A stretch of 64,000 nt of DNA, taken from assembly GCF_964204645.1 (NCBI RefSeq), contig NC_134032.1, positions 6,746,275-6,810,274 of the forward strand, read 5' to 3'. This stretch comes from Tubulanus polymorphus. Lineage: Eukaryota; Animalia; Nemertea. The position numbers and the translations under genes are program-made. Positions 1 to 64,000 of the stretch are shown piece after piece. Position 1 is the stretch's first letter. Each line of letters starts with the position of its first letter. The notes below the pieces were generated by a model. That model was not told the DNA's origin and ran no database searches. It worked only from the letters and a program-made list of their open reading frames with translations.

Positions 1-766
1 CTGTTTGATATAATTTATAATAAATTATAATTTCTTGTGACCTGAAAATATTAAGCAGCAAACTACAAGTATAGGTCGAGGTCTGAATATTGTAGTAGTA
101 AATTCCAGGATTTAAAACGATCTAATACGCCGATTTCTTACTGCACCGGTTTAGATTCCGCGGCCATACATTGGAAGAGGATTCCAAGACTAAATATTCA
201 GCCACCCTCGGATATGTGACATCATATGAATTTTATTTGAATATTTTTTCATATTGTGAAAAATATTTCTTTGAAAGTATAAAATAGTTTCCCTGCCGCG
301 CCTACCTGTACCCTACGAAATGTATATTTTTGGTCTTATTTGACTACAAAATATTTCTTTGAGAAAGATGAAATACAAGATAGAACTTTGAAGTCACGAA
401 TTTAAAAGATTTTTCAAGCAATGCCCTTACCCCAAACAACCTCTAGCTTTCAAGGTAAACCACACTTTGCCCATGGGCAATTTATTTGATATCCTTCAAT
501 ACAGTTCAAAATGGATTAAAAATCATATGTTTTAGGTCAACTGCCAGTCCTTTCTGGTCCTAATAAAGCCGGTTCAAGTCCAGGTTAGCGTGGACTAGTT
601 CACTCAAAGATATATTTTTAAAAAGGAGTAATTCGGCTGTTGTGCACTCAGCTTTCTACCAACATACCGACAAACTGGCATATGACAAAAAATCTTTCAA
701 AGAGTTATTTGGCTACAAACTTTGCGTTGTTTACTGACATACTGACAAACCGACATACTAATAGCC

Positions 767-1011
767 CCTCGATCCAGTCACAGGTAATCCAGGGGAAAAC
801 CCTGTCCCTCGATCCTAGCAATATTATACAAGGGTAATCCACGCGGCACACAGCACCTCGATCCCAGCCACTTTATATAAGGGTAATCCACGCGACACAG
901 CACCTCGATCCCAGCCACTTTGTATAAGGGTAATCAGCGCGTCACACAGCACCTCAGCCCCAGCCACTTTGTATAAGGGTAATCCACGCGACACATAGCA
1001 CCTCGATCCCA
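767..1011. repeat. Minisatellite, ~47-49-bp unit, ~5 copies
   Basis: CCTCGATCC anchors recur at 767, 807, 856, 903, 952 and 1001; unit approximately CCTCGATCCCAGCCACTTTGTATAAGGGTAATCCACGCGACACAGCA. Confidence 0.9.
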
Positions 1012-1014
1012 GTT

Positions 1015-2955
1015 TCGCAATGTGAATCGCTTTGCTCAGGCATTTCTCCCCTTTCGACAGTTCTGCAATCTCATTGGACAAGTACCGATATTACACACCT
1101 TGACGATAAATCTCTCTGATGCGTCGAGTCCAATCGCGCCCATTCTCGTTCGGACCAACTCAAGAAGCTTTGGAGCAGATATACAACGGGATGATCAACG
1201 ATCACTATGCAGGCACAGACAGTGCTAGTTCTCTTAAATTCCGGATCCTCAATCGGTGACTACCTCTCCGTGTTGGGTGGACGCCAAATATTATCATGAC
1301 GAGTCTGGCGTAGAAAGTCTGGACATCTCAGCCACTGGTCTAGACGATGACTCTCCTTAAGCTGTAGTCCGAAAGAAATGACGTCAACTGGTTCTCCTGT
1401 GAGGAGATGTGGTTACAGCAACTCACATCTGAACTGTCACGTATGATTTCTACTCTATTCACTATGAATGTTCGGAAAGCAACATTTCATTTTTCATGTA
1501 ACACAATTCTATGGTGCTGTCGGTCCGGTAGAAGGTATCTTCTACCTTCAAGTCGATTTCTTGCTGAAGCATATTATTTATCCAGACAGCCATAGTGGCT
1601 GTGGTGAGCTCTAAGCATGGAATTAAGACTTTCTTAACAACCAGGGCAACAGTATCAACAAACCTAAGATACGACGCGGTGCCCTAACCGATAACACAAG
1701 CATCTGAAAAATGATACAGAACATGATGCTACAGAGGCTGCTCGGTTTCAGACTCTCGGAGCTAGGATTGTATTCAACAAAGACACGTCCAACCACTGTT
1801 TCCAGGCAGCGGACTCTGATTCCGGCACGGGTGAGTCCCAGCCTATCTTCACTTCGCATAAGCTTAACCGGTGTAAGATGAGCTTCGCTGGAAGTATTAA
1901 TGGCGAGATGAACCGCATTGGGGTAACATGATGCCACCACTGAAAGTAGCACTCGACGTGACATGGTCTGACTCTTAATGCTGACCTTGAAACTGAAGCT
2001 GTCATCACTTGGCATTCAGGGTTACTCATGTCCGTCGGGTTGATCTCATGAGCCTGGTCGTTCTCCAATAGTGCCAATAAGATGGAGATATCTTTACACT
2101 GATTCAAGTTGAACCCTTCGTGCTGGCATAAACTCTTCAACTCAAACGTAAGACTGACAGATTTTGCCGGGTCAGCAGGACACTTCAAGCAATCATTGAC
2201 GTAGACATTACGACTTATGGTTCATACCACTTCGTAGGCGAAATCATCAGCATTATCGATAGCCGTTTGAGGCAAGGGCATGTTTGCGCAGTTTGGTGAT
2301 GAGACAGCTCCGAATAAGTGAACAGTCATATGGTAGCACCCTGGTTCTTTTGTCACATTGGTCCACCACAAGAAACGTAGGCAGTCGCGACCTTTTGGTG
2401 GCACCCTAACTTGAAAGAATATCCTTTCTATATCAGCTTTCAGTGGTACTACACCCTCGCGAAGCCGATGCAGTATACAAACAAGAATTTTCATGAGGTT
2501 GGGCCCTTGTAACAGTTCGTAGTTCAACGACACTCCGTTGAACTACGCCGAGGCATCGAAAATGACTTGAACCTTGTGTGGTTTCATCGGGTGACACTGT
2601 GATGGGGTAGATACCATACGCGGCCGTTGGTTATTACGCTATCTGGGGGTACCAGTTCCGCGTAACCTGACTTGATTGCCATCGACATGAAAGTTTGGTA
2701 GTGATCACGGAACTGTTCATTTATGCTTAGTTTCCTACGTTAGCCTTCTAAACGCACAGTGGGTAACTTAAGTTATTCGGCAGTTTAACTAAGTTCAATG
2801 CGAAAGACAAGTCAATGGTTGTCTTGGAGCACAATCGAATTACAATACTAATGAATCTCTTGTTTTTCTGCGATTACTCTTGCTTCTCATCTTTGATTCG
2901 CTTGGGAAAGTCCAGTTCAATCGACCTTTTCAACATCTTACTGATTTCCTTGAGT
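1015..2955 (-). mobile_element. Decayed BEL/Pao LTR retrotransposon pol fragment (RT and RNase H region)
   Basis: Minus-strand fragments SLNYELLQGPNL, KADIERIFFQVRV..RDCLRFLWW, HLFGAVSSPNCAN, NVYVNDCL (YVDD-like), TPVKLMRSEDRLGL and QWLRCPDFL, all BEL/Pao pol-type motifs. Many stops and frameshifts; no LTRs found. Confidence 0.85.
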
Positions 2956-4530
2956 GATTCGCGGCTCCTCTCCTTCTGGCCGTCCATCGGTAGGGGAGCA
3001 GGGCGGCGATCCCTCATGGGATTCTCATAAGAAATCTAGCCACCCACCTCCCGTCACTCTTGCGACTACGGTACTAGATACCAGTAGTAAACAGAGCCAG
3101 TGCCCAAGTCTGTGCCGCTCTCGTCTCCGGCTCCGGTTGCCCATGCATCGTCTGATATCGTGTCAAGTTGCCCAACCGGGCCAAGAGCTTGCTCGCCCGT
3201 TCGTCGCTCCCCTGGAGCATGTCGTAGGAGACAGTCTCCATCGTCGTCTTCTTCGACCTCATCCAGCCGGAGGAATTACGACCGTTACCATCCGAGAAGG
3301 CCATGCTCCCGGTCAAGCTCCTCGAGGTCAAGATCCTCAAGTAGGAGCGTCCTCAATGTCCTTACAGGAGCTGTCGCAGGATCTCCTTGTCTCCTGAGCA
3401 GAGTCGGCAAAGGGTCGCCTCAACCCGACCGGCTCTGGAGCCCCTCGCTCTCTGTCTTCCGAGTCAGAGAACTCTAGTCCCAGGGATGTTACCCACGCGG
3501 ATCCTGACCGCAAGGATTTCGACGAATATTCTTGGAGGCAGGTCCCATCACGCATCCGGGTTCCAAGGAGTCGTCGCCTTGGATTCCACCATCCGAATTG
3601 ACCACTTCCTGTTCACCATTAACGTTTGACAGACCGCCTTCGGGCTCGTTCGCTACCAGTTTCAACTTTTCAGCACCGGCAGATAGTCCGTTCTACACGC
3701 TCATTCAAAAGGTTTTATGCAAACATGGCGCCACCATGCCTAAACCTCGTAAGTCCGCGGAACAGGCTGAGTACATGGCTTCAGATACCGCCTCCAAGGA
3801 GGATGCTCACGCTCTTGGCGAGTCATCAGTGGTGGCAGCCGAGTTGATGTGTATTGATAAATACGGGTCCAGGACCGACTGACTGGGTTTACCGATCCCC
3901 CGCTGAAGTCGGGCCCCCGAGCCGGGAAAGTTTCTCTCTCTGGCTGAGCCACCTATCGACGGGTTAGGAACATCCTATGGACCCTGTATGAATAGAATTA
4001 TCTAGTTCCTAGGTCAGTGACTCGTGTGATTTTACTGGCTGTCAAGGCTCAAATCAACATGATTCTGGCAGCAAGATCCTCGCTGATTAGGGAAATCCAG
4101 CCGATGGGAAGAGATCGTCCAGAACCTCAAAATTACACAGCCAAATAGGAGAAATATGCTCCCTTCACCGGTAAATGAATTGAGATTAAATGATTGTTAA
4201 CAAATTGAACATGTACACTATTACTACAACATGTTAGCAGATACCAGACGAGTCCTCTCTGGGCTGGAACTCGAGACCGTTTACAGTGCTCAAGGCCTCG
4301 GGAGGCTTACGCACTGTGACAGACCTGTCCTTTCTCAGCAAGCATCTAGTTTCGGATGACCTCACCAAAACAGGTAGATCAGACGCTTCTTCCTGGCAAT
4401 GGGTGGCGTGGATCCAGACACATTCAGGTGCCAAATCCACCCCAAGTCACGTCGCTACCTCCGGGTCATCTAGCACTTGTTTCAAATCACAAAATGGCGA
4501 GCCCATACTTAGTACATCTTCCTAGTCAAA
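2955..4530 (+). mobile_element. Probable DIRS-like retrotransposon remnant (Ser/Arg-rich ORF1-like part plus RT N-terminal fragment)
   Basis: GC-richer block. About 4240-4420 translates GWNSRPFTVLKASGGLRTVTDLSFLSKHLV, resembling the DIRS RT motif GFYSRLFLVPKxxGGxRPVIDLxxLN. 3100-3477 is S/R-rich. Confidence 0.5.
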
Positions 4531-6029
4531 AGATATATTTAATTTTCTTCTGTTTTCTTACGGAGAGGTTTCGCAGTTGAAGGATGATGATTTGGTTAAT
4601 TTGCTAAATAAAAATCCTGGATATCTAGGCAGCATTTTCCAAAGCTTAGTATTATTTTTTTCTCAACCTTTTTCGTACTGCTCTTCTGTTCCTCCATATT
4701 TTGACAGGTTTGGGCCTTTTGAATAAAGACTGGTGTTTGATTGATTTGATTGTTCTGATCCATTGTGATCTCAAAAATTTGTTGATTACTTTGAATAATA
4801 CATCACATTAGTAGAGATCACCTTAGCATGTTATAAGTGTACATTGCCGATAGCAATTATATTAAACTTAATATGATTTCAGATTTTATGTCGACATCTT
4901 GATGATCATAAAGCAGGAGGAAAGAAAAGGTGTAATAAGTATGAATAATGGGCTATATTTGCTGAATGTATCTCTTGACCAAACTACAGTGCCAGTCAGT
5001 AGTGGAGGTTTCATTGATGTTTGTATCTTCGTGCGTTGATAACTTTCTGTTTGAATGGTCTAAAGGTTATCTTGGTAAATGAAACAATTACGTTGCTCAC
5101 GCATGATAAACCCCGAAAATATAGCACTTCTGCTGCACTTACAGGATAAGTCACAGTAGTTTAGGGATATCTTTTCCAATTGACCTTCCAAATAAAACAT
5201 TTTGTATCTACCAATCAAATGAATAAAAGGGGCCAATTTTAAGATGAAAAAATACCCACAAGAAGCAAAATTTTCAATTCAATCATGATAAAGCCTATTT
5301 TTGGAAGGATCATTTGCTAGTTCTTTATATGTGATGAATTGTTGTGTCTAAGTTTGTTATAGCCAGGTTCCACTGTAACTACATGTAGATTTTGATCTAA
5401 TGTTTTCATGTTTAAATGGATCTCTTACAGTGAACTTGACGTACCAGGTACTATCGAAACTGTACAGCAACAATCAGTGTGACCTAATTGTGAAACGTAA
5501 CTGATATATATTGTCAGATGCACATGAAGGTATGTATGACTAATCATAGGAAAATACATGTACATGAGTATTATCTTTAAAATTTTGATATATATTTGTG
5601 TCTTCCAGTAGGCCATTATGGATTATGTTTTTCGCGTGCTTCTTCCTGAGACACTCATTATAAAATATATGGAGGTTCATGGAATCACTCATGATAAAGC
5701 CGAGGAGCAAATGGTTGAACTTCATAGCAATGAAGATGATTGTTTAAGGTGGCTGCAAGTGGAAATCATTATGTGATGTTTATTGTTTTCTGTAGAGTGT
5801 ATTCAAAATCAGTCATTTACTTCAATCATGGGAATATTTTTAGGTATTGAAAGGGCGCTTACTAAAATTGAAATTAGATTGTTTTTACAAAATAGAATTA
5901 GATTTTATGCGGTTTCGGATACTTAGATAAGACCTGATAATAATCCCTTTGTTATATGGTAACTGTAAATTGGTACCGTAAGTGTTATGTTGAAAAATGA
6001 TAAATGGTACGTGTTAAAAGGTTTTCTCA

Positions 6030-6948
6030 TTTTTAGCTAAACTCGGACTTAAGTCCCCGTGGGTAATTGCATTCACTTATCATCCACTTGACTGACCTAA
6101 AACTGAGCCTGTTGGAATCAAGATGACAGTCGCCGCAATCAACGCTTTTTACACATTTTATCAATGAAAATTTTGAAGCAAATCGATCAATTATCTTGAA
6201 CTATATGTGTCCCCCTGTACTCATCAGCATTAGAAGAATTGGGTCAATTGGTTTCAAGATGGCCATCCTGTAACCTTTCTATGTGCTAAAAGGTTATTTT
6301 TGGCTTGAATATGCAAGACCAGTAGCTTCCTAATGGTTTGCCATTTTTCGTTGAAATTTGTGATTGGTATTATAAGGGAAGGGATCTTTAACATATCAGA
6401 CACATATTTTGATCAGTCAAATATTTTGCAGCTGGTGGCCATCTTAGTGTGATGATTACTCATTCGTAAGTGGAAAAATTTCAACGGGTGTTAAATTTGA
6501 GTCTTGATAATTGATAATATTAGCACCGTCATAGCTTTCATCTCCTCATGTGAAATTGGGATCACCCAGTTCCTTTACTCACCATCAGGGGCAGTTGTTG
6601 AATATATTCAATTCGTCCATTTATATTGGTACCTATCCGTTTAAAATTTAGTAACCGCATTCAATTGTAGCTCTTGACTTGTTCTATAATTTGGGTGGGG
6701 TTCAAGGTCATTGGGTTATGTATATTGTCACCAGTGAGTGCTGAATAGCCAAATAACGTAGTATTTTCATATTATGTTGATATCTGGGCTTATTTTGTTA
6801 CAATAATTGCAAAATTGTAGCTCATGACAAGTTCTAGTGGTAAATTCCAAAGGTTTCTGTATAAGAGGCGTAGAATATAGAAATTGTCTGATTTTTGGGC
6901 ATTCCATATCACTTTCCAAGTAGGCATAGTGTTCCTGCACCCCTCGTT
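6030..6948 (+). mobile_element. Diverged Helentron-associated non-autonomous element (HINE/DINE-1-like)
   Basis: Same architecture as 29981-32243: TTTTAGC start, GGACTTAAGTCC palindrome, internal ~150-bp repeats (TTGTAGCTC...), end TTCCAAGTAGGCATAGTGTTCCTGCACCCCTCGTT. Confidence 0.75.
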
Positions 6949-7781
6949 TAAAAATGTACTCTGAAAAAAAGAATATTCTCTATTTTGTTATGTCATTGAA
7001 GATTCTCTTCTATGGTTCTGCCAACGCAACTTCTTCTAATTTTGATTCCATGTGTGAATTTGTATAATTGATTTGCATTTGCAGGTATGAACTTGTATTG
7101 AATATTCAAACATTTATGTCCATTTGAGGATTATGAGTGTCCATAGATGGAATCAGGTTTCTTTTTAACGTTTTCATTACACTTTGATGTGTTGTCTTGA
7201 TGCCTTTCCTAGGGGCATCGTATAATTTTTATGGACTTTTGCTTTACTGAAGTCCATTTTTGCTCATGTTGGTACAAAATAAGTTGCGAAAGAAGCTTAG
7301 TTTCTCATCTGAACTTTCAAAATGTTCAATGGTGATCTATCAGCTAGATGATATGTCCAACATGACAGCCATGTCTGCCATCTTGAATTTTTCATTGGCA
7401 CCATACAGCCTGCCAACCTATATTGATTTCCTTGACCCTGGTGTATTAGCACGTAAGAGGTCTACCCCTATTAGAATTGGTGACCACCAATTGTCTAATA
7501 TTGCTGCTATATTATCCAATGTATGATTTTCTTCATATTCAATCATTAGCACTGTCACATGTTATATACCTGTAGAAATCTGTGACTAATGAGTATACTC
7601 TACACCAGGGGAGTTGAAAATTTGAATACATTACTACGTATTAGTCAATTTTTATGAAAACCATGTTATGTATTGATAATGATGTTAAATGGCACTTTGT
7701 CTACAAGGTATATATTGATTCCCCTATGTAGATTCAGTTACTTTCGATTTGAGGAATTTCTATCAACCTCAGGTACATGTA

Positions 7782-8239
7782 AGTAATAGGGGTAATAGGC
7801 TTTCAGATCAAAGGTCGAACGGTCGAGCTCGTAAAAAATGAAAAACATAAAAATAATTACAATTTCTACTTGAATTACTCGCGAAACTCATAAAAATGAA
7901 AAATAAATTCTCACACGCTCGAATTTATTTTTCATTTTATGAGTTTCACTCCTAATTCAAGTAGAAATTGTAATTATTTTTACGTTTTTCATTTTTACTC
8001 ACCCGCCCGTTCAACCTTTAACCCGAAAGCCTATTACCCCTATTACTCTTAAAATATTCATATATATATGAATAACATTTAAATCATTGAACTTCTAAAA
8101 TCAATTTTAATAAAAAATATAGTATTAAAATGGAAGCAAATAAGTACTACTGCCCAACATGTAAGATAAATATAGATAAGTCTCAAAAAGCAAGACACAA
8201 TAAAACTAAAACACATTTAGAGAATAAATTGAAACTAGA
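7782..8239 (+). repeat. Left TIR of Polinton; includes 266-bp internal palindrome 7782-8047 and the first ~36 codons of pPolB
   Basis: Reverse complement of 25626-26082 with three differences seen by eye (7805, 7983 and a 1-nt indel near 8210). Confidence 0.97.
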
Positions 8240-11200
8240 GTATAAAGATGATATATTAGAAACTAAATTAGAAGAATTAAAGAATGAAAAAGAAACATAT
8301 AAATGTGATACATGTAATCAATCATTCAGTGATAAAAGATATTATAAAGAACATTTAAAATCTATAAGTCATATTAGAAATAAGAATAATGATATTTTAG
8401 GTGAAGATTATTTTGATAATGATAACGATAAGAAACAGAAGACAATTAAAAGAATAAAAAATAAATTAAACAATAAAAGAACATATATGGAAGATGTAAG
8501 AAATTATATTAATTCATTAGATAATAAAAAAGATATAGAGATAACCGAAGCATTTAAAAGTGATATTGGTCCAGCAGCTATCGAGTTTAAATTTCATAAA
8601 GGAAAAACAATAGAAGAAAATAAAAAACATTTAGAAAATATGAAAGAAATAATAAAAATAATTACAGATGTTGAATATCCTAAAATTAGTATATCAGTTA
8701 AAGTAAAGTTTATAAAATCTGAAGATAAACCAATATATAATATAAATTCTCATTCACAACATATTATATCTAAACAACATATAGATGATAAATTAAATAA
8801 ATGTTATAATGAAGTAAAAACTAAAATAGAAGAGAAATATTTTGAAGGATCTGGTTTAATATTTGATGAGATAATATTTATAACTTTACATGTTTATAAC
8901 ACAAAATATAATAAGTTAACTAAATCAGAACCAATTGATGAAAATAATTTATCATATTATAAAGAACCTGATATTGAAGCATCGAGTTATATTAAACTAC
9001 CATTTAAAACTAATGCTGTAATAAATGTACAAAATTTTGATGATAAATGTTTACTATGGACTATAATAAGTTGTTTACATCCTGCAACTTATAATATTTG
9101 TAGATTAACTCATTATAAACAATTTGAAAATAATTATAAGATAGATAAGTATCCTGTTAGAATTAAAAATATTCCAAAAATAGAAAGAGATAATAATATA
9201 AAGATAAATGTATTTGATTTAATCAAATTACCAAATACAAAAGGAAATAATATTAAACATTATACATTAGAACCTTTATACCTATCAAAAGATTATGATT
9301 CAAATGATGTTATAGATATACTATATTATGAGAATCATTATATGTGGATTAAACAAATAGATTTATTTTTTAGAACAGAAAGTGATCACCATAATAAAAT
9401 ATATCTTTGTAGAAAATGTTTACATAAATTTAGTAATGAAAGTACATTATTAAATCATAAACAACTATGTGATAATCATGATTATTGTAAATTAGTTTTA
9501 CCAAATGAAAAAGATAAAATATTAGAATTCAAAAAATATGATTACAAAAATAAAGTACCATTTGTAATATATGGAGATTTTGAATCATTAAATAAAGAAT
9601 TAACAGATAAAGATAGAAAAGATATATATTATAAAAGAAAGAAATTAAATTCTAATGAAAGTGATTATTCAGATCCTATAATAACAAATACTATTAAAAA
9701 AATTCATCAAAGTGCTGCAGCTTTCGGGTTATATATTAAATCTGATTATCCAGAACTAATTGAAAGTGAATATTATAATTACAGAAATGAAAATGTTATC
9801 AATCATTTTTGTGACTTATTAATTGAATATGAAATAAGATTTAGTAAATTATTGAATACAAATAAAGAAATAATTATGACAGAAGAAGATAAAGAAGAAT
9901 TTGAGTTTGCAGATAAATGTTATTATTGTAATCAAGTATTCTATTCATCTGATAAAAAGGTAAGAGATCATGATCATTTGAATGGAAAGTTTAGAGGCGC
10001 GGCACATGAGAATTGTAATTTGCAAGCAAAGAAAATCAATTTTGTCCCCATTATATTTCATAATCTATCAGGATATGATGCACATTTATTTATCAAACAG
10101 CTATGTTATAAAATAGAAGAAATCAATAATGAAATAGAAATATTAAATTCAAATAGATCAAAAGATAAAATACCAACTTATAAATTTAGAATGTTAGCTA
10201 AAACATCTGAGAATTATATATCATTCCAATTTGGTTGTCTAAGATTTATAGATTCATATAGATTTTTAAATAGTTCATTAGATAACTTATCAAAATCATT
10301 AGTTGATGATGAATTAAAGATATTAAAAGAATATTACCCAAATAATGATGATTTTAAATTAATGAGATATAAAGGAGCAATTCCATATTCTTTCTATAAA
10401 AATCATAATGATTTTAACATAACTGAATTATTGAAAGAACAATTTTATGATGAATTAAAAAATGAATATGTTAAAGATGAAGTCTATAATAGAACATTGA
10501 ATATTTGGAATCATTTCAAAATAGAAAATCATGGGCAATTAGTAGATTTATATTTAAAATCAGATGTATTATTATTAACCGATATATTCGAAAGGTTTAG
10601 AGATGTAAACCTAAAATATTTTAACATTGATCCTTGTCATTGTTATTCATCACCAGGATTAACATGGGATTGTGGATTAAAATTTACAGATATAAAAATG
10701 GATTTGTTAACAAATATAGATCAATTATTATTATTTGAAAAATCTATAAGAGGAGGTGTTTCAGGTGTATTGGGTGATAGATATTTCAATGTAAATGATA
10801 ATCCTGGATATAAATTATTATACATAGATGCAAATAATCTTTATGGTTGGGCAATGATGGAACCACAACCTTATGGGATGTTTGAAATAACTGAAGTTTT
10901 ACAAATTGATAAATTTGATTGGAAGAAAAGAATTCTAGATATTGCAGATGATTCAGATACTGGTTACTTCTTTGTTGTAGACTTGGAATATCCTGAACGT
11001 ATTAAATTCAAATCTAGAAATCTAGCATATTGTCCCGAACATAAAACTGTTAAACATGAAGAATTATCAAATTATCAAAAAAGAATTAAACCCGATAATC
11101 ATATTCATACTGAAAAGTTAATGGTAACTCAAGAAGATGAATATAATTACGTTGTGCATTATAGAATGTTGAAGTTTTATTTGAGACAAGGAATGATATT

Positions 11201-12152
11201 AAGAAAAGTACATAGATATATTTCATTCAGTCAATCTAAATGGTTAGAAAAATATATAGATTTTAATACTACACAGAGAACTAAAGCTAAAACTGATTTT
11301 GAAAAAGATTTCTTCAAGTTAATGAATAATGCATTCTATGGTAAGACTTGTGAAAATATTAGAAATAGAAATGATATCGAGTTAGTCAGTAATGGTAAAA
11401 GAATTAGACATTTACAATCATATCCTAAGTTTATAGGTAACAGAATATTTGATGAAAATTTAGCTGCAGTTAAGATGAGAAGAACTTCAATGAAATTTAA
11501 TAAACCGATTTATGTTGGAGCTGCAGTTTTAGAATTATCAAAATTACTAATGTATGAATTCTATTATAATATATTACAACCTCATTTTGGGGAAAAACAT
11601 ATTGAAATATTATATTTTGATACAGATTCTTACATATTAAAGATAAAAACTGATAACATAACTGATGATTTAAAAACATTAAAACACCATTTTGATTTTA
11701 GTAATTATCCAAAAAATCATGAATTGTTTAGCAATGATAATAAAAAAGTTCCAGGGAAGTTTAAGGATGAATTAGGTGGTGAAGAAATGATAGAGTTCAT
11801 TGGTATTAGATCTAAAATGTATAGTTATAAAACTAAAACTCATGAATCAAAGAAATTGAAAGGAATTACCAAAAGCGTTGTTGAAAAGAATATTCATTTC
11901 AAAGATTACATCAATTGTATATTTAATGAAGAAGTTAGAAAACATAAAATGAAATGTTTAAGATCTGAAGATCATGAAATGTATATTGAAGAGATAGAGA
12001 AGATAAGTCTAAACCCATTTGATGATAAAAGATATATATTAGATGATGGTATACACACAGTCGCGTATGGTTGCAATTTAGATGAATATATAAAATTCAA
12101 AAGAGAAGAAACAAAAGAAAATGAGATTATGAAAAGGATTCTAGCGTGTTAA
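8130..12152 (+). CDS. pPolB: Protein-primed family B DNA polymerase with N-terminal C2H2 fingers, TP/vOTU-like region and inserted endonuclease VII (HNH)-like domain
   Basis: Intact 1340 aa. Exo I YGDFES, Exo II FHNLSGYDAH, Pol A YIDANNLYG, Pol B KLMNNAFYGK, Pol C YFDTDS. EndoVII-like CYYC...DHDHLNGKFRGAAHENCN. Zn fingers CPTC..H..H and CDTC..H..H. Candidate protease dyad DDKCLLW / NHYMW. Confidence 0.97.
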   Translation: MEANKYYCPTCKINIDKSQKARHNKTKTHLENKLKLEYKDDILETKLEELKNEKETYKCDTCNQSFSDKRYYKEHLKSISHIRNKNNDILGEDYFDNDNDKKQKTIKRIKNKLNNKRTYMEDVRNYINSLDNKKDIEITEAFKSDIGPAAIEFKFHKGKTIEENKKHLENMKEIIKIITDVEYPKISISVKVKFIKSEDKPIYNINSHSQHIISKQHIDDKLNKCYNEVKTKIEEKYFEGSGLIFDEIIFITLHVYNTKYNKLTKSEPIDENNLSYYKEPDIEASSYIKLPFKTNAVINVQNFDDKCLLWTIISCLHPATYNICRLTHYKQFENNYKIDKYPVRIKNIPKIERDNNIKINVFDLIKLPNTKGNNIKHYTLEPLYLSKDYDSNDVIDILYYENHYMWIKQIDLFFRTESDHHNKIYLCRKCLHKFSNESTLLNHKQLCDNHDYCKLVLPNEKDKILEFKKYDYKNKVPFVIYGDFESLNKELTDKDRKDIYYKRKKLNSNESDYSDPIITNTIKKIHQSAAAFGLYIKSDYPELIESEYYNYRNENVINHFCDLLIEYEIRFSKLLNTNKEIIMTEEDKEEFEFADKCYYCNQVFYSSDKKVRDHDHLNGKFRGAAHENCNLQAKKINFVPIIFHNLSGYDAHLFIKQLCYKIEEINNEIEILNSNRSKDKIPTYKFRMLAKTSENYISFQFGCLRFIDSYRFLNSSLDNLSKSLVDDELKILKEYYPNNDDFKLMRYKGAIPYSFYKNHNDFNITELLKEQFYDELKNEYVKDEVYNRTLNIWNHFKIENHGQLVDLYLKSDVLLLTDIFERFRDVNLKYFNIDPCHCYSSPGLTWDCGLKFTDIKMDLLTNIDQLLLFEKSIRGGVSGVLGDRYFNVNDNPGYKLLYIDANNLYGWAMMEPQPYGMFEITEVLQIDKFDWKKRILDIADDSDTGYFFVVDLEYPERIKFKSRNLAYCPEHKTVKHEELSNYQKRIKPDNHIHTEKLMVTQEDEYNYVVHYRMLKFYLRQGMILRKVHRYISFSQSKWLEKYIDFNTTQRTKAKTDFEKDFFKLMNNAFYGKTCENIRNRNDIELVSNGKRIRHLQSYPKFIGNRIFDENLAAVKMRRTSMKFNKPIYVGAAVLELSKLLMYEFYYNILQPHFGEKHIEILYFDTDSYILKIKTDNITDDLKTLKHHFDFSNYPKNHELFSNDNKKVPGKFKDELGGEEMIEFIGIRSKMYSYKTKTHESKKLKGITKSVVEKNIHFKDYINCIFNEEVRKHKMKCLRSEDHEMYIEEIEKISLNPFDDKRYILDDGIHTVAYGCNLDEYIKFKREETKENEIMKRILAC

Positions 12153-12180
12153 TCAACTTCAATAAAAATTTGTATAATAA

Positions 12181-12522
12181 ATGGAGAGTAAACAAGTACA
12201 CAGTGAATTCTTAGATAGAATTAAAGATACTTCAAGCGTCAAATCTGTAGATTATAAATTCAAAAAGTTAACAGAATTAACAATCCATAAGAAATATCTA
12301 ATTACAAATATTGATACAGTTGCTAACAAATATGGAGATAAATTAGTTATACACTTAGAATATGAAGGATTAAAAGGAAATACATATAAATTCAGAACAT
12401 ATTTACCAGATAGATTTCATAGATTATCAAGTGAAGATCTAGAAGAATTATGTTCTGGTGATTTCTATTTCGTATACAAAGGTAAGAATGAAAAAGGTCA
12501 CCATGAAATAGATTTCGAATAA
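12181..12522 (+). CDS. Small Polinton protein, possible OB-fold ssDNA-binding protein
   Basis: 113 aa directly after pPolB; beta-strand-like pattern KYGDKLVIHL..YLPDRF..FVYKG. The fold is an inference. Confidence 0.55.
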   Translation: MESKQVHSEFLDRIKDTSSVKSVDYKFKKLTELTIHKKYLITNIDTVANKYGDKLVIHLEYEGLKGNTYKFRTYLPDRFHRLSSEDLEELCSGDFYFVYKGKNEKGHHEIDFE

Positions 12523-12539
12523 GAAAATATGTAAAATAA

Positions 12540-13295
12540 ATGGTAGAATTAAAAGAATACAGAATATTTGTAGATTCTAGAAAACTTACAAATTATAAAT
12601 CACATAATTTATTAGTACAATTAGATAGAGAATTCAAAAATTGTGTAGATTTAAAATTAGTTAATATAAGTTTATGTAATTCTTTTTACAATGTATCGGA
12701 TAAAACTTTTGAACATAGAGGGTTTATGATTTATATGAGAAATAAAGATAAATGGTTTCATATATTTTTAAAACCAGGATTATATAATTTAGAATCATTA
12801 GCGCAGGAAATTAATAGAAGAGCTCGGTTGAAAATCGGGGGCACTTCTGTATTTGAAATTAAATTTAATAAAATTGATAGTACTAATAAAATTAGAATAA
12901 AGATATCTAATGAACAACATAAATTTATGGTAAACAAACCACTGGCTAAAATGTTAGGAATTAAACCGCTTACAGTTACTGGAAACGCAGAAGGTAGCTC
13001 AAATATAATACCTTTTACACACTTTTATATTTATTGCAATTTAATCGAGCCTACAAAAACTTTCGAAGCAACTAAAGAAACAATTTGTAATTCTAGTATA
13101 CTAAATATTTTACCGCTAAAAAATGTTAAACAATTTGGAACTCAAATAAATTATAATTTAACAGAATGTGATTTTAAACCATGCATTCCTAAATTTAATA
13201 ATTCTAAATTAGAAATTAGAAATCAAAATGGATATTTAATTGATTTGAATAACTTTCCTGTGATATATGAATTAGTTATAAGATGTAAAGAGTAA
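12540..13295 (+). CDS. Minor capsid protein (penton, single jelly roll)
   Basis: 251 aa; FYIYCNLIEP...ILNILPL...LEIRNQNGYLIDLNNFPVIYELVI matches the Polinton penton C-terminal pattern. Confidence 0.8.
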   Translation: MVELKEYRIFVDSRKLTNYKSHNLLVQLDREFKNCVDLKLVNISLCNSFYNVSDKTFEHRGFMIYMRNKDKWFHIFLKPGLYNLESLAQEINRRARLKIGGTSVFEIKFNKIDSTNKIRIKISNEQHKFMVNKPLAKMLGIKPLTVTGNAEGSSNIIPFTHFYIYCNLIEPTKTFEATKETICNSSILNILPLKNVKQFGTQINYNLTECDFKPCIPKFNNSKLEIRNQNGYLIDLNNFPVIYELVIRCKE

Positions 13296-13311
13296 TTTTT
13301 TCACTATATAA

Positions 13312-13659
13312 ATGAATATAACTGTCGGACCGAGTATATGTTTTGGATTTGATTTTAAACGTGAGAAAGAAATGAAATTTAACGTTAATGATGTAATTAC
13401 ACATATTAAAAATATTGCATTTTCTAATGAAACAACATTTGAGTATGAAACAACAATAGATAAAGAAACTTTTAATGTAGAAAAGATTACTGAGTCTTTA
13501 AGATTTTACGAATTAGATGAAGATTTTATCATCGATGATATTAAAAAAATAATAATTGAAATATATGATAATCATAAAACTAGTAATGAAATAAATGTTG
13601 AATTAATCATAAATAAGTTAACTAAATATTTTGAAGATAATAATTTCTTTGATAAATAA
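13312..13659 (+). CDS. Hypothetical Polinton protein
   Basis: 115-aa ORF with TATAAATG start, tightly packed among viral genes. Confidence 0.7.
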   Translation: MNITVGPSICFGFDFKREKEMKFNVNDVITHIKNIAFSNETTFEYETTIDKETFNVEKITESLRFYELDEDFIIDDIKKIIIEIYDNHKTSNEINVELIINKLTKYFEDNNFFDK

Positions 13660-13881
13660 ATGAGTGATAATAAGTGGATAATAACTGGATTATATAATGG
13701 CGCATTACTATCAGTTGGAACTGTTGGTTATTCAATGGTATTAAAAAAAGTATTCAAAATGGGAAGTGTTAATGTTGATAGATTTGATATAAATGATATT
13801 TTAAAGTTAACATTAGCAGTTACTTTATCTAATTTAACTATTGATTATTTGGAAAAACAAAAATATATTCCTCCCATATAA
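13660..13881 (+). CDS. Small hydrophobic (putative membrane) Polinton protein
   Basis: 73 aa with two hydrophobic segments; start abuts the upstream stop (TAAATG). Confidence 0.7.
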   Translation: MSDNKWIITGLYNGALLSVGTVGYSMVLKKVFKMGSVNVDRFDINDILKLTLAVTLSNLTIDYLEKQKYIPPI

Positions 13882-13905
13882 ATGCATAATTTTTTTGCTA
13901 AATAA

Positions 13906-14328
13906 ATGGCTTCTGCAATTATAACTATTATAGGATCGGCAATTGTTAACGCTTAAGCATTTACTGGTGGTGGTTATTTATTTAAACATATTGATAAAAA
14001 TAGTTCATTAGGAGAACAAAGAAGACATAACTTAGCGTTAGAGAAATACAATAAAGCTGCAGAAGAATATAGAGAAAAGAGGCAAAACTATATGGATTAC
14101 ATCAATAAAGAATTATATGGTCAGAAGATTTCACATAGAGATTTTCAATCAGTTGATGATGCAATGAGTTTATATAACGCAGTAACAAATAAAGAAAAAT
14201 TACATCTATACAAACCTAAATTATCAGATTATTATACCCCGAGTAAAGAACAACAGAAATATGAAATAATTTGGATTTTAGGTGGAACAGTTATTGTTAT
14301 ATTTGTTGCTTATAAATTTACTAATTAG
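13906..14328 (+). pseudogene. Polinton membrane/coiled-coil protein with premature stop
   Basis: ATG 13906 MASAIITIIGSAIVNA*AFTGGGYLF...EQRRHNLALEKY, in frame with ORF 14092-14328; TAA at 13954-13956; C-terminal TM segment. Confidence 0.8.
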
Positions 14329-14347
14329 TAATTTTTATTCTAAATAA

Positions 14348-14780
14348 ATGGAAGATAAAGTTGATAATATTGATATTATTCCTCATGATATAAATAAAAC
14401 TAAATTAAAAACATTTAGAAAAACAAATATTAGAATTTGAAAGTGACTTAAAGATAAAAAAGAAAAAATATTTAAAAAGTAAAATTATATATTATTTGAT
14501 TATAAGTGGTTCGGTTACAATTAGTTCTGTAATAACATTTCTAGCAATATTCAGTCCATTAACACCTTTAGCTATATCAATTGGTGTGTTAGGATTAAGT
14601 TCAAGTGTTTTAACTGGTATAAGTTCAAAATTAAATATAAAAAGTAATAAAGAAAAAATTAAAACTAATATAAAAGAAATTAATAAATTAAAGAATACAC
14701 TAGATTATATAATAAGTTTAAATGGTCATATAACAGTTGAAGAACAAGATAAATTATTAAAAGAATTAATAAATTATTAA
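14348..14780 (+). pseudogene. Frameshifted Polinton membrane protein
   Basis: AATAAATG start at 14348 (MEDKVDNID...); frame shifts near 14410-14430 into the hydrophobic ORF 14496-14780. Confidence 0.7.
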
Positions 14781-14796
14781 TTTTTTAATTATATAA

Positions 14797-16098
14797 ATGG
14801 GGTTTCCAAAAGCTTTCCAATATAATAAATCAATTAAATATAATATTCCGGCAATAGATTTTAAGAAAAATATTACATATAAAAATGTAGTTTTAAATTC
14901 ATTAACTAATTTAGAAATTTATGTTAATGAATCACAGTTTTTTATTTCTAAAATGGAAAATATATTTAATACATATGAAGTTACTTTTACTCGAGATGAA
15001 TATCATATATATAAAGTAAAATCTAATATGAAATATTGGCAGAATCAATTAAATTTTGCTGTTTATTGTGCAACAACAGGTTGTGGAATTAGTTGGAATG
15101 ATCATTTAAATAACTTAGATAAAAATTTGAAGTATTCTGATTTAAAATTAATTCACACAATATTTAGATTTCACACATATTTTCAAATCAGAATAATATT
15201 AAATGAATTAGAATGTCCTTTACCCGGGTCTAAATATTTTAAAGAATTAGATAATAATATTAATATATCCAAGTTTTATAAAATATGTAATGAATTTAAT
15301 ATAAATATTAATTCCGATTTCAGAGCGCATGGTAAATTGCAAGGTGTTGGTGAAGAGTATGAAATAAAAAGAATTGATTATATGCATAGAATTTCAGCTT
15401 ATCATAATTATAAAATTGATAATAATAATGGTTGGGTTAATTTCATTTTAGAAAATGGTGAAGGTTTTACAAAATCAGGTATACAAAGAATAAATCAATC
15501 TATTAGAATTTATTTGATATGTATTTTAGGCGCTCAAGTTGAAACAAGATCCCCAATAATTGGAAATGATAACACTTCATTCGATGCGCAGAAACAGTTT
15601 AAAGTTTTATTTGAAGATTCCATACATGATGATAAAAATAGATCGATTCCAGAAAACATTATAAGATATCAAAATTATTTAGATAAATCTCATGTAAGAC
15701 TTAATTATTGTATAGGCCCTAATCTATTAATTATTTCTAATGATTTAGTATTAAAGATGGGAAACATAATTGGTTATAATAATCTAATTAAAACTGCAAC
15801 AATAAATAATTCATTTGGATTAAATGATATAAATAAAAAGATTATTACTGCTCCAAAATTAATGGAAGGTGAAAAAAATAAAAAACATATTCAATCAACT
15901 GAAACTAAAACTAATAATATTAAATTAAATAATGATTCTAAAATAAAAGATTATAATACATCAGAAAATATAAAAACTGATAATATTCAACATGATATAA
16001 TTAAACTAAATGATGATAATAAATCCCATGAAAATACTAAATTAGCTATAACTTGTATAGGAATTGTAATCGGAGGAATATTATATTTTAAATTTTAA
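14797..16098 (+). CDS. Hypothetical Polinton protein with C-terminal TM anchor
   Basis: Intact 433 aa; motif YWQNQLNFAVYCATTGCG; hydrophobic C-terminus. Confidence 0.8.
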   Translation: MGFPKAFQYNKSIKYNIPAIDFKKNITYKNVVLNSLTNLEIYVNESQFFISKMENIFNTYEVTFTRDEYHIYKVKSNMKYWQNQLNFAVYCATTGCGISWNDHLNNLDKNLKYSDLKLIHTIFRFHTYFQIRIILNELECPLPGSKYFKELDNNINISKFYKICNEFNININSDFRAHGKLQGVGEEYEIKRIDYMHRISAYHNYKIDNNNGWVNFILENGEGFTKSGIQRINQSIRIYLICILGAQVETRSPIIGNDNTSFDAQKQFKVLFEDSIHDDKNRSIPENIIRYQNYLDKSHVRLNYCIGPNLLIISNDLVLKMGNIIGYNNLIKTATINNSFGLNDINKKIITAPKLMEGEKNKKHIQSTETKTNNIKLNNDSKIKDYNTSENIKTDNIQHDIIKLNDDNKSHENTKLAITCIGIVIGGILYFKF

Positions 16099-16114
16099 TT
16101 TTTTTATTATATAA

Positions 16115-17574
16115 ATGGATGAAGAAATTCCATTGGATACTTTTGGTGACGCCCCTGGTATAAGTGATGAACCACAAACTGATTTTAATGAAACTAATAT
16201 TGATAATGATGATGAATCAGCATATAATTCTAATTTAGCAGATAGTGGTTCTAAAGCCCCATCAACAGATGAATTTGATAGAAGAACTAGATCAAGAATA
16301 AATCCTGAAAATGAAATTCCAGGTTTATAAAAGGAAGATTTAGAAAATATTGGATTTATATATAAGTTTCAACATGTATTTAAAGATTCTGGATATAATA
16401 TAAATAATAGAGGCGCCAGACTTTTAGTACAAGATTTAAAGTTTTTAGATGGTGAATATTATTATCGTGTGAAAGAAAAATCGGATTATTATATTAATAT
16501 CTCTAATAAAAATCAAGACAAAATAGTAGCAAAATCAACTTTGCTTAAGTCTGACTCATTACTATCTAGAATTAAAAGAATAAGTAATATTATGAAATAA
16601 AAGATGTAACACAAGAAGAAATTATTAAAAATAGAAAAGAATTTAAACAAAGAATTAATGAATTATTTGAAACAATCAAAGATAATCCAGAAACAGAAAC
16701 AACTTCTGAACAGAATATAACTTCCAAAACTAGTAAACTTAAATCAAACACTGAAGTTCAAACTGAAAAACTTTTACCGAATGGATTACTTGATGCAACA
16801 GATCAAGAAATAGAAGCTTTAAGTATGTTTTCTAAAAAAACAATTAGAGAAATAATAAGTATACGAAATGATGCCGATAAAATTGCTCGCGAAAAACATA
16901 TTAGATATAATAAAATTAAACCTTTAGAAAATAAATTATTTGACACCAGAAAAGAAATAGAACAATTAAAATTAGATAGAGAATTTAAAGTTATTGAAGA
17001 AATTGAATTTAAAAAAAGAAATGCATATTTAGAAAAAGAAATTGATGATTTAGAATATAACATAGAATTTCAGAAAGAAAAAATGAAATTATTATTAAAA
17101 TCATACGATTATTGTATCAATAGATTAAAAGTTGTTGTTAAAGAGTTAATACTAAAACCAAATTCTGACATATCACTAAAAGATAGAATAAAATTATTAT
17201 TTAAGTTTGAAGGAATAACAGTTCTTTCAATTCTAACAGCTGTAACTATGTTATTCACAACAATAGGTTTAGCTATATCAAATTCACTGAAATCTACACC
17301 TACTCCAAATAAACCAGATAAACCTCCAGGTAATAATTCTATACAAGATAAAGTTAAAGATGGTTTAAAGAAATTAGCAAAATATTTATGGGAACTATCT
17401 AAAAAATCTGCTGCAGCATTGCCAGGAGTTATTGCTTCAATTGTTGGTTTTATATTGAAATCTGCAGGAAACATTATTAACTTTGCTGCTGAACATATTA
17501 TTTTATTTTTAATTACAGTTGTAAGTGCTATTATTTTTGGTTTAGTGAATATGATATCAAAAGATATCAAGTAA
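16115..17574 (+). pseudogene. Interrupted coiled-coil/membrane Polinton protein
   Basis: TATAAATG start at 16115; TAA at 16328, after which the reading frame continues (KEDLENIGF...); frameshift near 16585 joins ORF 16825-17574 (coiled coil plus hydrophobic helices). Confidence 0.75.
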
Positions 17575-17646
17575 ACCATGATATCAAAAAATATCAAGTA
17601 AACCATGATATCAAAAAATAAATAATTAATTTTTTTTGTTAAATAA

Positions 17647-18894
17647 ATGAGTGGGAGTTATATAAGTCCTTCGAAGAATCATAGAATATCTAATGCTATT
17701 AAAGCAGAAAGATCACATCATATAATTACTCATAACCCTTCAAATATTAATCCCGATGAAACTTTATACGTTAGAATCCCGAGATTAACACAAAATACTT
17801 TTTATGTTCCAAATAGTATTTATTTATCAGCTGATATAAAAGTAATCGGTAATAATAATAATTATGTTGTTGATAATGTTGGAAGATATTTGATTAAAAA
17901 GTTAACAATAAAGATTGGTCCAGAAACAGTTTTCTCATTAGATGATTATAATTTATTTTCACATTATAAAGATTTATGGTTAACTAAAGAAAATAGAAAT
18001 AATATGATATTTCAGGGTATTCAATCAGAAAACCAAAATAAATTAAGATCAGAAGCTAATAGCGCAATATTAACTAATGATGTAGATAAATTGATAAAAA
18101 GTATATATGGAAGCAAATATAAAATTCCATTAGACTTTGAATTGATAAATAATAATGCACCTTTATATAAATACGCAATTCAAGAAGATATTATATTTGA
18201 GATAACATTTGCTCCTGTAAATGAAATTGTATTATCTAGCGTTAATAAAGATATGAGTTATAAATTATCGAATATATGTTTAGAATATGACACAGTAACT
18301 GATGAAAATATTTCAAGTATAATTCAAACTCAATACAATCAAGGGTTTTCATTATTATATGATTATATTGATAAATTTAAAACTGTAACTATTAATGCAA
18401 ATGATGAAATAATTAATGAGAATATTAACTTTCCTAGAAGATCTATTAAAGGTATATTAATATTTTTTACCATTGGAACGTATACTAATGGTGCAATAAA
18501 TGTTGATAATTATTATAATCCTGAAATAACAAAAGTAGAAATAACTATCGAAGGAATAGCGAATAAAATATTTTGTCAAGGAATGAGAATGATTGATCAA
18601 TGGCCAGAAATTAGAAAACATTTTATGAATGAAAAAGTGAAATCATTTGAAAATTGTAACATTAATCAAATTGATTATTATACCGGTAATAAATATGCAT
18701 TATGGTTAGATTTTAGAACAACTGAAGATAATTCATTACATGGTTCTGGAAAAAAACTACAGAACACTAAAGATGGAATACAATTATTCATGATAAAGGA
18801 AAAGGGAATCAAAAATTTTAAAATGCATATTTATATTATATCTGACGCGCAATTAAATATTGTAAATTCACAATTAGATAGTGTTATGTATTAA
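17647..18894 (+). CDS. Major capsid protein (double jelly roll)
   Basis: Intact 415 aa, beta-rich; N-terminal IITHNPSNINPDETLYVRIP and C-terminal YALWLDFRT..LHGSG patterns resemble invertebrate Polinton MCPs; size and position fit. Confidence 0.85.
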   Translation: MSGSYISPSKNHRISNAIKAERSHHIITHNPSNINPDETLYVRIPRLTQNTFYVPNSIYLSADIKVIGNNNNYVVDNVGRYLIKKLTIKIGPETVFSLDDYNLFSHYKDLWLTKENRNNMIFQGIQSENQNKLRSEANSAILTNDVDKLIKSIYGSKYKIPLDFELINNNAPLYKYAIQEDIIFEITFAPVNEIVLSSVNKDMSYKLSNICLEYDTVTDENISSIIQTQYNQGFSLLYDYIDKFKTVTINANDEIINENINFPRRSIKGILIFFTIGTYTNGAINVDNYYNPEITKVEITIEGIANKIFCQGMRMIDQWPEIRKHFMNEKVKSFENCNINQIDYYTGNKYALWLDFRTTEDNSLHGSGKKLQNTKDGIQLFMIKEKGIKNFKMHIYIISDAQLNIVNSQLDSVMY

Positions 18895-18926
18895 AATTTT
18901 AACTTTAATAAAAATATATATAATAA

Positions 18927-19841
18927 ATGGAAGGAGGTAAAGTATATGAAAGAATCAAAGCTGATAAAGAAATCAATGATGATTTGTATTATGTAATACC
19001 TTATAAAAGAATAAATGAATATATTGGAACATTTTTATTAAATGAATTAAATCAATACAAAGAATATTTAATTGAACGTAATAATAAAAGTGGTGTTGTT
19101 AATAATAGTGTAATTGATAATAATGTAATACCTACTACACCTGTAATACCTACTACTACATCTGTAATACCTACTACATCTGTAATACCTACTACATCTG
19201 TAATACCTACTACATCTAATAATAGAATAATATTAGATGTTAGTGAAAATAGAAATTATTGTGGTTATTGTAATGGTGAATTTTCAAACGCTCCATCAAA
19301 TTGGAATAAACATATGAATACAAAGGTACATATTACTAATGTTATAGAACGTGTTGGTTTAAGAGAATTTATAGAACACCCATTTAGATATGTTACGAAG
19401 TTTGTTTCAAATCAAAAAGTAAATGGTAAAGAATTATATAAAGATTTTTTATTAGCAACACCTAATAAAGATGAATTAGATTTAACCGATGCTAATGAAA
19501 TATTAGGATCAAATATTGTAAATGAAATATTAGGAGCAAACACTAATAAAGATGATAATGAAAATGATGCCGCCATACGCCCACATGGTGATATAGTTAC
19601 AGATAAACATATTGATAATAAAGATTCTATGAAACATAAAGAAGAAACTATTGATGATATAATAGAAAGGATGAATAAGTTTAAAAATGAAACAACTATT
19701 GATGATGCGGTAAAAAGGGTGAAGAATAAGTATAAAAATAATGAAGAATTTGAAGAAGAAAATTCGGTAGAGCATTTAAATATGTTGTTAGGGTCTGATA
19801 GTGAAAGTGATTCAGAAAGTAATTATCTAACACTCGAATAA
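18927..19841 (+). CDS. Hypothetical protein with (VIPTTS)n repeat, C2H2-type Zn finger and acidic tail
   Basis: 304 aa; 18-bp coding repeat at ~19125-19218; CGYC..HMNTKVH. Confidence 0.75.
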   Translation: MEGGKVYERIKADKEINDDLYYVIPYKRINEYIGTFLLNELNQYKEYLIERNNKSGVVNNSVIDNNVIPTTPVIPTTTSVIPTTSVIPTTSVIPTTSNNRIILDVSENRNYCGYCNGEFSNAPSNWNKHMNTKVHITNVIERVGLREFIEHPFRYVTKFVSNQKVNGKELYKDFLLATPNKDELDLTDANEILGSNIVNEILGANTNKDDNENDAAIRPHGDIVTDKHIDNKDSMKHKEETIDDIIERMNKFKNETTIDDAVKRVKNKYKNNEEFEEENSVEHLNMLLGSDSESDSESNYLTLE

Positions 19842-19896
19842 TAAAAGTTGAAAATTTTATAAAATAATAGTAAATAAAAAAAGGTTTTGATTATTT

Positions 19897-20022
19897 AAGG
19901 TATCTAATAGGGTATCAGGTATTAGGGCATCTAATGGAGTATTAGGTATTAAGGTATCTAATGGGGTATTAGGTATTAAGGTATCTAATACATAGGTATT
20001 AGGGTATCTAATACATAGGTAT
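19897..20022. repeat. ~24-27-bp self-complementary tandem repeat at the convergent gene junction
   Basis: About 5 units of AGGTATCTAAT(GGGGT)ATTAGGTATTA between the stops at 19841 (+) and 20031 (-). Confidence 0.85.
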
Positions 20023-20030
20023 ACAAATAG

Positions 20031-20644
20031 TTATTTTATAAATTTATATTCATATGGAAATTGTAATCTCATTAATAATTTTGAACCTCTATTATTCTTT
20101 AATTTATTCATATATTCATCATGTAATTCAGGAGGTATAATTTGATTTTCTTCCAATGATTGTTGCATAGATTTTCTATCTTTGTTGTAGAATAAAACTA
20201 GAAATCTTATATTCTCTCTAAAATCTTTCACAATTGAATTATATTTCTGATTTAAAACCCAAGTTGTTATCCCAAAATGTCTACCAGAGAAAGCTAAATA
20301 ACATAACTCACTTTCTCTAATTTTAGAATCATGTAAATTTGCGCAATCATCAATAATAAATAATGTATTAGATATTTATAAATATCTAATGTAATTTTTA
20401 TACAATTATCTAAATTATCTTTTACTGTTTTAGAATTTAATATAATAAACTTTTTATCTTTAAAAACTATATCTCTATTATACGTTTCATTCATTTCATA
20501 AGTTGGGCAGAATAATATTATATTATCAAAATGATTCTGATAAATAGTTTCTAATAAATCTAATATGAAGTGTGTTTTACCACAATTTGTAACTCCAGTT
20601 ATTAACATATTATGTGGTTCAAATATAAACAAATCTTTATTCAT
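20031..20644 (-). pseudogene. A32/FtsK-like DNA packaging ATPase, frameshifted
   Basis: Walker A GVTNCGKT; after a frameshift near 20372, Walker B LFIIDDCA, then SGRH and NQKY, continuing into ORF 20031-20231. Confidence 0.9.
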
Positions 20645-21725
20645 TTATTCTTTTAATTTTACTAGATAAAATCCATTCATTAAATTTATCATCATATCCT
20701 TTATATTTCACCAAAGAATACTTTTTTCCTTTAAGAGTTTTAGTTTTTAATACCTTTTCTATTTTGTATTCTATTTCATCTGGATTTGGTACTAATGATA
20801 ATTCTTGTTCATAAAAATAACCTAATATTTCTTCATCTTTTAAATCAAACAATTTATAAACAAATGGTTTAGTTAATATTATCTTTTTAATTTTAAAAAT
20901 TTCTTCTGTAAAATTAGGGGTATAACCTTTATAAAATGTTTTTCTATATTTAGAAATTCTAACATGTTGTCCTATTTTAAATTTAGGTTCTCCAAAATCG
21001 TGTGTAACAAATGCTCCATATAAATTATTCCAAACTATTTCTGAATTTTCTTCTTTTCTAGCTTGTATAGGTTTCATATTTATAGAACTATGTTTAGAAT
21101 TATTATAACCTTTCACTAAATCATCTAACACATCGATATATTTATATGTTTCATTAGCGGTGAAATATTTCCACATTCTAGTTTTCAATGTTTTATTAAA
21201 TCTTTCTATAACAGATGCTTTTTTATCTGAATGTGTTGAAAAATATTCTACATCGTTATCAATTAATAGTTTTTTGAAATGTTTGTTATAAAATTCTTTA
21301 CCTTCATCAAATTGTATTTTATCTGGGATAGCTTCTTTAAATATTAATTTGAAAGAATTTGTAACTTCTATACCAGTTTTATTTTTAATCGGGATACTCC
21401 ATGCGTATCTACTGAATATATCTATAACATTTAGTATCCAAAAATATCCTTTGTTATATTCTTCTAAGTTTTTCATATCAATTAAATCAGCTTGCCATTG
21501 TTGGTCAATATATGAAACCATTACTTTTCTTGTTAAATATTTTTTATCCATCTTTTTATGAATTTGATATGTGGGTTGATTTTGTAACCATGATTTTAAT
21601 TCACTATATTTTATATTGCTATTATCAGATTAAATTTTATCCCATAATTCCGAAACACTTGAATATGAAACTTCACTTTCTGGGTTATAATATAACGCTC
21701 TTAAATATTGTTCTTTTTTCATCAT
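20637..21725 (-). pseudogene. Retroviral-like (rve) integrase with C-terminal chromodomain; premature stop in N-terminus
   Basis: DDE triad WQADL / QFDEGKEF / VIERFNKTLK; chromodomain YKIEKVL..LVKYKGYDDKFNEWI. In-frame ATG at 21725 (MMKKEQYLRALYYNP) with TAA at 21632-21630. Confidence 0.92.
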
Positions 21726-21728
21726 ATT

Positions 21729-22136
21729 TTAATCCATTAATAATATTTTAGATTTATTTTCATTTGATTTATTTTCTGGTGGTTTATTGTCTGTACATGG
21801 GTAACGAAGTTTCCGTTCATCATTATCATTATCACTTTCATTATTATTAAATTTTGATTTATATATTACACCGGATAATATAATAACTGTTACTAATCCA
21901 ATTGTAATATATAATTTATAATTACTTCCAGCATTAGAAGAATTAGATGGATTATTATTTGAATCAATACCACCGTGTGGGTGCTGTACGGCACCATCAG
22001 ATAAAGTCTGTGATTCATTTATATCAGTTAATTTCTTTTTCTTAGCTTTTTTTAATTCTGAAGATCTTTTACCTAATTCTCTTGCCCATTTAATTTGTTT
22101 CTCGGATCTAGCCTTTTTCTTAACGCCATCACTCAT
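21729..22136 (-). CDS. Hypothetical Polinton protein, basic N-terminus plus one TM segment
   Basis: 135 aa; AATAAATG start; TM LYITIGLVTVIILSGVIY. Confidence 0.7.
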   Translation of the reverse strand: MSDGVKKKARSEKQIKWARELGKRSSELKKAKKKKLTDINESQTLSDGAVQHPHGGIDSNNNPSNSSNAGSNYKLYITIGLVTVIILSGVIYKSKFNNNESDNDNDERKLRYPCTDNKPPENKSNENKSKILLMD

Positions 22137-22731
22137 TTATTTTAGTTAATTTTTGTTCTGATTCATTTTCTGTTTCACTGTTTGGTTGTAGTACATCTGT
22201 TTCGTTCTTACCTGATTTATATTCCATAGGTTTGATATTCGAAAATGTTATGACGCCAGTAGAAATCAATGTCATAACCGATCCTAATTGAAATGAAGCA
22301 TAACCGACCCATTTTTGTAATTCAGTCATAACTAAGTAGTCATTTTTCAAATCACTATATAATTTATTTTCATCATCAATTGGTATTAACTGGTTACATA
22401 ATTTTGAATAACATTTGACAATACCATCTGAAATAGAATCATTTATTCTAGCTAATCTTGACTCTTCATAAATCTTAAAATATTTTATTACTTTTTCTTT
22501 ATTCATATTATCTAATTCTTGAAAAGTTATTGTTTTACCAATAAACTCTTTAGTTTTTCCACTCGCAATCAATAGTTCTAGATGATGCTTACAATATAAA
22601 TAGTATTCATAATCTATATTGTTATTAACTTGAATAGAATTAGAAACAACTGTATCTTTATTATCACTAATACCCAAATCATCTAATGTCTTTTCAATAT
22701 CAATATTATTCTTATTAGATTTCTTTGACAT
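22129..22731 (-). CDS. Hypothetical Polinton protein
   Basis: 200 aa; T-run followed by TATAAATG start. Confidence 0.75.
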   Translation of the reverse strand: MSKKSNKNNIDIEKTLDDLGISDNKDTVVSNSIQVNNNIDYEYYLYCKHHLELLIASGKTKEFIGKTITFQELDNMNKEKVIKYFKIYEESRLARINDSISDGIVKCYSKLCNQLIPIDDENKLYSDLKNDYLVMTELQKWVGYASFQLGSVMTLISTGVITFSNIKPMEYKSGKNETDVLQPNSETENESEQKLTKINE

Positions 22732-23010
22732 TTATATTAGAGGAAAAAAGCAAAAAAAATATTATAAGTATTCTTCAAATGATACTAGCTAGTTAAAGCT
22801 AAAGAATTCTAGTATTAGTTATTGTTTTTTTAGTATTTTTTATTTGTGATATAAAGTATTCTTTTTTGAAAAGAAAATATTAAAAATATAATAGAATTCA
22901 CAAGCTAGTTGAAGGTATGTAATTTTTATTATATTTTATTTAAATTCTATTTGATATCTCACTACTTTTGTTTATCTATTAGGAGCAGTAGTTATAACTG
23001 TCCAGATAAG

Positions 23011-23685
23011 TCATTTCGGATCCTTGATATCAAATTCCTCAACGTATCGTTCATTATTTGGATTATTATTCCATTGATCAATAAATTTCTTTGCTTTTGT
23101 TAACTGTTCTGAATATAACTGTAAATCTAGTTTATTAGATTTGATTTGATTTTCTTTCTTTTCTAAAGGCCTTAAATTTTTCCAATTCCAAATAAGTCTT
23201 TTATTGTATTCATCATTCATGTTAAATTTAGATATTGGTAACACGTGATCAATATGGTAATAATCCCCATAATTATCTATATTCATTTTATCATCGAATT
23301 GAAATATTATCCATGATTTGAGAAATTCATCTGAACAACCCAATAAATTAGATAGTGTTTCTGAATGTGTTTCTTTGTTGAATAATTGTGTTAATCTAGA
23401 CCGTAAACATTGTTTCAATCTAAAATTAAGATCTGTTTGATATCTTCCTCTCATATATTCTGTCATATAATCATTATAAGATTCTCTATTATCTTCTCGG
23501 TATTGTTTGGTATATAGTTTAAAACAAGTTTTGCAGCAATATTGAAAACCATCTTTGCTAGTCTTGCGCTTACTAAATTCTGTTAATGATTTATCTAATT
23601 CACATTTAGAACACTTTTTGTAATATATGTTTATAACGCCAGTGTTATTTGTAATATTGATAGTTTGTGGTTGTTCTGGTTCCAT
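23011..23685 (-). CDS. Zn-ribbon plus HNH-type endonuclease of the kind common in large dsDNA viruses
   Basis: CSKC..CKTC N-terminal ribbon; YHIDHVLP...WKNLRPL...NQIKSNK HNH-like core. Confidence 0.8.
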   Translation of the reverse strand: MEPEQPQTINITNNTGVINIYYKKCSKCELDKSLTEFSKRKTSKDGFQYCCKTCFKLYTKQYREDNRESYNDYMTEYMRGRYQTDLNFRLKQCLRSRLTQLFNKETHSETLSNLLGCSDEFLKSWIIFQFDDKMNIDNYGDYYHIDHVLPISKFNMNDEYNKRLIWNWKNLRPLEKKENQIKSNKLDLQLYSEQLTKAKKFIDQWNNNPNNERYVEEFDIKDPK

Positions 23686-23799
23686 TTATTATACGTATTT
23701 TTTTATAATCCTCTTCCATTTCTTCGACCAACGTCATCCTTTTTCATTCCTCGCTGCTTTTGATAAGTTGTTTCGATTCCTTGATATCTAAATAATACC

Positions 23800-24148
23800 A
23801 CTGGGCAAAACCGCTCTTATAGGAGCGCTTTTGCTTAATGCGCATGCGTTAATCATAATTATATATTCATTCTGTAAATTCTGTAAAATAGAAACGACCG
23901 ACATAAAATATCAAAACGTGTTCGCACTAAGCAAAACCGCTCTTATTGGAGCGTTTTTACTTAATACGCATGCGCTAATCATAATTATATATTCATTCTG
24001 TAAAATAGAAACAACTGAACATAGAAAATTCAAACGCATGTGCACTAGGCAAAACCGCTCTTATAGGAGCGTTTTTGATCAATGCGCATGCGCTAATCAT
24101 AATTATATATTCATTCTGTAAAATAGAAACGACCGAACATAAAAATTC
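23800..24148. repeat. Three ~118-126-bp tandem repeats, each with a ~30-bp imperfect palindrome
   Basis: GCAAAACCGCTCTTATAGGAGCGCTTTTGC-like units at 23805, 23931 and 24049, each followed by (T)GCGCATGCG-like and TTCTGTAAAATAGAAAC. Confidence 0.9.
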
Positions 24149-24236
24149 ACCAATCAGATTTACACAATACATTATACAAGTATGTTCGATCGTTGTATTG
24201 ACAAAATTTATAGTTTCAACTAATACATTATTTTAT

Positions 24237-25007
24237 TTATAATTCCAACCAGAACTTTTCAATTTCTGGATCATTGTCAAACATTTTTTCAATATCGTTT
24301 AAGTATTTTACTATATCAGAAAATGACAAACTTAAAAATTGGAATCTTTTATATGTAATTAATCTCCCTACACTTCTTAATTTTCTTTCATACCCAGCAC
24401 TAATACCTATATATTTTTTAACCCAAGAAGTCCAAGAAATCCCCGCAGTTTGTTTATTAAACATTAAAAATCCCCTATTTAAACAATCCCCGAAAATGAT
24501 ATAATCCCATAAATGCTTTGCTTTTTTAAATAACAAGGTTCTATAATTTTTTTTCAATAAAACAGTTATTTCATTAAATGATGTTACACCTTCTATTTCT
24601 TTAAAACTTACATCTTTTTCATTTGATAATTTTGATTTTAAAAACTTATTTAACTCATTTCCGCTCATTTTCTTTTTAGTTTTTGTTCCTTTTAGTCTTA
24701 ACAATATTTCTACATTGGTTGTTGGTCTTTTCGGAAATGATGTTACGCTTGATTGCTGGTTTTCTATTATTTTTTCTAAAATTAATGTCATTTCTTGATG
24801 GTAATATAAATGTTTTTTAACTTCTTCTAACGTTTCATCTTCTATATCGAAAGATTCTTTTACTTCAGTACCCATTTCGGTTGGTTCATCTTCCATTTCG
24901 GTTGGTTCATCTTCCATTTCGGTTGGTTCATCTTCCATTTCGGTTGGTTCATCTTCCATTTCGGTTGTCCTCTGAGAATCAAGAGTACTTCTTGATACAC
25001 ACGACAT
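24237..25007 (-). CDS. Hypothetical Polinton protein with (EMEDEPT)n acidic repeat and helical, possibly DNA-binding C-terminal domain
   Basis: ORF open from 25016; first ATG at 25007; 21-bp coding repeat at ~24870-24967. Confidence 0.75.
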   Translation of the reverse strand: MSCVSRSTLDSQRTTEMEDEPTEMEDEPTEMEDEPTEMEDEPTEMGTEVKESFDIEDETLEEVKKHLYYHQEMTLILEKIIENQQSSVTSFPKRPTTNVEILLRLKGTKTKKKMSGNELNKFLKSKLSNEKDVSFKEIEGVTSFNEITVLLKKNYRTLLFKKAKHLWDYIIFGDCLNRGFLMFNKQTAGISWTSWVKKYIGISAGYERKLRSVGRLITYKRFQFLSLSFSDIVKYLNDIEKMFDNDPEIEKFWLEL

Positions 25008-25498
25008 TTTATTCAACTAAAAGATATCAGCGGTAGAACAGGAACCGCGATATTATATGATATAAATATTTTCAAGTCTATCGTTTCTAATTATTATAAC
25101 TTATTATAGTTCAAGTTATTATCTATCTAACGTAAAATAGAATTAACTGTATGAAGTTGTAGTTGTCAAAAGCACTTAAAGGTTTCATATTTAATAGCCC
25201 CAATAACTACAAAAAACAGTACTTACATTTAGATTTATAATTGTAAACTATAAACTCCTAATTTCGTTTCGAAAGATAGAATATCCTGAGCACAATGTTA
25301 CAGCGTATGTCCATTTCCGGGGCGATTTCTAGAATGACACGTCGTTGATTATGCCACGTCATCTAGTTCCGGTTCTAGAATTTTCTCTACACGTTTGTAA
25401 TATTATGTGTCATAATGTCTCGTCGTCATAGTAACAACTGTAACGGCTGTGAATTTATAGATTTATTCCATAGCTCTGTACATTGAATGTATATAGGT

Positions 25499-25734
25499 TC
25501 AAATAGAATCATGTTCTAGTATAAACATCGGATCCTCAACATATTGTTCATTATTTGGATCATTATTCCATAATTCAATAAATTTCTTTCCTTTTGTTAA
25601 CTGTTCTGAATATAACTGTAAATATTCTAGTTTCAATTTATTCTCTAAATGTGTTTAGTTTTATTGTGTCTTGCTTTTTGAGACTTATCTATATTTATCT
25701 TACATGTTGGGCAGTAGTACTTATTTGCTTCCAT
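25499..25734 (-). pseudogene. Chimeric mini-ORF: pPolB N-terminal Zn finger (from the TIR) fused to a copy of the HNH protein tail; 1-nt deletion
   Basis: Restoring one A near 25655 gives MEANKYYCPTC...HLENKLKLEYLQLYSEQLTKGKKFIELWNNDPNNEQYVEDPMFILEHDSI* (78 aa). Confidence 0.65.
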
Positions 25735-26082
25735 TTTAATACTATATTTTTTATTAAAATTGATTTTAGAAGTTCAATGATTTAAATGTTATTCATATAT
25801 ATATGAATATTTTAAGAGTAATAGGGGTAATAGGCTTTCGGGTTAAAGGTTGAACGGGCGGGTGAGTAAAAATGAAAAACATAAAAATAATTACAATTTC
25901 TACTTGAATTAGGAGTGAAACTCATAAAATGAAAAATAAATTCGAGCGTGTGAGAATTTATTTTTCATTTTTATGAGTTTCGCGAGTAATTCAAGTAGAA
26001 ATTGTAATTATTTTTATGTTTTTCATTTTTTACGAGCTCGACCGTTCGACCTTTGATCCGAAAGCCTATTACCCCTATTACT
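25626..26082 (-). repeat. Right TIR of Polinton; includes 266-bp internal palindrome 25817-26082
   Basis: Reverse complement of 7782-8239; followed by TSD CATGTA. Confidence 0.97.
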
Positions 26083-27543
26083 CATGTATATAGTTTAAAA
26101 TAACCCTTGTGTAAAAGATTAATTTTGTGCTGTAATTATCAAAAGTGTCGGAATATTCATTATTGCCATACCACGTAACAACCATTGTGAGAATAGATTA
26201 TTTCTGTTGCATGGCATGTTGTCTCTAAGAGTCCTCCATGGTTGTACATCAGGGGACCAGTCAAAAAATGAAAAAATAGTTGAGAAAAAAATGTATCGGT
26301 TCTCCATCGTAGGTTTGACACATATGTATTAATGTTGTAGTCATCGAGAATTAATCTCTACAGATTTTGTGCATATTTACATGTCAATAAAGATATTTTC
26401 AAATAAGACCATAGCGTTGTGTTTCCATTGCTGAAAAGGAAAAGGATCGATTCGATGCAGCATACTTGATTCCTAATACGACTAGGGCCTACATATGTTA
26501 AATTCCCCGACATCAGTTTCCGAAGTTCACGTTATCGTATTGGGTTTTAGTTCAACATTTTAGTTGAGTAGTTTATGCATCTATAGTTTTGACTGGAAGA
26601 CAACACCGTTGGGCGAATATCTCAAATATATAAGGAGATATAAGGAAAAATATCGAATTGTGGTCGGCCCAGACTGCAGATCGATTCCTATGTACTGCCA
26701 AGGCTTCCAAAGCAATATCTCGAGGCCCCCACATCGCTGCTGCAGACCAGATCTTTGATGCAGAGCCCAACATATGAATGACCTGTTCAACCCTACAGAT
26801 ACATTTTTCTGGCATTCTATCATACCATTTAATGATAATTACTGAAGTACTCGACGTAAATACGAAATATTTTGAAGCATGAATTTATTTTTATTGTTTC
26901 AATCATAATATAACATGTAATGCATTCACATCGTGATGTTACTTAGCCTAAATGTTAAGAACAGTTATTAAGATGAGCGCAACATACATAGCATCAAAAT
27001 CTAAAAATTCAGCCATCCATTAAACATATTGACTCGTTGTTTAGTGGGGTAACTAAAACACATTTAAAAAAATAATTTCCAGTGCCGAATCTGTAAGGAC
27101 AGATGAAGTGGGGTTTCTTCTGACTTCCTGAGCTATGAATAAACTAGTTTTAAAATTGAAAAGTGATTTCGACGGTTTATCGAAGTTTAAAAGCCTTGCG
27201 TAAGTTGGATCTTTTGGGACCAAGACAAATCCTTCGACTTCGAAAAATTCCGACTTCCAGCCGTTTCTAAAAACTATACGACTTCCAATTAAGTTCTGTA
27301 AACGGAAAAATTTAATCCATATCTACAAGAAATGATTAAAAACACTGAAATAGTTCGGGTTCAATTTTTCCAATATACTATCACAACTAGAATAACGACT
27401 GTTGACATGTATCATCGATTTACAGCCAGAAAAAAAGGGTCGGAACAGAAAAGAGAATAGAGGAGAAAATTTTGGACCATCAGTATTCATGTGATATAAA
27501 TGTGATCGTGATATAAGCGAGTATCCGACTACGTAAATTCCTT

Positions 27544-28560
27544 GTTTCTGAGTTGAAATCATCGCCCTTTTATTTTCGCAAGTGACTTTTTAGGTATTTT
27601 CCGAGGACCTAAAATCATCGCCCTTTTAATTTCGCAAGTGACTCTTTAGGTATTTTCCGAGTTTTTGAGCTGAAATCATCGCCCTTTTAATTGCGCAAGC
27701 GACTTTTTAGGTAAATTCCGAGTTTCTGAGCCGAAATCATCGCCCTTTTAATTTCTTAAGCAACTTTTTAGGTAAATTTCGAGTTTCTGAGCCGAAATGA
27801 TCGCCATTTTAATTTCGCCAGCGAGTTTTTAAGTAAATTCCTAGTTTCTGAGCCGAAAAGATCGCCCTTTTAATTTCCCCAGCGACTTTTTAGGTAATTT
27901 CCTACTTTCTGAGCCGAAATGATCGCCCTTTTAATTTCGCAAGCGATTTTGTAGGTAAATTCCGAGTTTCTGAGCCGAAATGATCGCCCTTTTAATTTCG
28001 CAAGCGACTTTTATGTAAATTCCTAGTTACTGAGCCAAAATCATCGCTCTTTTAATTTCGCAAGCGACTTTTAGGTAAATTCCGAGTTTCTGAGCCGAAA
28101 TGATCGCCCTTTTATTTTCGCAAGTTACTTTTAGGTAAATTCCGAGTTACTGAGCCCAAATCATCGCCCTTTTAATTTCGCAAGCGACTTTTTAGGTAAA
28201 TTCCGAGTTTCTAAGCCGAAATCATCCACCTTTTAATTTCGCAGTGACAACCGGGATCACACACAACTCACCAGAGCAACAATGGATTCTTTTCAAGAGA
28301 GCGATGTCACAACGCTACATTTCTGAAGTGAAATCATCGCATTTCACAAGTGATTTAGGTAAATTCTGAGTTTCTGAGCTGAAATCATCTTTTTTAAATT
28401 TCGCAAGTTACTTTTTAGGTAAATTCCGAGTTACTGTGAGCTGGAATCATTGCCCTTTTAATTTCAAAAGTGATTTTGTTAGGTACATCCTGAGTTTCTG
28501 AGTTAATCATCGCCCTTTTTTCACGAGTGTTTGTGTAAATTTCGAGTCTCTGAGCTGGAC
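27544..28560. repeat. Satellite/minisatellite, ~59-60-bp unit, ~16 copies
   Basis: Unit TTTCTGAGCCGAAATCATCGCCCTTTTAATTTCGCAAGCGACTTTTTAGGTAAATTCCGAG; interrupted at ~28245-28320; degenerates rightwards. Confidence 0.95.
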
Positions 28561-29980
28561 ATCACTAGTTTAAATTCACATTAAGGGATTATTGGTAACT
28601 TCCGACTCGGAATCTAGAATCATTATAGTTAGTGATTTTCGAGGTTTATATCGTTTGTGAGCTAGGAATGATTACATTTTAACAAATGTAATCTCAACTA
28701 TTCTTAGATTTCAAAAGTTATCTTGATCGCCACAGTACGCCAAAATCTTTCCTCGGTTTATTCCGAGTGAAATAGGAATAAATTCCACTATTGCTATTTT
28801 CGGTATGATTCCAAGTCTGTGAGCTATTCAACTAGGGAAAGTTGGACTTAAATGCCAATTCTAGAAAATTATCTGACCGCTGATTTTTGTCCCCGAAATG
28901 TTTGTATGATCGTCGAATTTATTCATCACATCGGCATACTAAGGACTGCAGTTGTCACCTTGTTGTGTTTTAATATGCAGTTGAGGTTCGGTCCATATTT
29001 ACCGTCTGGATCATTTAGAAGAACGGCTTTATGATAACCCAATAACGAACTACATGGCTTACTAACGAGGATATCATCCACCCGCTAAGCAGTCTATTAC
29101 TACGTGATACTAAACTTTAAATACGTACTACAAATACCGGTACCATTCTATTCGCAAACAAATCATCGTGCCACCTATGAAATCTTCAATTTATAATATT
29201 TTGAATACGGGGTGATTGCCACTTGGGTTGTGACATCTCTAAGGGCTTACTCTTTTATGACCTCCGAAGTCTCCGTCTTATATTTCCAATTAGAATGGGA
29301 CAGGCAACCAGTCTACCCAAGAATAGTGAGCCGCCTAGCGGCGCGGCAAGGCTCAACTCGTCGAGAGCGAGGAGCCGAAAAACGAATCAAACGGACATAG
29401 CATTAATATGGTACTATGACATTACCAAGAGACAGTTCTAAAGGGAAAATTGATAATAAAGTCGACTACTGGTAAGTAATATGAGTGTCATTGCGCGAAT
29501 TTATGATATAACCCAAACGAAAAGAATGATAGTGCTAATTGCCGAACGAAACCGACTAATACCCTCACCCGACCACGAGTGGCTTAGCACGGTTCGTTAA
29601 TGCAACGATTTCGCTGGAAAGAATACAATAATACGCGGAAATGCGTTGTCCCTAGTTAGGCCTACCTCGGCGCGTGAAACGTTCAAAATGTCTCCCCTTC
29701 GCATTTTCCTATAAAAAAAGGTCAAACGCCAAGAACTGTCATTCTAGAATCTAGTTAGGTACGTGGCTAAAATTTTCAACATCCCCATATTACAATTTCA
29801 CTTATATGGTTAGAAAGAGCATTAAAAATACCAGGATGGCCTCTGTACCTCAAATAATAAAAAAGTTATGGTTATTTGACTATCTGAAAATTAGCACAAT
29901 TTTGGCACGAATAATTAAGGTAAAACAATAGGATAAGCCGTGATCGCTGCAAGTAAAATTTATAGAAAAATCTTTACAAC

Positions 29981-32243
29981 TTTTTTAGCCCACTTGGGAC
30001 TTTAGTCCCAGCGGCTATTGCGTTTACTTTTCGTCCGTTGTCCGTCCGTCCGTCCGTAGACGGAATCCAGTTATTTTGGGAAGTTTTGAAGACGCTTCAA
30101 GGTAACGTCTTGATATTTGGGTTTCACGTGTATCTACCCTAGACACATCTTCAGCCCAAAAACTGGCCCTGTCAGAATCAAGATGGCTGACTGGCAGCCA
30201 TTGTTGTTCGCCAAAATCGGCACTTTTTACACATTTTTGAACTATTTGAGGGAAATTTTGAAGACGCTTCGATCAATTACCTTGATCTTTCGGATATATA
30301 TGAATCCCCCCCCAGGGCCCATCAACGAAACAAAAATTGGGTCGGTCGGACTCAAAATGGCCGTCCTATGACCTTTTTAGTGCCCAAAAATGTTAATTTT
30401 TGCCCGAATTCTGAGTCCTGTAGCTTCCTACTGGTTTTCCATTTCTCATTGCAATTTGTGATGGGTATTCTTTGGAAAGGGATGTTTTATACCTCAGACA
30501 GGTATTTTTCATCAGCCAATTATGACGCAATTGGCGGCCATCTTGGTGTCACCAGTACTCATTCGTGAGTGGGAAAAAGTTTTTCCACATTATATTGACA
30601 CACCTGCCAACCGTTTTTGCCGTATTCCGTTCCGTTCCGGTGCTACCCGCGGTAATACGGCGTTACTGGCACAGGCAATGGAATACGCTTTTTTCCGATA
30701 TCGTTCCGATGTTACACGAATGAGCAAATAAATACGGCCTCAATAAAAATCTCCTCATATTATGTCAATAAAGGTAATTTTGCAGTACATAATCGGTATT
30801 TTAATGGTTTATTAACATTTATTACGGGGAAAGTTTTTATTTGAGTAATTGTCACGAAGTTTCCATACAGCCGGGAACCAGTCTAGCGAATTTTTGGTTA
30901 CAACGAGTAATACCCGGAACCAGTCTAGCGAATTTTCGGTTACAACGAGTAATTTTCATCGCTCAAATTGTCATGAATGTTGCAAATGGCGGACGAAGTT
31001 CACGACGTTTTTTCAAATCTGGAAAATTCGGAGGGTTCTCCGTCTTCTTCGGAGTCGGAATCTGAAACTGATACTGCGGTAACAGGCTGTAGAAAACGTA
31101 TGATTAAGAAATATTGGAAACAGAAGTATAAAAAATCGTACAGCGCACAATATCCATGTTTCATAGCATCGAAATTAAGTAAATATCATGCAAGATGTAC
31201 GATATGTCAAATCGTTATTTTGTTTTCTAGTTGAGTTAACTGGTAATTATAATCTTTAATCGATGGTAGATTAAGTTTACCTGTGATAGTGCGAGTCGGT
31301 GATGGGGTGTGTCTGATGTCTCAAAATTGTTTATTTTTTATGGAAACTGCAGTTTCAAGTTTAATTTCATAATAAATGCATTTTTAAAAATTAATTTCTT
31401 CAGTAGTTTTAATATTCTATATTCTGATTTTAATCCGAAATTTCGTTACTGGCCATATTGAAAATGTTACTGGCAAAGGTCACATCAAGTCTAGTATAGT
31501 GGGTCACTGGCAAAATCTAAAAAATACTGGCAAATTTGAAAAATGTTACTATCTTGAAAAATTCAATGTTGGCAGGTCTGTATTGATACCTAAGCGTATT
31601 TTGCTACCACAATCAATTAGAAAGTTGTAGCTCATAACGTGTTCTATGATTGTGGTGAGTTTCAAGGTAATTGGATTTCGTATATGGCCACCAGGGGACG
31701 TTGAATAATACAATATCTTAGCATTTCTTTATTATATTCGTACCTATGCATATTTTGTAACCACAATCAATTGGAAAGTTGTAGCTCATGACATCATCTA
31801 TGATTGTTGTGAGTTTTAAGGACATTAGTTTTTCTATATGGTCACCAGGGGGCGTTGAATAGTAGAATAACTTAGTATTTCCTTATTATATTGGTACCTA
31901 GGCATATTTTGTTACCATGATCAATTGCAAAGTTGTAGTTCATGACATGTTCTATGATTGTGGTGAGTTTCGAGGTCATTGGGTTTTGAATATGGTGACC
32001 AGGGGGCGTTGAATAGTGGAATGAATTAGTATTTCCATATTAAATTGGTAACGAGGCATATTTTGTTATCACAATCAATTACAAAATCGTAGCTGCTGAC
32101 ATGTTCTATGATATTGGTGAGTTTCAAGGTCGTTGGTTTTTGTAAATGGTCACCAGGGGGCGTTGAATATTGAAATTGAATATTGATTGTTGAGCATTTG
32201 AAACCATTTCCCAAGTGGGCATGGTGTTCCCGGACCCCTAGTT
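29981..32243 (+). mobile_element. Helentron-associated non-autonomous element (HINE/DINE-1-like)
   Basis: T-run start; subTIRs GCCCACTTGGGA (29988) and TCCCAAGTGGGC (32209); 5' palindrome GGGACTTTAGTCCC; (GTCC)n microsatellite; ~154-bp internal tandem repeats x4 (31590-32170); short GC-rich 3' stem followed by TAGTT. Confidence 0.85.
30599..31580 (+). mobile_element. hAT-derived non-autonomous element nested in the HINE (6-bp TSD)
   Basis: TIRs CACACCTGCCAAC / GTTGGCAGGTCTG; TATTGA on both sides; internal fragment KQKYKKSYSAQYPC..HARCTIC resembles a hAT transposase N-terminal Zn finger. Confidence 0.75.
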
Positions 32244-35188
32244 ACTGTGTATTTTGGTACATTGTGTATGTATTGTGTATTTTGTGTGTATAACGAAATT
32301 TAATACACTCAAAATATTGTCAGTGACTAGGAACGCAGAGAAAATTATTTGTAGTCAATCCCATGGAACTGGAAAGTAACTTTGATCAATTCTATTTCAT
32401 ATTGAAATTGTGGGCCCGAAGCATATCAATTCTTAGATAAAACTTGGAAAAATGAAAAATAATGCCAGAGGGTTGGGGGATGGGGAAAGACGATGAAACT
32501 GCAACTCTAAGGTTTGATTCATTTCTGGTTATAGAAAATTTGGGCTTTTAAGATAATGAAATTCAATATTCTGCCGGAAAAAGACTTGACCCAATTTCCC
32601 AACTGAATTATTTATTATTTTTGGTATTTGGCTTACCCGTGGCACTGTTTATCACTGCTAAAAACTATTTCGATTCAGATTAGTGCAGGAATTATTCAAT
32701 GGTTTAAACCACTTTGCAAAACCACTATGTAACCGACATTTCGAAGTGAAACTGACTCAGACTGAGACTGGTTTTTGTAAGATTGAAGAATTTTGACCTG
32801 GTTGTTAATTTAGAGATTAGCACCATTCGAAAACAAAAGGACAAGAAGATTACTACGAATTGTTTAATTACGGAGAAAAATGGAAGACGCGTTGAAACGC
32901 ATCAATCGGAAAATTATTTTCTGCCAGAAAGAATCGAATTGATTAATTATCAGCAGAAAAATTCAAATGTCAACACAAAAATTGATTTCTCTTATGAAAA
33001 ATATTTATTTGTTTCTAATCCGCCGGGAATAACGAGTACCGGGTATCTACGGCTCAAGTAAATAAGCAGTGCACGTGGCTAGCGGTACCGAATTCCTTAT
33101 TTGGAGAAAGAAGGGGCGGAGACTTAATGTTGTTGCTGACTGCAATGTGGGGGCTGCTGCTCGAGCGAGACCGATCCGCCGCGCTGCCGTGAAATTTTAA
33201 GCAAATCGTACGACTCAGTCTAACGCACTCAGTTTAACTCTCGTCGCTGTTTTAGAGTAATTTAATTTGATAAGATAATTAAATATTTCAGTGCTGCAGC
33301 TGGGGTTGACTGCTGTACGTGCGCGCTAGAGCGTAATTCTCCGGGATTCGAACCCGTGCGCGATGCCGGACCGGGCGCGTTTGTTATAATGAATTCGCTC
33401 CGGTTGCTAAGGGAATTTCAGCTATTTGAACTTGTTCGATCAACGCGGTTCATTGTTAAACGATTCAACAATCCAAACTTCGCTGCCGGATTTTAGCGTG
33501 ATGTAATTCTACTTCCGATTTCCCCATGAACTTCAAACCGGACGTACTCTGATGTCATTTTTTTGACGCCTTATAAAACGTTACCATTATGAAACCTAAA
33601 CAATGTTAACCATTCAGCGTCATTTTACAAACGACAACCGTAAATCGATGTGCAAAACGTCACAGGTTTATGTGTACACATACAAGCTATTTGGCAAAAT
33701 ATTATTGATAAAGATGTAGAATGGCTCCCTGTGATTATATAGTGACCTCTATTTGAACGTCGAAATGTTATATTGCATTGAATATCTTGAGAAGACGTAT
33801 TGTAATAGTAAAGGAAGTATGATTATATTAGGAGCGGCAGGCATAAATAGAAATGATAAGTAAATCGGATTATTCGGTCAAATGGTGGATGTATACACGA
33901 TGCGGAAGTCTGATGTAAAAGTCAGACCCTGACGTGTGCATGCCGGTGGAATAACGAAGCTATCTACGATCTGAGTAGGGCCAGCGTGATTTTCATCGGC
34001 GGCTGCTACAAGCGGTCTATATAAAAACGTGTAAACATATAATTTCAATATCCAAATGTTTAAGAAAATATGTTCGATATTAGGGGTATGCAGGTTTCAT
34101 GAGATTAGCAATTTATAATAGCATAGCTGTCATATACGGCTCCGCATCCACTGATGGCATGTGCATAAGGTGACAATTCAATTCAATACTTTATTGATCC
34201 TTATTACATTGAAATTCCGGGATGAAATTCCCAAATTCAATAAAGTTACAAATTCTAAAATAAGAAAATACAAAATACAAGACACACGGGTAATTCATAC
34301 AGAATAACATGAATAAGGTATCTAAATGACAATTTCTACTTCAACCCAGACTCAAGTCTAGGATATCGCCGGAGTGACAGCCAAACTGGGCCCCGGGACC
34401 AGGCCGGCTGGCTACACCGTATGCTCAAAGTCATGATGTAGCAGACATCAGAAGAGCTTCAACCATGCAGGCAATGAAGTTGCAGACCAGCTTAGAGGCA
34501 AAAGTGAATCGAAGTCGGTCACAAGTTGACAATTTTTAAATTAGACCAGTCGAAGACTGTATCATCTACCCAATCGCCAAATCTCATAATTCCCCAAATT
34601 TCTTAAAACTTCGATTTCAAATTTGGATTCCACATTAGCTTATCCCAGAAATTCTACATTTTTTCGCAGGCGTCAAATAATTTATTAAAGTTAATTTTCT
34701 TGTTTCTGACTTTGTCAGTAAGTCAGATTCGGTTAAAATGACACTTTCGAGAATCCACATATACGCGTTTATCATAGGGACGTCCTCCGGGCGCCTTCGG
34801 CGCCCGTCGTCCGTCTATTAACTAATGTGTTAATTAGTTAATTAATTAATCATAATTAAGGCGCAATAATATTGCATCGGACTAACAAATATAGCTGTAA
34901 CTTTTGTTCTATTTAACATATAGTGATGAAACTTGCAGTACATCTTCTTTAATATGCAAGGTAACTGTAGTTCAATCATTGATTCTTACCTAGCAGCATA
35001 CAGTTACCAAATTTGACAAGAACACACAATTACTACAGGAAATCCACGTCACAAGTTATGTAGTCGGTTGCCAGTTCAAACTTCGACACCAGATAGTCAA
35101 CTGCATTGTCGTAAGAGTCCCCAGTAAGCAATTTTGTAGTTGACAGGGTCATCTGCCACTAGAGAACCTATTCTTTTCCTGCCTTTTT

Positions 35189-35932
35189 TCATTTTTTCGA
35201 GTTTTCCATTCCACTGGACATAGTCTCCCGTCTCCATTGAATATCGAATTTCAGTTTTTTAACATCTAAATTGTCACTCATAGACTTCTCCAGCCGATCG
35301 CATTTCCTTTTTAAATTTCTATATTTTTTATTCGCATCATCTAAACTTGTCCTGAGTTCGGCATCAGGAGATGCTGAGCTTAACTCCTGAATCTTATTAT
35401 CTTTCCTTTTGATATTCTGATTGAGAACGCGCACACTTTTTTTAAAAACAATGCCTTAAGTCCACTAATCCGAGTCTCATACTTTTGAGCCATGTCTTTA
35501 CGTATCCCAAAAGATATTTTTAGTCTCTGACGTAGGGATGCACATTTGCTGCATCCCGATGATTGCACTTGAACTGGTTGAACTCGGATGACGAGAAACG
35601 CATGTTACAAAGTCATCAGCGCACACTGTGGAAAATCGATCAAACTCACTAGAGTCAGTCAGTTTTTTAAATTGTCCCACTTTCCTCAATAACTTTTGAA
35701 TCGCATTTTTCAGATGATATGACTCTGGTTTTTCATTGTCAGTAAATTTTGACTGCACTACTTTGATTGTCTTTGACAAACTCTTCTTATTGCTATAGTA
35801 TATTTGCAAAATGTGTCCATTTTTTATTGATGCAGTACTCTGTAGTAGGCCTATTTCTCCATATGACGTGTCCAAAAAATGTCTTCCAACACCCTTTTTG
35901 GTAACCTCCTTGCATGTGCTGTCATCAGCCAA
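35189..35932 (-). pseudogene. Frameshifted coiled-coil ORF, probably the 5' part of the gene of the 29756-36673 element
   Basis: Three overlapping ORFs (35498-35932, 35380-35568, 35189-35434) join by frameshifts; TTTTCAG acceptor-like site near 35939; no catalytic motif visible. Confidence 0.45.
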
Positions 35933-38109
35933 ATCATACTGAAAAAAAAGTGCAAAAAATTAGTTTAAAATGGGTCTAAATACATTGTACATTACATTCT
36001 GCAAAAAAACACGTGCGTTTGTTTACCAGTCAAACCCAGTTTGCCAATGAGCAGATCGGATGCAGGTCACGTGACCGTCTTAATAGAAACATGTAAACAA
36101 AACAGAAACCGAATTTCTCCCTCACCCTACCCAAAATACCCTAAACAACACAACATATAATGAGAAAGCATTGTATTAAATAATTTGACACCATAAAACT
36201 GAAGCAGCAACGATAAATAGCCGTTAACTTTGTGAGAAAACCGACGACAAATTTGTTGTAAAAATCCAAGATGGTGTCACCAATCGTCGCAACACAAAAT
36301 TTTCTGGAAGTTATTTGACACAGTTCTGATGATCTTACACACTTCAAACTTCATATTTATTGAGCAAACATAATATATTTAATACATTTATAAGTTTTAA
36401 AACTGAACAGACCTACCTTTGGACAGACTCCGGCGTTGAAAAAGCATTGAAAATCCAGAATATCACCAAATCACAACCACTCCACCGATCTTGAAAATTC
36501 GACAAGAAGAAGAAAGACCCGGATGTTTATGATGTCATAGACGTGATGACATCACTGGGAATCCCTTAACTGGCCAATCAGAGCGATTTTGCTAACAGGT
36601 GCCCCGCGGAAGTCCTGAAACCGCGTCACACTAGATCAGCGCACAGTGCGTACATTGTTTAGCCACGTACCTAGTCATTCAAATTCTATTTAATCTACGC
36701 GTTCAATGATTGGTTGTTGGTAAGAGTTTAACCCCGCCTACAAAGTTACATTTTGTTGACACGATATTTTGATGACGTAGCTGTCAGATCGGCAGCAGAC
36801 GCTGTAACGCGAATTCGGCCTTCGATTCAGGGGTGGTTTCCCACCGTAATTTGGAAAGTAAGTAAGCTCTTTTTATTACACAATGTAACTTTTTTAAACC
36901 TACTTATAAGGAGTATATAGAAAGTTCATTTATTAAAATCGATTAAGAATTGACCGAGATCTAGTTGTTTGAATGCGTGAAATTTGCCGGTTCCAGTGCG
37001 GGCCGCGCACTAAGGCCGTGCGTAGCTGGACGAGTCTATTCTATAATTTATGCAGGGGTGTAAAAAAAAGATGGAATCTACTGTTAATTAACTAATTATT
37101 AAAATCAACTTCTAATTATATGACATTTATATCGTAATAGCTGGAAAATGTACATTTAAGAAGCTTTTTCCGTGAAAACCGTGGCGAGAAAATTTCATTT
37201 GATTTCCGCAAACCAACCTTCAACCCCTCGAAACGAAATGGTGAAATAAAAACTTAAAACAGCTGTTTTTTCTAGGGCACGACATTGGCTTTCATTCTGA
37301 ACGTTTTCCATTAGGATTTAAGAGTATCGTGGCCTATGAATTGTCACGGAACACCTGAAACTCTGCAGTTATTCTTCTGTATAGGAAATCTAACGAAACG
37401 ACGCCTTTTTCCGATCTTCCTCAGCTCAATCTTATAACGTTTTCATGTTTTTTTTCCAGACGTCAAATAAATAATGTGATAAGACTATGAGTTTCCAGGG
37501 AAAGGAAAGAACAGGCCAGGGCTGAGGCAGCCACAAAATAACCAAAAATGGTAATATAAGATTAAGAAATATTATTTACTTACAAATCTTTATTCCAAAA
37601 ATATATATGTATCTTGATATGCACATGAATTCTCTTTTTTTGTAGCATCTAAACAATGTTTGAAAACAAAAATCGAAGAAACAAATCAATCAATCACCAA
37701 TCATGAAAAAGAAATAAATTTAAGTAAGTTATTTCGCAGATCTAGGGAGGGGCCAATGAGCCCCCTCCTCCATTACTGAAAAAAATCTTCCATGATTTTA
37801 AATAATACATACTTTCGTTTACAATGAAATATTACATCTTTGTTTAACTGTTTAAGAAGCAGGGAAAGGGAATTTCACATGAATTCTTTACTCTTGAAAT
37901 GCAGGAAATAAGAACCCCAAATAAGAACCCAGACCCCACCAGTACCAGGCGCCGGAAAATCGCCTTGCACCTTGCGCTTGGTGACATTTGTCTTAATAAT
38001 ATGTATTTAGGTCCACCCTAACTGATCCGCCCTTATCTAGAGGGCTTAAATCTGGACTAATTTAATCACTCATTTAGATCTCGCTTAATTTTTCTTTTCT
38101 TATTTCAGA

Positions 38110-40950
38110 TTTATCCGCTAATAACAACGAATCATCCAATCACCAATCAGTTAATTGCAATAAATCATCCAATTTCAATTTCAACGAATCACCAATCAGC
38201 AAATTATAATTTCATCGAATCACCAATCAGCAGATTATAATTTCATCGGATCAACGATTCACAAATCAGCAAATTATAATTTCATCGGATCAATGAATCA
38301 CCAATCAGCAAATTTCATCGGATCAACGAATCACCAATCAGCAAATTTCATCGTATCTACGAATCACCAATCAGCAAATTATAATTTCATCGGACCAACG
38401 AATCACCAATCAGCAAATTATAATTTCATCGGATCAACAAATCACCAATCAGCAAATTTCGTCGAATCTGAGTTTTATAATCCATTATCCCATGTTTCAT
38501 CCCTGCATGTCCAGTTAATTGATCACCAAATTATAATACATAATCAATCCATCCAAATTCAAAGCCAGCAGGCAAAAATCAAGGCCCTAATTCAAGAAAA
38601 ACAAACTTTGGAAAACCAATTGCAAAAAGACCTGCTGGAAGTGACTCGCAGCGATGAAACATGTATCTATGCAAGAAAACTAAATTCAACAAAATCATTG
38701 TGTTATTTTCAGGTATCGGTTCCAAGCAAGCCATTCATGCATGCATCTAGAGAGAGGTCGAGAGAGCTAATCGATTGAGGACCTTTCCGGTTAGTACGTC
38801 CACACGTGTGCACTCTGGATTCTGCTCTGACGATTGTGTTGCAACTCTTGCAACTTTCGTCAAGCAGAATCCAGACCTAACCAGAAAGGCCCTAGATTCA
38901 GCCAAAATTGTCCTTATGGGCAAGCTCTCTCCATCAGACGCCTTGCGGATGCATCTCCTTCTTCGAATTCCTGAAACCAGAATTGACAAATTGAAAAGTT
39001 TTTTAATATCGCATGGCTTAGATATACCATCAAGCCAGATCTGCGAAGATATAAATCTGCCGTATTGAGCAGCCTTAATCTAGAGGTTGGTAGTATACCA
39101 ATGCTCGTTTCAGCAAAATCCGAAGAAGAAGACAGGGGTAGTTTATGCTCATGTTTCCTGCTTACGATCTATCATCGAAGCAGTCTGTACCAGACTTTAT
39201 CTGACCGACTAACTGAAATTTCATTCTGAACGCAATGATTCGATCTGGATAAAGTTTGGTGCAGACAAGGGGGTGGGTACAAGTACTAAACTGGCGTTTT
39301 CAGTCGTCAACTCTAGTACACCCAATAGCATTGATCAAACGGTACTGCTCGCCTTCATTGAAGCCTACGACTCATCGGAAAACATTCGGACCATTTTCAG
39401 CTCTTATTCTGAGCAATTTTTCCAACTAAATTCAATTCAAATTCAGGACAAAGAGGGCAAGCAGCATATTTTCAACATAAGTAAGTTCATAATCGGAGAT
39501 TACTGCTGGTTATGCAATGCTAAGGGCCATATTGGAGCTTCAGGCGCATTCCCTTGTTTGTGGTGTCTCGTTAAACTCGCAAATCTCAGGCGAAGGGATG
39601 GATCTCCCCATACACCAATGCTTGTTGGAGGTACTTTGGAAAACCCTGAGTGTCAGTTCGAGCAAAGAACCGTTTCGACCTATCTGGCAGACTTTGACAG
39701 CCACAATTCCGGAACTGACACCTCCAACAAAGGAATAAACAGTATATCCAATTCATTGCTCTTCCTCATGGACAATCTCAACTACAATTAGTACCGCCCC
39801 CCCCTTCATTTATCTTTAGGCATTGGATTAACATTATTCCAGCTACTTGAAAATTTATGTGCTGAGCTCGATCAAAATTCATTATCTACTAGAGATCCCG
39901 AGCTGTTCGTTAAGTGGCAGACGCTCAGTGCACAAGTAGCTTCTTTAGATGATGAGGTGAAGAGCGAAATGTTTTAATTAGAATCACTTAGAAAACACCT
40001 GAAAATTTGCGAAACGAGACACCATAAACCAATCAATGACCCTTGCGATGCAGTGATCTGCGTTCTAAACGCAGATAACCATACAAGGGTGATTGATTGG
40101 ATCGAATGCAACCTTTGTCACAAATGGCTACATTATCAATGTGCTGGTTTCCTCGAAAATGTACCGGATGTGACAGTCGACTACGTCTGTCCGCAATGCA
40201 TTGATGAAGGACTATCGCTGGAGAAGATGATTTCCAGCAATTCAACAAAGGTGGCGATGCAATCTGAGCGTGTGAGATCACTTCAAGCCCGTCTTTCTTC
40301 CTCTCGACAGGAACTCACCAGCGTTTTCACACAAGTGAAATCAGTGATGGGCCCCTGCGAGACGGAACTTAACCGAGTGCTTGAAGATGATCTCCATGTT
40401 CAGAGACCGGCATACCATTCTATGTGTTTTATTGGGAATCATATTCGACGGATGTTCCTCATCAATGACAAAGTGGACGCCCCTGCAAAGCTGCTGTCTG
40501 TGGTTAAAGATCAAACAAATGATTACGATCATTTGTATGATCTTTATGCCACATTCAGCAAGATCCATCACTTTTTAAATGCAGCAAGATTTTTGTCACC
40601 TCTCGAAATAGAACACATGTGCAAGTTGTGTCATGAATTCGGTGAAAAGTTTCCCGCACACTTTCCCAATCAAGCCATCACTCCAAAAATCCACGTGCTT
40701 GTCTTCGAGGTTCCTCGATTCCTCCGAAGGTGGAAATCCATTGGTATCTTTTCTGAGCAGGGTCTCGAAGGCAAGCATTATTCCGTAAATGCAGATGTGA
40801 TTTCCTTCTGCAGATTTCGAAAAAAATGAAGCGAGCGGCACTTATATTCAATTCTCAACACCTTCGGAGTTTTTCTTGCCAATCAGCTCAAACGGGAAAG
40901 TTGCAGTAAATTCGATCCGAAACATGATGCATCTTATCTGAAATAAAATA
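38110..40950 (+). pseudogene. RAG1/Transib-like DDE transposase with a PHD finger inserted in the core; intron-containing, disrupted
   Basis: Motifs in order: IKFGADKG (D1), PNS, IGDY (D2), GASGAFPCLWC, PPLHLSLGI, PHD finger, AYHSMCFIGNH, ITPKIH, GIFSEQGLEGKH (E). Acceptor-like TTTCAG at ~38109 and ~38712. Several stops and frameshifts. Confidence 0.8.
38140..38465 (+). repeat. 33/39-bp coding minisatellite (STNHQSANYNFIG)
   Basis: AATCACCAATCAGCAAATT(ATAATT)TCATCGGATCAACG, about 8 copies. Confidence 0.9.
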
Positions 40951-43900
40951 TGAATGTGATTAAAATTATGAAAACCAGAGATGCTAGTTTTCCGGAAATC
41001 TCCGGAATTCCGGAAATTTAGGATCGCCGATGTCAATTCTGGAAATTGGGTGAGAATTCCTCGCGGCGACCAGTAATGGCACGGACTGTAAAAGCGTTCG
41101 TTTGCTTGTACTCGTCGTCGCTTCTGTGTTATTTTATCTTGGTCTCTGTTTCCGAGGATGTTCTGCTACAATGTATATATGTGTGCTTGTTGTGGTATCT
41201 GTGCGTGCGTAGGCGGGGCGCCACTGTTGTGACGCCATTTCCAATTAAAAGTCAATTATCTTTACGCGCCGTTGTACATCGTCCCGCTGACGGCCAACAA
41301 TGTGAAGATGCACGTGGTACTAATTAAGATGATATCTAATAAATATCATCTTAATTATTACCACGTGCGTGCTATGTCCTGAGGCACACAGCTTTGAAAC
41401 TTTCTTTTTGCCTGCAGCTGTCAAGCGGGACGGTCAGCAAAATGAGCCCGCACGGAAAGATTGTCAGTCGGGAGTCGGCCGATATAAAGGCAATTGACAG
41501 CGGTATAAAAAATAAATTTAATTGGCACTGGCTAGAGTGTAAGGACAGCAACGGGGACTACTTATCGAACTACATTCGTAAGTTAGACTCAGCTGGCGTG
41601 GCGTACTGCTTCGTTTGTAAAGACCAGGTCAAATACGGTAGTGGCGGGAAAAAAGATATTCTTCGTCACCCGGATAGCGCGCGGCATAAGCAGCGAGGGA
41701 TGTGAAGCACAACGAATGCCTGCCGTCGTATTTTCAGATACCCAGATCGCTCTAGAATGCATTTCCGGCGATGCAAAAACGCAAAAAGACCCCCGTTCTA
41801 AATTCCGGAATTTTGGTACTTTGGCCCTAGCATCTCTGTGAAAACTGAAATTATTTTTCGATCAAAAGACAATCATGCGAACTGTAATTATATCAATCAA
41901 ATGAAAATCATGTGAATTCAAATTATTAATCATAGTAAATATCAAATTGAAAAAAATGTATATGGTATTTTGGTGACAAAAACTGCTGCATTTAAAGTGT
42001 TGGATGGAAATACATTTCCAAGTGTTATCACTCAGTCCACACACAGCGTATGACAAAGAAATGATACATTAAGGTCTTTAACTAAAATCTAAACCCTATG
42101 AAACATAATATAACTCATCATTTACTTATCCATCTCACAGAAATCCTAATTCAACATGTGTCTTAAATGACTTTGTAAACAACAATCAAATATCAAGACT
42201 ATAAGTTAAAACGTTGATATTTACCTAAAAACTTTCTCCCTTGAAATGCTAAAAAATACAGATAAGTGCTGATTCAGCAACAACAGCAGACATTGGTTGT
42301 ATAATCATTTGTTTTCAAGTCCAGCCTGCGTCTGCTAAATGAACTATTCTTTTATTTCCATCACTCTTTCCATTTACCGATAGATAACAAATGTTTTGCA
42401 ATGTATTTTGCATGGAACCGATACCTTACTTTTGTAAATATTATAAATGGTCAACACCAGTGTGAATATTGTAAATTATTACACAGGAATAAGACACAGT
42501 GTACAGTCATCACAATTGTAAATATTGTAAATAATTACATAGGAATAAGACTGTGTATAGGGGGTACGAGTACTAAACTGGCGTTTTCCGTCGTCAACTC
42601 TAGTACACCCAATAGCATTGATCAAACGGTACTGCTCGCCTTCATTGACGCCTACGACTCCTCGGAAAACATTCGGACCATTTTCAGCTCTTATTCTGAG
42701 CAATTTTTCGAACTAAATTCAATTCAAATTCAGGACAAAGAGGGCAAGCAGCATATTTTCAACATAAGTAAGTTCATAATCGGAGATTACTGCTGGTTAT
42801 GCAATGCTATGGGCCATATTGGAGCTTCAGGCGCATTCCCTTGTTTGTGGTGTCTCGTTAAACTCGCAAATCTCGGGCGAAGGGATGGATCTCCCCATAC
42901 ACCAATGCTTGTTGGAGGGGTACTTTGGAAAACCCTGAGTGTCAGTTCGAGCAAAGAACCGTTTCGACCTATCTGGCAGACTTTGACAGCCACAATTCCG
43001 GAACTGACACCTCCAACAAAGGAATAAACAGTATATCCAATTCATTGCTCTTCCTCATCGACAATCTCAACCAATTAGTACCGCCCCCCTTCATTTATCT
43101 TTAGGCATTGGATTAACATTATTCCAGCTACTTGAAAATTTATGTGCTGAGCTCGATCAAAATTCATTATCTACTAGAGATCCCGAGCTGTTCGTTAAGT
43201 GGCAGACGCTCAGTGCACAAGTAGCTTCTTCAGATGATGAGGTGAAGAGCGAAATGTTTTAATTAGAATCACTTAGAAAACACCTAAAAATTTGCGAAAC
43301 GAGACACCATAAACCCATCAATGACCCTTGCGATGCAGTGATCTGCATTCTAAACGCAGATAACCATACAAGGGTGATTGATTGGATCGAATGCGACCTT
43401 TTTTACAAATGGCTACATTATCAATGTGCTGGTTTCATCGAAAAAGTACCGGATGTGACAGTCGACTACGTCTGTCCGCAATGCATTGATGAAGGACTAT
43501 CGCCGGAGAAGATGATTTCCAGCAATTCAACAAAGGTGGCGATGCAAACTGAGCGTGTGAGATCACTTCAAGCCCGTCTTTCTTCTTCTCGACAGGAACT
43601 CACCAGCGTTTTCACACAAGTGAAATCACTGATGGGCCCCTGCGAGACGGAACTTAACCGAGTGCTTGAAGATGATCTCCATGTTCAGAGACAGGCATAC
43701 CATTCTATGTGTTTTATTGGGAATCATATTCGACGGATGTTCCTCATCAATGACAAAGTGGACGCCCCTGCAAAGCTGCTGTCTGTGGTTAAAGATCAAA
43801 CAAATGATTACGCTCATTCCTATGATCTTTATGCCAGGTTCAGCAAGATCCATCACTTTTTAAATGCAGCAAGATTTTTGTCACCTCTCGAAATAGAACA

Positions 43901-46900
43901 CATGTGCAAGTTGTGTCATGAATTCGGTGAAAAGTTTCCAGCACACTTTCCCAATCAAGCCATCACTCCAAAAATCCACGTGCTTGTCTTCGGGGTTCCT
44001 CGATTCCTCCGAAGGTGGAAATCCATTGGTATCTTTAAATTATGAAAACTGAAATTATTTTTCGATCAAAAGACAATCATGCAAACTGTAATTTTATCAA
44101 TCAAATGAAAATCATGTGAATTCAAATTATTAATCATAGTTAATATCAAATTGAAAAAAATGTATATGGTATTTTGGTGACAAAAACTGCTGCAATTAAA
44201 GTGTTGGTGATGGAAATACATTTCCAAGTGTTATCACTCAGTCCACAGGGTATGACAAAGAAATGATACATTAAAGTTTTTATCTAAAATCTAAACCCTA
44301 TGAAACATAATATAACTCATCATATACTTATCCATCTCACAGAAATCCTAATTCAACATGTCAAATATCAAGACTATTAGTTAAAACGTTGATATTTACC
44401 TAAAAACTTTCTCCCTTGAAATGCTCAAAAATACGGATAAGTGCTGATTTAGCAACAACAGCAGACATTGATTGTATAATCATCTGTTTTCAAGTCCAGC
44501 CTTGCGTCTGCTAAATGAACTATTCTTTTATTTCCATCACTATTTCCATTTACCTATAGATAACAAATGTTTCGCAATGTATTTTGCATGGAACCGATAC
44601 CTTACTTTTGTAAATATTATAAATTTTCGACACAAGCGTGAATATTGTAAATTATTACACAGGAATAAGACCCAGTGTACAGTCAACACAATTGTAAATA
44701 TTGTAAATAATTACACAGGAATAAGACTGTGTATAGGGGGTACGAGTACTAAACTGGCGTTTTCAGTCGTCAACTCTAGTACACCCAATAGCATTGATCA
44801 AACGGTACTGCTCGCCTTCTTTGAAGCCTACGACTCCTCGGAAAACATTCGGACCATTTTCAGCTCTTATTCTGAGCAATTTTTCGAACTAAATTCAATT
44901 CAAATTCAGGACAAAGAGGGCAAGCAGCATATTTTCAACATAAGTAAGTTCATAATCGGAGATTACTGCTGGTTATGCAATGCTATGGGCCATATTGGAG
45001 CTTCAGGCGCATTCCCTTGTTTGTGGTGTCTCGTTAAACTCGCAAATCTCGGGCGAAGGGATGGATCTCCCCATACACCAATGCTTGTTGGAGGGGTACT
45101 TTGGGAAACCCTGAGTGTCAGTTCGAGTAAAGAACCGTTTCGACCTATCTGGCAGACTTTGACAGCCACAATTCCGGAACTGACACCTCCAACAAAGGAA
45201 TAAACAGTATATCCAATTCATTGCTCTTCCTCATCGACAATCTCAACCAATTAGTACCGCCCCCCTTCATTTATCTTTAGGCATTGGATTAACATTATTC
45301 CAGCTACTTGAAAATTTATGTGCTGAGCTCGATCAAAATTCATTATCTACTAGAGATCCCGAGCTGTTCGTTAAGTGGCAGACGCTCAGTGCACAAGTAG
45401 CTTCTTTAGATGATGAGGTGAAGAGCGAAATGTTTTAATTAGAATCACTTAGAAAACACCTGAAAATTTGCGAAACGAGACACCATAAACCCATCAATGA
45501 CCCTTGCGATGCAGTGATCTGCGTTCTAAACGCTGATAACCATACAAGGGTGATTGATTGGATCGAATGCGACCTTTTTTACAAATGGCTACATTATCAA
45601 TGTGCTGGTTTCATCGAAAAAGTACCGGATGTGACAGTCGACTACGTCTGTCCGCAATGCATTGATGAAGGACTATCGCCGGAGAAGATGATTTCCAGCA
45701 ATTCAACAAAGGTGGCGATGCAAACTGAGCGTGTGAGATCACTTCAAGCCCGTCTTTCTTCTTCTCGACAGGAACTCACCAGCGTTTTCACACAAGTGAA
45801 ATCACTGATGGGCCCCTGCGAGACGGAACTTAACCGAGTGCTTGAAGATGATCTCCATGTTCAGAGACAGGCATACCATTCTATGTGTTTTATTGGGAAT
45901 CATATTCGACGGATGTTCCTCATCAATGACAAAGTGGACGCCCCTGCAAAGCTGCTGTCTGTGGTTAAAGATCAAACAAATGATTACGCTCATTCCTATG
46001 ATCTTTATGCCAGGTTCAGCAAGATCCATCACTTTTTAAATGCAGCAAGATTTTTGTCACCTCTCGAAATAGAACACATGTGCAAGTTGTGTCATGAATT
46101 CGGTGAAAAGTTTCCAGCACACTTTCCCAATCAAGCCATCACTCCAAAAATCCACGTGCTTGTCTTCGGGGTTCCTCGATTCCTCCGAAGGTGGAAATCC
46201 ATTGGTATCTTTAAATTATGAAAACTGAAATTATTTTTCGATCAAAAGACAATCATGCAAACTGTAATTTTATCAATCAAATGAAAATCATGTGAATTCA
46301 AATTATTAATCATAGTTAATATCAAATTGAAAAAAATGTATATGGTATTTTGGTGACAAAAACTGCTGCAATTAAAGTGTTGGTGATGGAAATACATTTC
46401 CAAGTGTTATCACTCAGTCCACAGGGTATGACAAAGAAATGATACATTAAAGTTTTTATCTAAAATCTAAACCCTATGAAACATAATATAACTCATCATA
46501 TACTTATCCATCTCACAGAAATCCTAATTCAACATGTCAAATATCAAGACTATTAGTTAAAACGTTGATATTTACCTAAAAACTTTCTCCCTTGAAATGC
46601 TCAAAAATACGGATAAGTGCTGATTCAGCAACAACAGCAGACATTGGTTGTATAATCATCTGTTTTCAAGTCCAGCCTTGCGTCTGCTAAATGAACTATT
46701 CTTTTATTTCCATCACTATTTCCATTTACCTATAGATAACAAATGTTTCGCAATGTATTTTGCATGGAACCGATACCTTACTTTTGTAAATATTATAAAT
46801 TTTCGACACAAGCGTGAATATTGTAAATTATTACACAGGAATAAGACCCAGTGTACAGTCAACACAATTGTAAATATTGTAAATAATTACACAGGAATAA

Positions 46901-49900
46901 GACTGTGTATAGGGGGTACGAGTACTAAACTGGCGTTTTCAGTCGTCAACTCTAGTACACCCAATAGCATTGATCAAACGGTACTGCTCGCCTTCTTTGA
47001 AGCCTACGACTCCTCGGAAAACATTCGGACCATTTTCAGCTCTTATTCTGAGCAATTTTTCGAACTAAATTCAATTCAAATTCAGGACAAAGAGGGCAAG
47101 CAGCATATTTTCAACATAAGTAAGTTCATAATCGGAGATTACTGCTGGTTATGCAATGCTATGGGCCATATTGGAGCTTCAGGCGCATTCCCTTGTTTGT
47201 GGTGTCTCGTTAAACTCGCAAATCTCGGGCGAAGGGATGGATCTCCCCATACACCAATGCTTGTTGGAGGGGTACTTTGGGAAACCCTGAGTGTCAGTTC
47301 GAGTAAAGAACCGTTTCGACCTATCTGGCAGACTTTGACAGCCACAATTCCGGAACTGACACCTCCAACAAAGGAATAAACAGTATATCCAATTCATTGC
47401 TCTTCCTCATCGACAATCTCAACCAATTAGTACCGCCCCCCTTCATTTATCTTTAGGCATTGGATTAACATTATTCCAGCTACTTGAAAATTTATGTGCT
47501 GAGCTCGATCAAAATTCATTATCTACTAGAGATCCCGAGCTGTTCGTTAAGTGGCAGACGCTCAGTGCACAAGTAGCTTCTTTAGATGATGAGGTGAAGA
47601 GCGAAATGTTTTAATTAGAATCACTTAGAAAACACCTGAAAATTTGCGAAACGAGACACCATAAACCCATCAATGACCCTTGCGATGCAGTGATCTGCGT
47701 TCTAAACGCTGATAACCATACAAGGGTGATTGATTGGATCGAATGCAACCTTTGTCACAAATGGCTACATTATCAATGTGCTGGTTTCCTCGAAAATGTA
47801 CCGGATGTGACAGTCGACTACGTCTGTCCGCAATGCATTGATGAAGGACTATCGCCGGAGAAGATGATTCCCAGCAATTCAACAAAGGTGGCGATGCAAA
47901 CTGAGCGTGTGAGATCACTCCAAGCCCGTCTTTCTTCCTCTCGACAGGAACTCACCTGCGTTTTCACACAAGTGAAATCACTGATGGGCCCCTGCGAGAC
48001 GGAACTTAACCGAGTGCTTGAAGATGATCTCCATGTTCAGAGACAGGCATACCATTCTATGTGTTTTATTGGGAATCATATTCGACGGATGTTCCTCATC
48101 AATGACAAAGTGGACGCCCCTGCAAAGCTGCTGTCTGTGGTTAAAGATCAAACAAATGATTACGCTCATTTCTATGATCTTTATGCCAGGTTCAGCAAGA
48201 TCCATCACTTTTTAAATGCAGCAAGATTTTTGTCACCTCTCGAAATAGAACACATGTGCAAGTTGTGTCATGAATTCGGTGAAAAGTTTCCCGCACACTT
48301 TCCCAATCAAGCCATCACTCCAAAAATCCACGTGCTTGTCTTCGGGGTTCCTCGATTCCTCCGAAGGTGGAAATCCATTGGTATCTTTAAATTATGAAAA
48401 CTGAAATTATTTTTCGATCAAAAGACAATCATGCAAACTGTAATTTTATCAATCAAATGAAAATCATGTGAATTCAAATTATTAATCATAGTTAATATCA
48501 AATTGAAAAAAATGTATATGGTATTTTGGTGACAAAAACTGCTGCATTTAAAGTGTTGGTGATGGAAATACATTTCCAAGTGTTATCACTCAGTCCACAG
48601 GGTATGACAAAGAAATGATACATTAAAGTTTTTATCTAAAATCTAAACCCTATGAAACATATTATAACTCATCATTTACTTATCCATTTCACAGAAATCC
48701 TAATTCAACATGTCAAATATCAAGACTATAAGTTAAAACGTGATATTTACCTAAAAACTTTCTCCCTTGAAATGCTCAAAAATACGGATAAGTGCTGATT
48801 CAGCAACAACAGCAGACATTGGTTGTATAATCATTTGTTTTCAAGTCCAGCCTTGCGTCTGCTAAATGAACTATTCTTTTATTTCCATCACTATTTCCAT
48901 TTACCTATAGATAACAAATGTTTCGCAATGTATTTTGCATGGAACCGATACCTTACTTTTGTAAATATTATAAATTTTCGACACAAGCGTGAATATTGCA
49001 AATTATTACACAGGAATAAGACCCAGTGTACAGTCAACACAATTGTAAATATTGTAAATAATTACACAGGAATAAGACTGTGTATAGGGGGTACGAGTAC
49101 TAAACTGGCGTTTTCAGTCGTCAACTCTAGTACACCCAATAGCATTGATCAAACGGTACTGCTCGCCTTCTTTGAAGCCTACGACTCCTCGGAAAACATT
49201 AGGACCATTTTCAGCTCTTATTCTGAGCAATTTTTCGAACGAAATTCAATTCAAATTCAGGACAAAGAGGGCAAGCAGCATATTTTCAACATAAGTAAGT
49301 TCATAATCGGAGATTACTGCTGGTTATGCAATGCTATGGGCCATATTGGAGCTTCAGGCGCATTCCCTTGTTTGTGGTGTCTCGTTAAACTCGCAAATCT
49401 CAGGCGTAGGGATGGATCTCCCCATACACCAATGCTTGTTGGAGGTACTTTGGAAAACCCTGAGTGTCAGTTCGAGCAAAGAACCGTTTCGACCTATCTG
49501 GCAGACTTTGACAGCCACATTTCTGGAACTGATACCTCCAACGAAGGAATAAACAGTATATCCAATTCATTGCTCTTCCCCATCGACAATCTCATCCAAT
49601 TTGGTACCGCCCCCTTCATTTATCTTTAGGCATTGGATTAACATTATTCCAGCTACTTGAAAATTTATGTGCTGAGCTCGATCAAAATTCATTATCTACT
49701 AGAGATCCCGAGCTGTTCGCTAAGTGGCAGACGCTCAGTGCACAAGTAGCTTCTTTAGACGATGAGGTGAAGAGCGAAATGTTTCAATTGGAATCACTTA
49801 GAAAACACCTGAAAATTTGCGAAACGAGACACCATAAACCCATCAATGACCCTTGCGATGCAGTGATCTGCGTTCTAAACTCAGATAACCATACAAGGGT

Positions 49901-51495
49901 GATTGATTGGATCGAATGCGACCTTTGTCACAAATGGCTACATTATCAATATGCTGGTTTCACTGAAAATGTACCGGATGTGACAGTTGACTACGTCTGT
50001 CCGCAATGCATTGATGAAGGACTATCGCCGGAGAAGATGATTTCCAGCAATTCAACAAAGGTGGTGATGCAAACTGAGCGTGTGAGATCACTCCAAGCCC
50101 GTCTTTCTTCCTCTCAACAGGAACTCACCTGCGTTTTCACACAAGTGAAATCACTGATGGGCCCCTGCGAGACGGAACTTAACCGAGTGCTTGAAGATGA
50201 TCTCCATGTTCAGAGACAGGCATACCATTCTATGTGTTTTATTGGGAATCATATTCGACGGATGTTCCTCATCAATGACAAAGTGGACGCCCCTGCAAAG
50301 CTGCTGTCTGTGGTTAAAGATCAAACAAATGATTACGCTCATTTCTATGATCTTTATGCCAGGTTCAGCAAGATCCATCACTTTTTAAATGCAGCAAGAT
50401 TTTTGTCACCTCTCGAAATAGAACACATGTGCAAGTTGTGTCATGAATTCGGTGAAAAGTTTCCCGCACACTTTCCCAATCAAGCCATCACTCCAAAAAT
50501 CCACGTGCTTGTCTTCGGGGTTCCTCGATTCCTCCGAAGGTGGAAATCCATTGGTATCTTTTCTGAGCAGGGTCTCGAAGGCAAGCATAATTTTGAAATG
50601 CAGATTTCCTTCTGCAGATTTTGAAACACAACGGAGCGAGCGGCACTTATATTCAATTCTCAACACCTTCAGAGTTTTTTTTGCCAATCAGCTCAAACGG
50701 GAAAGTTGCAGTAAATTCTATCCGAAACATGATGCATCTGATCTGAAATAAAAAATGAATGTGATTAAAATTATGAAAACTGAAATTATTTTTCGATCAA
50801 AAGACAATCATGCAAACTGTAATTATATCAATCAAATGAAAATTATGTGAATTCAAATTATTAAACATAGTAAATATCAAATTGAAAAAAATGTATATGG
50901 TATTGTGCTGACAAAAACTGCTGCATTTAAAGTGTTGGTGATGGAAATACATTGCCAAGTGTTATCACTCAGTCTACAGCGTATGACAAAGAAATGATAC
51001 ATTAAGGTCTATATCTAAAATCTAAACCCTATGAAACATAATATAACTCATCACTTACTTATCCATCTCACAGAAATCCTAATTCAACATGTGTCTTAAA
51101 TGACTGTGTAAACAACAATCAAATATCAAGACTATTAGTTAAAACGTTGATATTTACCTACAAACCTTTCTCCCTTGAAATGCTCAAAAATGTGAAAAAG
51201 TGCTGATTCAGCAACAACAGCAGACATTGGTTGTATAATCATTTGTTTTCAAGTCCGGCTTTGCGTCTGCTAAATGAACTATTCTTTTATTTCCATCACT
51301 CTTTCCATTTACCTATAGATAACAAATGTTTTGCAATGTACTTTGCATGGAACCGATACCTTACTTTTGTAAATATTATAAATAGTCAACACAAGTGTGA
51401 ATATTGTAAATTATCACACAGGAAGAAGACCCAGTGTACAGTCAACACAATTGTAAATATTGTAAATAATTACACAGGAATAAGACTGTGTATAG
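39275..51495 (+). repeat. Tandem array of five copies of the transposase 3' part plus downstream sequence (period ~2176 bp)
   Basis: Units start at 39275, 42561, 44737, 46913 and 49088; junction GACTGTGTATAG|GGGGTACGAGTACT; copies 2-4 share a deletion GGTATCTTT|AAATTATG. Confidence 0.97.
40976..41838 (+). mobile_element. hAT-derived non-autonomous element with 7-bp TSD
   Basis: Perfect 12-bp TIRs CAGAGATGCTAG / CTAGCATCTCTG; TGAAAAC duplicated (empty site visible in copy 5 near 50770); subterminal TTCCGGAA repeats; internal BED-like Zn finger fragment KNKFNWHWL..AYCFVC..LRH..RH. Confidence 0.9.
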
Positions 51496-53387
51496 TCAAC
51501 AAAAGTGTAAATATTGTAATTATTAAACTGATTGAATTATAAAAGAATATCTTAATATTGTTGATTTATATGAGAAAATGTTGATTTATTTGTTATTGAT
51601 GATAATATGTTGACTTCTTATTTATTGACTAAATAGATGTTTATCCTATTTTATTTATTATACCAATTCAATAAATCTCATCATTGTTACTGTTACTCAT
51701 CAACATCATCTTTCGAGGTTACTTCTCCCTGAAAAATTTGCAGGATTCGCATCATAGCCTATCATGAGCTTATTTCATCAAGGATCACAAGCAATGATGG
51801 ATTACAGCAAATAAACCGGTGCCATATTCTGAGGAATAATAGTTTCTATTCTTCTTAGGATGAAAATACATTTCAAAAGTGTAGTTATGCCAAAAAAGAT
51901 TAGGCCTAGGCTTATGTAGACTGTACCAGGAAGCACCTCTATAGCCTAGGCCATATTTCAAGAAAATGATCTAAGCATGCAGTAAATCACCCGAAAATAG
52001 CACGAGATAATGAAATGAAGCATTTGATGCCCTGTCAAAATGCGTATTTAGACGATGATAATCGATTACGGTCATGAAAATTGATATGGCCTAACTTGGG
52101 TGTATCTTTCAAATCCGCGAAAATTTTTTAAAAATTTCCAGCATTTTTCGACGATGTAAACACAGACAGCTGATCTAAATATCTGAATTCGACGAGAAAT
52201 TAATATTGCGTTAGCTAAATATCAATAATTACCTGCAGAAGCATTGATGATAACCAAAATAGATGTTTTCATCGGGAAAAAACAGTTTCAAATTCGTGGC
52301 AGTGGCCATTTTGAATAATTAGCAAATGACGTCACACGCGATGATGTCACGCAATTGGGAATTTCTTCCACATTAACGAGACATGTAGAATGGGACCACA
52401 AAATGCTTAGCTTTTAGTTGCGTTACATGTAACTTGTAACGTGATATTAGATCGGCTAACAGCCACTGTAGCTCCTGTAATAAAATATAACCTAGTCTGT
52501 GTGTGAGAGGAATGCCTGTCTTTGTGCGAAACACTTGAATCTGATCTGCAAAGGTTACTATATATAAATATATATATATGAGTACTCAAATTGCCAGCTT
52601 AAGTTTTAGTTTGTAATTTGTATATATGCGTCTTGCATGGTTTAGAGCAAAACCTAATTTCAGTTATTTATTTGTAATTCTAATTTACATACAATTTCTT
52701 TAATAATCGAGATCCGTAAGGATCGGTAAAATACTTCACGCAGGGGAGGCGACGATATAGCAGACAAATCATATTATATAGTTTTAGGCCTAAGCTAAGT
52801 TGTAATAAATGAGAACACTATACATATCAAAGTGTACTAAATATCTTACCTGAAAATTCAATAAATATACGAGTATAAATCTTTAATTGCAGATTGGGTT
52901 TATTCGATGAAATCCAAAGTCAGAATAACCCAGCTATGCCTGAGCTGGACCTTGATGACTCTGGCTCCACCTACAAACCCAATCTAGCAAAGATTCATCT
53001 GATTTGAGGATCCAGGTACACAGGCTCTGACGACGGATAGATGCCTGATTGCCAAGAAAACAAACTTAGTAATTAGTGTCACCATTAAGTATCTAGGCAA
53101 ATGTAGTGGTTTGTGGACTTTAAGATACTTTGAGAACAAAGCTTTCTCAGACCAGAGTAACTAGGCTTGGCAGTCATAAATGGTACAAAGAGAAACATGA
53201 AAATAATCTTAGATATGAAATGATTTTTAAAATGTTATTTTTCAAAAATGTAAATCTGATATTTGAAAAGCTATATTTATGCAGATAAAATCTATGTCTA
53301 CCATGACCATATTATGTTATTCCTAAAATGAAACTGCCAAATCAAGAGAGTACGTTTTCTTTTTCTGTTTCTGTATGCATAGTTGCT

Positions 53388-56185
53388 GGTAGGTGTAAAG
53401 GATTAGAATGAAATCGCAAGTTCCAACAGCTACAGTTCTCATATTTTGCATATGGGTACATCTTGGCTTGATTAGACGAAAAAATTAGTTTTCGCATAAA
53501 TTATGCAAATTAGCAATCCAAGATGGCCGCCGAACTACCAAAAAACTACCTTCTCGCTAAACATTCTAGCAACTTTCATTTTGGACTTAGGGTATTGTAA
53601 CTTGGCAATAACATAGATAACAATGATACCTAGTGCATAAAACTCTTAGAGTTAGAATATTTTGAAAAAATATATACAAATTAAGGTTTTTACTGTGACG
53701 GCACACAAAACCACATATGGGTTTGGCGGTTAAAGCTTGATAACTTTACAACTAATACACATAGAGTAAAACTCAAAATTTGAGGCACAAGAGTTACACA
53801 TTGTCATTATGTATGCCAAATTTCAAGGCAATCCAATGATTAGTTTTTTCTCCACAATGTTTCAAAAACCTGAAAAATCCTGAAAAAGTGATTTTTAGAA
53901 AAACGACAAAATGTAACAGAATCAAACATTTCCTTTTAATTGAACTCTCCAGCAGCGTACATTATTCCTTCTTTATCTTTAGTTACATCTGAATACCCCT
54001 TTTTTAATGATCTTAAAGTCTTTCTTCGCTGTTTTACCCCCGCAGATGATTTACGGGTCGATTTATCGCACCGAATTTTGTCCGCGTCGATACAGGCTGC
54101 GATAGTGAATCGACCAGCGGCTATTCCGAGATAGCTGTACATACGGATAACACTTACAGATCCATCATTGAAATGAGAAACTGCATTGTATACTGCCTCT
54201 TCAACAGTTTCTTTTTCAACAAACACTTCCTTTTGGCAACGATCCCAAATAAGTTTGTTCAGGCATTCATTGTTATTTTGCGTTTTGCCGTGAACGCACT
54301 TACTGAGTAGTTCTCGATTAGACAGTTCATCGAACATCGGTGTCAGGAACTGGTACACTGCATCTGGTAATCCATGGCTGTGCTTATAAGTGGAGTTGTC
54401 TCGTTTAAAACCACACCATGAATCTGGGCCTTCTGGACAGAGTTGATGCATCGGTCGATCGGCGGTTGATGCAACGTGAGGAAGGATAGCTCTGGCGTCA
54501 CGAACCATCGCATCAAGATCACCAGCGTTTGACCTTATTGCCATACCATAGTAATTCTGTAAAGTATCAACTTTTTTATCAGTCAATCTTCCAGCACCGC
54601 CAATAGTTTTACCATCACTGAGTTTTTTAGATTTGAACTCTGCTTTCTTTTTACGGCACCGAGTCCCCACTCTTTTTTGAACGTGTCCACAACACTCAAG
54701 TTTTTTCAATCCAATATCCGGACCATACGGCCTTTCTTTACACAGAGAACTAAATGAAGATGAATCGCCATCACCAAGGAACTCAGTATATCGTAAATTA
54801 TGGCTGAGTTCAGAACCCAAAGCTATTCGCAAGGTTGCAACTGTTTCCATGGAACCGGCACTTCCCGTGTGATTTATACGACATCGGTGATCTGCTTTCC
54901 AGCGAAGATAGTCCATTGAATTATGATCTTGTTTCTCCCAGTACTGACAGCCTTTACATATATTTGAAAGGATTTCGTAGTCCAGACATTTACCGGTATC
55001 GACAGAAATCGAAGTGACCACCCCGTGGTGACTCGCGAAACCACGTCGCTGCCACGTTCCGTCAAACGATGCGGCGCAATCGACAATCGCGTCATCTGTC
55101 ACACCTTTCTGTTGCCTAAGTTCATCGGCTGCTTGGTGTATACTCTCCTGAGCTACTGACTTGCTTGCAGTGTGTAAGTGACGAAATATAGTAGCATACG
55201 CTGGTCTACTGAGACCAGGAGGACTATTAGTATGGACGGCAAACTTTTTCAGTGCACTCCAACCACGACCGATCGATCTCGCAAATCCTACCATTCGAAC
55301 GTTGATTTCCTTAGGACTCTTGGTTTTCGAAATCATTGTATTTTCAGAGGAAGGTAAATAGAATGTTACCGGACATTCAGTACATTGTATGAACAGTTCG
55401 TGATAGAATCCCATTCGACGAGACAAGTCTAGGTCACATTTCACGTTTTTCTGACATGACTTGCAAACGGTATTGTTTTCAATAAAATCACATAAGTTTT
55501 TAACACTGAATAGGACATATGCTTCTTTCGTAAGTTCATTATCATTCACAGACGGATATTGTTCGCGATTACGGCTTATTTTCGAAGTAGAAGCAGGTGT
55601 TCCATTTACTTCCTGGTTTGTAGACTGGGGGCCGCCATCTTGTTTTTTCATGTTACCCCAATAATGCCTCTTTTTACCTCGATTTTTGTTCCTTTTCGAA
55701 CCCATATTAAACACCAATCCACCGCATTTGTCTTCACAATAGATATAATTCACTGAGTAGATGTATAAAAGTTGGATATAGAACGTTTTTGCGCAGTATT
55801 TTGAAGATTTTCAACAGACTTGAAATTTTCAGCTACAGAAAGGCTTCCATGTTGGATTCCTGGCATGAGTTTTGTAAGAGCCACTGTGATTGGCTGTTAT
55901 TTATAGATTCTTGGGGATGTCCTCTTTCATAGCCTGTTCTCAATTTATTGATATCACAAAGGAAAGTATACGTATCCAAGGCCCAAAGACGTTGCCAAGG
56001 GCCAAAAAAAAAATTTCAGAAAGCAGATACTAATTTTTAAATGGTTTTTTTTGCCAGAATCCGTTAGTTATTGTACACCAAATGTTATTTTTCAATAAGA
56101 TATAAATATTTGCTGTTGGAAAATGCAATAATTGACATTTTGAAAATTTTCACAAAAATTGACATTCTAATCCTTTACACCTACC
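53388..56185 (-). mobile_element. Kolobok-type DNA transposon, 2.8 kb
   Basis: Perfect 23-bp TIRs GGTAGGTGTAAAGGATTAGAATG (53388-53410 and 56163-56185); TTAA at 56186-56189 (left copy absent); single transposase ORF. Confidence 0.8.
53936..55705 (-). CDS. Intact DDE transposase (Kolobok-type, often annotated Mutator-like)
   Basis: 589 aa from ATG 55705; SFDGTWQRRG, NHTGSAGSME, FLGDGDSS, KLECCGHVQKR, TQNNNECLN; N-terminal CxxC..CxxC. Confidence 0.9.
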   Translation of the reverse strand: MGSKRNKNRGKKRHYWGNMKKQDGGPQSTNQEVNGTPASTSKISRNREQYPSVNDNELTKEAYVLFSVKNLCDFIENNTVCKSCQKNVKCDLDLSRRMGFYHELFIQCTECPVTFYLPSSENTMISKTKSPKEINVRMVGFARSIGRGWSALKKFAVHTNSPPGLSRPAYATIFRHLHTASKSVAQESIHQAADELRQQKGVTDDAIVDCAASFDGTWQRRGFASHHGVVTSISVDTGKCLDYEILSNICKGCQYWEKQDHNSMDYLRWKADHRCRINHTGSAGSMETVATLRIALGSELSHNLRYTEFLGDGDSSSFSSLCKERPYGPDIGLKKLECCGHVQKRVGTRCRKKKAEFKSKKLSDGKTIGGAGRLTDKKVDTLQNYYGMAIRSNAGDLDAMVRDARAILPHVASTADRPMHQLCPEGPDSWCGFKRDNSTYKHSHGLPDAVYQFLTPMFDELSNRELLSKCVHGKTQNNNECLNKLIWDRCQKEVFVEKETVEEAVYNAVSHFNDGSVSVIRMYSYLGIAAGRFTIAACIDADKIRCDKSTRKSSAGVKQRRKTLRSLKKGYSDVTKDKEGIMYAAGEFN

Positions 56186-56189
56186 TTAA

Positions 56190-58970
56190 CAGGCTCAGTT
56201 CCAACGAAGTGGAGTGCGCAGAGGGTTTTACTGCTGTGACGCGCTTGTTGATCATTAGCTGAAATTGATCAACAGTGCTTGACTGGATGAGTTCCTCGTC
56301 CAGATGATTCCAGTCCAGGGCTGTTTGCCCGAAAAACGACTGTCTATATTGCTCAGTCTTAGCAGTTGGGATGACGAAAGGTTTGCTATTGTTTCTTACT
56401 GAGCGATCTACAATGTTTGCAGCTGAATAGTCAACAAACTTTTTAGCTCTAACAGAACGTCGCCCTGGCCTAACTGGTGTCAGGAAGCTGGTAACGGGAA
56501 TTGCCGGGACCTTCCCTTCCACTACCCGGAAAATAAAAGTGAGTCAGAGCTGTTTCCGTCGGTCCTCCAGGCTTGGTAGTTGTAGGTCATGGATCATCTT
56601 GGTCATGCACCCCGGAGTTCTGGTGTGGTAGTCCTTTTTAATAAAACGGGCTGCACTACGCTGTACTCTCTCAACACTGTCAGTGTCTCGCTTGGTGTGC
56701 GGATCCATACTCTAGTACGGGACGGACAAGAGCGATATAGGCTGTCTTCCTGCACTGCTCTGGGCAGTTTCTGAGGTTTCTGCGGAGGAAACCAAGACTA
56801 CGGTTCGCTTTCTTAGTAATGGGTCAGCCACTTTAGGTCCTCTGATAGTTCAACGCCTAGATATGGGTTGCTCTTCACCTGTTTGAGCACTGTGTTGTTC
56901 ATTGTGTAGAAGTAGGAGGACTTATTCCGGATTGACAGGATATGGCATTTCTTGGCGTTAAACTTCATCCCCCAGTCAACAGCCCACCATTGTTCCAGGT
57001 TCTGGAGGTCGTCTTGGAGTGTGTGATGGTCTGCCATCTTGTGAATTGTCCTATATAGGAGGCAGTCGTCCGCAAACAGGCGGACATGGGATTTCACACG
57101 TTCCGGCAGGTCGTTTATATGGCAGAGGAAGAGAAGAGGTCCTAAAACTGTGCCTTGCGGCACACCGGAATCCACCGAAGCCTCATCTGAGTTCTCGCCA
57201 TCAAGTATTACCCTCATGGTGCGTTCGGTTAGAAAGCTGGTTAGCCACGCATGTTCAGGTCCTGTTATCCCATAGCTGGTCAGCTTGGAGAGGAGTTTTC
57301 TGTGTGTGACGGTGTCGAACGCCTTGCTGAAGTCCAACATGGAGACATCTACTTGTTTCCATTTGTCGTAGGACATTGTGAGGTCGTTCACTGTTGTCAC
57401 TAGCTGCGTCTCACAAGAGAAACCTGCACGAAAACCATAGTTGAGTGAGGTGAGTATATTGTATTTCTGAAGGTGGTCCGTGATGTGACTGAATACAATA
57501 TGTTCTAGCATCTTGCATGAGACTGAGGTGAGGGACACTGGTCGGTAGTTAGCTGGGTCATACTTGTCCCCTTTCTTGAAGATGCAGGATACATTGGCTC
57601 TCCGCCAGTCACTCGGGAGTAGTCCTGTGTCGATCGACCTCTGGAAAATCCAAGTCATTGCTGGTGCCAATATTTGAATAAAGTTGCCATTTTCTGTTCA
57701 ACAACTTTTTAATGTTCGGTGTTATCCATGGCGGACTATTATTCGGGCGGCCCATCTTCGAAGGGATGAATTTGTCAACTGTGTTTGAAATCGATGATTT
57801 GAATTTTGACCACATGGTTTCAGGGTCGGCGTCATCCTCGTATGACTGTACAACCTCATCAGACATTCTTGACAGATCAGTGGAAATACTAGTCCAGTCA
57901 GCCTTTTTCCACAGACGATATTTCCTAGGTGCCCTGAGGGTGCGGCTTGGTTTCAGATCCATATCTGTGATGACAATGCTATGGACAGAAATTCCAGGAA
58001 CCGATGATGAGTTTTTTACAAGCGTCGGATTCGAAGTGAAGACTAAGTCCAGGGTAGCATCTTCTCTCGTAGGTTCTGCATGGACTTGGGTTAATTGAGA
58101 TAGTGATGTGGTGTCGACGAGCTGTTGTTGGATGTCTTTCTGCGGTGCTGAATTGACCACGGTACCAGTTTCCCAGTCTATATCGGGACAGTTGAAGTCT
58201 CCAGCTAGTATCATATCCTTGGAATTTGGAGAATTGTTGAGTTTATCACGTGAATTAGATAGCTCGGTGACATCGCGTTTGCATCTCTTGGGCATGTAGA
58301 ACGATCCTATGTGTAGGTCTTTCCGCTTCTCCAGTTTCACCTTCACCCACAACAATTCACCTTTCCCTTTTAGACTCGGTTCTTCCTCCGATATGAGGTT
58401 TTGGTGTACTAGGGTGAACACTCCACCCCTTAGTGAGCTACGGTCAGCACGGTATGCAGTATAGTTAGCTGGGAAAACTTCGCTCGATTTGATGTTACTA
58501 TTAAGCCAGGATTCACATCCACATATCACAACTGGTTTAACATAGTTAATAACAGCTGCCAATTCTGCTGACTCGTTAACTATGCTACGGCAATTCACGG
58601 TCATCAGTCTTAGGTTCCGTTTTCCTTTCGCTGGTAGCTGGTAAACTGATGAGGCTTTCGAAGTTGATGAACGCAGGTGTTTTCGTTCAGTGGTGTTATG
58701 CGGGCTGTGGCTGGTGGTTGAAGATCTCGGGCTACTCATAAACAGTGGTGTCGGAGCAGAAGTTAAGTTGAAAGAGTCAATTGAACTGTCTGTAAGAGGG
58801 GTATAGAAGTTAACACTCTGATCAATTTCATAGCTGTGAAATGTGAAGCTTGCGCAATTTATACTGTCGCATTTATAACACATCCACTGGACATTAGGCC
58901 TGTTGAGGAGTTCATAATCAGCAGTGCACATTTCTATGCAGGACTTATGATACCAACAGTCACAACCGTT
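56190..58970 (-). mobile_element. CR1/L2-group non-LTR retrotransposon (PHD-APE-RT), 5'-truncated, internally deleted and frameshifted
   Basis: PHD remnant CDCWYHKSC..WMCYKC; APE motifs VNCRS, CESWL, AGDFN, LDLVF; RT NYRPVSLTS, LDFSKAFD, GVPQGTVLGP, LFADDCLLY; C-terminal YRQSFF..DWN; deletion junction near 57670. Confidence 0.92.
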
Positions 58971-59599
58971 TTGTAGAAATGAATAATAGGTTTGCTATAC
59001 AAGGAATAATTCTCATAAGCAAATAAAAAATGATTGAATAATAATGGTATGTAGAATTTATTTTGATAATATCTTCACTAATTCAACAGGTTGGAAAGTT
59101 CCATTTCTCATTGATTTCGATTAAATGTCTGTATAAAGAAACTGATAACTTCACACATTTTCTGTGATACCATTGGCCGCATTTATCACACACTTTCCAC
59201 TGTCCTTTCCCTGTTGAACGGTTGCATAGGCCTAGTTCTTGAGGACAAGTATCCTTCACGCTTTTTTTTTGATTTGCAGGTCTTTGATTCCTTTGACCAA
59301 AGGAGCTAGAAAAGATAAAGAATAATTGGCCTAATCTTTATTTAAGTCATACAGATAACTTCATAATACTTGATTTCAGACAACCCCGGCTAATATAAAA
59401 CGTAGTTTACAGATGTTTAGATTGTCTACCTAAAATCTCCAATTAAGACAATCCAAAGCAAAAGGAGTTAACCAAGGTTCATTGTAATTATCAATTTAAT
59501 CATTACTCATTTTGTATTCAATCTTAATAGTAAACAGATGATTATTACCATTTTCACTAATTTTGGAAACTGATTCCTCCGTTTCAGATTCCAGTTCAA

Positions 59600-59830
59600 G
59601 TTCTGACTCGGAATCCGATTCACTTTCAATCGAAGATTCTGATTGCAGTTCGGGTGCTATTTCGGGTGCTATTTCGGGTGCTGCGTCAGTTTCTGATTCA
59701 CTTCCGTTCGAAGATTCTGATTGCAGTTTGGGCGCTGCATCAGTTTCCGATTCACTTTCGTTTGAAGAATCTGATAGCAGTTTGGGTGCTGCATCAGTTT
59801 CCGATTCACTTTCGTTCGAAGATTCGCAGT
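59600..59830. repeat. ~54-bp tandem repeat (~4 copies) with a nested 12-bp repeat
   Basis: GATTCACTTTCGTTCGAAGATTCTGATTGCAGTTTGGGCGCTGCATCAGTTTCC units; (TTCGGGTGCTAT) x2-3. Confidence 0.85.
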
Positions 59831-60260
59831 CACGTTCTGAATTGAGGTTTATATCTGGAATGGAAATACTGAGTCAGATTCACGCCATCAAATTCAATGA
59901 TGTAGATGATGTAATGATAATATACCTACCATTACTTCCAGTTTTCAATTTTATTTTATGCAGTGTCGCTGCTGCTAAAGAATTCAATGGCACTGGTATG
60001 CACCTTTTTGCAACTCTTGGTAAAACATTGGTAAAATACATGGCTTGATCATTTTATGACAACTGTTCAATCTATTTTCGTTCCACAAGTAATACATGCG
60101 GTTGCGAAAACCACCCAAACTTTCCGCCAATTTCTTTAATGATGTGGGGTCAATGGAGTCATCACACCGCTCACAGTCATTCGAGTTAATTGCCACTGAG
60201 GGCACACCTCCAATGATAACCCAGCTAGCACAGGAACGTTGGTATGACGTCATATTACCG

Positions 60261-60974
60261 TCAAAAATTACGTCTCAATGACGTCTTTTTGCACATTTTG
60301 TTGGCGTCAATCTAACGTCATCCTATAACCTCAACTTAACGTCATTTTCAACGTATATCTAATGTCATTAATAGTCATCCTACAACGTTTATTCCAACGT
60401 CATTTTCAACGTATATCTAACGTTATTTTCAACATATATCTAACGTAATTTCATGTCGTGTATGGTAGTAGAGATTATTGTCAAATCCTCAAATAAATCA
60501 AATGTGTCACATCAAGGCAATTAGCAATACAATTGTTACGGACATATGTGACACATAGACCCGACTGGATAATTCAAAGGTGGCATCGATAAATTAAGCA
60601 CTGCATGACCTAATTGATCAAAAATTACGTCTCAATGACTTCTTTTTGCACATTTTGTTGGCGTCAATCTAACGTCCTCCTACAACCTCAACTTAACGTC
60701 ATTTTTAACGTATATCTAATGTCATTAATAGTCATCCTACAACGTTTATTCCAACGTCATTTTCAACGTATATCTAACGTTATTTTCAACGTATATCTAA
60801 CGTAATTTCATGTCGTGTATGGTAGTAGACCTTATTGTCAAATCCTCAAATAAATCAAACGTGTCACATCAAGGCAATTAGCAATACAAATGTTACGGAC
60901 ATATGTGACACATAGACCCGACTGGATAATTCAAAGGTGGCACTGATAAATTTAGTGCTGCATGACCTAATTGA
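60261..60974. repeat. 357-bp tandem duplication
   Basis: TCAAAAATTACGTCTCAATGA...CATGACCTAATTGA begins at 60261 and again at 60618; internal AACGT repeats. Confidence 0.92.
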
Positions 60975-61996
60975 AAATACAGATTAAACAATTATATTTA
61001 TATTGAAGAATTTATATTTAATAAAGGTATAAAAGTCTTATAAAAGATACATGTACTTGTAATCAACATGTTTCTAAAAAATAATTTATACAAATTTCTC
61101 TCACATCTATGCAAAATTGTCTTATGTAGCCCTATACAGCATTAACTTGCAATCAATATGTTTCTTAAAAATTATCTCTACAAATTTCTCTCACATAACC
61201 CTATACAGCATTAACTTGCAATCAACATGTTTCATGAAAATCATCTATACAAATTTGTCTTATATAGTTAACTTACGAACAATATGTATCATAAGTTGTT
61301 TGATTGCTCAAGAATCTGACAATTCACTGCCCCTGAACCAAGTTCACAGTTGTGAATTAGGGTTAAAATTAGTTCATTTTTAATGAGTGAACTCTCAGTC
61401 AAATCTTAATTCAGAACTGTGGAACTGGGTCCAGGTTAACAGATACCATTACCAAACCTTGAAAACTCTTTACATTCATTGAACATGTCACGAAGTACAA
61501 CTTTGCAATTGTTTGTGGTTGCAAAAAAATGCATCGGTACCAATGTAAATAGACAAATTGTATAATACCTAATTGCGACGGATGCCTTATCACAGCCAAA
61601 AATGGTTTTATTTATGGTGCATAATTAAGAAAGCATAATTGTTGGGTAGATACTAGAAAAGCGACTCAACTTATCGAACTGAACAGTTGATGGTGCGAAT
61701 GATACTAGTCGCTCCCAACACTACGGCACTTACAATCTGTTAAGGCTCTTTTCGAGCCTAAAATTACTGGATTCCCTCTACGGATGAACGGATGTACGAA
61801 AAGTAACGCAATAGCCCGACGGACAATCAGTGCAGTAGCCTGCTGGGACTTAAGTCCCAAGTGGTCAGTATCTAAACAAATTTTTCTGCTAGCTTTATAC
61901 ACATACATAACATTAACTTGCAAACAATAATATGCATCTTACGGAACAAATTTGATTGTATTAGAGAATTGAATTTAAGAACATTCCTATTAGTAT

Positions 61997-62577
61997 GGCC
62001 ACACAAAGAAATACCCTAGTTTCTCATCAGATCTTTTTCTGGAAAGTGATTAGGGCGAGCGAATTTTATTTTTATTGCTTTTTTTAGATAAAAGAAGTTG
62101 AAATAAAAAGCTCATCCTGAGACTTGAAGAGACACGGGAGGGAAGTTTTTATTTACTAATGCCAAACAAATACCAGTAATGCAAGTAGAACATATGCAAA
62201 AAACTTAATTTATATTAAGAAGCTCCCTTAACCTATAAAATAAAACTATAATGTCACATTTAATCGAAACTAAGACAAACATTTTCGCTATTTTACGCTT
62301 CTTCGAAATGATTTAAGATGAAATGAACCTGCCGCTGTTGTTGTCACCTAAAATGTGGATTAGCGGACTATATAAACGTCTGCAGAAAAAAACCCACTGT
62401 CTTACATTATACAGCTATACGGGCGGGTGGGTTTTAACTTTAATAGAAAAAAATTAAGATTTATGCTTAGCCGATGCGGGCGAGTGTATTTGGCTTTTTA
62501 ATTTTTATTGGGGACTTTTTTATGACGCGGGCGACATTTGACTTTCTGGAGAAACTAGGGTACTTCTTTGTGTGGCC
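61997..62577. mobile_element. MITE, ~580 bp, GG...CC termini (Zator/Harbinger-like)
   Basis: TIRs GGCCACACAAAGAAATACCCTAGTTTCTC / GAGAAACTAGGGTACTTCTTTGTGTGGCC (1 mismatch); flanks TAT and TAA. Confidence 0.8.
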
Positions 62578-63098
62578 TAACATTGATGAACCCAGTCCCA
62601 CAGATACATCGACCTGATATACTGCCTATATCATAAATCACCTTTGTGGGCATAAAGCTGGGGTTTACTGTAGTTTAAAATGTATATTGTACCGGTAATT
62701 GTTTGATTGCATTAATTGGTTGAAATACTAGATATGGCAAAATCGATGACAATACGTAAGAGTAATTTTCTATCAAGCCAAACAAATGCAGACCAGACCA
62801 CCTGAAATCTCTAATTTTGAGTGGTTTTCACAAAAAAGAGAAATTTCATAAATAGTAGTTTGATTCAACATGAACTAGAAAACCATTCAATAAGAGCAAT
62901 TATTTTGAAATTTTGGATAGTATATTGAGCTCTAAGAAACAGTTAAAATCTACTATGAAATAATAGTTGTAGTCAAGGTCAGCAAAAAATGGCCATATGT
63001 CAATCAAATACTGATACTTACAAAAAAAACTTGCCATTAAATGTCCGTAAAAATTTAAAAAAATACAAAGTACTTCTGTAAGGCAATATGTCAAATAG

Positions 63099-63913
63099 AA
63101 CTAGGGGTCCAGGGACACCATGCCCACTTAGGAAGTGGGTTGAAATGCTCAACAAACAGAAAATATTCAATACTAAGAAATGATAAGTTATTCGGCTATT
63201 CAACGCCCCTAGTGACCATATACAAGTACCAATGACCTTGAAACTCACCGCAATCATAGAACATGTCACGAGCTACAATTTGGCAATTCATTGACTAAAA
63301 GTCGAAACCTGTCGATATTTTCCTCAAAAAACCTTTTTTCATCTACAAATGAGGACTGATGACACTTAGATGGCTGCCGATTGCGTCACGCTTGACTGAT
63401 CAGAGAATCTGTCTGATATGTTTTAGAGCCTTTCTTAAAATATAACCATCACGGATTTCAATGAAAAATGGCAAACCATTCGGAAGCTACAGGTCTCGGA
63501 ATTCGGGGCAAAAATGACCGTGTTGGGCACAAAAAAGGTCACACGACGGCCATCTTGGGTCCAACCGACCCAATTTTTCGTAAGATGGTGCACCATGGGG
63601 GGATACAAATATATGTGAAAGATTATGATAATTGATCCAAGCGTTTTCGAAATTTCCCTTGATAACTTCAAAAATGTGTAAAAAGTGCTGATTTTGGCGA
63701 ACAACAATGACTGCCAGTCAGCCATCTTGATTCTGAGTTTTTGGCAGAAGATGTATCTAGGGTAGATACATGTATAAACCAAAGATCAAGACAATCCATT
63801 AAGCATCTTCAAAACTTCCCAAAATAACTGAATTCTGTTTACGGACGGACGGACGACGAACAAAAAGTGAACGCAATAGCCCGCTGGGACTAAAGTCCCA
63901 AGTGGGCTTAAAA
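63099..63913 (-). mobile_element. HINE/DINE-1-like element, reverse orientation, about one internal repeat
   Basis: Reverse complement of 29981-32243: AACTAGGGGTCCAGGGACACCATGCCCACTTAGGA ... (GGAC)n ... GGGACTAAAGTCCCAAGTGGGC. Confidence 0.88.
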
Positions 63914-64000
63914 TCACTTTCCTCTCCTATGCTCCATCACAGTCACCAGCAACTTGTCTGTTTTGTTGAAGCTGCTTATTTTTTGGATTTGATTCGGTCA

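Follow-up and report, generated by a model that had tools for sequence, protein, structure and literature searches.

Terminal palindromes of fixed polarity in a Polinton of the nemertean Tubulanus polymorphus

A Polinton of Tubulanus polymorphus carries at each terminus a long imperfect palindrome whose mismatches are arranged so that one strand, that with the 3' end, is predicted to fold better than its complement. The element lies in a window of 64,000 nucleotides (the whole stretch of DNA that was analyzed). The palindrome is a real, conserved end structure and probably has a function. As the best explanation we propose that the genome is protein-primed and that its ends are polarized telomeres formed by fold-back of the 3' strand, with the telomeres of Streptomyces and the left end of MVM as the nearest parallels; the proposal is tentative and falls a little short of being probable. 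The standard Polinton model has no such hairpin end, and the structure bears on how an integrated Polinton regains exact free ends and restarts protein-primed replication.

The element shows likeness to the Polintons/Mavericks (Polintoviricetes), in particular the nuclease-bearing pPolB class of PMC10748475. It has terminal inverted repeats (TIRs), a 6-bp target-site duplication (TSD), an AGT-type end motif (AGTAAT, a variant of the (AGT)2 of PMC8097293) and a length within 13-25 kb. It encodes a pPolB with the arrangement TP-vOTU-exonuclease-polymerase plus an HNH insert, an RVE integrase, an A32 ATPase and a double jelly-roll capsid protein. The coordinates are collected in Table 1.

Table 1. 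Features of the Polinton and of its terminal palindromes (window coordinates)
Feature	Position	Strand	Remarks
Left TSD	7776..7781	.	CATGTA; matching copy flanks right end
Right TSD	26083..26088	.	CATGTA
Whole Polinton	7782..26082		18,301 bp (18.3 kb); low GC, 0.21-0.29
Left TIR	7782..8243	+	~460 bp; takes in first ~38 polymerase codons
Right TIR	25622..26082	-	~460 bp
Left terminal palindrome	7782..8047	+	266 bp; outer arm 7782-7910, loop 7911-7920, inner arm 7921-8047; 3' end on minus strand
Right terminal palindrome	25817..26082	-	same isomer as left; 3' end on plus strand
Outer mismatch cluster	7805..7816	+	partners 8013-8024; 5'-terminal strand A.C, 3'-terminal strand G.T
Bubble 1	7823..7830	+	partners 7999-8006; CTC opposite CTC; 3'-terminal strand tandem GA/GA
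Bubble 2	7878..7882	+	partners 7948-7952; 3'-terminal strand G.G, G.A, A.G, G.T
Apex	7910..7921	+	3'-terminal strand C-GA...GA-G, motif common to distant relatives
Protein-primed B-family polymerase	8130..12152	+	1340 aa; open frame; conserved catalytic motifs
Predicted terminal-protein domain	8520..8912	+	little-finger/PAD fold; Z 8.8, rmsd 2.7, 107 aligned
Predicted vOTU protease domain	8934..9365	+	Z 7.7, rmsd 3.8, 108 aligned
Endonuclease VII-like (HNH) insert in polymerase	9879..10025	+	E 2.5e-4, below Pfam cut-off
Major capsid protein, predicted double jelly-roll	17647..18894	+	best PDB match PBCV-1 capsid, Foldseek E 5e-16
A32-type packaging ATPase	20052..20644	-	two pieces in window copy; PF04665 E 4.8e-6
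RVE integrase with chromodomain	20637..21551	-	PF00665 E 6.6e-9

The Z values of the terminal-protein (TP) and vOTU domains are moderate, but the order of the two folds, little-finger/PAD first and viral OTU second, agrees with the terminal protein plus processing protease described in PMC11071308. The vOTU residues Cys307 and His403 are kept in 42/42 polymerase homologues. An animal host is indicated by the adjacent LINE and Mutator genes and by the few homologues with a named source (insect, soft coral and clam). Ser241 of the TP domain was found in 41 of the 42 polymerase homologues and, by its conservation, is a candidate linking residue. In the Endonuclease VII-like insert the H-x-H and C-N residues are conserved, H614 in 42/42 homologues, and H616 and N630 in 41/42 each; comparison of the insert with PDB sequences gave weak, unrelated rows only. 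HNH and VSR inserts occur in such polymerases (PMC10748475), and polymerase inserts have been viewed as relics of homing endonucleases or inteins (PMC11071308). The capsid protein was assigned from a model (pLDDT 87.8) compared with the PDB by Foldseek, there being no sequence-level match in the PDB. Likeness of the integrase to the protein of a relative starts upstream of the open reading frame, at 21722. An adenain-like maturation protease, present in 74% of Polintons (PMC4028283), gave no Pfam match in 17 ORFs and no match to a protease motif; a divergent one could escape these searches. The element is a Polinton, and one that probably retains protein priming.

Other features of the coding region were also recorded. 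Three 118-bp repeats with small internal palindromes lie between two ORFs of the element (window 23799-24149) and might mark a promoter or small-RNA region. A 224-aa ORF (window 23011-23685, minus strand) has a CxxC pair by eye, no Pfam match at 0.01 and 56% likeness to an ORF of locus L042; it also contains what is presumably an HNH-like stretch. The longer polymerase homologues P0010, P0036, P0039 and P0070 carry PF14890/PF14528 domains, which we take to be the intein and LAGLIDADG families.

Four copies of the terminal 23-mer are present in the window (7782+, 8025-, 25817+ and 26060-), against an expectation of zero from 100 shuffles. As folded in silico, 7782-8047 closes on a 10-nt loop with an energy of -91 kcal/mol (z -22.6), matched by 0/200 shuffles, and the opposite strand reaches -105.5 kcal/mol (z -25.2). 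The strand with the 3' end is predicted to fold better by 11-14 kcal/mol. The palindrome makes up only the outer part of the TIR. A preliminary description of this DNA had proposed a 266-bp imperfect hairpin at both termini, which these results bear out, and the bubbles were found where it had placed them. It had further called the two ends identical and of the same isomer. Both read inward, they are indeed the same isomer, but 2 of 266 positions differ (7805 and 7983).

The mismatches are strongly polarized. Each of the 12 stem mismatches at the right end has G on the 3'-terminal strand (6 G.T, 5 G.A and 1 G.G) and hence C on the opposite strand, and the two additional mismatches of the left end are likewise G.T on the 3'-terminal strand. 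A random-decay null reproduced the 12/12 polarity at 2e-5 (200,000 trials), a significance that is overstated, as the null assumes independent sites and the mismatches cluster. When 14 ends were pooled, the 3'-terminal strand showed 78 G-containing, 15 C-containing and 20 A.A/T.T mismatches, loops counted. CTC stands opposite CTC at both bubbles and at the apex, so that GA stands opposite GA on the 3' strand. In DNA, mismatches that contain G rank as the most stable and those that contain C as the least stable; tandem GA pairs in the sheared form, with strong stacking (PMC8163305). The GA/GA motif is accordingly predicted to form sheared pairs on the 3' strand, while the complementary strand would fold poorly because of its C.T, A.C and C.C mismatches.

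The polarity was consistent across ends. Each end was oriented by the polymerase gene or by internal sequence of the TIR, and a scripted search then placed tandem GA at the apex of the 3' strand in 8/15 ends and at that of the 5' strand in 0/15; there was one off-register hit on the 5' strand, and 7/15 ends were missed. By eye, 10 of 14 ends have an apical GA, the GAA/GA form included. Random inversion would give one polarity at 8/8 ends with a probability of about 0.008. In 3/3 complete elements both ends are the same isomer: besides the window element these are G002:C67 and G002:C9 (L210:291-15427, TSD TAGGAA). The ends were picked for having palindromes and are therefore informative on polarity, not on prevalence.

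Other copies in the species were sampled from one raw Illumina run of another study, of which about 12% was read, and from three contig sets; the raw run was repeated at 94% likeness. The TIR was covered about twenty-fold more deeply than the flank. Reads leaving for unrelated, host-like DNA at 7782 numbered 997 and 618 in two comparisons, whereas no join to host-like DNA at the inner end, 8047, was among the 6 loose ends listed (smallest 241 and 142). A composite transposon or solo mini-element, considered as a reading of these repeats, was rejected for want of inner-end host joins among those loose ends. The 15 joints listed, of which the smallest has about 5 reads, include no strand switch between the outer arm and internal sequence, and no internal-hairpin-internal junction was found among the read joints listed. 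Six reads showed inversion of the centre alone (7892/7938). A further group of reads joins at 8010 (300 and 142 reads in the two comparisons) and has a different bubble region; it could be a bubble-less or inverted subfamily.

The two readings that fit worst can be judged from these data. Poxvirus and asfarvirus telomeres and AAV ITRs are incompletely paired terminal palindromes that occur as flip and flop isomers, and the preliminary description had likened the present ends to them. Covalently closed ends that invert with each round would suit an AT-rich, incompletely paired terminal palindrome, the 8010 read group could be the inverted subfamily, and integration might take one isomer only. 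Nevertheless, polarity was fixed at every informative end, and neither the host joins at the outer arm nor the joints listed yielded an inverted junction. Ends of this type are barely credible here; the incomplete pairing is alike, but the integrated copies show one polarity. The suggestion that a cruciform extruded in the chromosome flags the ends for excision by integrase or resolvase is highly improbable too. The long palindrome does sit at the exact ends, and the element encodes an Endonuclease VII-like domain, of a family that cuts junctions. Both strands of a cruciform must fold, however, and the mismatches of the 5'-terminal strand are all destabilizing. The cruciform is disfavored because the mismatches stabilize one strand only, and neither solo 266-bp units nor inner-end host joins were among the loose ends listed.

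Variation among the copies respects the hairpin. The variants listed number 40, and 31 of them fall within the hairpin, clear of its termini. Compensated pairs account for 16 of the 31 (8 pairs, most of them with matched frequencies); another 6 bring back a base pair, 1 sits at a bulge and 8 introduce new mismatches, which on the 3' strand are G.T or G.A in 7 cases. The reads are 150 nt long and unphased, so that this co-variation of the arms is one of read frequencies and not of linkage on the same molecule. Mirror mapping is an unlikely cause of the matched variants, since only 21/3,759 reads fit two places. In a shorter subfamily a matching unit of ~57 nt is absent from both arms (skips of 58 and 56 bases).

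Related polymerases were collected at 167 loci (26, the best 80 of 557, and 61). Most of these loci end before the element terminus and are therefore silent on whether a palindrome is absent. A clear terminal palindrome upstream of the polymerase was seen by eye in seven (L062, L068, L120, L125, L127, L145 and L173) and a doubtful one in L131. L093, with a clear end and an Endonuclease VII-type polymerase, has no terminal palindrome, and in L051 and L130 motifs resembling an end occur but the palindrome is not complete; related elements thus manage without it. A pattern derived from the ends gave 27 matches in five assemblies, compared with 22 for a reversed control. Fourteen of the 27 form 7 inverted pairs (104-159 bp), one has a decayed inner copy and 12 are unpaired; 6 of the 8 ends so obtained (the 7 pairs and the decayed one) were new. 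A scan of viral contigs with a single polymerase gave no match, and among the loci from terminal-motif scans of viral contigs (15, 14 and 51, each with one motif match, and 13 more) 2/93 were self-inverted, neither being a Polinton end. Assembly G001 contains many contigs with polymerase fragments and without recognizable ends.

Palindromic ends recur in relatives whose arms are unrelated in sequence and whose end motifs and type of polymerase differ. Agreement between arms averages 0.88 within an element, 0.57 between elements and 0.67 within the ACAC type. Arms are about 104 to 266 nt long, and in 7/10 elements position 20 of the inner arm carries an additional base, which is absent from the window's ends. 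The polymerase of L210 is of the PF03175 type, is 24% like that of the window and has no Endonuclease VII match; it bears what we take to be a Vsr-like motif. The palindrome is common to many copies and to distant relatives, and the bubbles are older than the insertion and are not decay, as had been supposed at the outset. The accompanying doubt, that the inner arm might be a one-off fold-back, is removed, as reads from many copies change both arms in step and relatives with unrelated arms are also palindromic.

Several neighboring structures were noted in these loci. At L210:169-465, 8 bases separate one Polinton from the hairpin end of a second, which has a different end type; this may reflect targeting of Polinton ends. 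Between integrase and polymerase at L027:4657-4840 lies a 184-bp palindrome, with ACTACT close to the left edge and AGTAGT close to the right one. It resembles a right and a left end linked by a palindromic spacer, and is possibly a circle or tandem junction. The 110-bp hairpin at L120:338-447 has four CGAG motifs facing pairwise and no Polinton end motif. The 61 loci L122-L182, with Polinton-type polymerases, come from assemblies filed as bacterial or archaeal and are likely host or viral contamination.

The same relatives bear on two further explanations. A signal for packaging or duplex binding, in which the inverted copies and a directional CTCG-type motif serve the ATPase and capsid machinery as double-stranded or folded sites, is decidedly unlikely. 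The capsid module (MCP 36%, ATPase and further ORFs) is common to the three complete hairpin-ended elements, whose polymerases (24% for L210) and integrases (26-27%) diverge; L093, which lacks the palindrome, is closer in its integrase (39%) and has nothing that matches the window capsid protein. This is a comparison of three elements with one, however. L125 and L145 bear hairpins with no capsid gene in view, and duplex binding leaves mismatch stability on one strand only unexplained.

Very unlikely, and already weakened, is a non-adaptive by-product, in which the end was doubled by repeated errors of fold-back copying and became fixed through copying from TIR to TIR, the mismatches arising by deamination on the exposed strand. 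Strand-specific deamination could yield the G.T bias without selection, arm length varies, and the palindrome is absent or decayed in some relatives. Nevertheless, the apical GA/GA and the extra base recur despite unrelated arms, end motifs and polymerases, G.A and G.G require transversions, and compensated pairs occur at matched frequencies among the variants listed.

For the fold-back telomere, the following sequence of events is proposed. A free genome end would become single-stranded through excision or strand displacement, whereupon the 3'-end strand would fold back into a hairpin predicted to be held by G.T and sheared G.A pairs. The hairpin would shield the genome tip. The 3' end could then pair with the inner copy of the origin, so that a polymerase might rebuild nibbled terminal bases from that copy, after which ordinary terminal-protein priming would resume. 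The complementary 5'-terminal strand would fold poorly, leaving synthesis from the far end unblocked and a chromosomal cruciform less favorable. The single isomer would follow from terminal-protein priming, because this copies the end without inversion. Compensated pairs inboard of bubble 1 imply that selection or patch correction is also required, as simple end repair would erase the bubble. It counts against the telomere reading that a 3' end, once paired, lends itself to priming, and that no signal to stop synthesis was identified.

Self-priming with asymmetric resolution, in the style of the MVM left end, is the leading alternative and makes use of that primer. The 3' hairpin would prime a first round free of TP, a cut in one arm would keep one orientation, and later rounds would be protein-primed; the cutter of the closed end or dimer junction is possibly the nuclease inserted in the polymerase. 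Fold-back would set the terminal 3'-OH on a perfect 23-25-bp stem beside an internal template, and the active-site residues of the nuclease are conserved in nearly all homologues (41-42 of 42). The +1 base of the inner arm recalls the GA/GAA spacer that silences one arm in MVM (PMC1185569), and hairpin priming has been proposed for protist elements (bioRxiv 10.64898/2026.07.28.741278). Nevertheless, no HUH nickase was found among the 17 element ORFs by Pfam, the joints listed lack the junction that would be expected, the window's own ends do without the +1 base, and nuclease inserts have been published as relics (PMC11071308). L210 has hairpins but no Endonuclease VII insert, and L093 has the insert but no palindrome; the insert is thus neither required nor sufficient, which also weakens it as a dedicated hairpin resolvase. 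This account is unlikely, yet it is compatible with the telomere and the two are not exclusive. The preliminary description had coupled fold-back to self-priming: fold-back of the 3' strand is favored, and self-priming is possible, but the predicted TP domain is retained alongside.

Endonuclease VII cuts four-way junctions and mismatches, and Vsr cuts T.G pairs. A hybrid cycle can be envisaged in a widespread animal Polinton lineage, in which a sheared-GA 3' hairpin self-primes, a nuclease embedded in the polymerase (Endonuclease VII-like or Vsr-like) opens one arm and TP priming follows. We regard this as rather unlikely. If true, it would bring parvovirus- and adenovirus-style initiation together in one integrating virus and give the nuclease inserts a job.

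In comparison with known Polintons, whose ends are described with short end-motif repeats for jump-back priming (PMC8097293), the window element has its end motif twice per end, inverted, and a long polarized palindrome, and no adenain protease was found. Terminal palindromes are reported for virophages/PLVs of Halocafeteria, a protist host (bioRxiv 10.64898/2026.07.28.741278). These likewise lie within TIRs next to the TSD of integrated elements, and hairpin priming is proposed for them. The example shown there measures 52 nt and the replicases are mostly non-pPolB, whereas the window element and its relatives have palindromes of 104-266 nt, pPolB with a TP domain, fixed polarity and GA/GA. 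The accessible main text of that preprint makes no mention of mismatch, imperfect, flip or orientation; its supplements may bear on the point.

The protein-capped telomeres of Streptomyces have sheared G.A hairpins and fold-back repair (PMC5449611, PMC4513846). Protein-primed ends, a 3'-strand palindrome with sheared G.A and fixed orientation are common to both systems, in the window by sequence and prediction. Streptomyces has several short palindromes (rabbit ears), Tap/Tpg and internal origins, whereas the window has one long hairpin and a B-family polymerase in an integrating element; the resemblance is an analogy and not homology. The left end of MVM/LuIII (PMC1185569) shares a 3'-strand hairpin, a GA-type bubble, a one-base arm asymmetry and one reported orientation. 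Unlike the window element, these viruses have a single-stranded genome, the HUH nickase NS1 and a host polymerase, with no integrase or TP priming.

No such ends are described for animal pPolB Polintons in the accessible portions of PMC8097293, PMC8502044, PMC4028283, PMC10120064 and PMC11296320, or of the preprints bioRxiv 10.1101/2022.05.25.493380 and 10.64898/2026.10.13.758929. Terminal palindromes as such are already known, from protist virophages/PLVs. The polarity, strand bias and GA/GA motif on animal pPolB Polintons were not found in the literature searched and are seemingly new; founding papers or Repbase may hold prior notice. The ends suggest convergence on G.A-stabilized 3' hairpins among bacterial protein-capped linear genomes, parvovirus left ends and these endogenous viruses. 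A strand-specific conserved end with a 13-base motif is amenable to tests with synthetic DNA. Such ends are also likely to disrupt assemblies built from short reads, and annotation is likely to mistake them for small foldback transposons.

The rest of the window is rich in repeats. A tandem array at window 39275-51561 consists of units of ~2,176 bp, 96-100% alike, with DUF1280 and weak PHD-finger ORFs. Satellites of 61 bp and 154 bp occur at window 27528-28565 and 31581-32176, respectively, and the region at 30.0-32.2 kb has inverted partners at 63.1-63.9 kb. The minus strand of window 53936-58931 encodes a Mutator-like transposase and a LINE endonuclease/reverse transcriptase split over two ORFs.

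Follow-up and report, generated by a model that had tools for sequence, protein, structure and literature searches.

We found that nearly all genes of a Maverick/Polinton element in the ribbon worm Tubulanus polymorphus start at TAAATG, a signal in the style of poxvirus late promoters, suggesting that the element is likely a parasite of a pox-type virus. The window in which it lies is a stretch of 64,000 nucleotides of contig NC_134032.1, and the element is a strong candidate for an animal virophage that depends on a pox-type virus. We tentatively favour a reading in which the element depends on a helper, its genes are read, after infection, by the polymerase of a cytoplasmic pox-type virus, replication and integration both start from its terminal hairpins, and the poxvirus early-core-like motifs within these hairpins are a variant of an A-tract. 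Helper dependence in some form, when the alternatives with working early cores and with a plasmid polymerase are added, seems probable. The start-codon signature marks some lineages and not others, which makes gene expression in animal Mavericks, and their possible need for a helper virus, open to testing. If the reading is true, pox-type viruses are predicted in animal groups in which none has been described, and the signature would offer a simple screen for such elements across animal genomes.

The element occupies positions 7782 to 26082 (18,301 bp, about 24% GC) and is a Maverick/Polinton, as indicated by its terminal inverted repeats (TIRs), 6-bp target-site duplication, protein-primed DNA polymerase (pPolB), rve integrase, capsid and ATPase. 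The identical hexamer CATGTA flanks it on the left (7776 to 7781) and on the right (26083 to 26088); a 6-bp target duplication is a trait of the Polinton family. The left TIR (7782 to 8210, plus strand; 429 bp) extends into the first pPolB codons and differs from the right TIR (25654 to 26082, minus strand; 429 bp) by two mismatches, at 7805 and 7983. The right TIR thereby holds a copy of the pPolB initiator and first 27 codons (25645 to 25734, minus strand), with a stop just outside the TIR. Reads stop aligning at 7782, the element boundary, as expected of many copies, and in a separate T. polymorphus sample the read depth of the element body was approximately 15 times that of the flank; the element is integrated in about 15 copies. 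Further, contigs from three other runs depart from the window at 7781, as would be expected if the site is empty in some genomes and the insertion is recent and polymorphic. Frames are interrupted at 13906, 14348, 16115-16825, 20294 and 21630 (small ORFs, the ATPase and the 5' part of the integrase), yet the two TIRs are identical at all but 2 of 429 bases.

The genes form two convergent blocks. The plus-strand block begins with pPolB (8126 to 12152; 1340 aa), which has an A-run start with its own initiator and 4001 relatives at E ≤ 1e-50; PF03175 was matched by 4 of 42 aligned relatives and not by the pPolB of the window itself. It is followed by a 113-aa ORF (12178 to 12522; A-run and TAAATG; structure model pLDDT 48) and by a 251-aa ORF (12537 to 13295; A-rich and TAAATG), probably a minor capsid protein on the basis of a weak match to DUF5901. 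A run of ORFs between 13309 and 16330 (starts at 13312, 13660, 13906, 14348, 14797 and 16115) is T-rich with TAAATG throughout, and several of its frames are broken. The product of 17644 to 18894, which starts at T8-N6-TAAATG, is by its structure model (pLDDT 84; Foldseek E 1.9e-16 to the iridovirus and PBCV-1 capsids) a double jelly-roll major capsid protein. The block closes with a 304-aa ORF (18924 to 19841; A-run and TAAATG), and short tandem repeats of 23-27 bp (19895 to 20022) lie where the blocks converge.

On the minus strand, the A32-type packaging ATPase (20294 to 20647; PF04665, E 4.8e-6; TAAATG) is a truncated copy, its frame stopping after 116 aa. The rve integrase with chromodomain (20637 to 21725; PF00665, E 6.6e-9, above the cut-off) has its 5' part, from 21725, in a separate short frame. 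ORFs of 135, 200, 224 (weakly HNH-like) and 256 aa (21729 to 25011) start at TAAATG or TAAAATG. A 118-bp unit with an internal palindrome is repeated three times in tandem between the 256-aa and 224-aa ORFs (23799 to 24149), possibly as terminators or binding sites. Neither the 256-aa ORF family (204 relatives) nor a 433-aa ORF matched a solved structure or Pfam. Among related proteins, pPolB P0146, P0172, P0175 and P0206 carry intein and LAGLIDADG domains (PF14890, PF14528; P0172 the first only), and capsid homologues P0046 and P0128-P0135 are filed under Bartonella assemblies, probably through host contamination.

The element resembles described Mavericks/Polintons (Polintoviricetes; adintoviruses) in that these are of 15-20 kb, have TIRs, a 6-bp duplication, pPolB, rve integrase, a double jelly-roll capsid and an A32 ATPase, and reside in animal chromosomes (PMC8502044, available portion). 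It differs from them in its 266-nt palindromes spanning the whole terminus, in TAAATG at nearly all starts, and in that no cysteine protease match was found in the 16 element ORFs scanned. This protease is typical of group 1 Polintons and not required (10.64898/2026.06.19.733378, in the part available). The word 'promoter' is absent from the available portions of both papers.

TAAATG was present at 10 of the 14 ORFs of at least 100 aa (12 of 14 when TAAAATG was included) versus 7% of other ATGs (p 2.3e-9), and at none of 13 ORF starts in the host flank to the right of the element. In a list of starts compiled by hand, which included the upstream integrase start and four additional short frames but neither 16825 and 21551 nor 14092 (likely internal starts of broken genes), 16 of 17 had the initiator; the integrase is the only gene start without TAAA abutting the ATG. 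First genes and divergent genes also start at TAAATG. The base ten before TAAAT was T in 9 and A in 6 of 16 starts, counts that stand by themselves and not against the AT-rich background. T-run starts belong to the capsid gene and its neighbours, and A-run starts to pPolB, the 113-, 304- and 224-aa ORFs and the ATPase.

In vaccinia, TAAATG overlaps the start codon in late promoters, which also have T at this tenth position, and intermediate promoters are A-rich (PMC11980589). Vaccinia intermediate and late promoters thus share with the element TAAAT(G) over the start codon, a T- or A-rich core about one turn upstream and, in the T-class, the T at the tenth base (PMC11980589, PMC5294985, PMC12917281, as far as their available text goes). 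Unlike vaccinia, the element is no poxvirus and encodes no RNA polymerase or transcription factors, and its starts are read from the sequence alone. The preliminary description had proposed that hairpin cores recruit pox-type transcription machinery; the element does look wired for such machinery, but the evidence for this lies in the TAAATG gene starts and not in the hairpin cores.

The four close relatives of the element (63-77% polymerase identity), which were grouped by a pPolB tree (support 100) and not by the motif, had TAAATG at 11 of 13 starts. The tree was built with FastTree from 83 rows, 39 loci that were short or had fewer than two ORFs being left out. Among the 73 fetched pPolB loci with at least three ORFs, 7 were enriched for TAAATG at p<0.005 and 66 were not; three of the enriched loci fall in the clade of the window, and L022, L057, L070 and L117 lie elsewhere in the tree. 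Loci of the TAAATG type are scattered over the tree with 8 changes, so that repeated switches are needed, which counts against a pox-type helper. The other loci mostly had A at -3 (272 of 436 starts; 49 of 78 in loci under 30% GC), and since the positive group was defined by the motif, only the contrast with these other loci counts in the -3 comparison. TAAATG starts were also seen in the distant pPolB elements (about 28-35% identity) L022, L057, L060, L070, L074, L114 and L117; L022 had them at 7 of 7 starts, divergent pairs included. In L036 (571-5833), L037 (338-5612) and L038 (337-6166), a 113-aa gene precedes pPolB and an HNH-like gene follows it, unlike the arrangement in the window, each start having TAAATG.

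The starts could also be explained by host signals, because in most of them the TG is preceded by letters that spell AATAAA or TATAAA. The element would then be an ordinary nuclear Maverick transcribed by host RNA polymerase II, TAAATG would reflect polyadenylation signals and stops packed against starts at 76% AT, and the hairpin motifs would bind host or element proteins. The gaps between genes, mostly 16-32 nt, the integration of the element in about 15 copies and the fact that no helper is known are in keeping with this explanation, as is a GGYYGA doublet in the hairpins, which may resemble nuclear-receptor half sites. An overlap with polyadenylation signals is possible, but it leaves the motif at first and divergent genes unexplained, and equally AT-rich pPolB elements lack TAAATG. 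Further, T at -3 is a poor start context in animals, transcription from a TATA box directly at the ATG would begin within the reading frame, and pPolB itself contains 16 AATAAA (62 were observed within ORFs against 62.2 expected). We therefore consider host transcription unlikely, if still a serious contender. Coupling of stop and start codons does not account for TAAATG, since the TAA is the stop of the upstream gene in only 1 of 9 junctions checked. Three depletion measures in ORFs were also rejected as discriminators between the TAAATG type and other elements: AATAAA (1.04 versus 0.99), TTTTTNT (0.55 versus 0.74) and splice donors (1.06 versus 0.91).

If a pox-type viral polymerase reads the genes, transcription would start inside TAAAT, and slippage of the polymerase at the three A's would add a poly(A) leader by which the T at -3 is masked; A-run starts would act as intermediate-type and T-run starts as late-type promoters. 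Slippage at TAAAT yields poly(A) leaders in both vaccinia and the yeast virus-like elements (PMC6211774). The latter raise the alternative that the polymerase comes from a cytoplasmic linear plasmid or sister element and not from a particle-forming virus, since their DNA is linear and protein-primed, their polymerase is related to that of poxviruses, and slippage occurs at their TAAAN initiator. We regard this as highly improbable: yeast plasmids carry ATNTGA 20-40 nt before each gene (PMC6211774, available part), whereas no such common upstream core occurs here, and no RNA polymerase gene or subunit was found among the ORFs of this element copy.

Each end of the element is an imperfect palindrome of 266 nt, the left one (7782 to 8047) folding into a terminal stem of 23 bp that is perfect and flush, with asymmetric bubbles further in, and the right one (25817 to 26082) matching it. 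The fold of 7782-8130 had a free energy of -98 kcal/mol (z -18.7), which was reached in 0 of 100 shuffles. The best-conserved hairpin motif is a GGYYGA doublet in the outer bubble (7813 to 7826, plus strand), about 31 nt from the end and at an equal distance in L036, L037 and L039; a diverged doublet lies in the inner arm (8003 to 8016, minus strand). The ends of the window element and of these three loci all have an AGTAA terminus, followed at 30-33 nt by the doublet and then by an A-tract. The hairpin is complete in L036 (about 262 nt) and present as one half in L037; the L039 end has doublet and A-tract and no full fold. In viral contigs, a search via the capsid protein yielded no further hairpins, a core-loop-core pattern had 0 matches, and the terminal 18-mer and a doublet-plus-A-tract pattern had 10 matches each, none related.

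Variation within the family is mirrored between the arms at paired positions, given as family-wide read shares: 7792/8037 (32%, 35%), 7797/8032 (54%, 50%) and 7858/7972 (84%, 77%). Other mirror pairs matched poorly (7820/8009, 21% and 45%; 7849/7981, 37% and 51%). One of the duplicated units is skipped in either arm, in 101 reads (7833 to 7892) and in 46 reads. The mirror-image changes fit a stem kept by copying or selection. In the scheme that we tentatively favour, a single strand, once displaced, would form a hairpin at each end and so rebuild a duplex terminus with doublet and A-tract, and this terminus would be the origin for protein-primed or fold-back synthesis as well as the integrase end; copying between arms would explain the mirror-image changes.

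Palindromes at TIR ends beside the target duplication have been proposed as replication primers in Halocafeteria virophages and PLVs; their palindromes are shorter, a figure legend giving 52 nt, and most of these elements lack pPolB (10.64898/2026.07.28.741278, available portion), unlike the 266-nt palindromes of this pPolB-bearing animal element. The poxvirus telomere is likewise an AT-rich imperfect terminal hairpin whose mismatches are kept, but its concatemer resolution site (CRS) adjoins an end that is covalently closed and occurs in a flip and a flop form (PMC8956199). The palindrome of the window, in contrast, is open DNA within a TIR and has no CRS. Both TIR hairpins of this copy had a single orientation, and neither a loose end at 8047 nor a flop form was present among the loose-end rows listed. 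An analogy with pox telomere resolution, drawn earlier from the early-core-like motifs, fails because it concerns the wrong promoter class: the CRS belongs to the late promoters (PMC8956199, as far as available), and the late-promoter arrangement of T-run, spacer and TAAAT had 0 matches on both strands of the window hairpin.

The early-core-like motifs themselves are where the preliminary description placed them. Motif 1 (7833 to 7849, plus strand) lies inside the A-tract array and scores 14 of 15 against our consensus, motif 2 (7892 to 7908, plus strand) is a duplicate of the unit containing motif 1, and their mirrors lie on the minus strand at 7923 to 7938 (motif 2, with four leading A's) and 7980 to 7996 (motif 1, the left copy carrying the change at 7983). 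All four face the loop and recur at the right end. The sequence AAAATGAAAA occurs in 8 copies in the two hairpins, in 0 in the 17.8-kb interior and in 3 in the host flank. A count of four early cores per hairpin holds in part, the strict form AAAANTGAAAANNA being present in only 5 of the 8 copies owing to the leading A's of the inner-arm copy near the loop and to the change at 7983. Further, the eight copies are not independent, because one unit of approximately 20 bp was duplicated in the arm, doubled by the palindrome and doubled again by the TIR.

The likeness to the vaccinia early core was borne out, the motifs matching the published consensus AAAANTGAAAA (PMC5294985, available portion). 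Note that the 15-letter scoring consensus was put together from the classical early core and AAAANTGAAAA and is thus close to the window motif. Three sites in the left hairpin scored 14 of 15, a match equalled in 1% of 1000 shuffles, and a strict match in one arm occurred in 0.5% of 5000 dinucleotide shuffles. Sites scoring at least 14 of 15 numbered 0 in the 17,769-nt interior and 3 in the 45,699-nt host flank. Such matches are thus uncommon in shuffles, but the excess over chance is modest, since the pattern was chosen after the sequence had been inspected. One of the host sites (26263 to 26277; 14 of 15) lies 181 nt past the right end of the element.

Conservation across related ends did not hold. 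L036, L037 and L039 had no strict core; their best sites scored 12, 11 and 12 of 15, at the level of shuffles (P 0.34, 0.34 and 0.45). Over 11 nt, the L036 site coincides with the early core of MVA13.5L (PMC3741161, in its available part), and the 12/15 site of L039 faces pPolB. Within the family, the G of core 1 (7840), the counterpart of the G that is invariant in poxvirus early cores (PMC6211774), was replaced in 815 of 2797 reads (29%) and its T in 829 of 2803, and 860 further reads departed from the alignment at 7838. Among the loose-end rows listed, the one at 8010 (469 reads) represents an arm whose A-tract has no TG. Approximately 70% of the reads across core 1 retained TG, a share from short reads that are blind to cores elsewhere in the same copy. 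Changes in core 2 (32% and 33%, with G one base later in 23%) were mostly a one-base shift that retains the motif. The early cores are likely a changeable variant of the hairpin A-tract and not the switch of the element. The flagged motif thus calls for caution: even an early core with a nearly perfect match says little when it lies in an A-rich palindrome and is not conserved.

TTTTTNT is the poxvirus early termination signal, and it is present at 25881 to 25887 (minus strand) as the mirror image of the tail of motif 1; its left-TIR counterpart (7977-7983) is altered, T being found at 7983 in 477 of 816 family reads. ATGs at 7939 and 8068 precede pPolB downstream of the cores. That the cores drive pPolB, as had been suggested, is therefore unlikely, given the TTTTTNT of the inner arm, which the right TIR has in intact form, the upstream ATGs and the initiator that pPolB has of its own.

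The cores might work in another way in a helper-dependent element, by binding the early factor of the helper late in infection; they would thereby open the ends, give short RNAs, let the element ride in helper particles or starve the helper. The 14/15 matches, confined within the element to the hairpins, the separate pox-like signal at gene starts, the looser inward-facing cores in L036 and L039 and the retention of TG in most core 1 reads speak for such a role, and the PLV PgVV employs the early motif of its helper (10.1101/2022.07.28.501842). We nevertheless rate it as quite unlikely in view of the replaced G and the reads departing at 7838, the shuffle-level sites of the relatives, the three equal matches in host DNA, and the stop signal and ATGs between the cores and pPolB. 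In addition, poxvirus early transcription normally runs inside virus cores. We give still less credence to the version in which the element would be an endogenous virophage of a ribbon-worm pox-type virus, with three promoter classes and early cores that capture the early transcription factor as an inherited antiviral trap.

Dependence of small elements on a helper's promoters has precedents. Mavirus and Sputnik (late) and PgVV (early) carry the promoter motif of their helper; they differ in having protist hosts, helpers and motifs of the Mimiviridae type and a dependence proven by experiment (10.1101/2022.07.28.501842, available text), whereas the element of the window is known from its sequence. 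The entomopoxvirus-associated PLVs are, like it, small capsid-coding elements tied to animals, in their case to an animal poxvirus, and one has PolB. They are unlike it in being about 12 kb long, having a protease and no rve integrase, and being found with the helper in occlusion bodies; promoters are not examined (0 occurrences) in the available text of that paper (PMC11296320). TAAATG starts or early cores in Mavericks were unreported in the literature searched, which mostly did not extend to subscription journals, and preprint supplements may hold promoter tables. No helper virus or particle was seen, and nemerteans were unmentioned in the papers listed by one of these searches.

The host DNA to the right of the element contains several repeats. 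A Mutator transposase in the flank shows 98% identity to a Tubulanus polymorphus protein, in keeping with a nemertean host. A satellite array with a 61-bp unit occupies 27528 to 28565, and from 39275 to 51560 a unit of about 2,176 bp, with DUF1280-like and PHD-like ORFs, is repeated in tandem. Further, a Mutator-like transposase and a LINE endonuclease/reverse transcriptase in two frames lie between 53936 and 58931.

Follow-up and report, generated by a model that had tools for sequence, protein, structure and literature searches.

A Polinton Clade Whose Genes Start at a Putative Poxvirus-Type Promoter

Whether animal Polintons express their genes autonomously or as satellites of another virus is a long-open question. 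It is raised anew by a locus of the nemertean Tubulanus polymorphus, contained in a 64,000-nucleotide stretch of contig NC_134032.1 (the window). A preliminary description of this DNA noted that most genes of the locus start in WATAAATG and proposed an endogenous virophage transcribed by a pox-like helper. Which RNA polymerase, then, reads these genes?

Identity and Boundaries of the Element

The locus is an integrated Polinton/Maverick of 18.3 kb, at 7782-26082. The extent first proposed, 12160..23710, lies inside this element and is too short. The 6-bp target-site duplication CATGTA stands at 7776..7781 and recurs at 26083-26088. The left terminal inverted repeat (TIR; 7782..8210, plus strand; 429 bp) begins with AG, takes in the first codons of the DNA polymerase gene and differs at 2 positions from the right one (25654..26082, minus strand), which ends in CT. 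Each end is an imperfect palindrome of 267 nt (7782..8048, mirrored at 25816-26082) that folds into a single long DNA hairpin (-91 kcal/mol). The element is 76% A+T and multi-copy; an empty insertion site was also seen. Rfam gave no match.

Long TIRs, AG..CT ends and a 6-bp target duplication are joined by the expected genes: a DNA polymerase of family B (PolB), an rve integrase, a double-jelly-roll capsid protein and an A32 ATPase. An adenain-like cysteine protease is common, though not universal, in such elements; none was matched by Pfam among the 17 ORFs searched, several of which have no assignment.

Gene Content

PolB (8130..12152, plus strand; 1340 aa; start TAAAATG) carries zinc fingers at its N terminus and contains an endonuclease-VII insert (Pfam Endonuclease_7, E=2.5e-4). 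Its six exonuclease and polymerase motifs, located by sequence patterns, occur in order; the ORF matched neither Pfam PolB nor PDB. Two ORFs with TAAATG starts follow on the same strand. One of 113 aa (12181..12522) is possibly a phi29-type single-strand binding protein, a lead that comes from Atlas alone (score 0.84; 44% PF17427 in the matched cluster), and one of 251 aa (12540..13295; weak DUF5901) is, from its size, a candidate minor capsid protein. Next come an unknown 115-aa ORF (13312..13659) starting at T6-N7-TAAATG and a hydrophobic 73-aa ORF (13660..13881), the sole gene whose initiator TAA is also the upstream stop.

Four plus-strand genes with a T-run before TAAATG come next: a conserved gene of about 140 aa (13906..14328), broken by a stop at 13954; a membrane-protein gene of about 140 aa (14348..14780; weak SLATT), whose frame is broken before 14438; a conserved 433-aa protein with a C-terminal membrane helix (14797..16098), common to sister Polintons; and a coiled-coil/membrane gene of about 480 aa (16115..17574), first interrupted at 16328. 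No counterpart of the 433-aa protein turned up among PDB sequences, in BFVD or with VIA-align, where the best Z of 5.7 reflects a helical patch.

The major capsid protein (17647..18894, plus strand; 415 aa) was identified by AlphaFold (pLDDT 86.8) and Foldseek, which matched its model to the PBCV-1 capsid (E=1.6e-16). In this structure search the mavirus capsid came at rank 39, with 10% identity, under PBCV-1 and iridovirus capsids; the nearest sequence relatives are Polinton-like loci. The plus-strand arm ends with a 304-aa ORF (18927..19841; TAAATG start) that has a C2H2-like finger.

On the minus strand lie the A32-type packaging ATPase (20031..20644; Pfam Pox_A32, E=4.8e-6; TAAATG start), frameshifted so that its first frame stops at 20296, and the integrase with a chromodomain (20637..21725; Pfam rve, E=6.6e-9; start TAAAAT-ATG), with an in-frame stop at 21632. 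This copy thus holds five broken genes (13906, 14348, 16115, ATPase 20644 and integrase). The same strand encodes a 135-aa membrane ORF (21729..22136; TAAATG start), a conserved 200-aa ORF (22129..22731; T6-N9-TAAATG start) and an HNH/endonuclease-VII-type nuclease (23011..23685; PHROG 1035, E=3.4e-19; TAAATG start), upstream of which no same-strand gene ends within 550 nt. A 256-aa cargo ORF (24237..25007; start TAAAATG) occupies a slot that is missing or replaced in most copies, and read depth falls at 24518-25151. Its sole named homologue is in T. polymorphus, and its Atlas matches all score <0.9. From runs X7, X8 and X9, whose kind is unrecorded, came 3, 2 and 16 contigs that allow no interpretation, those of X9 mostly at 22391-23885.

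The Start Motif

The element has 724 ATGs on both strands. WATAAATG encloses 26 of them, and 14 of these are gene starts: the motif is present at 14/17 gene starts, whereas 12/707 ATGs elsewhere in the element have it (Fisher p=6e-20). For the shorter TAAATG the counts are 14/17 and 46/707 (p=9e-14). In the host flanks, a rough control for host context, WATAAATG occurs at 10/1794 ATGs. All 14 starts listed in the preliminary description are ATGs preceded by WATAA, although those at 13906, 14348 and 16115 open broken genes and that of the ATPase opens a frameshifted one. The remaining three genes (PolB at 8130, integrase at 21725 and the ORF at 25007) have TAAAAT at or beside the ATG.

The motif has a second part. 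The seven genes reported to follow a T-run are exactly those that fit T5-N7-9-TAAATG, with runs at -18..-10; before the capsid gene (17629..17649, plus strand), a T8 run at -17..-10 and a spacer precede the TAAATG over its ATG. A T at -12, which had escaped notice, is shared by 13/14 WATAAATG starts.

Stop/start overlap was rightly described as rare, the junction at 13660 (gap 0) being the sole case. Gaps of about 15-30 bp were also reported; 6/10 gaps in the plus arm measure 16-28 nt, within a full range of 0-72 nt. The further argument that such gaps are too short for Pol II promoters fails, because sister Polintons without the motif are equally compact, with 49 head-to-head pairs 3-66 nt apart.

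A Trait of One Capsid Clade

The start motif characterises a lineage, being restricted to a single capsid clade (SH-aLRT 99, GC 20-44%). In a quick, midpoint-rooted capsid tree, all 14 rows with TAAATG fall in one branch, with one loss (L015), and 43 rows lack the motif. It occurs in all four resolved subclades, including one at 36-44% GC (9/11 genes). TAAATG opens 60/74 clade genes, against 5/390 sister genes and 0/72 in 18 AT-rich sister loci. After dereplication the counts are 54/65, 4/303 and 0/64; even the AT-rich controls fall short of the clade's own A+T content (coding GC 34% vs 28%).

Across the clade, T stands at -12 in 48/54 motif starts vs 47/135 other TAAATGs (p=5e-12), and T5-N7-9-TAAATG at 20/54 vs 4/135. 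Positions -18..-12 are purely A/T in 40/54. Head-to-head pairs, 19-72 nt apart, carry TAAATG on both sides in 7/8 cases. The fixed distance of the T and the two-sided pairs together exclude composition and stop-start coupling and make poly(A) overlap unlikely. In several clade genes TAAAT lies one base ahead of the ATG, which is easier to reconcile with an initiator of transcription than with a context for translation.

Which Polymerase Reads the Motif

The signal consists of an A/T core whose last base is the T at -12, a spacer of about 8 nt and TAAAT over the ATG. Two features of poxvirus post-replicative promoters are thus present, an initiator overlapping the start codon (14/17 genes in the element, 54/65 in the clade) and an upstream core, A/T- or T-rich, at a short and constant spacing. 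The signal likely acts as such a promoter, and a co-infecting pox-like virus would supply the RNA polymerase that reads it. On balance we consider this account of the clade's gene starts probable. The element has no detectable RNA polymerase of its own, as expected of a virophage: none was matched among its proteins in Pfam, NCBIfam or PHROGs, no transcription-factor gene was detected, and the largest unknown ORF gave no polymerase-like fold match. A pox-type helper is therefore the best explanation, though an inferred one. Against it counts the core-to-initiator spacing of 8 nt, which lies between both vaccinia classes and on neither. The preliminary interpretation is supported in part: the signal is non-compositional, non-Kozak and laid out in two parts like vaccinia intermediate and late promoters.

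The reader could instead be a viral-type RNA polymerase whose source is no poxvirus but another large DNA virus, asfarvirus/egovirus-like or otherwise, or a linear element of the cytoplasm with a polymerase of its own, any of them likewise initiating at TAAAT. In yeast virus-like elements transcription begins at TAAAN and shows poly(A) slippage (PMC6211774), late promoters of African swine fever virus (ASFV) are likewise short and two-part, TAAAT occurs within ranavirus polymerase promoters, and the dNK and HNH cargo is of a kind generic among large viruses; the ICTV profile, according to its abstract, lists no Poxviridae for marine invertebrates. We nevertheless judge a non-pox helper unlikely. 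The yeast upstream element ATNTGA (20-40 nt before the ATG) precedes only 1/54 starts, the ASFV late initiator TATA is found at only 20/54 (TATAAATG), TAAAT being the invariant part, and what is documented for poxviruses is just such a TAAAT locked onto the ATG behind a T-run. Since the motif is short and rich in A/T, convergence with another polymerase is possible. Because yeast virus-like elements also use TAAAT-type initiators, "pox-like RNA polymerase" is safer wording than "poxvirus".

A nuclear and autonomous element would need no helper: host Pol II could use a compact core promoter or leaderless start, perhaps steered by the 304-aa finger protein, and the likeness to poxviruses would be convergent. 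The chromodomain integrase and many genomic copies do speak for a nuclear phase, motif-free sister Polintons are equally compact, and the 304-aa ORF is present in 4 clade loci and 0/67 sister loci. In several clade loci, however, the capsid gene lacks this neighbour; the 304-aa gene is also variable (32-39% identity), and no element ORF matches TBP or TFIIB. A canonical TATA at -35..-22 precedes 5/54 starts, like controls (6/64), and the T at -3 runs counter to the Kozak-like purine that AT-rich sister Polintons have there (52/64). This account, too, seems improbable. Retention of the chromodomain integrase does mean that the element needs a nuclear step.

Alternatively, the motif could act on RNA, as the upstream gene's poly(A) signal (AATAAA) or as a stop-start/reinitiation site over the next ATG. 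Although 25/54 starts read AATAAATG and exact stop-start junctions exist at 13660 and in the related locus L003, 29/54 starts differ from AATAAA, the upstream stop supplies the TAA in just 1/54, and 24/54 have no called same-strand gene end within 100 nt. Upstream transcripts do not end between head-to-head genes, where 7/8 pairs are two-sided, and the fixed T at -12 is left unaccounted for, which makes an RNA-level role very improbable. Trans-splicing was rejected, with an acceptor at 2/54 only. Chance or ORF-calling bias has a basis in the A/T-rich composition and in the definition of a first ATG, by which a TAA will often come before it. This explanation is already refuted: all 13 homology-defined capsid starts (L001-L013, GC 20-44%; the clade list was drawn up after this result was known) carry the motif, AT-rich sister genes lack it, and AT-rich viral loci have it at only 25/631.

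Comparison with Known Systems

Polintons/Mavericks (Polintoviricetes; "adintoviruses", PMC8502044) share with this element a PolB beside the TIR, the rve integrase, A32 ATPase and double-jelly-roll capsid, AG..CT TIRs, the 6-bp duplication and a length near 18 kb. Unlike other Polintons, it has TAAATG grammar element-wide (absent in 67 sister loci), a 267-nt palindrome at each of its ends, cargo genes of the HNH and dNK kinds, and no detected cysteine protease. The HNH gene is present in 6 clade loci and 0/67 sister loci. The adintovirus paper nowhere mentions promoters, and no publication describing a clade-wide TAAATG grammar in Polintons was found.

Polinton-like viruses (PLVs) found in entomopoxvirus occlusion bodies (AHEV_PLV1/2, CBEV_PLV1 and Ca_PLV1; PMC11296320) are likewise small capsid-encoding elements and proposed poxvirus parasites. 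They differ in size (about 12 kb), in having no integrase or a tyrosine recombinase in place of rve and in carrying protease, L2-mu and lipase genes. Co-purification ties them to their helper; that paper contains no promoter analysis (promoter, motif and TAAAT are nowhere mentioned).

Mavirus and the EMALEs of Cafeteria (PMC10945749) also integrate, with PolB and rve, no RNA polymerase and a helper-type late promoter. Their host is a protist, their helper the mimivirid CroV and their motif TCTA, whereas here an animal host meets a pox-type motif; their helper dependence and protective effect come from experiment, and here the one is proposed and the other only conceivable. Among endogenous virophages, only those with helper-like late promoters are reported to reactivate (10.1101/2025.10.09.676808).

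Vaccinia intermediate and late promoters likewise combine an A/T core, a short spacer and TAAAT(G) or TAAAAT over the start codon. Consensus positions come from one review and one introduction: a T-containing core 5-7 bp before TAAAT(G/A) in late promoters (PMC5294985), and intermediate and late cores about 11 and 6 nt before the initiator, TAAAAT being the G8R intermediate initiator (PMC12722222). The T-run starts match the late type; the spacer here is about 8 nt, promoter function is predicted, and no early class is clearly present. TAAATG also marks late genes of entomopox and fish pox viruses. Yeast pGKL1/2 (PMC6211774) are, similarly, linear PolB elements related to Polintons, with a TAAAN initiator and poly(A) slippage, in which a dependent element uses another's polymerase, as proposed here. 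Unlike the present element, they need the ATNTGA sequence, encode or share an RNA polymerase, and lack capsid and integrase.

If the helper is a poxvirus, animals would carry heritable poxvirus virophages, and the clade's hosts would point to unknown poxviruses beyond the insects and vertebrates now listed. The two-part putative promoter, found clade-wide, is a marker in the sequence by which Polintons can be sorted according to their likely helper. More tentatively, and we lean slightly against it, a Polinton lineage may have left host-directed expression to become endogenous poxvirus virophages, the promoter grammar being the footprint of an undiscovered poxvirus branch in marine invertebrates, ribbon worms among them; helper telomere machinery may be able to process the element through its palindromic ends. 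An antiviral effect that protects the host is conceivable by analogy with mavirus. This copy, with integrase and ATPase broken, is unlikely to be, on its own, the mavirus-style inducible defence first suggested.

Search for a Helper Virus

The proposal of a pox-like helper draws support from motif layout and clade restriction; the search for the helper itself was negative, and neither in this copy nor among 32 proteins selected from related loci did a gene of pox origin turn up. The HNH gene's best viral relatives (about 80 loci, 27-39% identity) lack the grammar, with 27/773 ORFs in 81 loci. Among viral contigs, a capsid search gave nothing, and a dNK search gave one 37% match, with no named relatives and nothing usable.

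Depletion of AATAAA or splice sites in coding sequence was rejected as a nuclear/cytoplasmic test, since the groups do not differ; AATAAA is equally undepleted in clade and sisters (O/E 0.97 and 0.92). As compactness is shared with the sisters too, nothing positive shows cytoplasmic expression. Depletion of T5NT, a possible poxvirus early-terminator signature, is real (O/E 0.37) and was set aside because other long homopolymers are depleted too; PolB has 1 T5NT vs 3.7 expected (p~0.09).

Two weak leads concern the ends of the element and the shape of the motif. An 11-mer resembling the vaccinia early core occurs twice (7834-7844 and 7892-7902, plus strand), 238-296 nt before the PolB ATG; of its 11 matches in the window, 6 are these two sites multiplied by palindrome and TIR, which inflates the shuffle statistic. 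The arrangement T6-N7-9-TAAAT may also resemble the vaccinia concatemer-resolution sequence.

The start motif

According to the preliminary description, 14 gene starts in this stretch read WATAAATG, the signature of a pox-type promoter. All 14 coordinates do read so. The motif is also enriched at gene starts, being present at 14 of 17 starts vs 12 of 707 other ATGs of the element (p=6e-20). The remaining three starts have TAAAAT at the ATG or one base before it. This form is found in AT-rich sister genes too (7/72) and is a weaker discriminator than TAAATG. The seven starts described as having an upstream T-run fit T5-N7-9-TAAATG, T is found at -12 from the ATG in 13 of the 14 WATAAATG starts, and a stop-start junction occurs at one of the 14.

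Relatives were taken as the best 80 of 157 metagenome loci from a capsid alignment, plus three MAG contigs. Among these best 80, the capsid gene starts in TAAATG in L001-L013 (52-76% identity, GC 20-44%) and in TGAATG in L015; the start is unreadable in 15 loci and has another sequence in the remaining 51. In a quick maximum-likelihood capsid tree (71 rows, midpoint root), one branch (SH-aLRT 99), here called the clade, consists of L015 and the full set of 14 TAAATG rows, and the motif is absent from 43 rows.

The same division is found across genes. For this comparison 464 of 836 ORFs were kept (at least 70 aa, closed 5' end, unshadowed, homologue in another locus). TAAATG starts were counted in 60 of 74 clade genes, 5 of 390 genes of sister Polintons, and none of 72 genes from the 18 sister loci with the highest AT content; with near-copies removed, the counts are 54/65, 4/303 and 0/64. 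Most of the 14 clade exceptions are either ATGs inside broken genes or starts where TAAAT or TAAAAT lies a single base farther upstream. The motif is present in each of four subclades, one of them at 36-44% GC, and is constant between loci although gene order and orientation vary. Of 773 ORFs in 81 viral loci that had been collected with a different aim, 27 have a TAAATG-type start. The motif is real, clade-wide and well controlled, and chance as its explanation is nearly excluded.

What reads the motif

The clade starts share a two-part profile: A-rich at -18/-17, T at -14 to -12, a spacer containing G or C, and ATAAATG(G/A). T is found at -12 in 48 of 54 clade starts vs 47 of 135 other TAAATGs of the same loci. 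Because the upstream element lies at a fixed distance and the motif is occasionally offset by one base from the ATG, this sequence pattern points to a transcription initiator. An explanation at the RNA level is nearly excluded. Clade genes arranged head to head, 19-72 nt apart, carry the motif on both sides in 7 of 8 pairs, at sites with no upstream transcript end. In one of the 54 starts the TAA of the motif doubles as the stop of an upstream gene, AATAAA is absent from 29 of 54, and acceptor-like, UCS and canonical TATA motifs occur only at background level among the 54.

The spacing between core and initiator is near that of vaccinia promoters, but not the same. In the clade, 8 nt separate the last core T from TAAAT; of the 50 starts having a T-run, 28 have the end of the run at a distance of 6-8 nt from TAAAT. 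Vaccinia late promoters are described as placing a T-containing core 5-7 bp upstream of TAAAT(G/A) (PMC5294985); elsewhere the distance is put at about 11 nt for intermediate and about 6 nt for late cores (PMC12722222). The same source gives TAAAAT as the G8R initiator, and poly(A) leaders are attributed to slippage on the AAA of the initiator (PMC12722222; PMC6211774).

We lean towards the view that a viral RNA polymerase of pox type transcribes the element's genes upon co-infection. The sequence grammar and the absence of a detectable RNA polymerase gene are the demonstrated part of this mechanism. A co-infecting virus would supply the enzyme. From there we infer that transcription would initiate inside the AAA of TAAAT, the mRNA would gain a poly(A) leader, and translation would proceed without Kozak context. 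Capsids would be assembled beside the helper factory, and the element's own integrase would perform integration.

It is unlikely, by comparison, that a non-pox viral RNA polymerase reads the motif. Related initiators are reported for yeast virus-like elements (PMC6211774), and more loosely related ones for ASFV and ranaviruses; by this analogy the helper need not belong to Poxviridae. Host Pol II reading a convergent compact promoter is about as unlikely; these two are the serious rivals. The motif has T at -3 vs a purine in 52 of 64 AT-rich sister genes. The short intergenic gaps, once held to be too short for Pol II, do not bear on the matter: 49 head-to-head pairs in sister Polintons without the motif are 3-66 nt apart, and as these are equally tight, gap length is uninformative. 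In five sister loci (L017, L032, L047, L048 and L063), head-to-head ORFs without a fixed start motif lie 3-9 nt apart, and wrongly called starts may account for some of these cases.

Two further sequence features lend the pox-like reading no support: coding AATAAA is depleted in neither clade nor sister Polintons, and the shortage of T5NT in the clade (O/E 0.37 vs 0.80 in the sisters) extends to other long homopolymers. No pox-derived gene was detected in the window copy or in 32 chosen clade-locus proteins. Cargo found in clade elements consists of a deoxynucleoside kinase (dNK) and an endonuclease-VII-type HNH gene; searches through their relatives, and start scoring of viral loci, yielded no helper candidate. 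Two divergent dNKs (L003:10340-10981 and L007:2895-3377) are 25% identical, one with a TAAATG start, and their sequences suggest separate acquisitions. Antiviral activity of the element would be purely an analogy with mavirus, from which that reading is borrowed (PMC10945749).

Mimicry of helper promoters is already described for protist virophages (10.1101/2025.10.09.676808). Entomopoxviruses have been found accompanied by Polinton-like viruses, with no promoter analysis in the accessible text of that report (PMC11296320), and the accessible text of the egovirus preprint ties pox relatives to Trichomonas Polintons through a KilA gene, not promoters. Openly accessible literature, in the case of bioRxiv the main texts, yielded no account of pox-type promoters across a clade of Polintons.

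The element and its surroundings

The interval first described is the interior of an 18,301-bp element (7782-26082), with a GC content of 24% vs 33-45% in the surrounding background. This element is a Polinton/Maverick, because it has terminal inverted repeats (429 bp, two mismatches) with AG..CT ends, a CATGTA target duplication on both sides, an rve integrase with a chromodomain, an A32 ATPase, a double-jelly-roll capsid, and a polymerase that we take to be family-B from its sequence motifs. The capsid structure model (pLDDT 86.8) has the PBCV-1 capsid as its top fold match. Five genes are broken in the window copy, the integrase and ATPase included.

At either end (7782-8048 and 25816-26082) the terminal sequence is repeated inverted as a 267-nt imperfect palindrome. 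DNA reads show other copies without 63 nt from its centre, and none of 14 related loci, the majority of them lacking ends, showed it. Such ends are reminiscent of opened hairpin telomeres. A vaccinia early-core-like 11-mer occurs twice in the terminal repeat (7834-7844 and 7892-7902), oriented to the polymerase gene and 238-296 nt from its ATG.

In a DNA run under the same species label, element depth is several hundred-fold vs 30-80 reads at sites in the flanks. Reads running from the element terminus into dissimilar sequence number 1606, and the empty site is spanned by 20. Thus, the element is a member of a multi-copy family, and its insertion here is polymorphic. The only homologue of a 256-aa cargo ORF (24237..25007, minus strand) carries the name of a nemertean, Tubulanus polymorphus, which makes a ribbon worm or a related animal the probable host. 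Depth of reads falls about tenfold over a variable slot (23884-25151), where most copies have other sequence; tandem repeats of about 110 nt (23800-24140) lie by it.

The transposons flanking the element are of animal type and mark the host as an animal. Nearby are a 61-bp tandem array (27528-28565), five to six tandem units of about 2176 bp whose product is a PHD-finger/transposase-like protein (39200-51500), a 624-aa transposase-like ORF (53936-55810, minus strand), and a broken LINE-type endonuclease/reverse transcriptase (56813-58994, minus strand).

Sister-group Polinton fragments also lie inside three prokaryote MAGs (L081-L083), probably as binning contamination. Database records assign clade capsid proteins (P0046 cluster) to nine Bartonella assemblies, the contigs being no longer than 1.6 kb; these are probably carried-over host DNA, hinting at an additional, terrestrial host.
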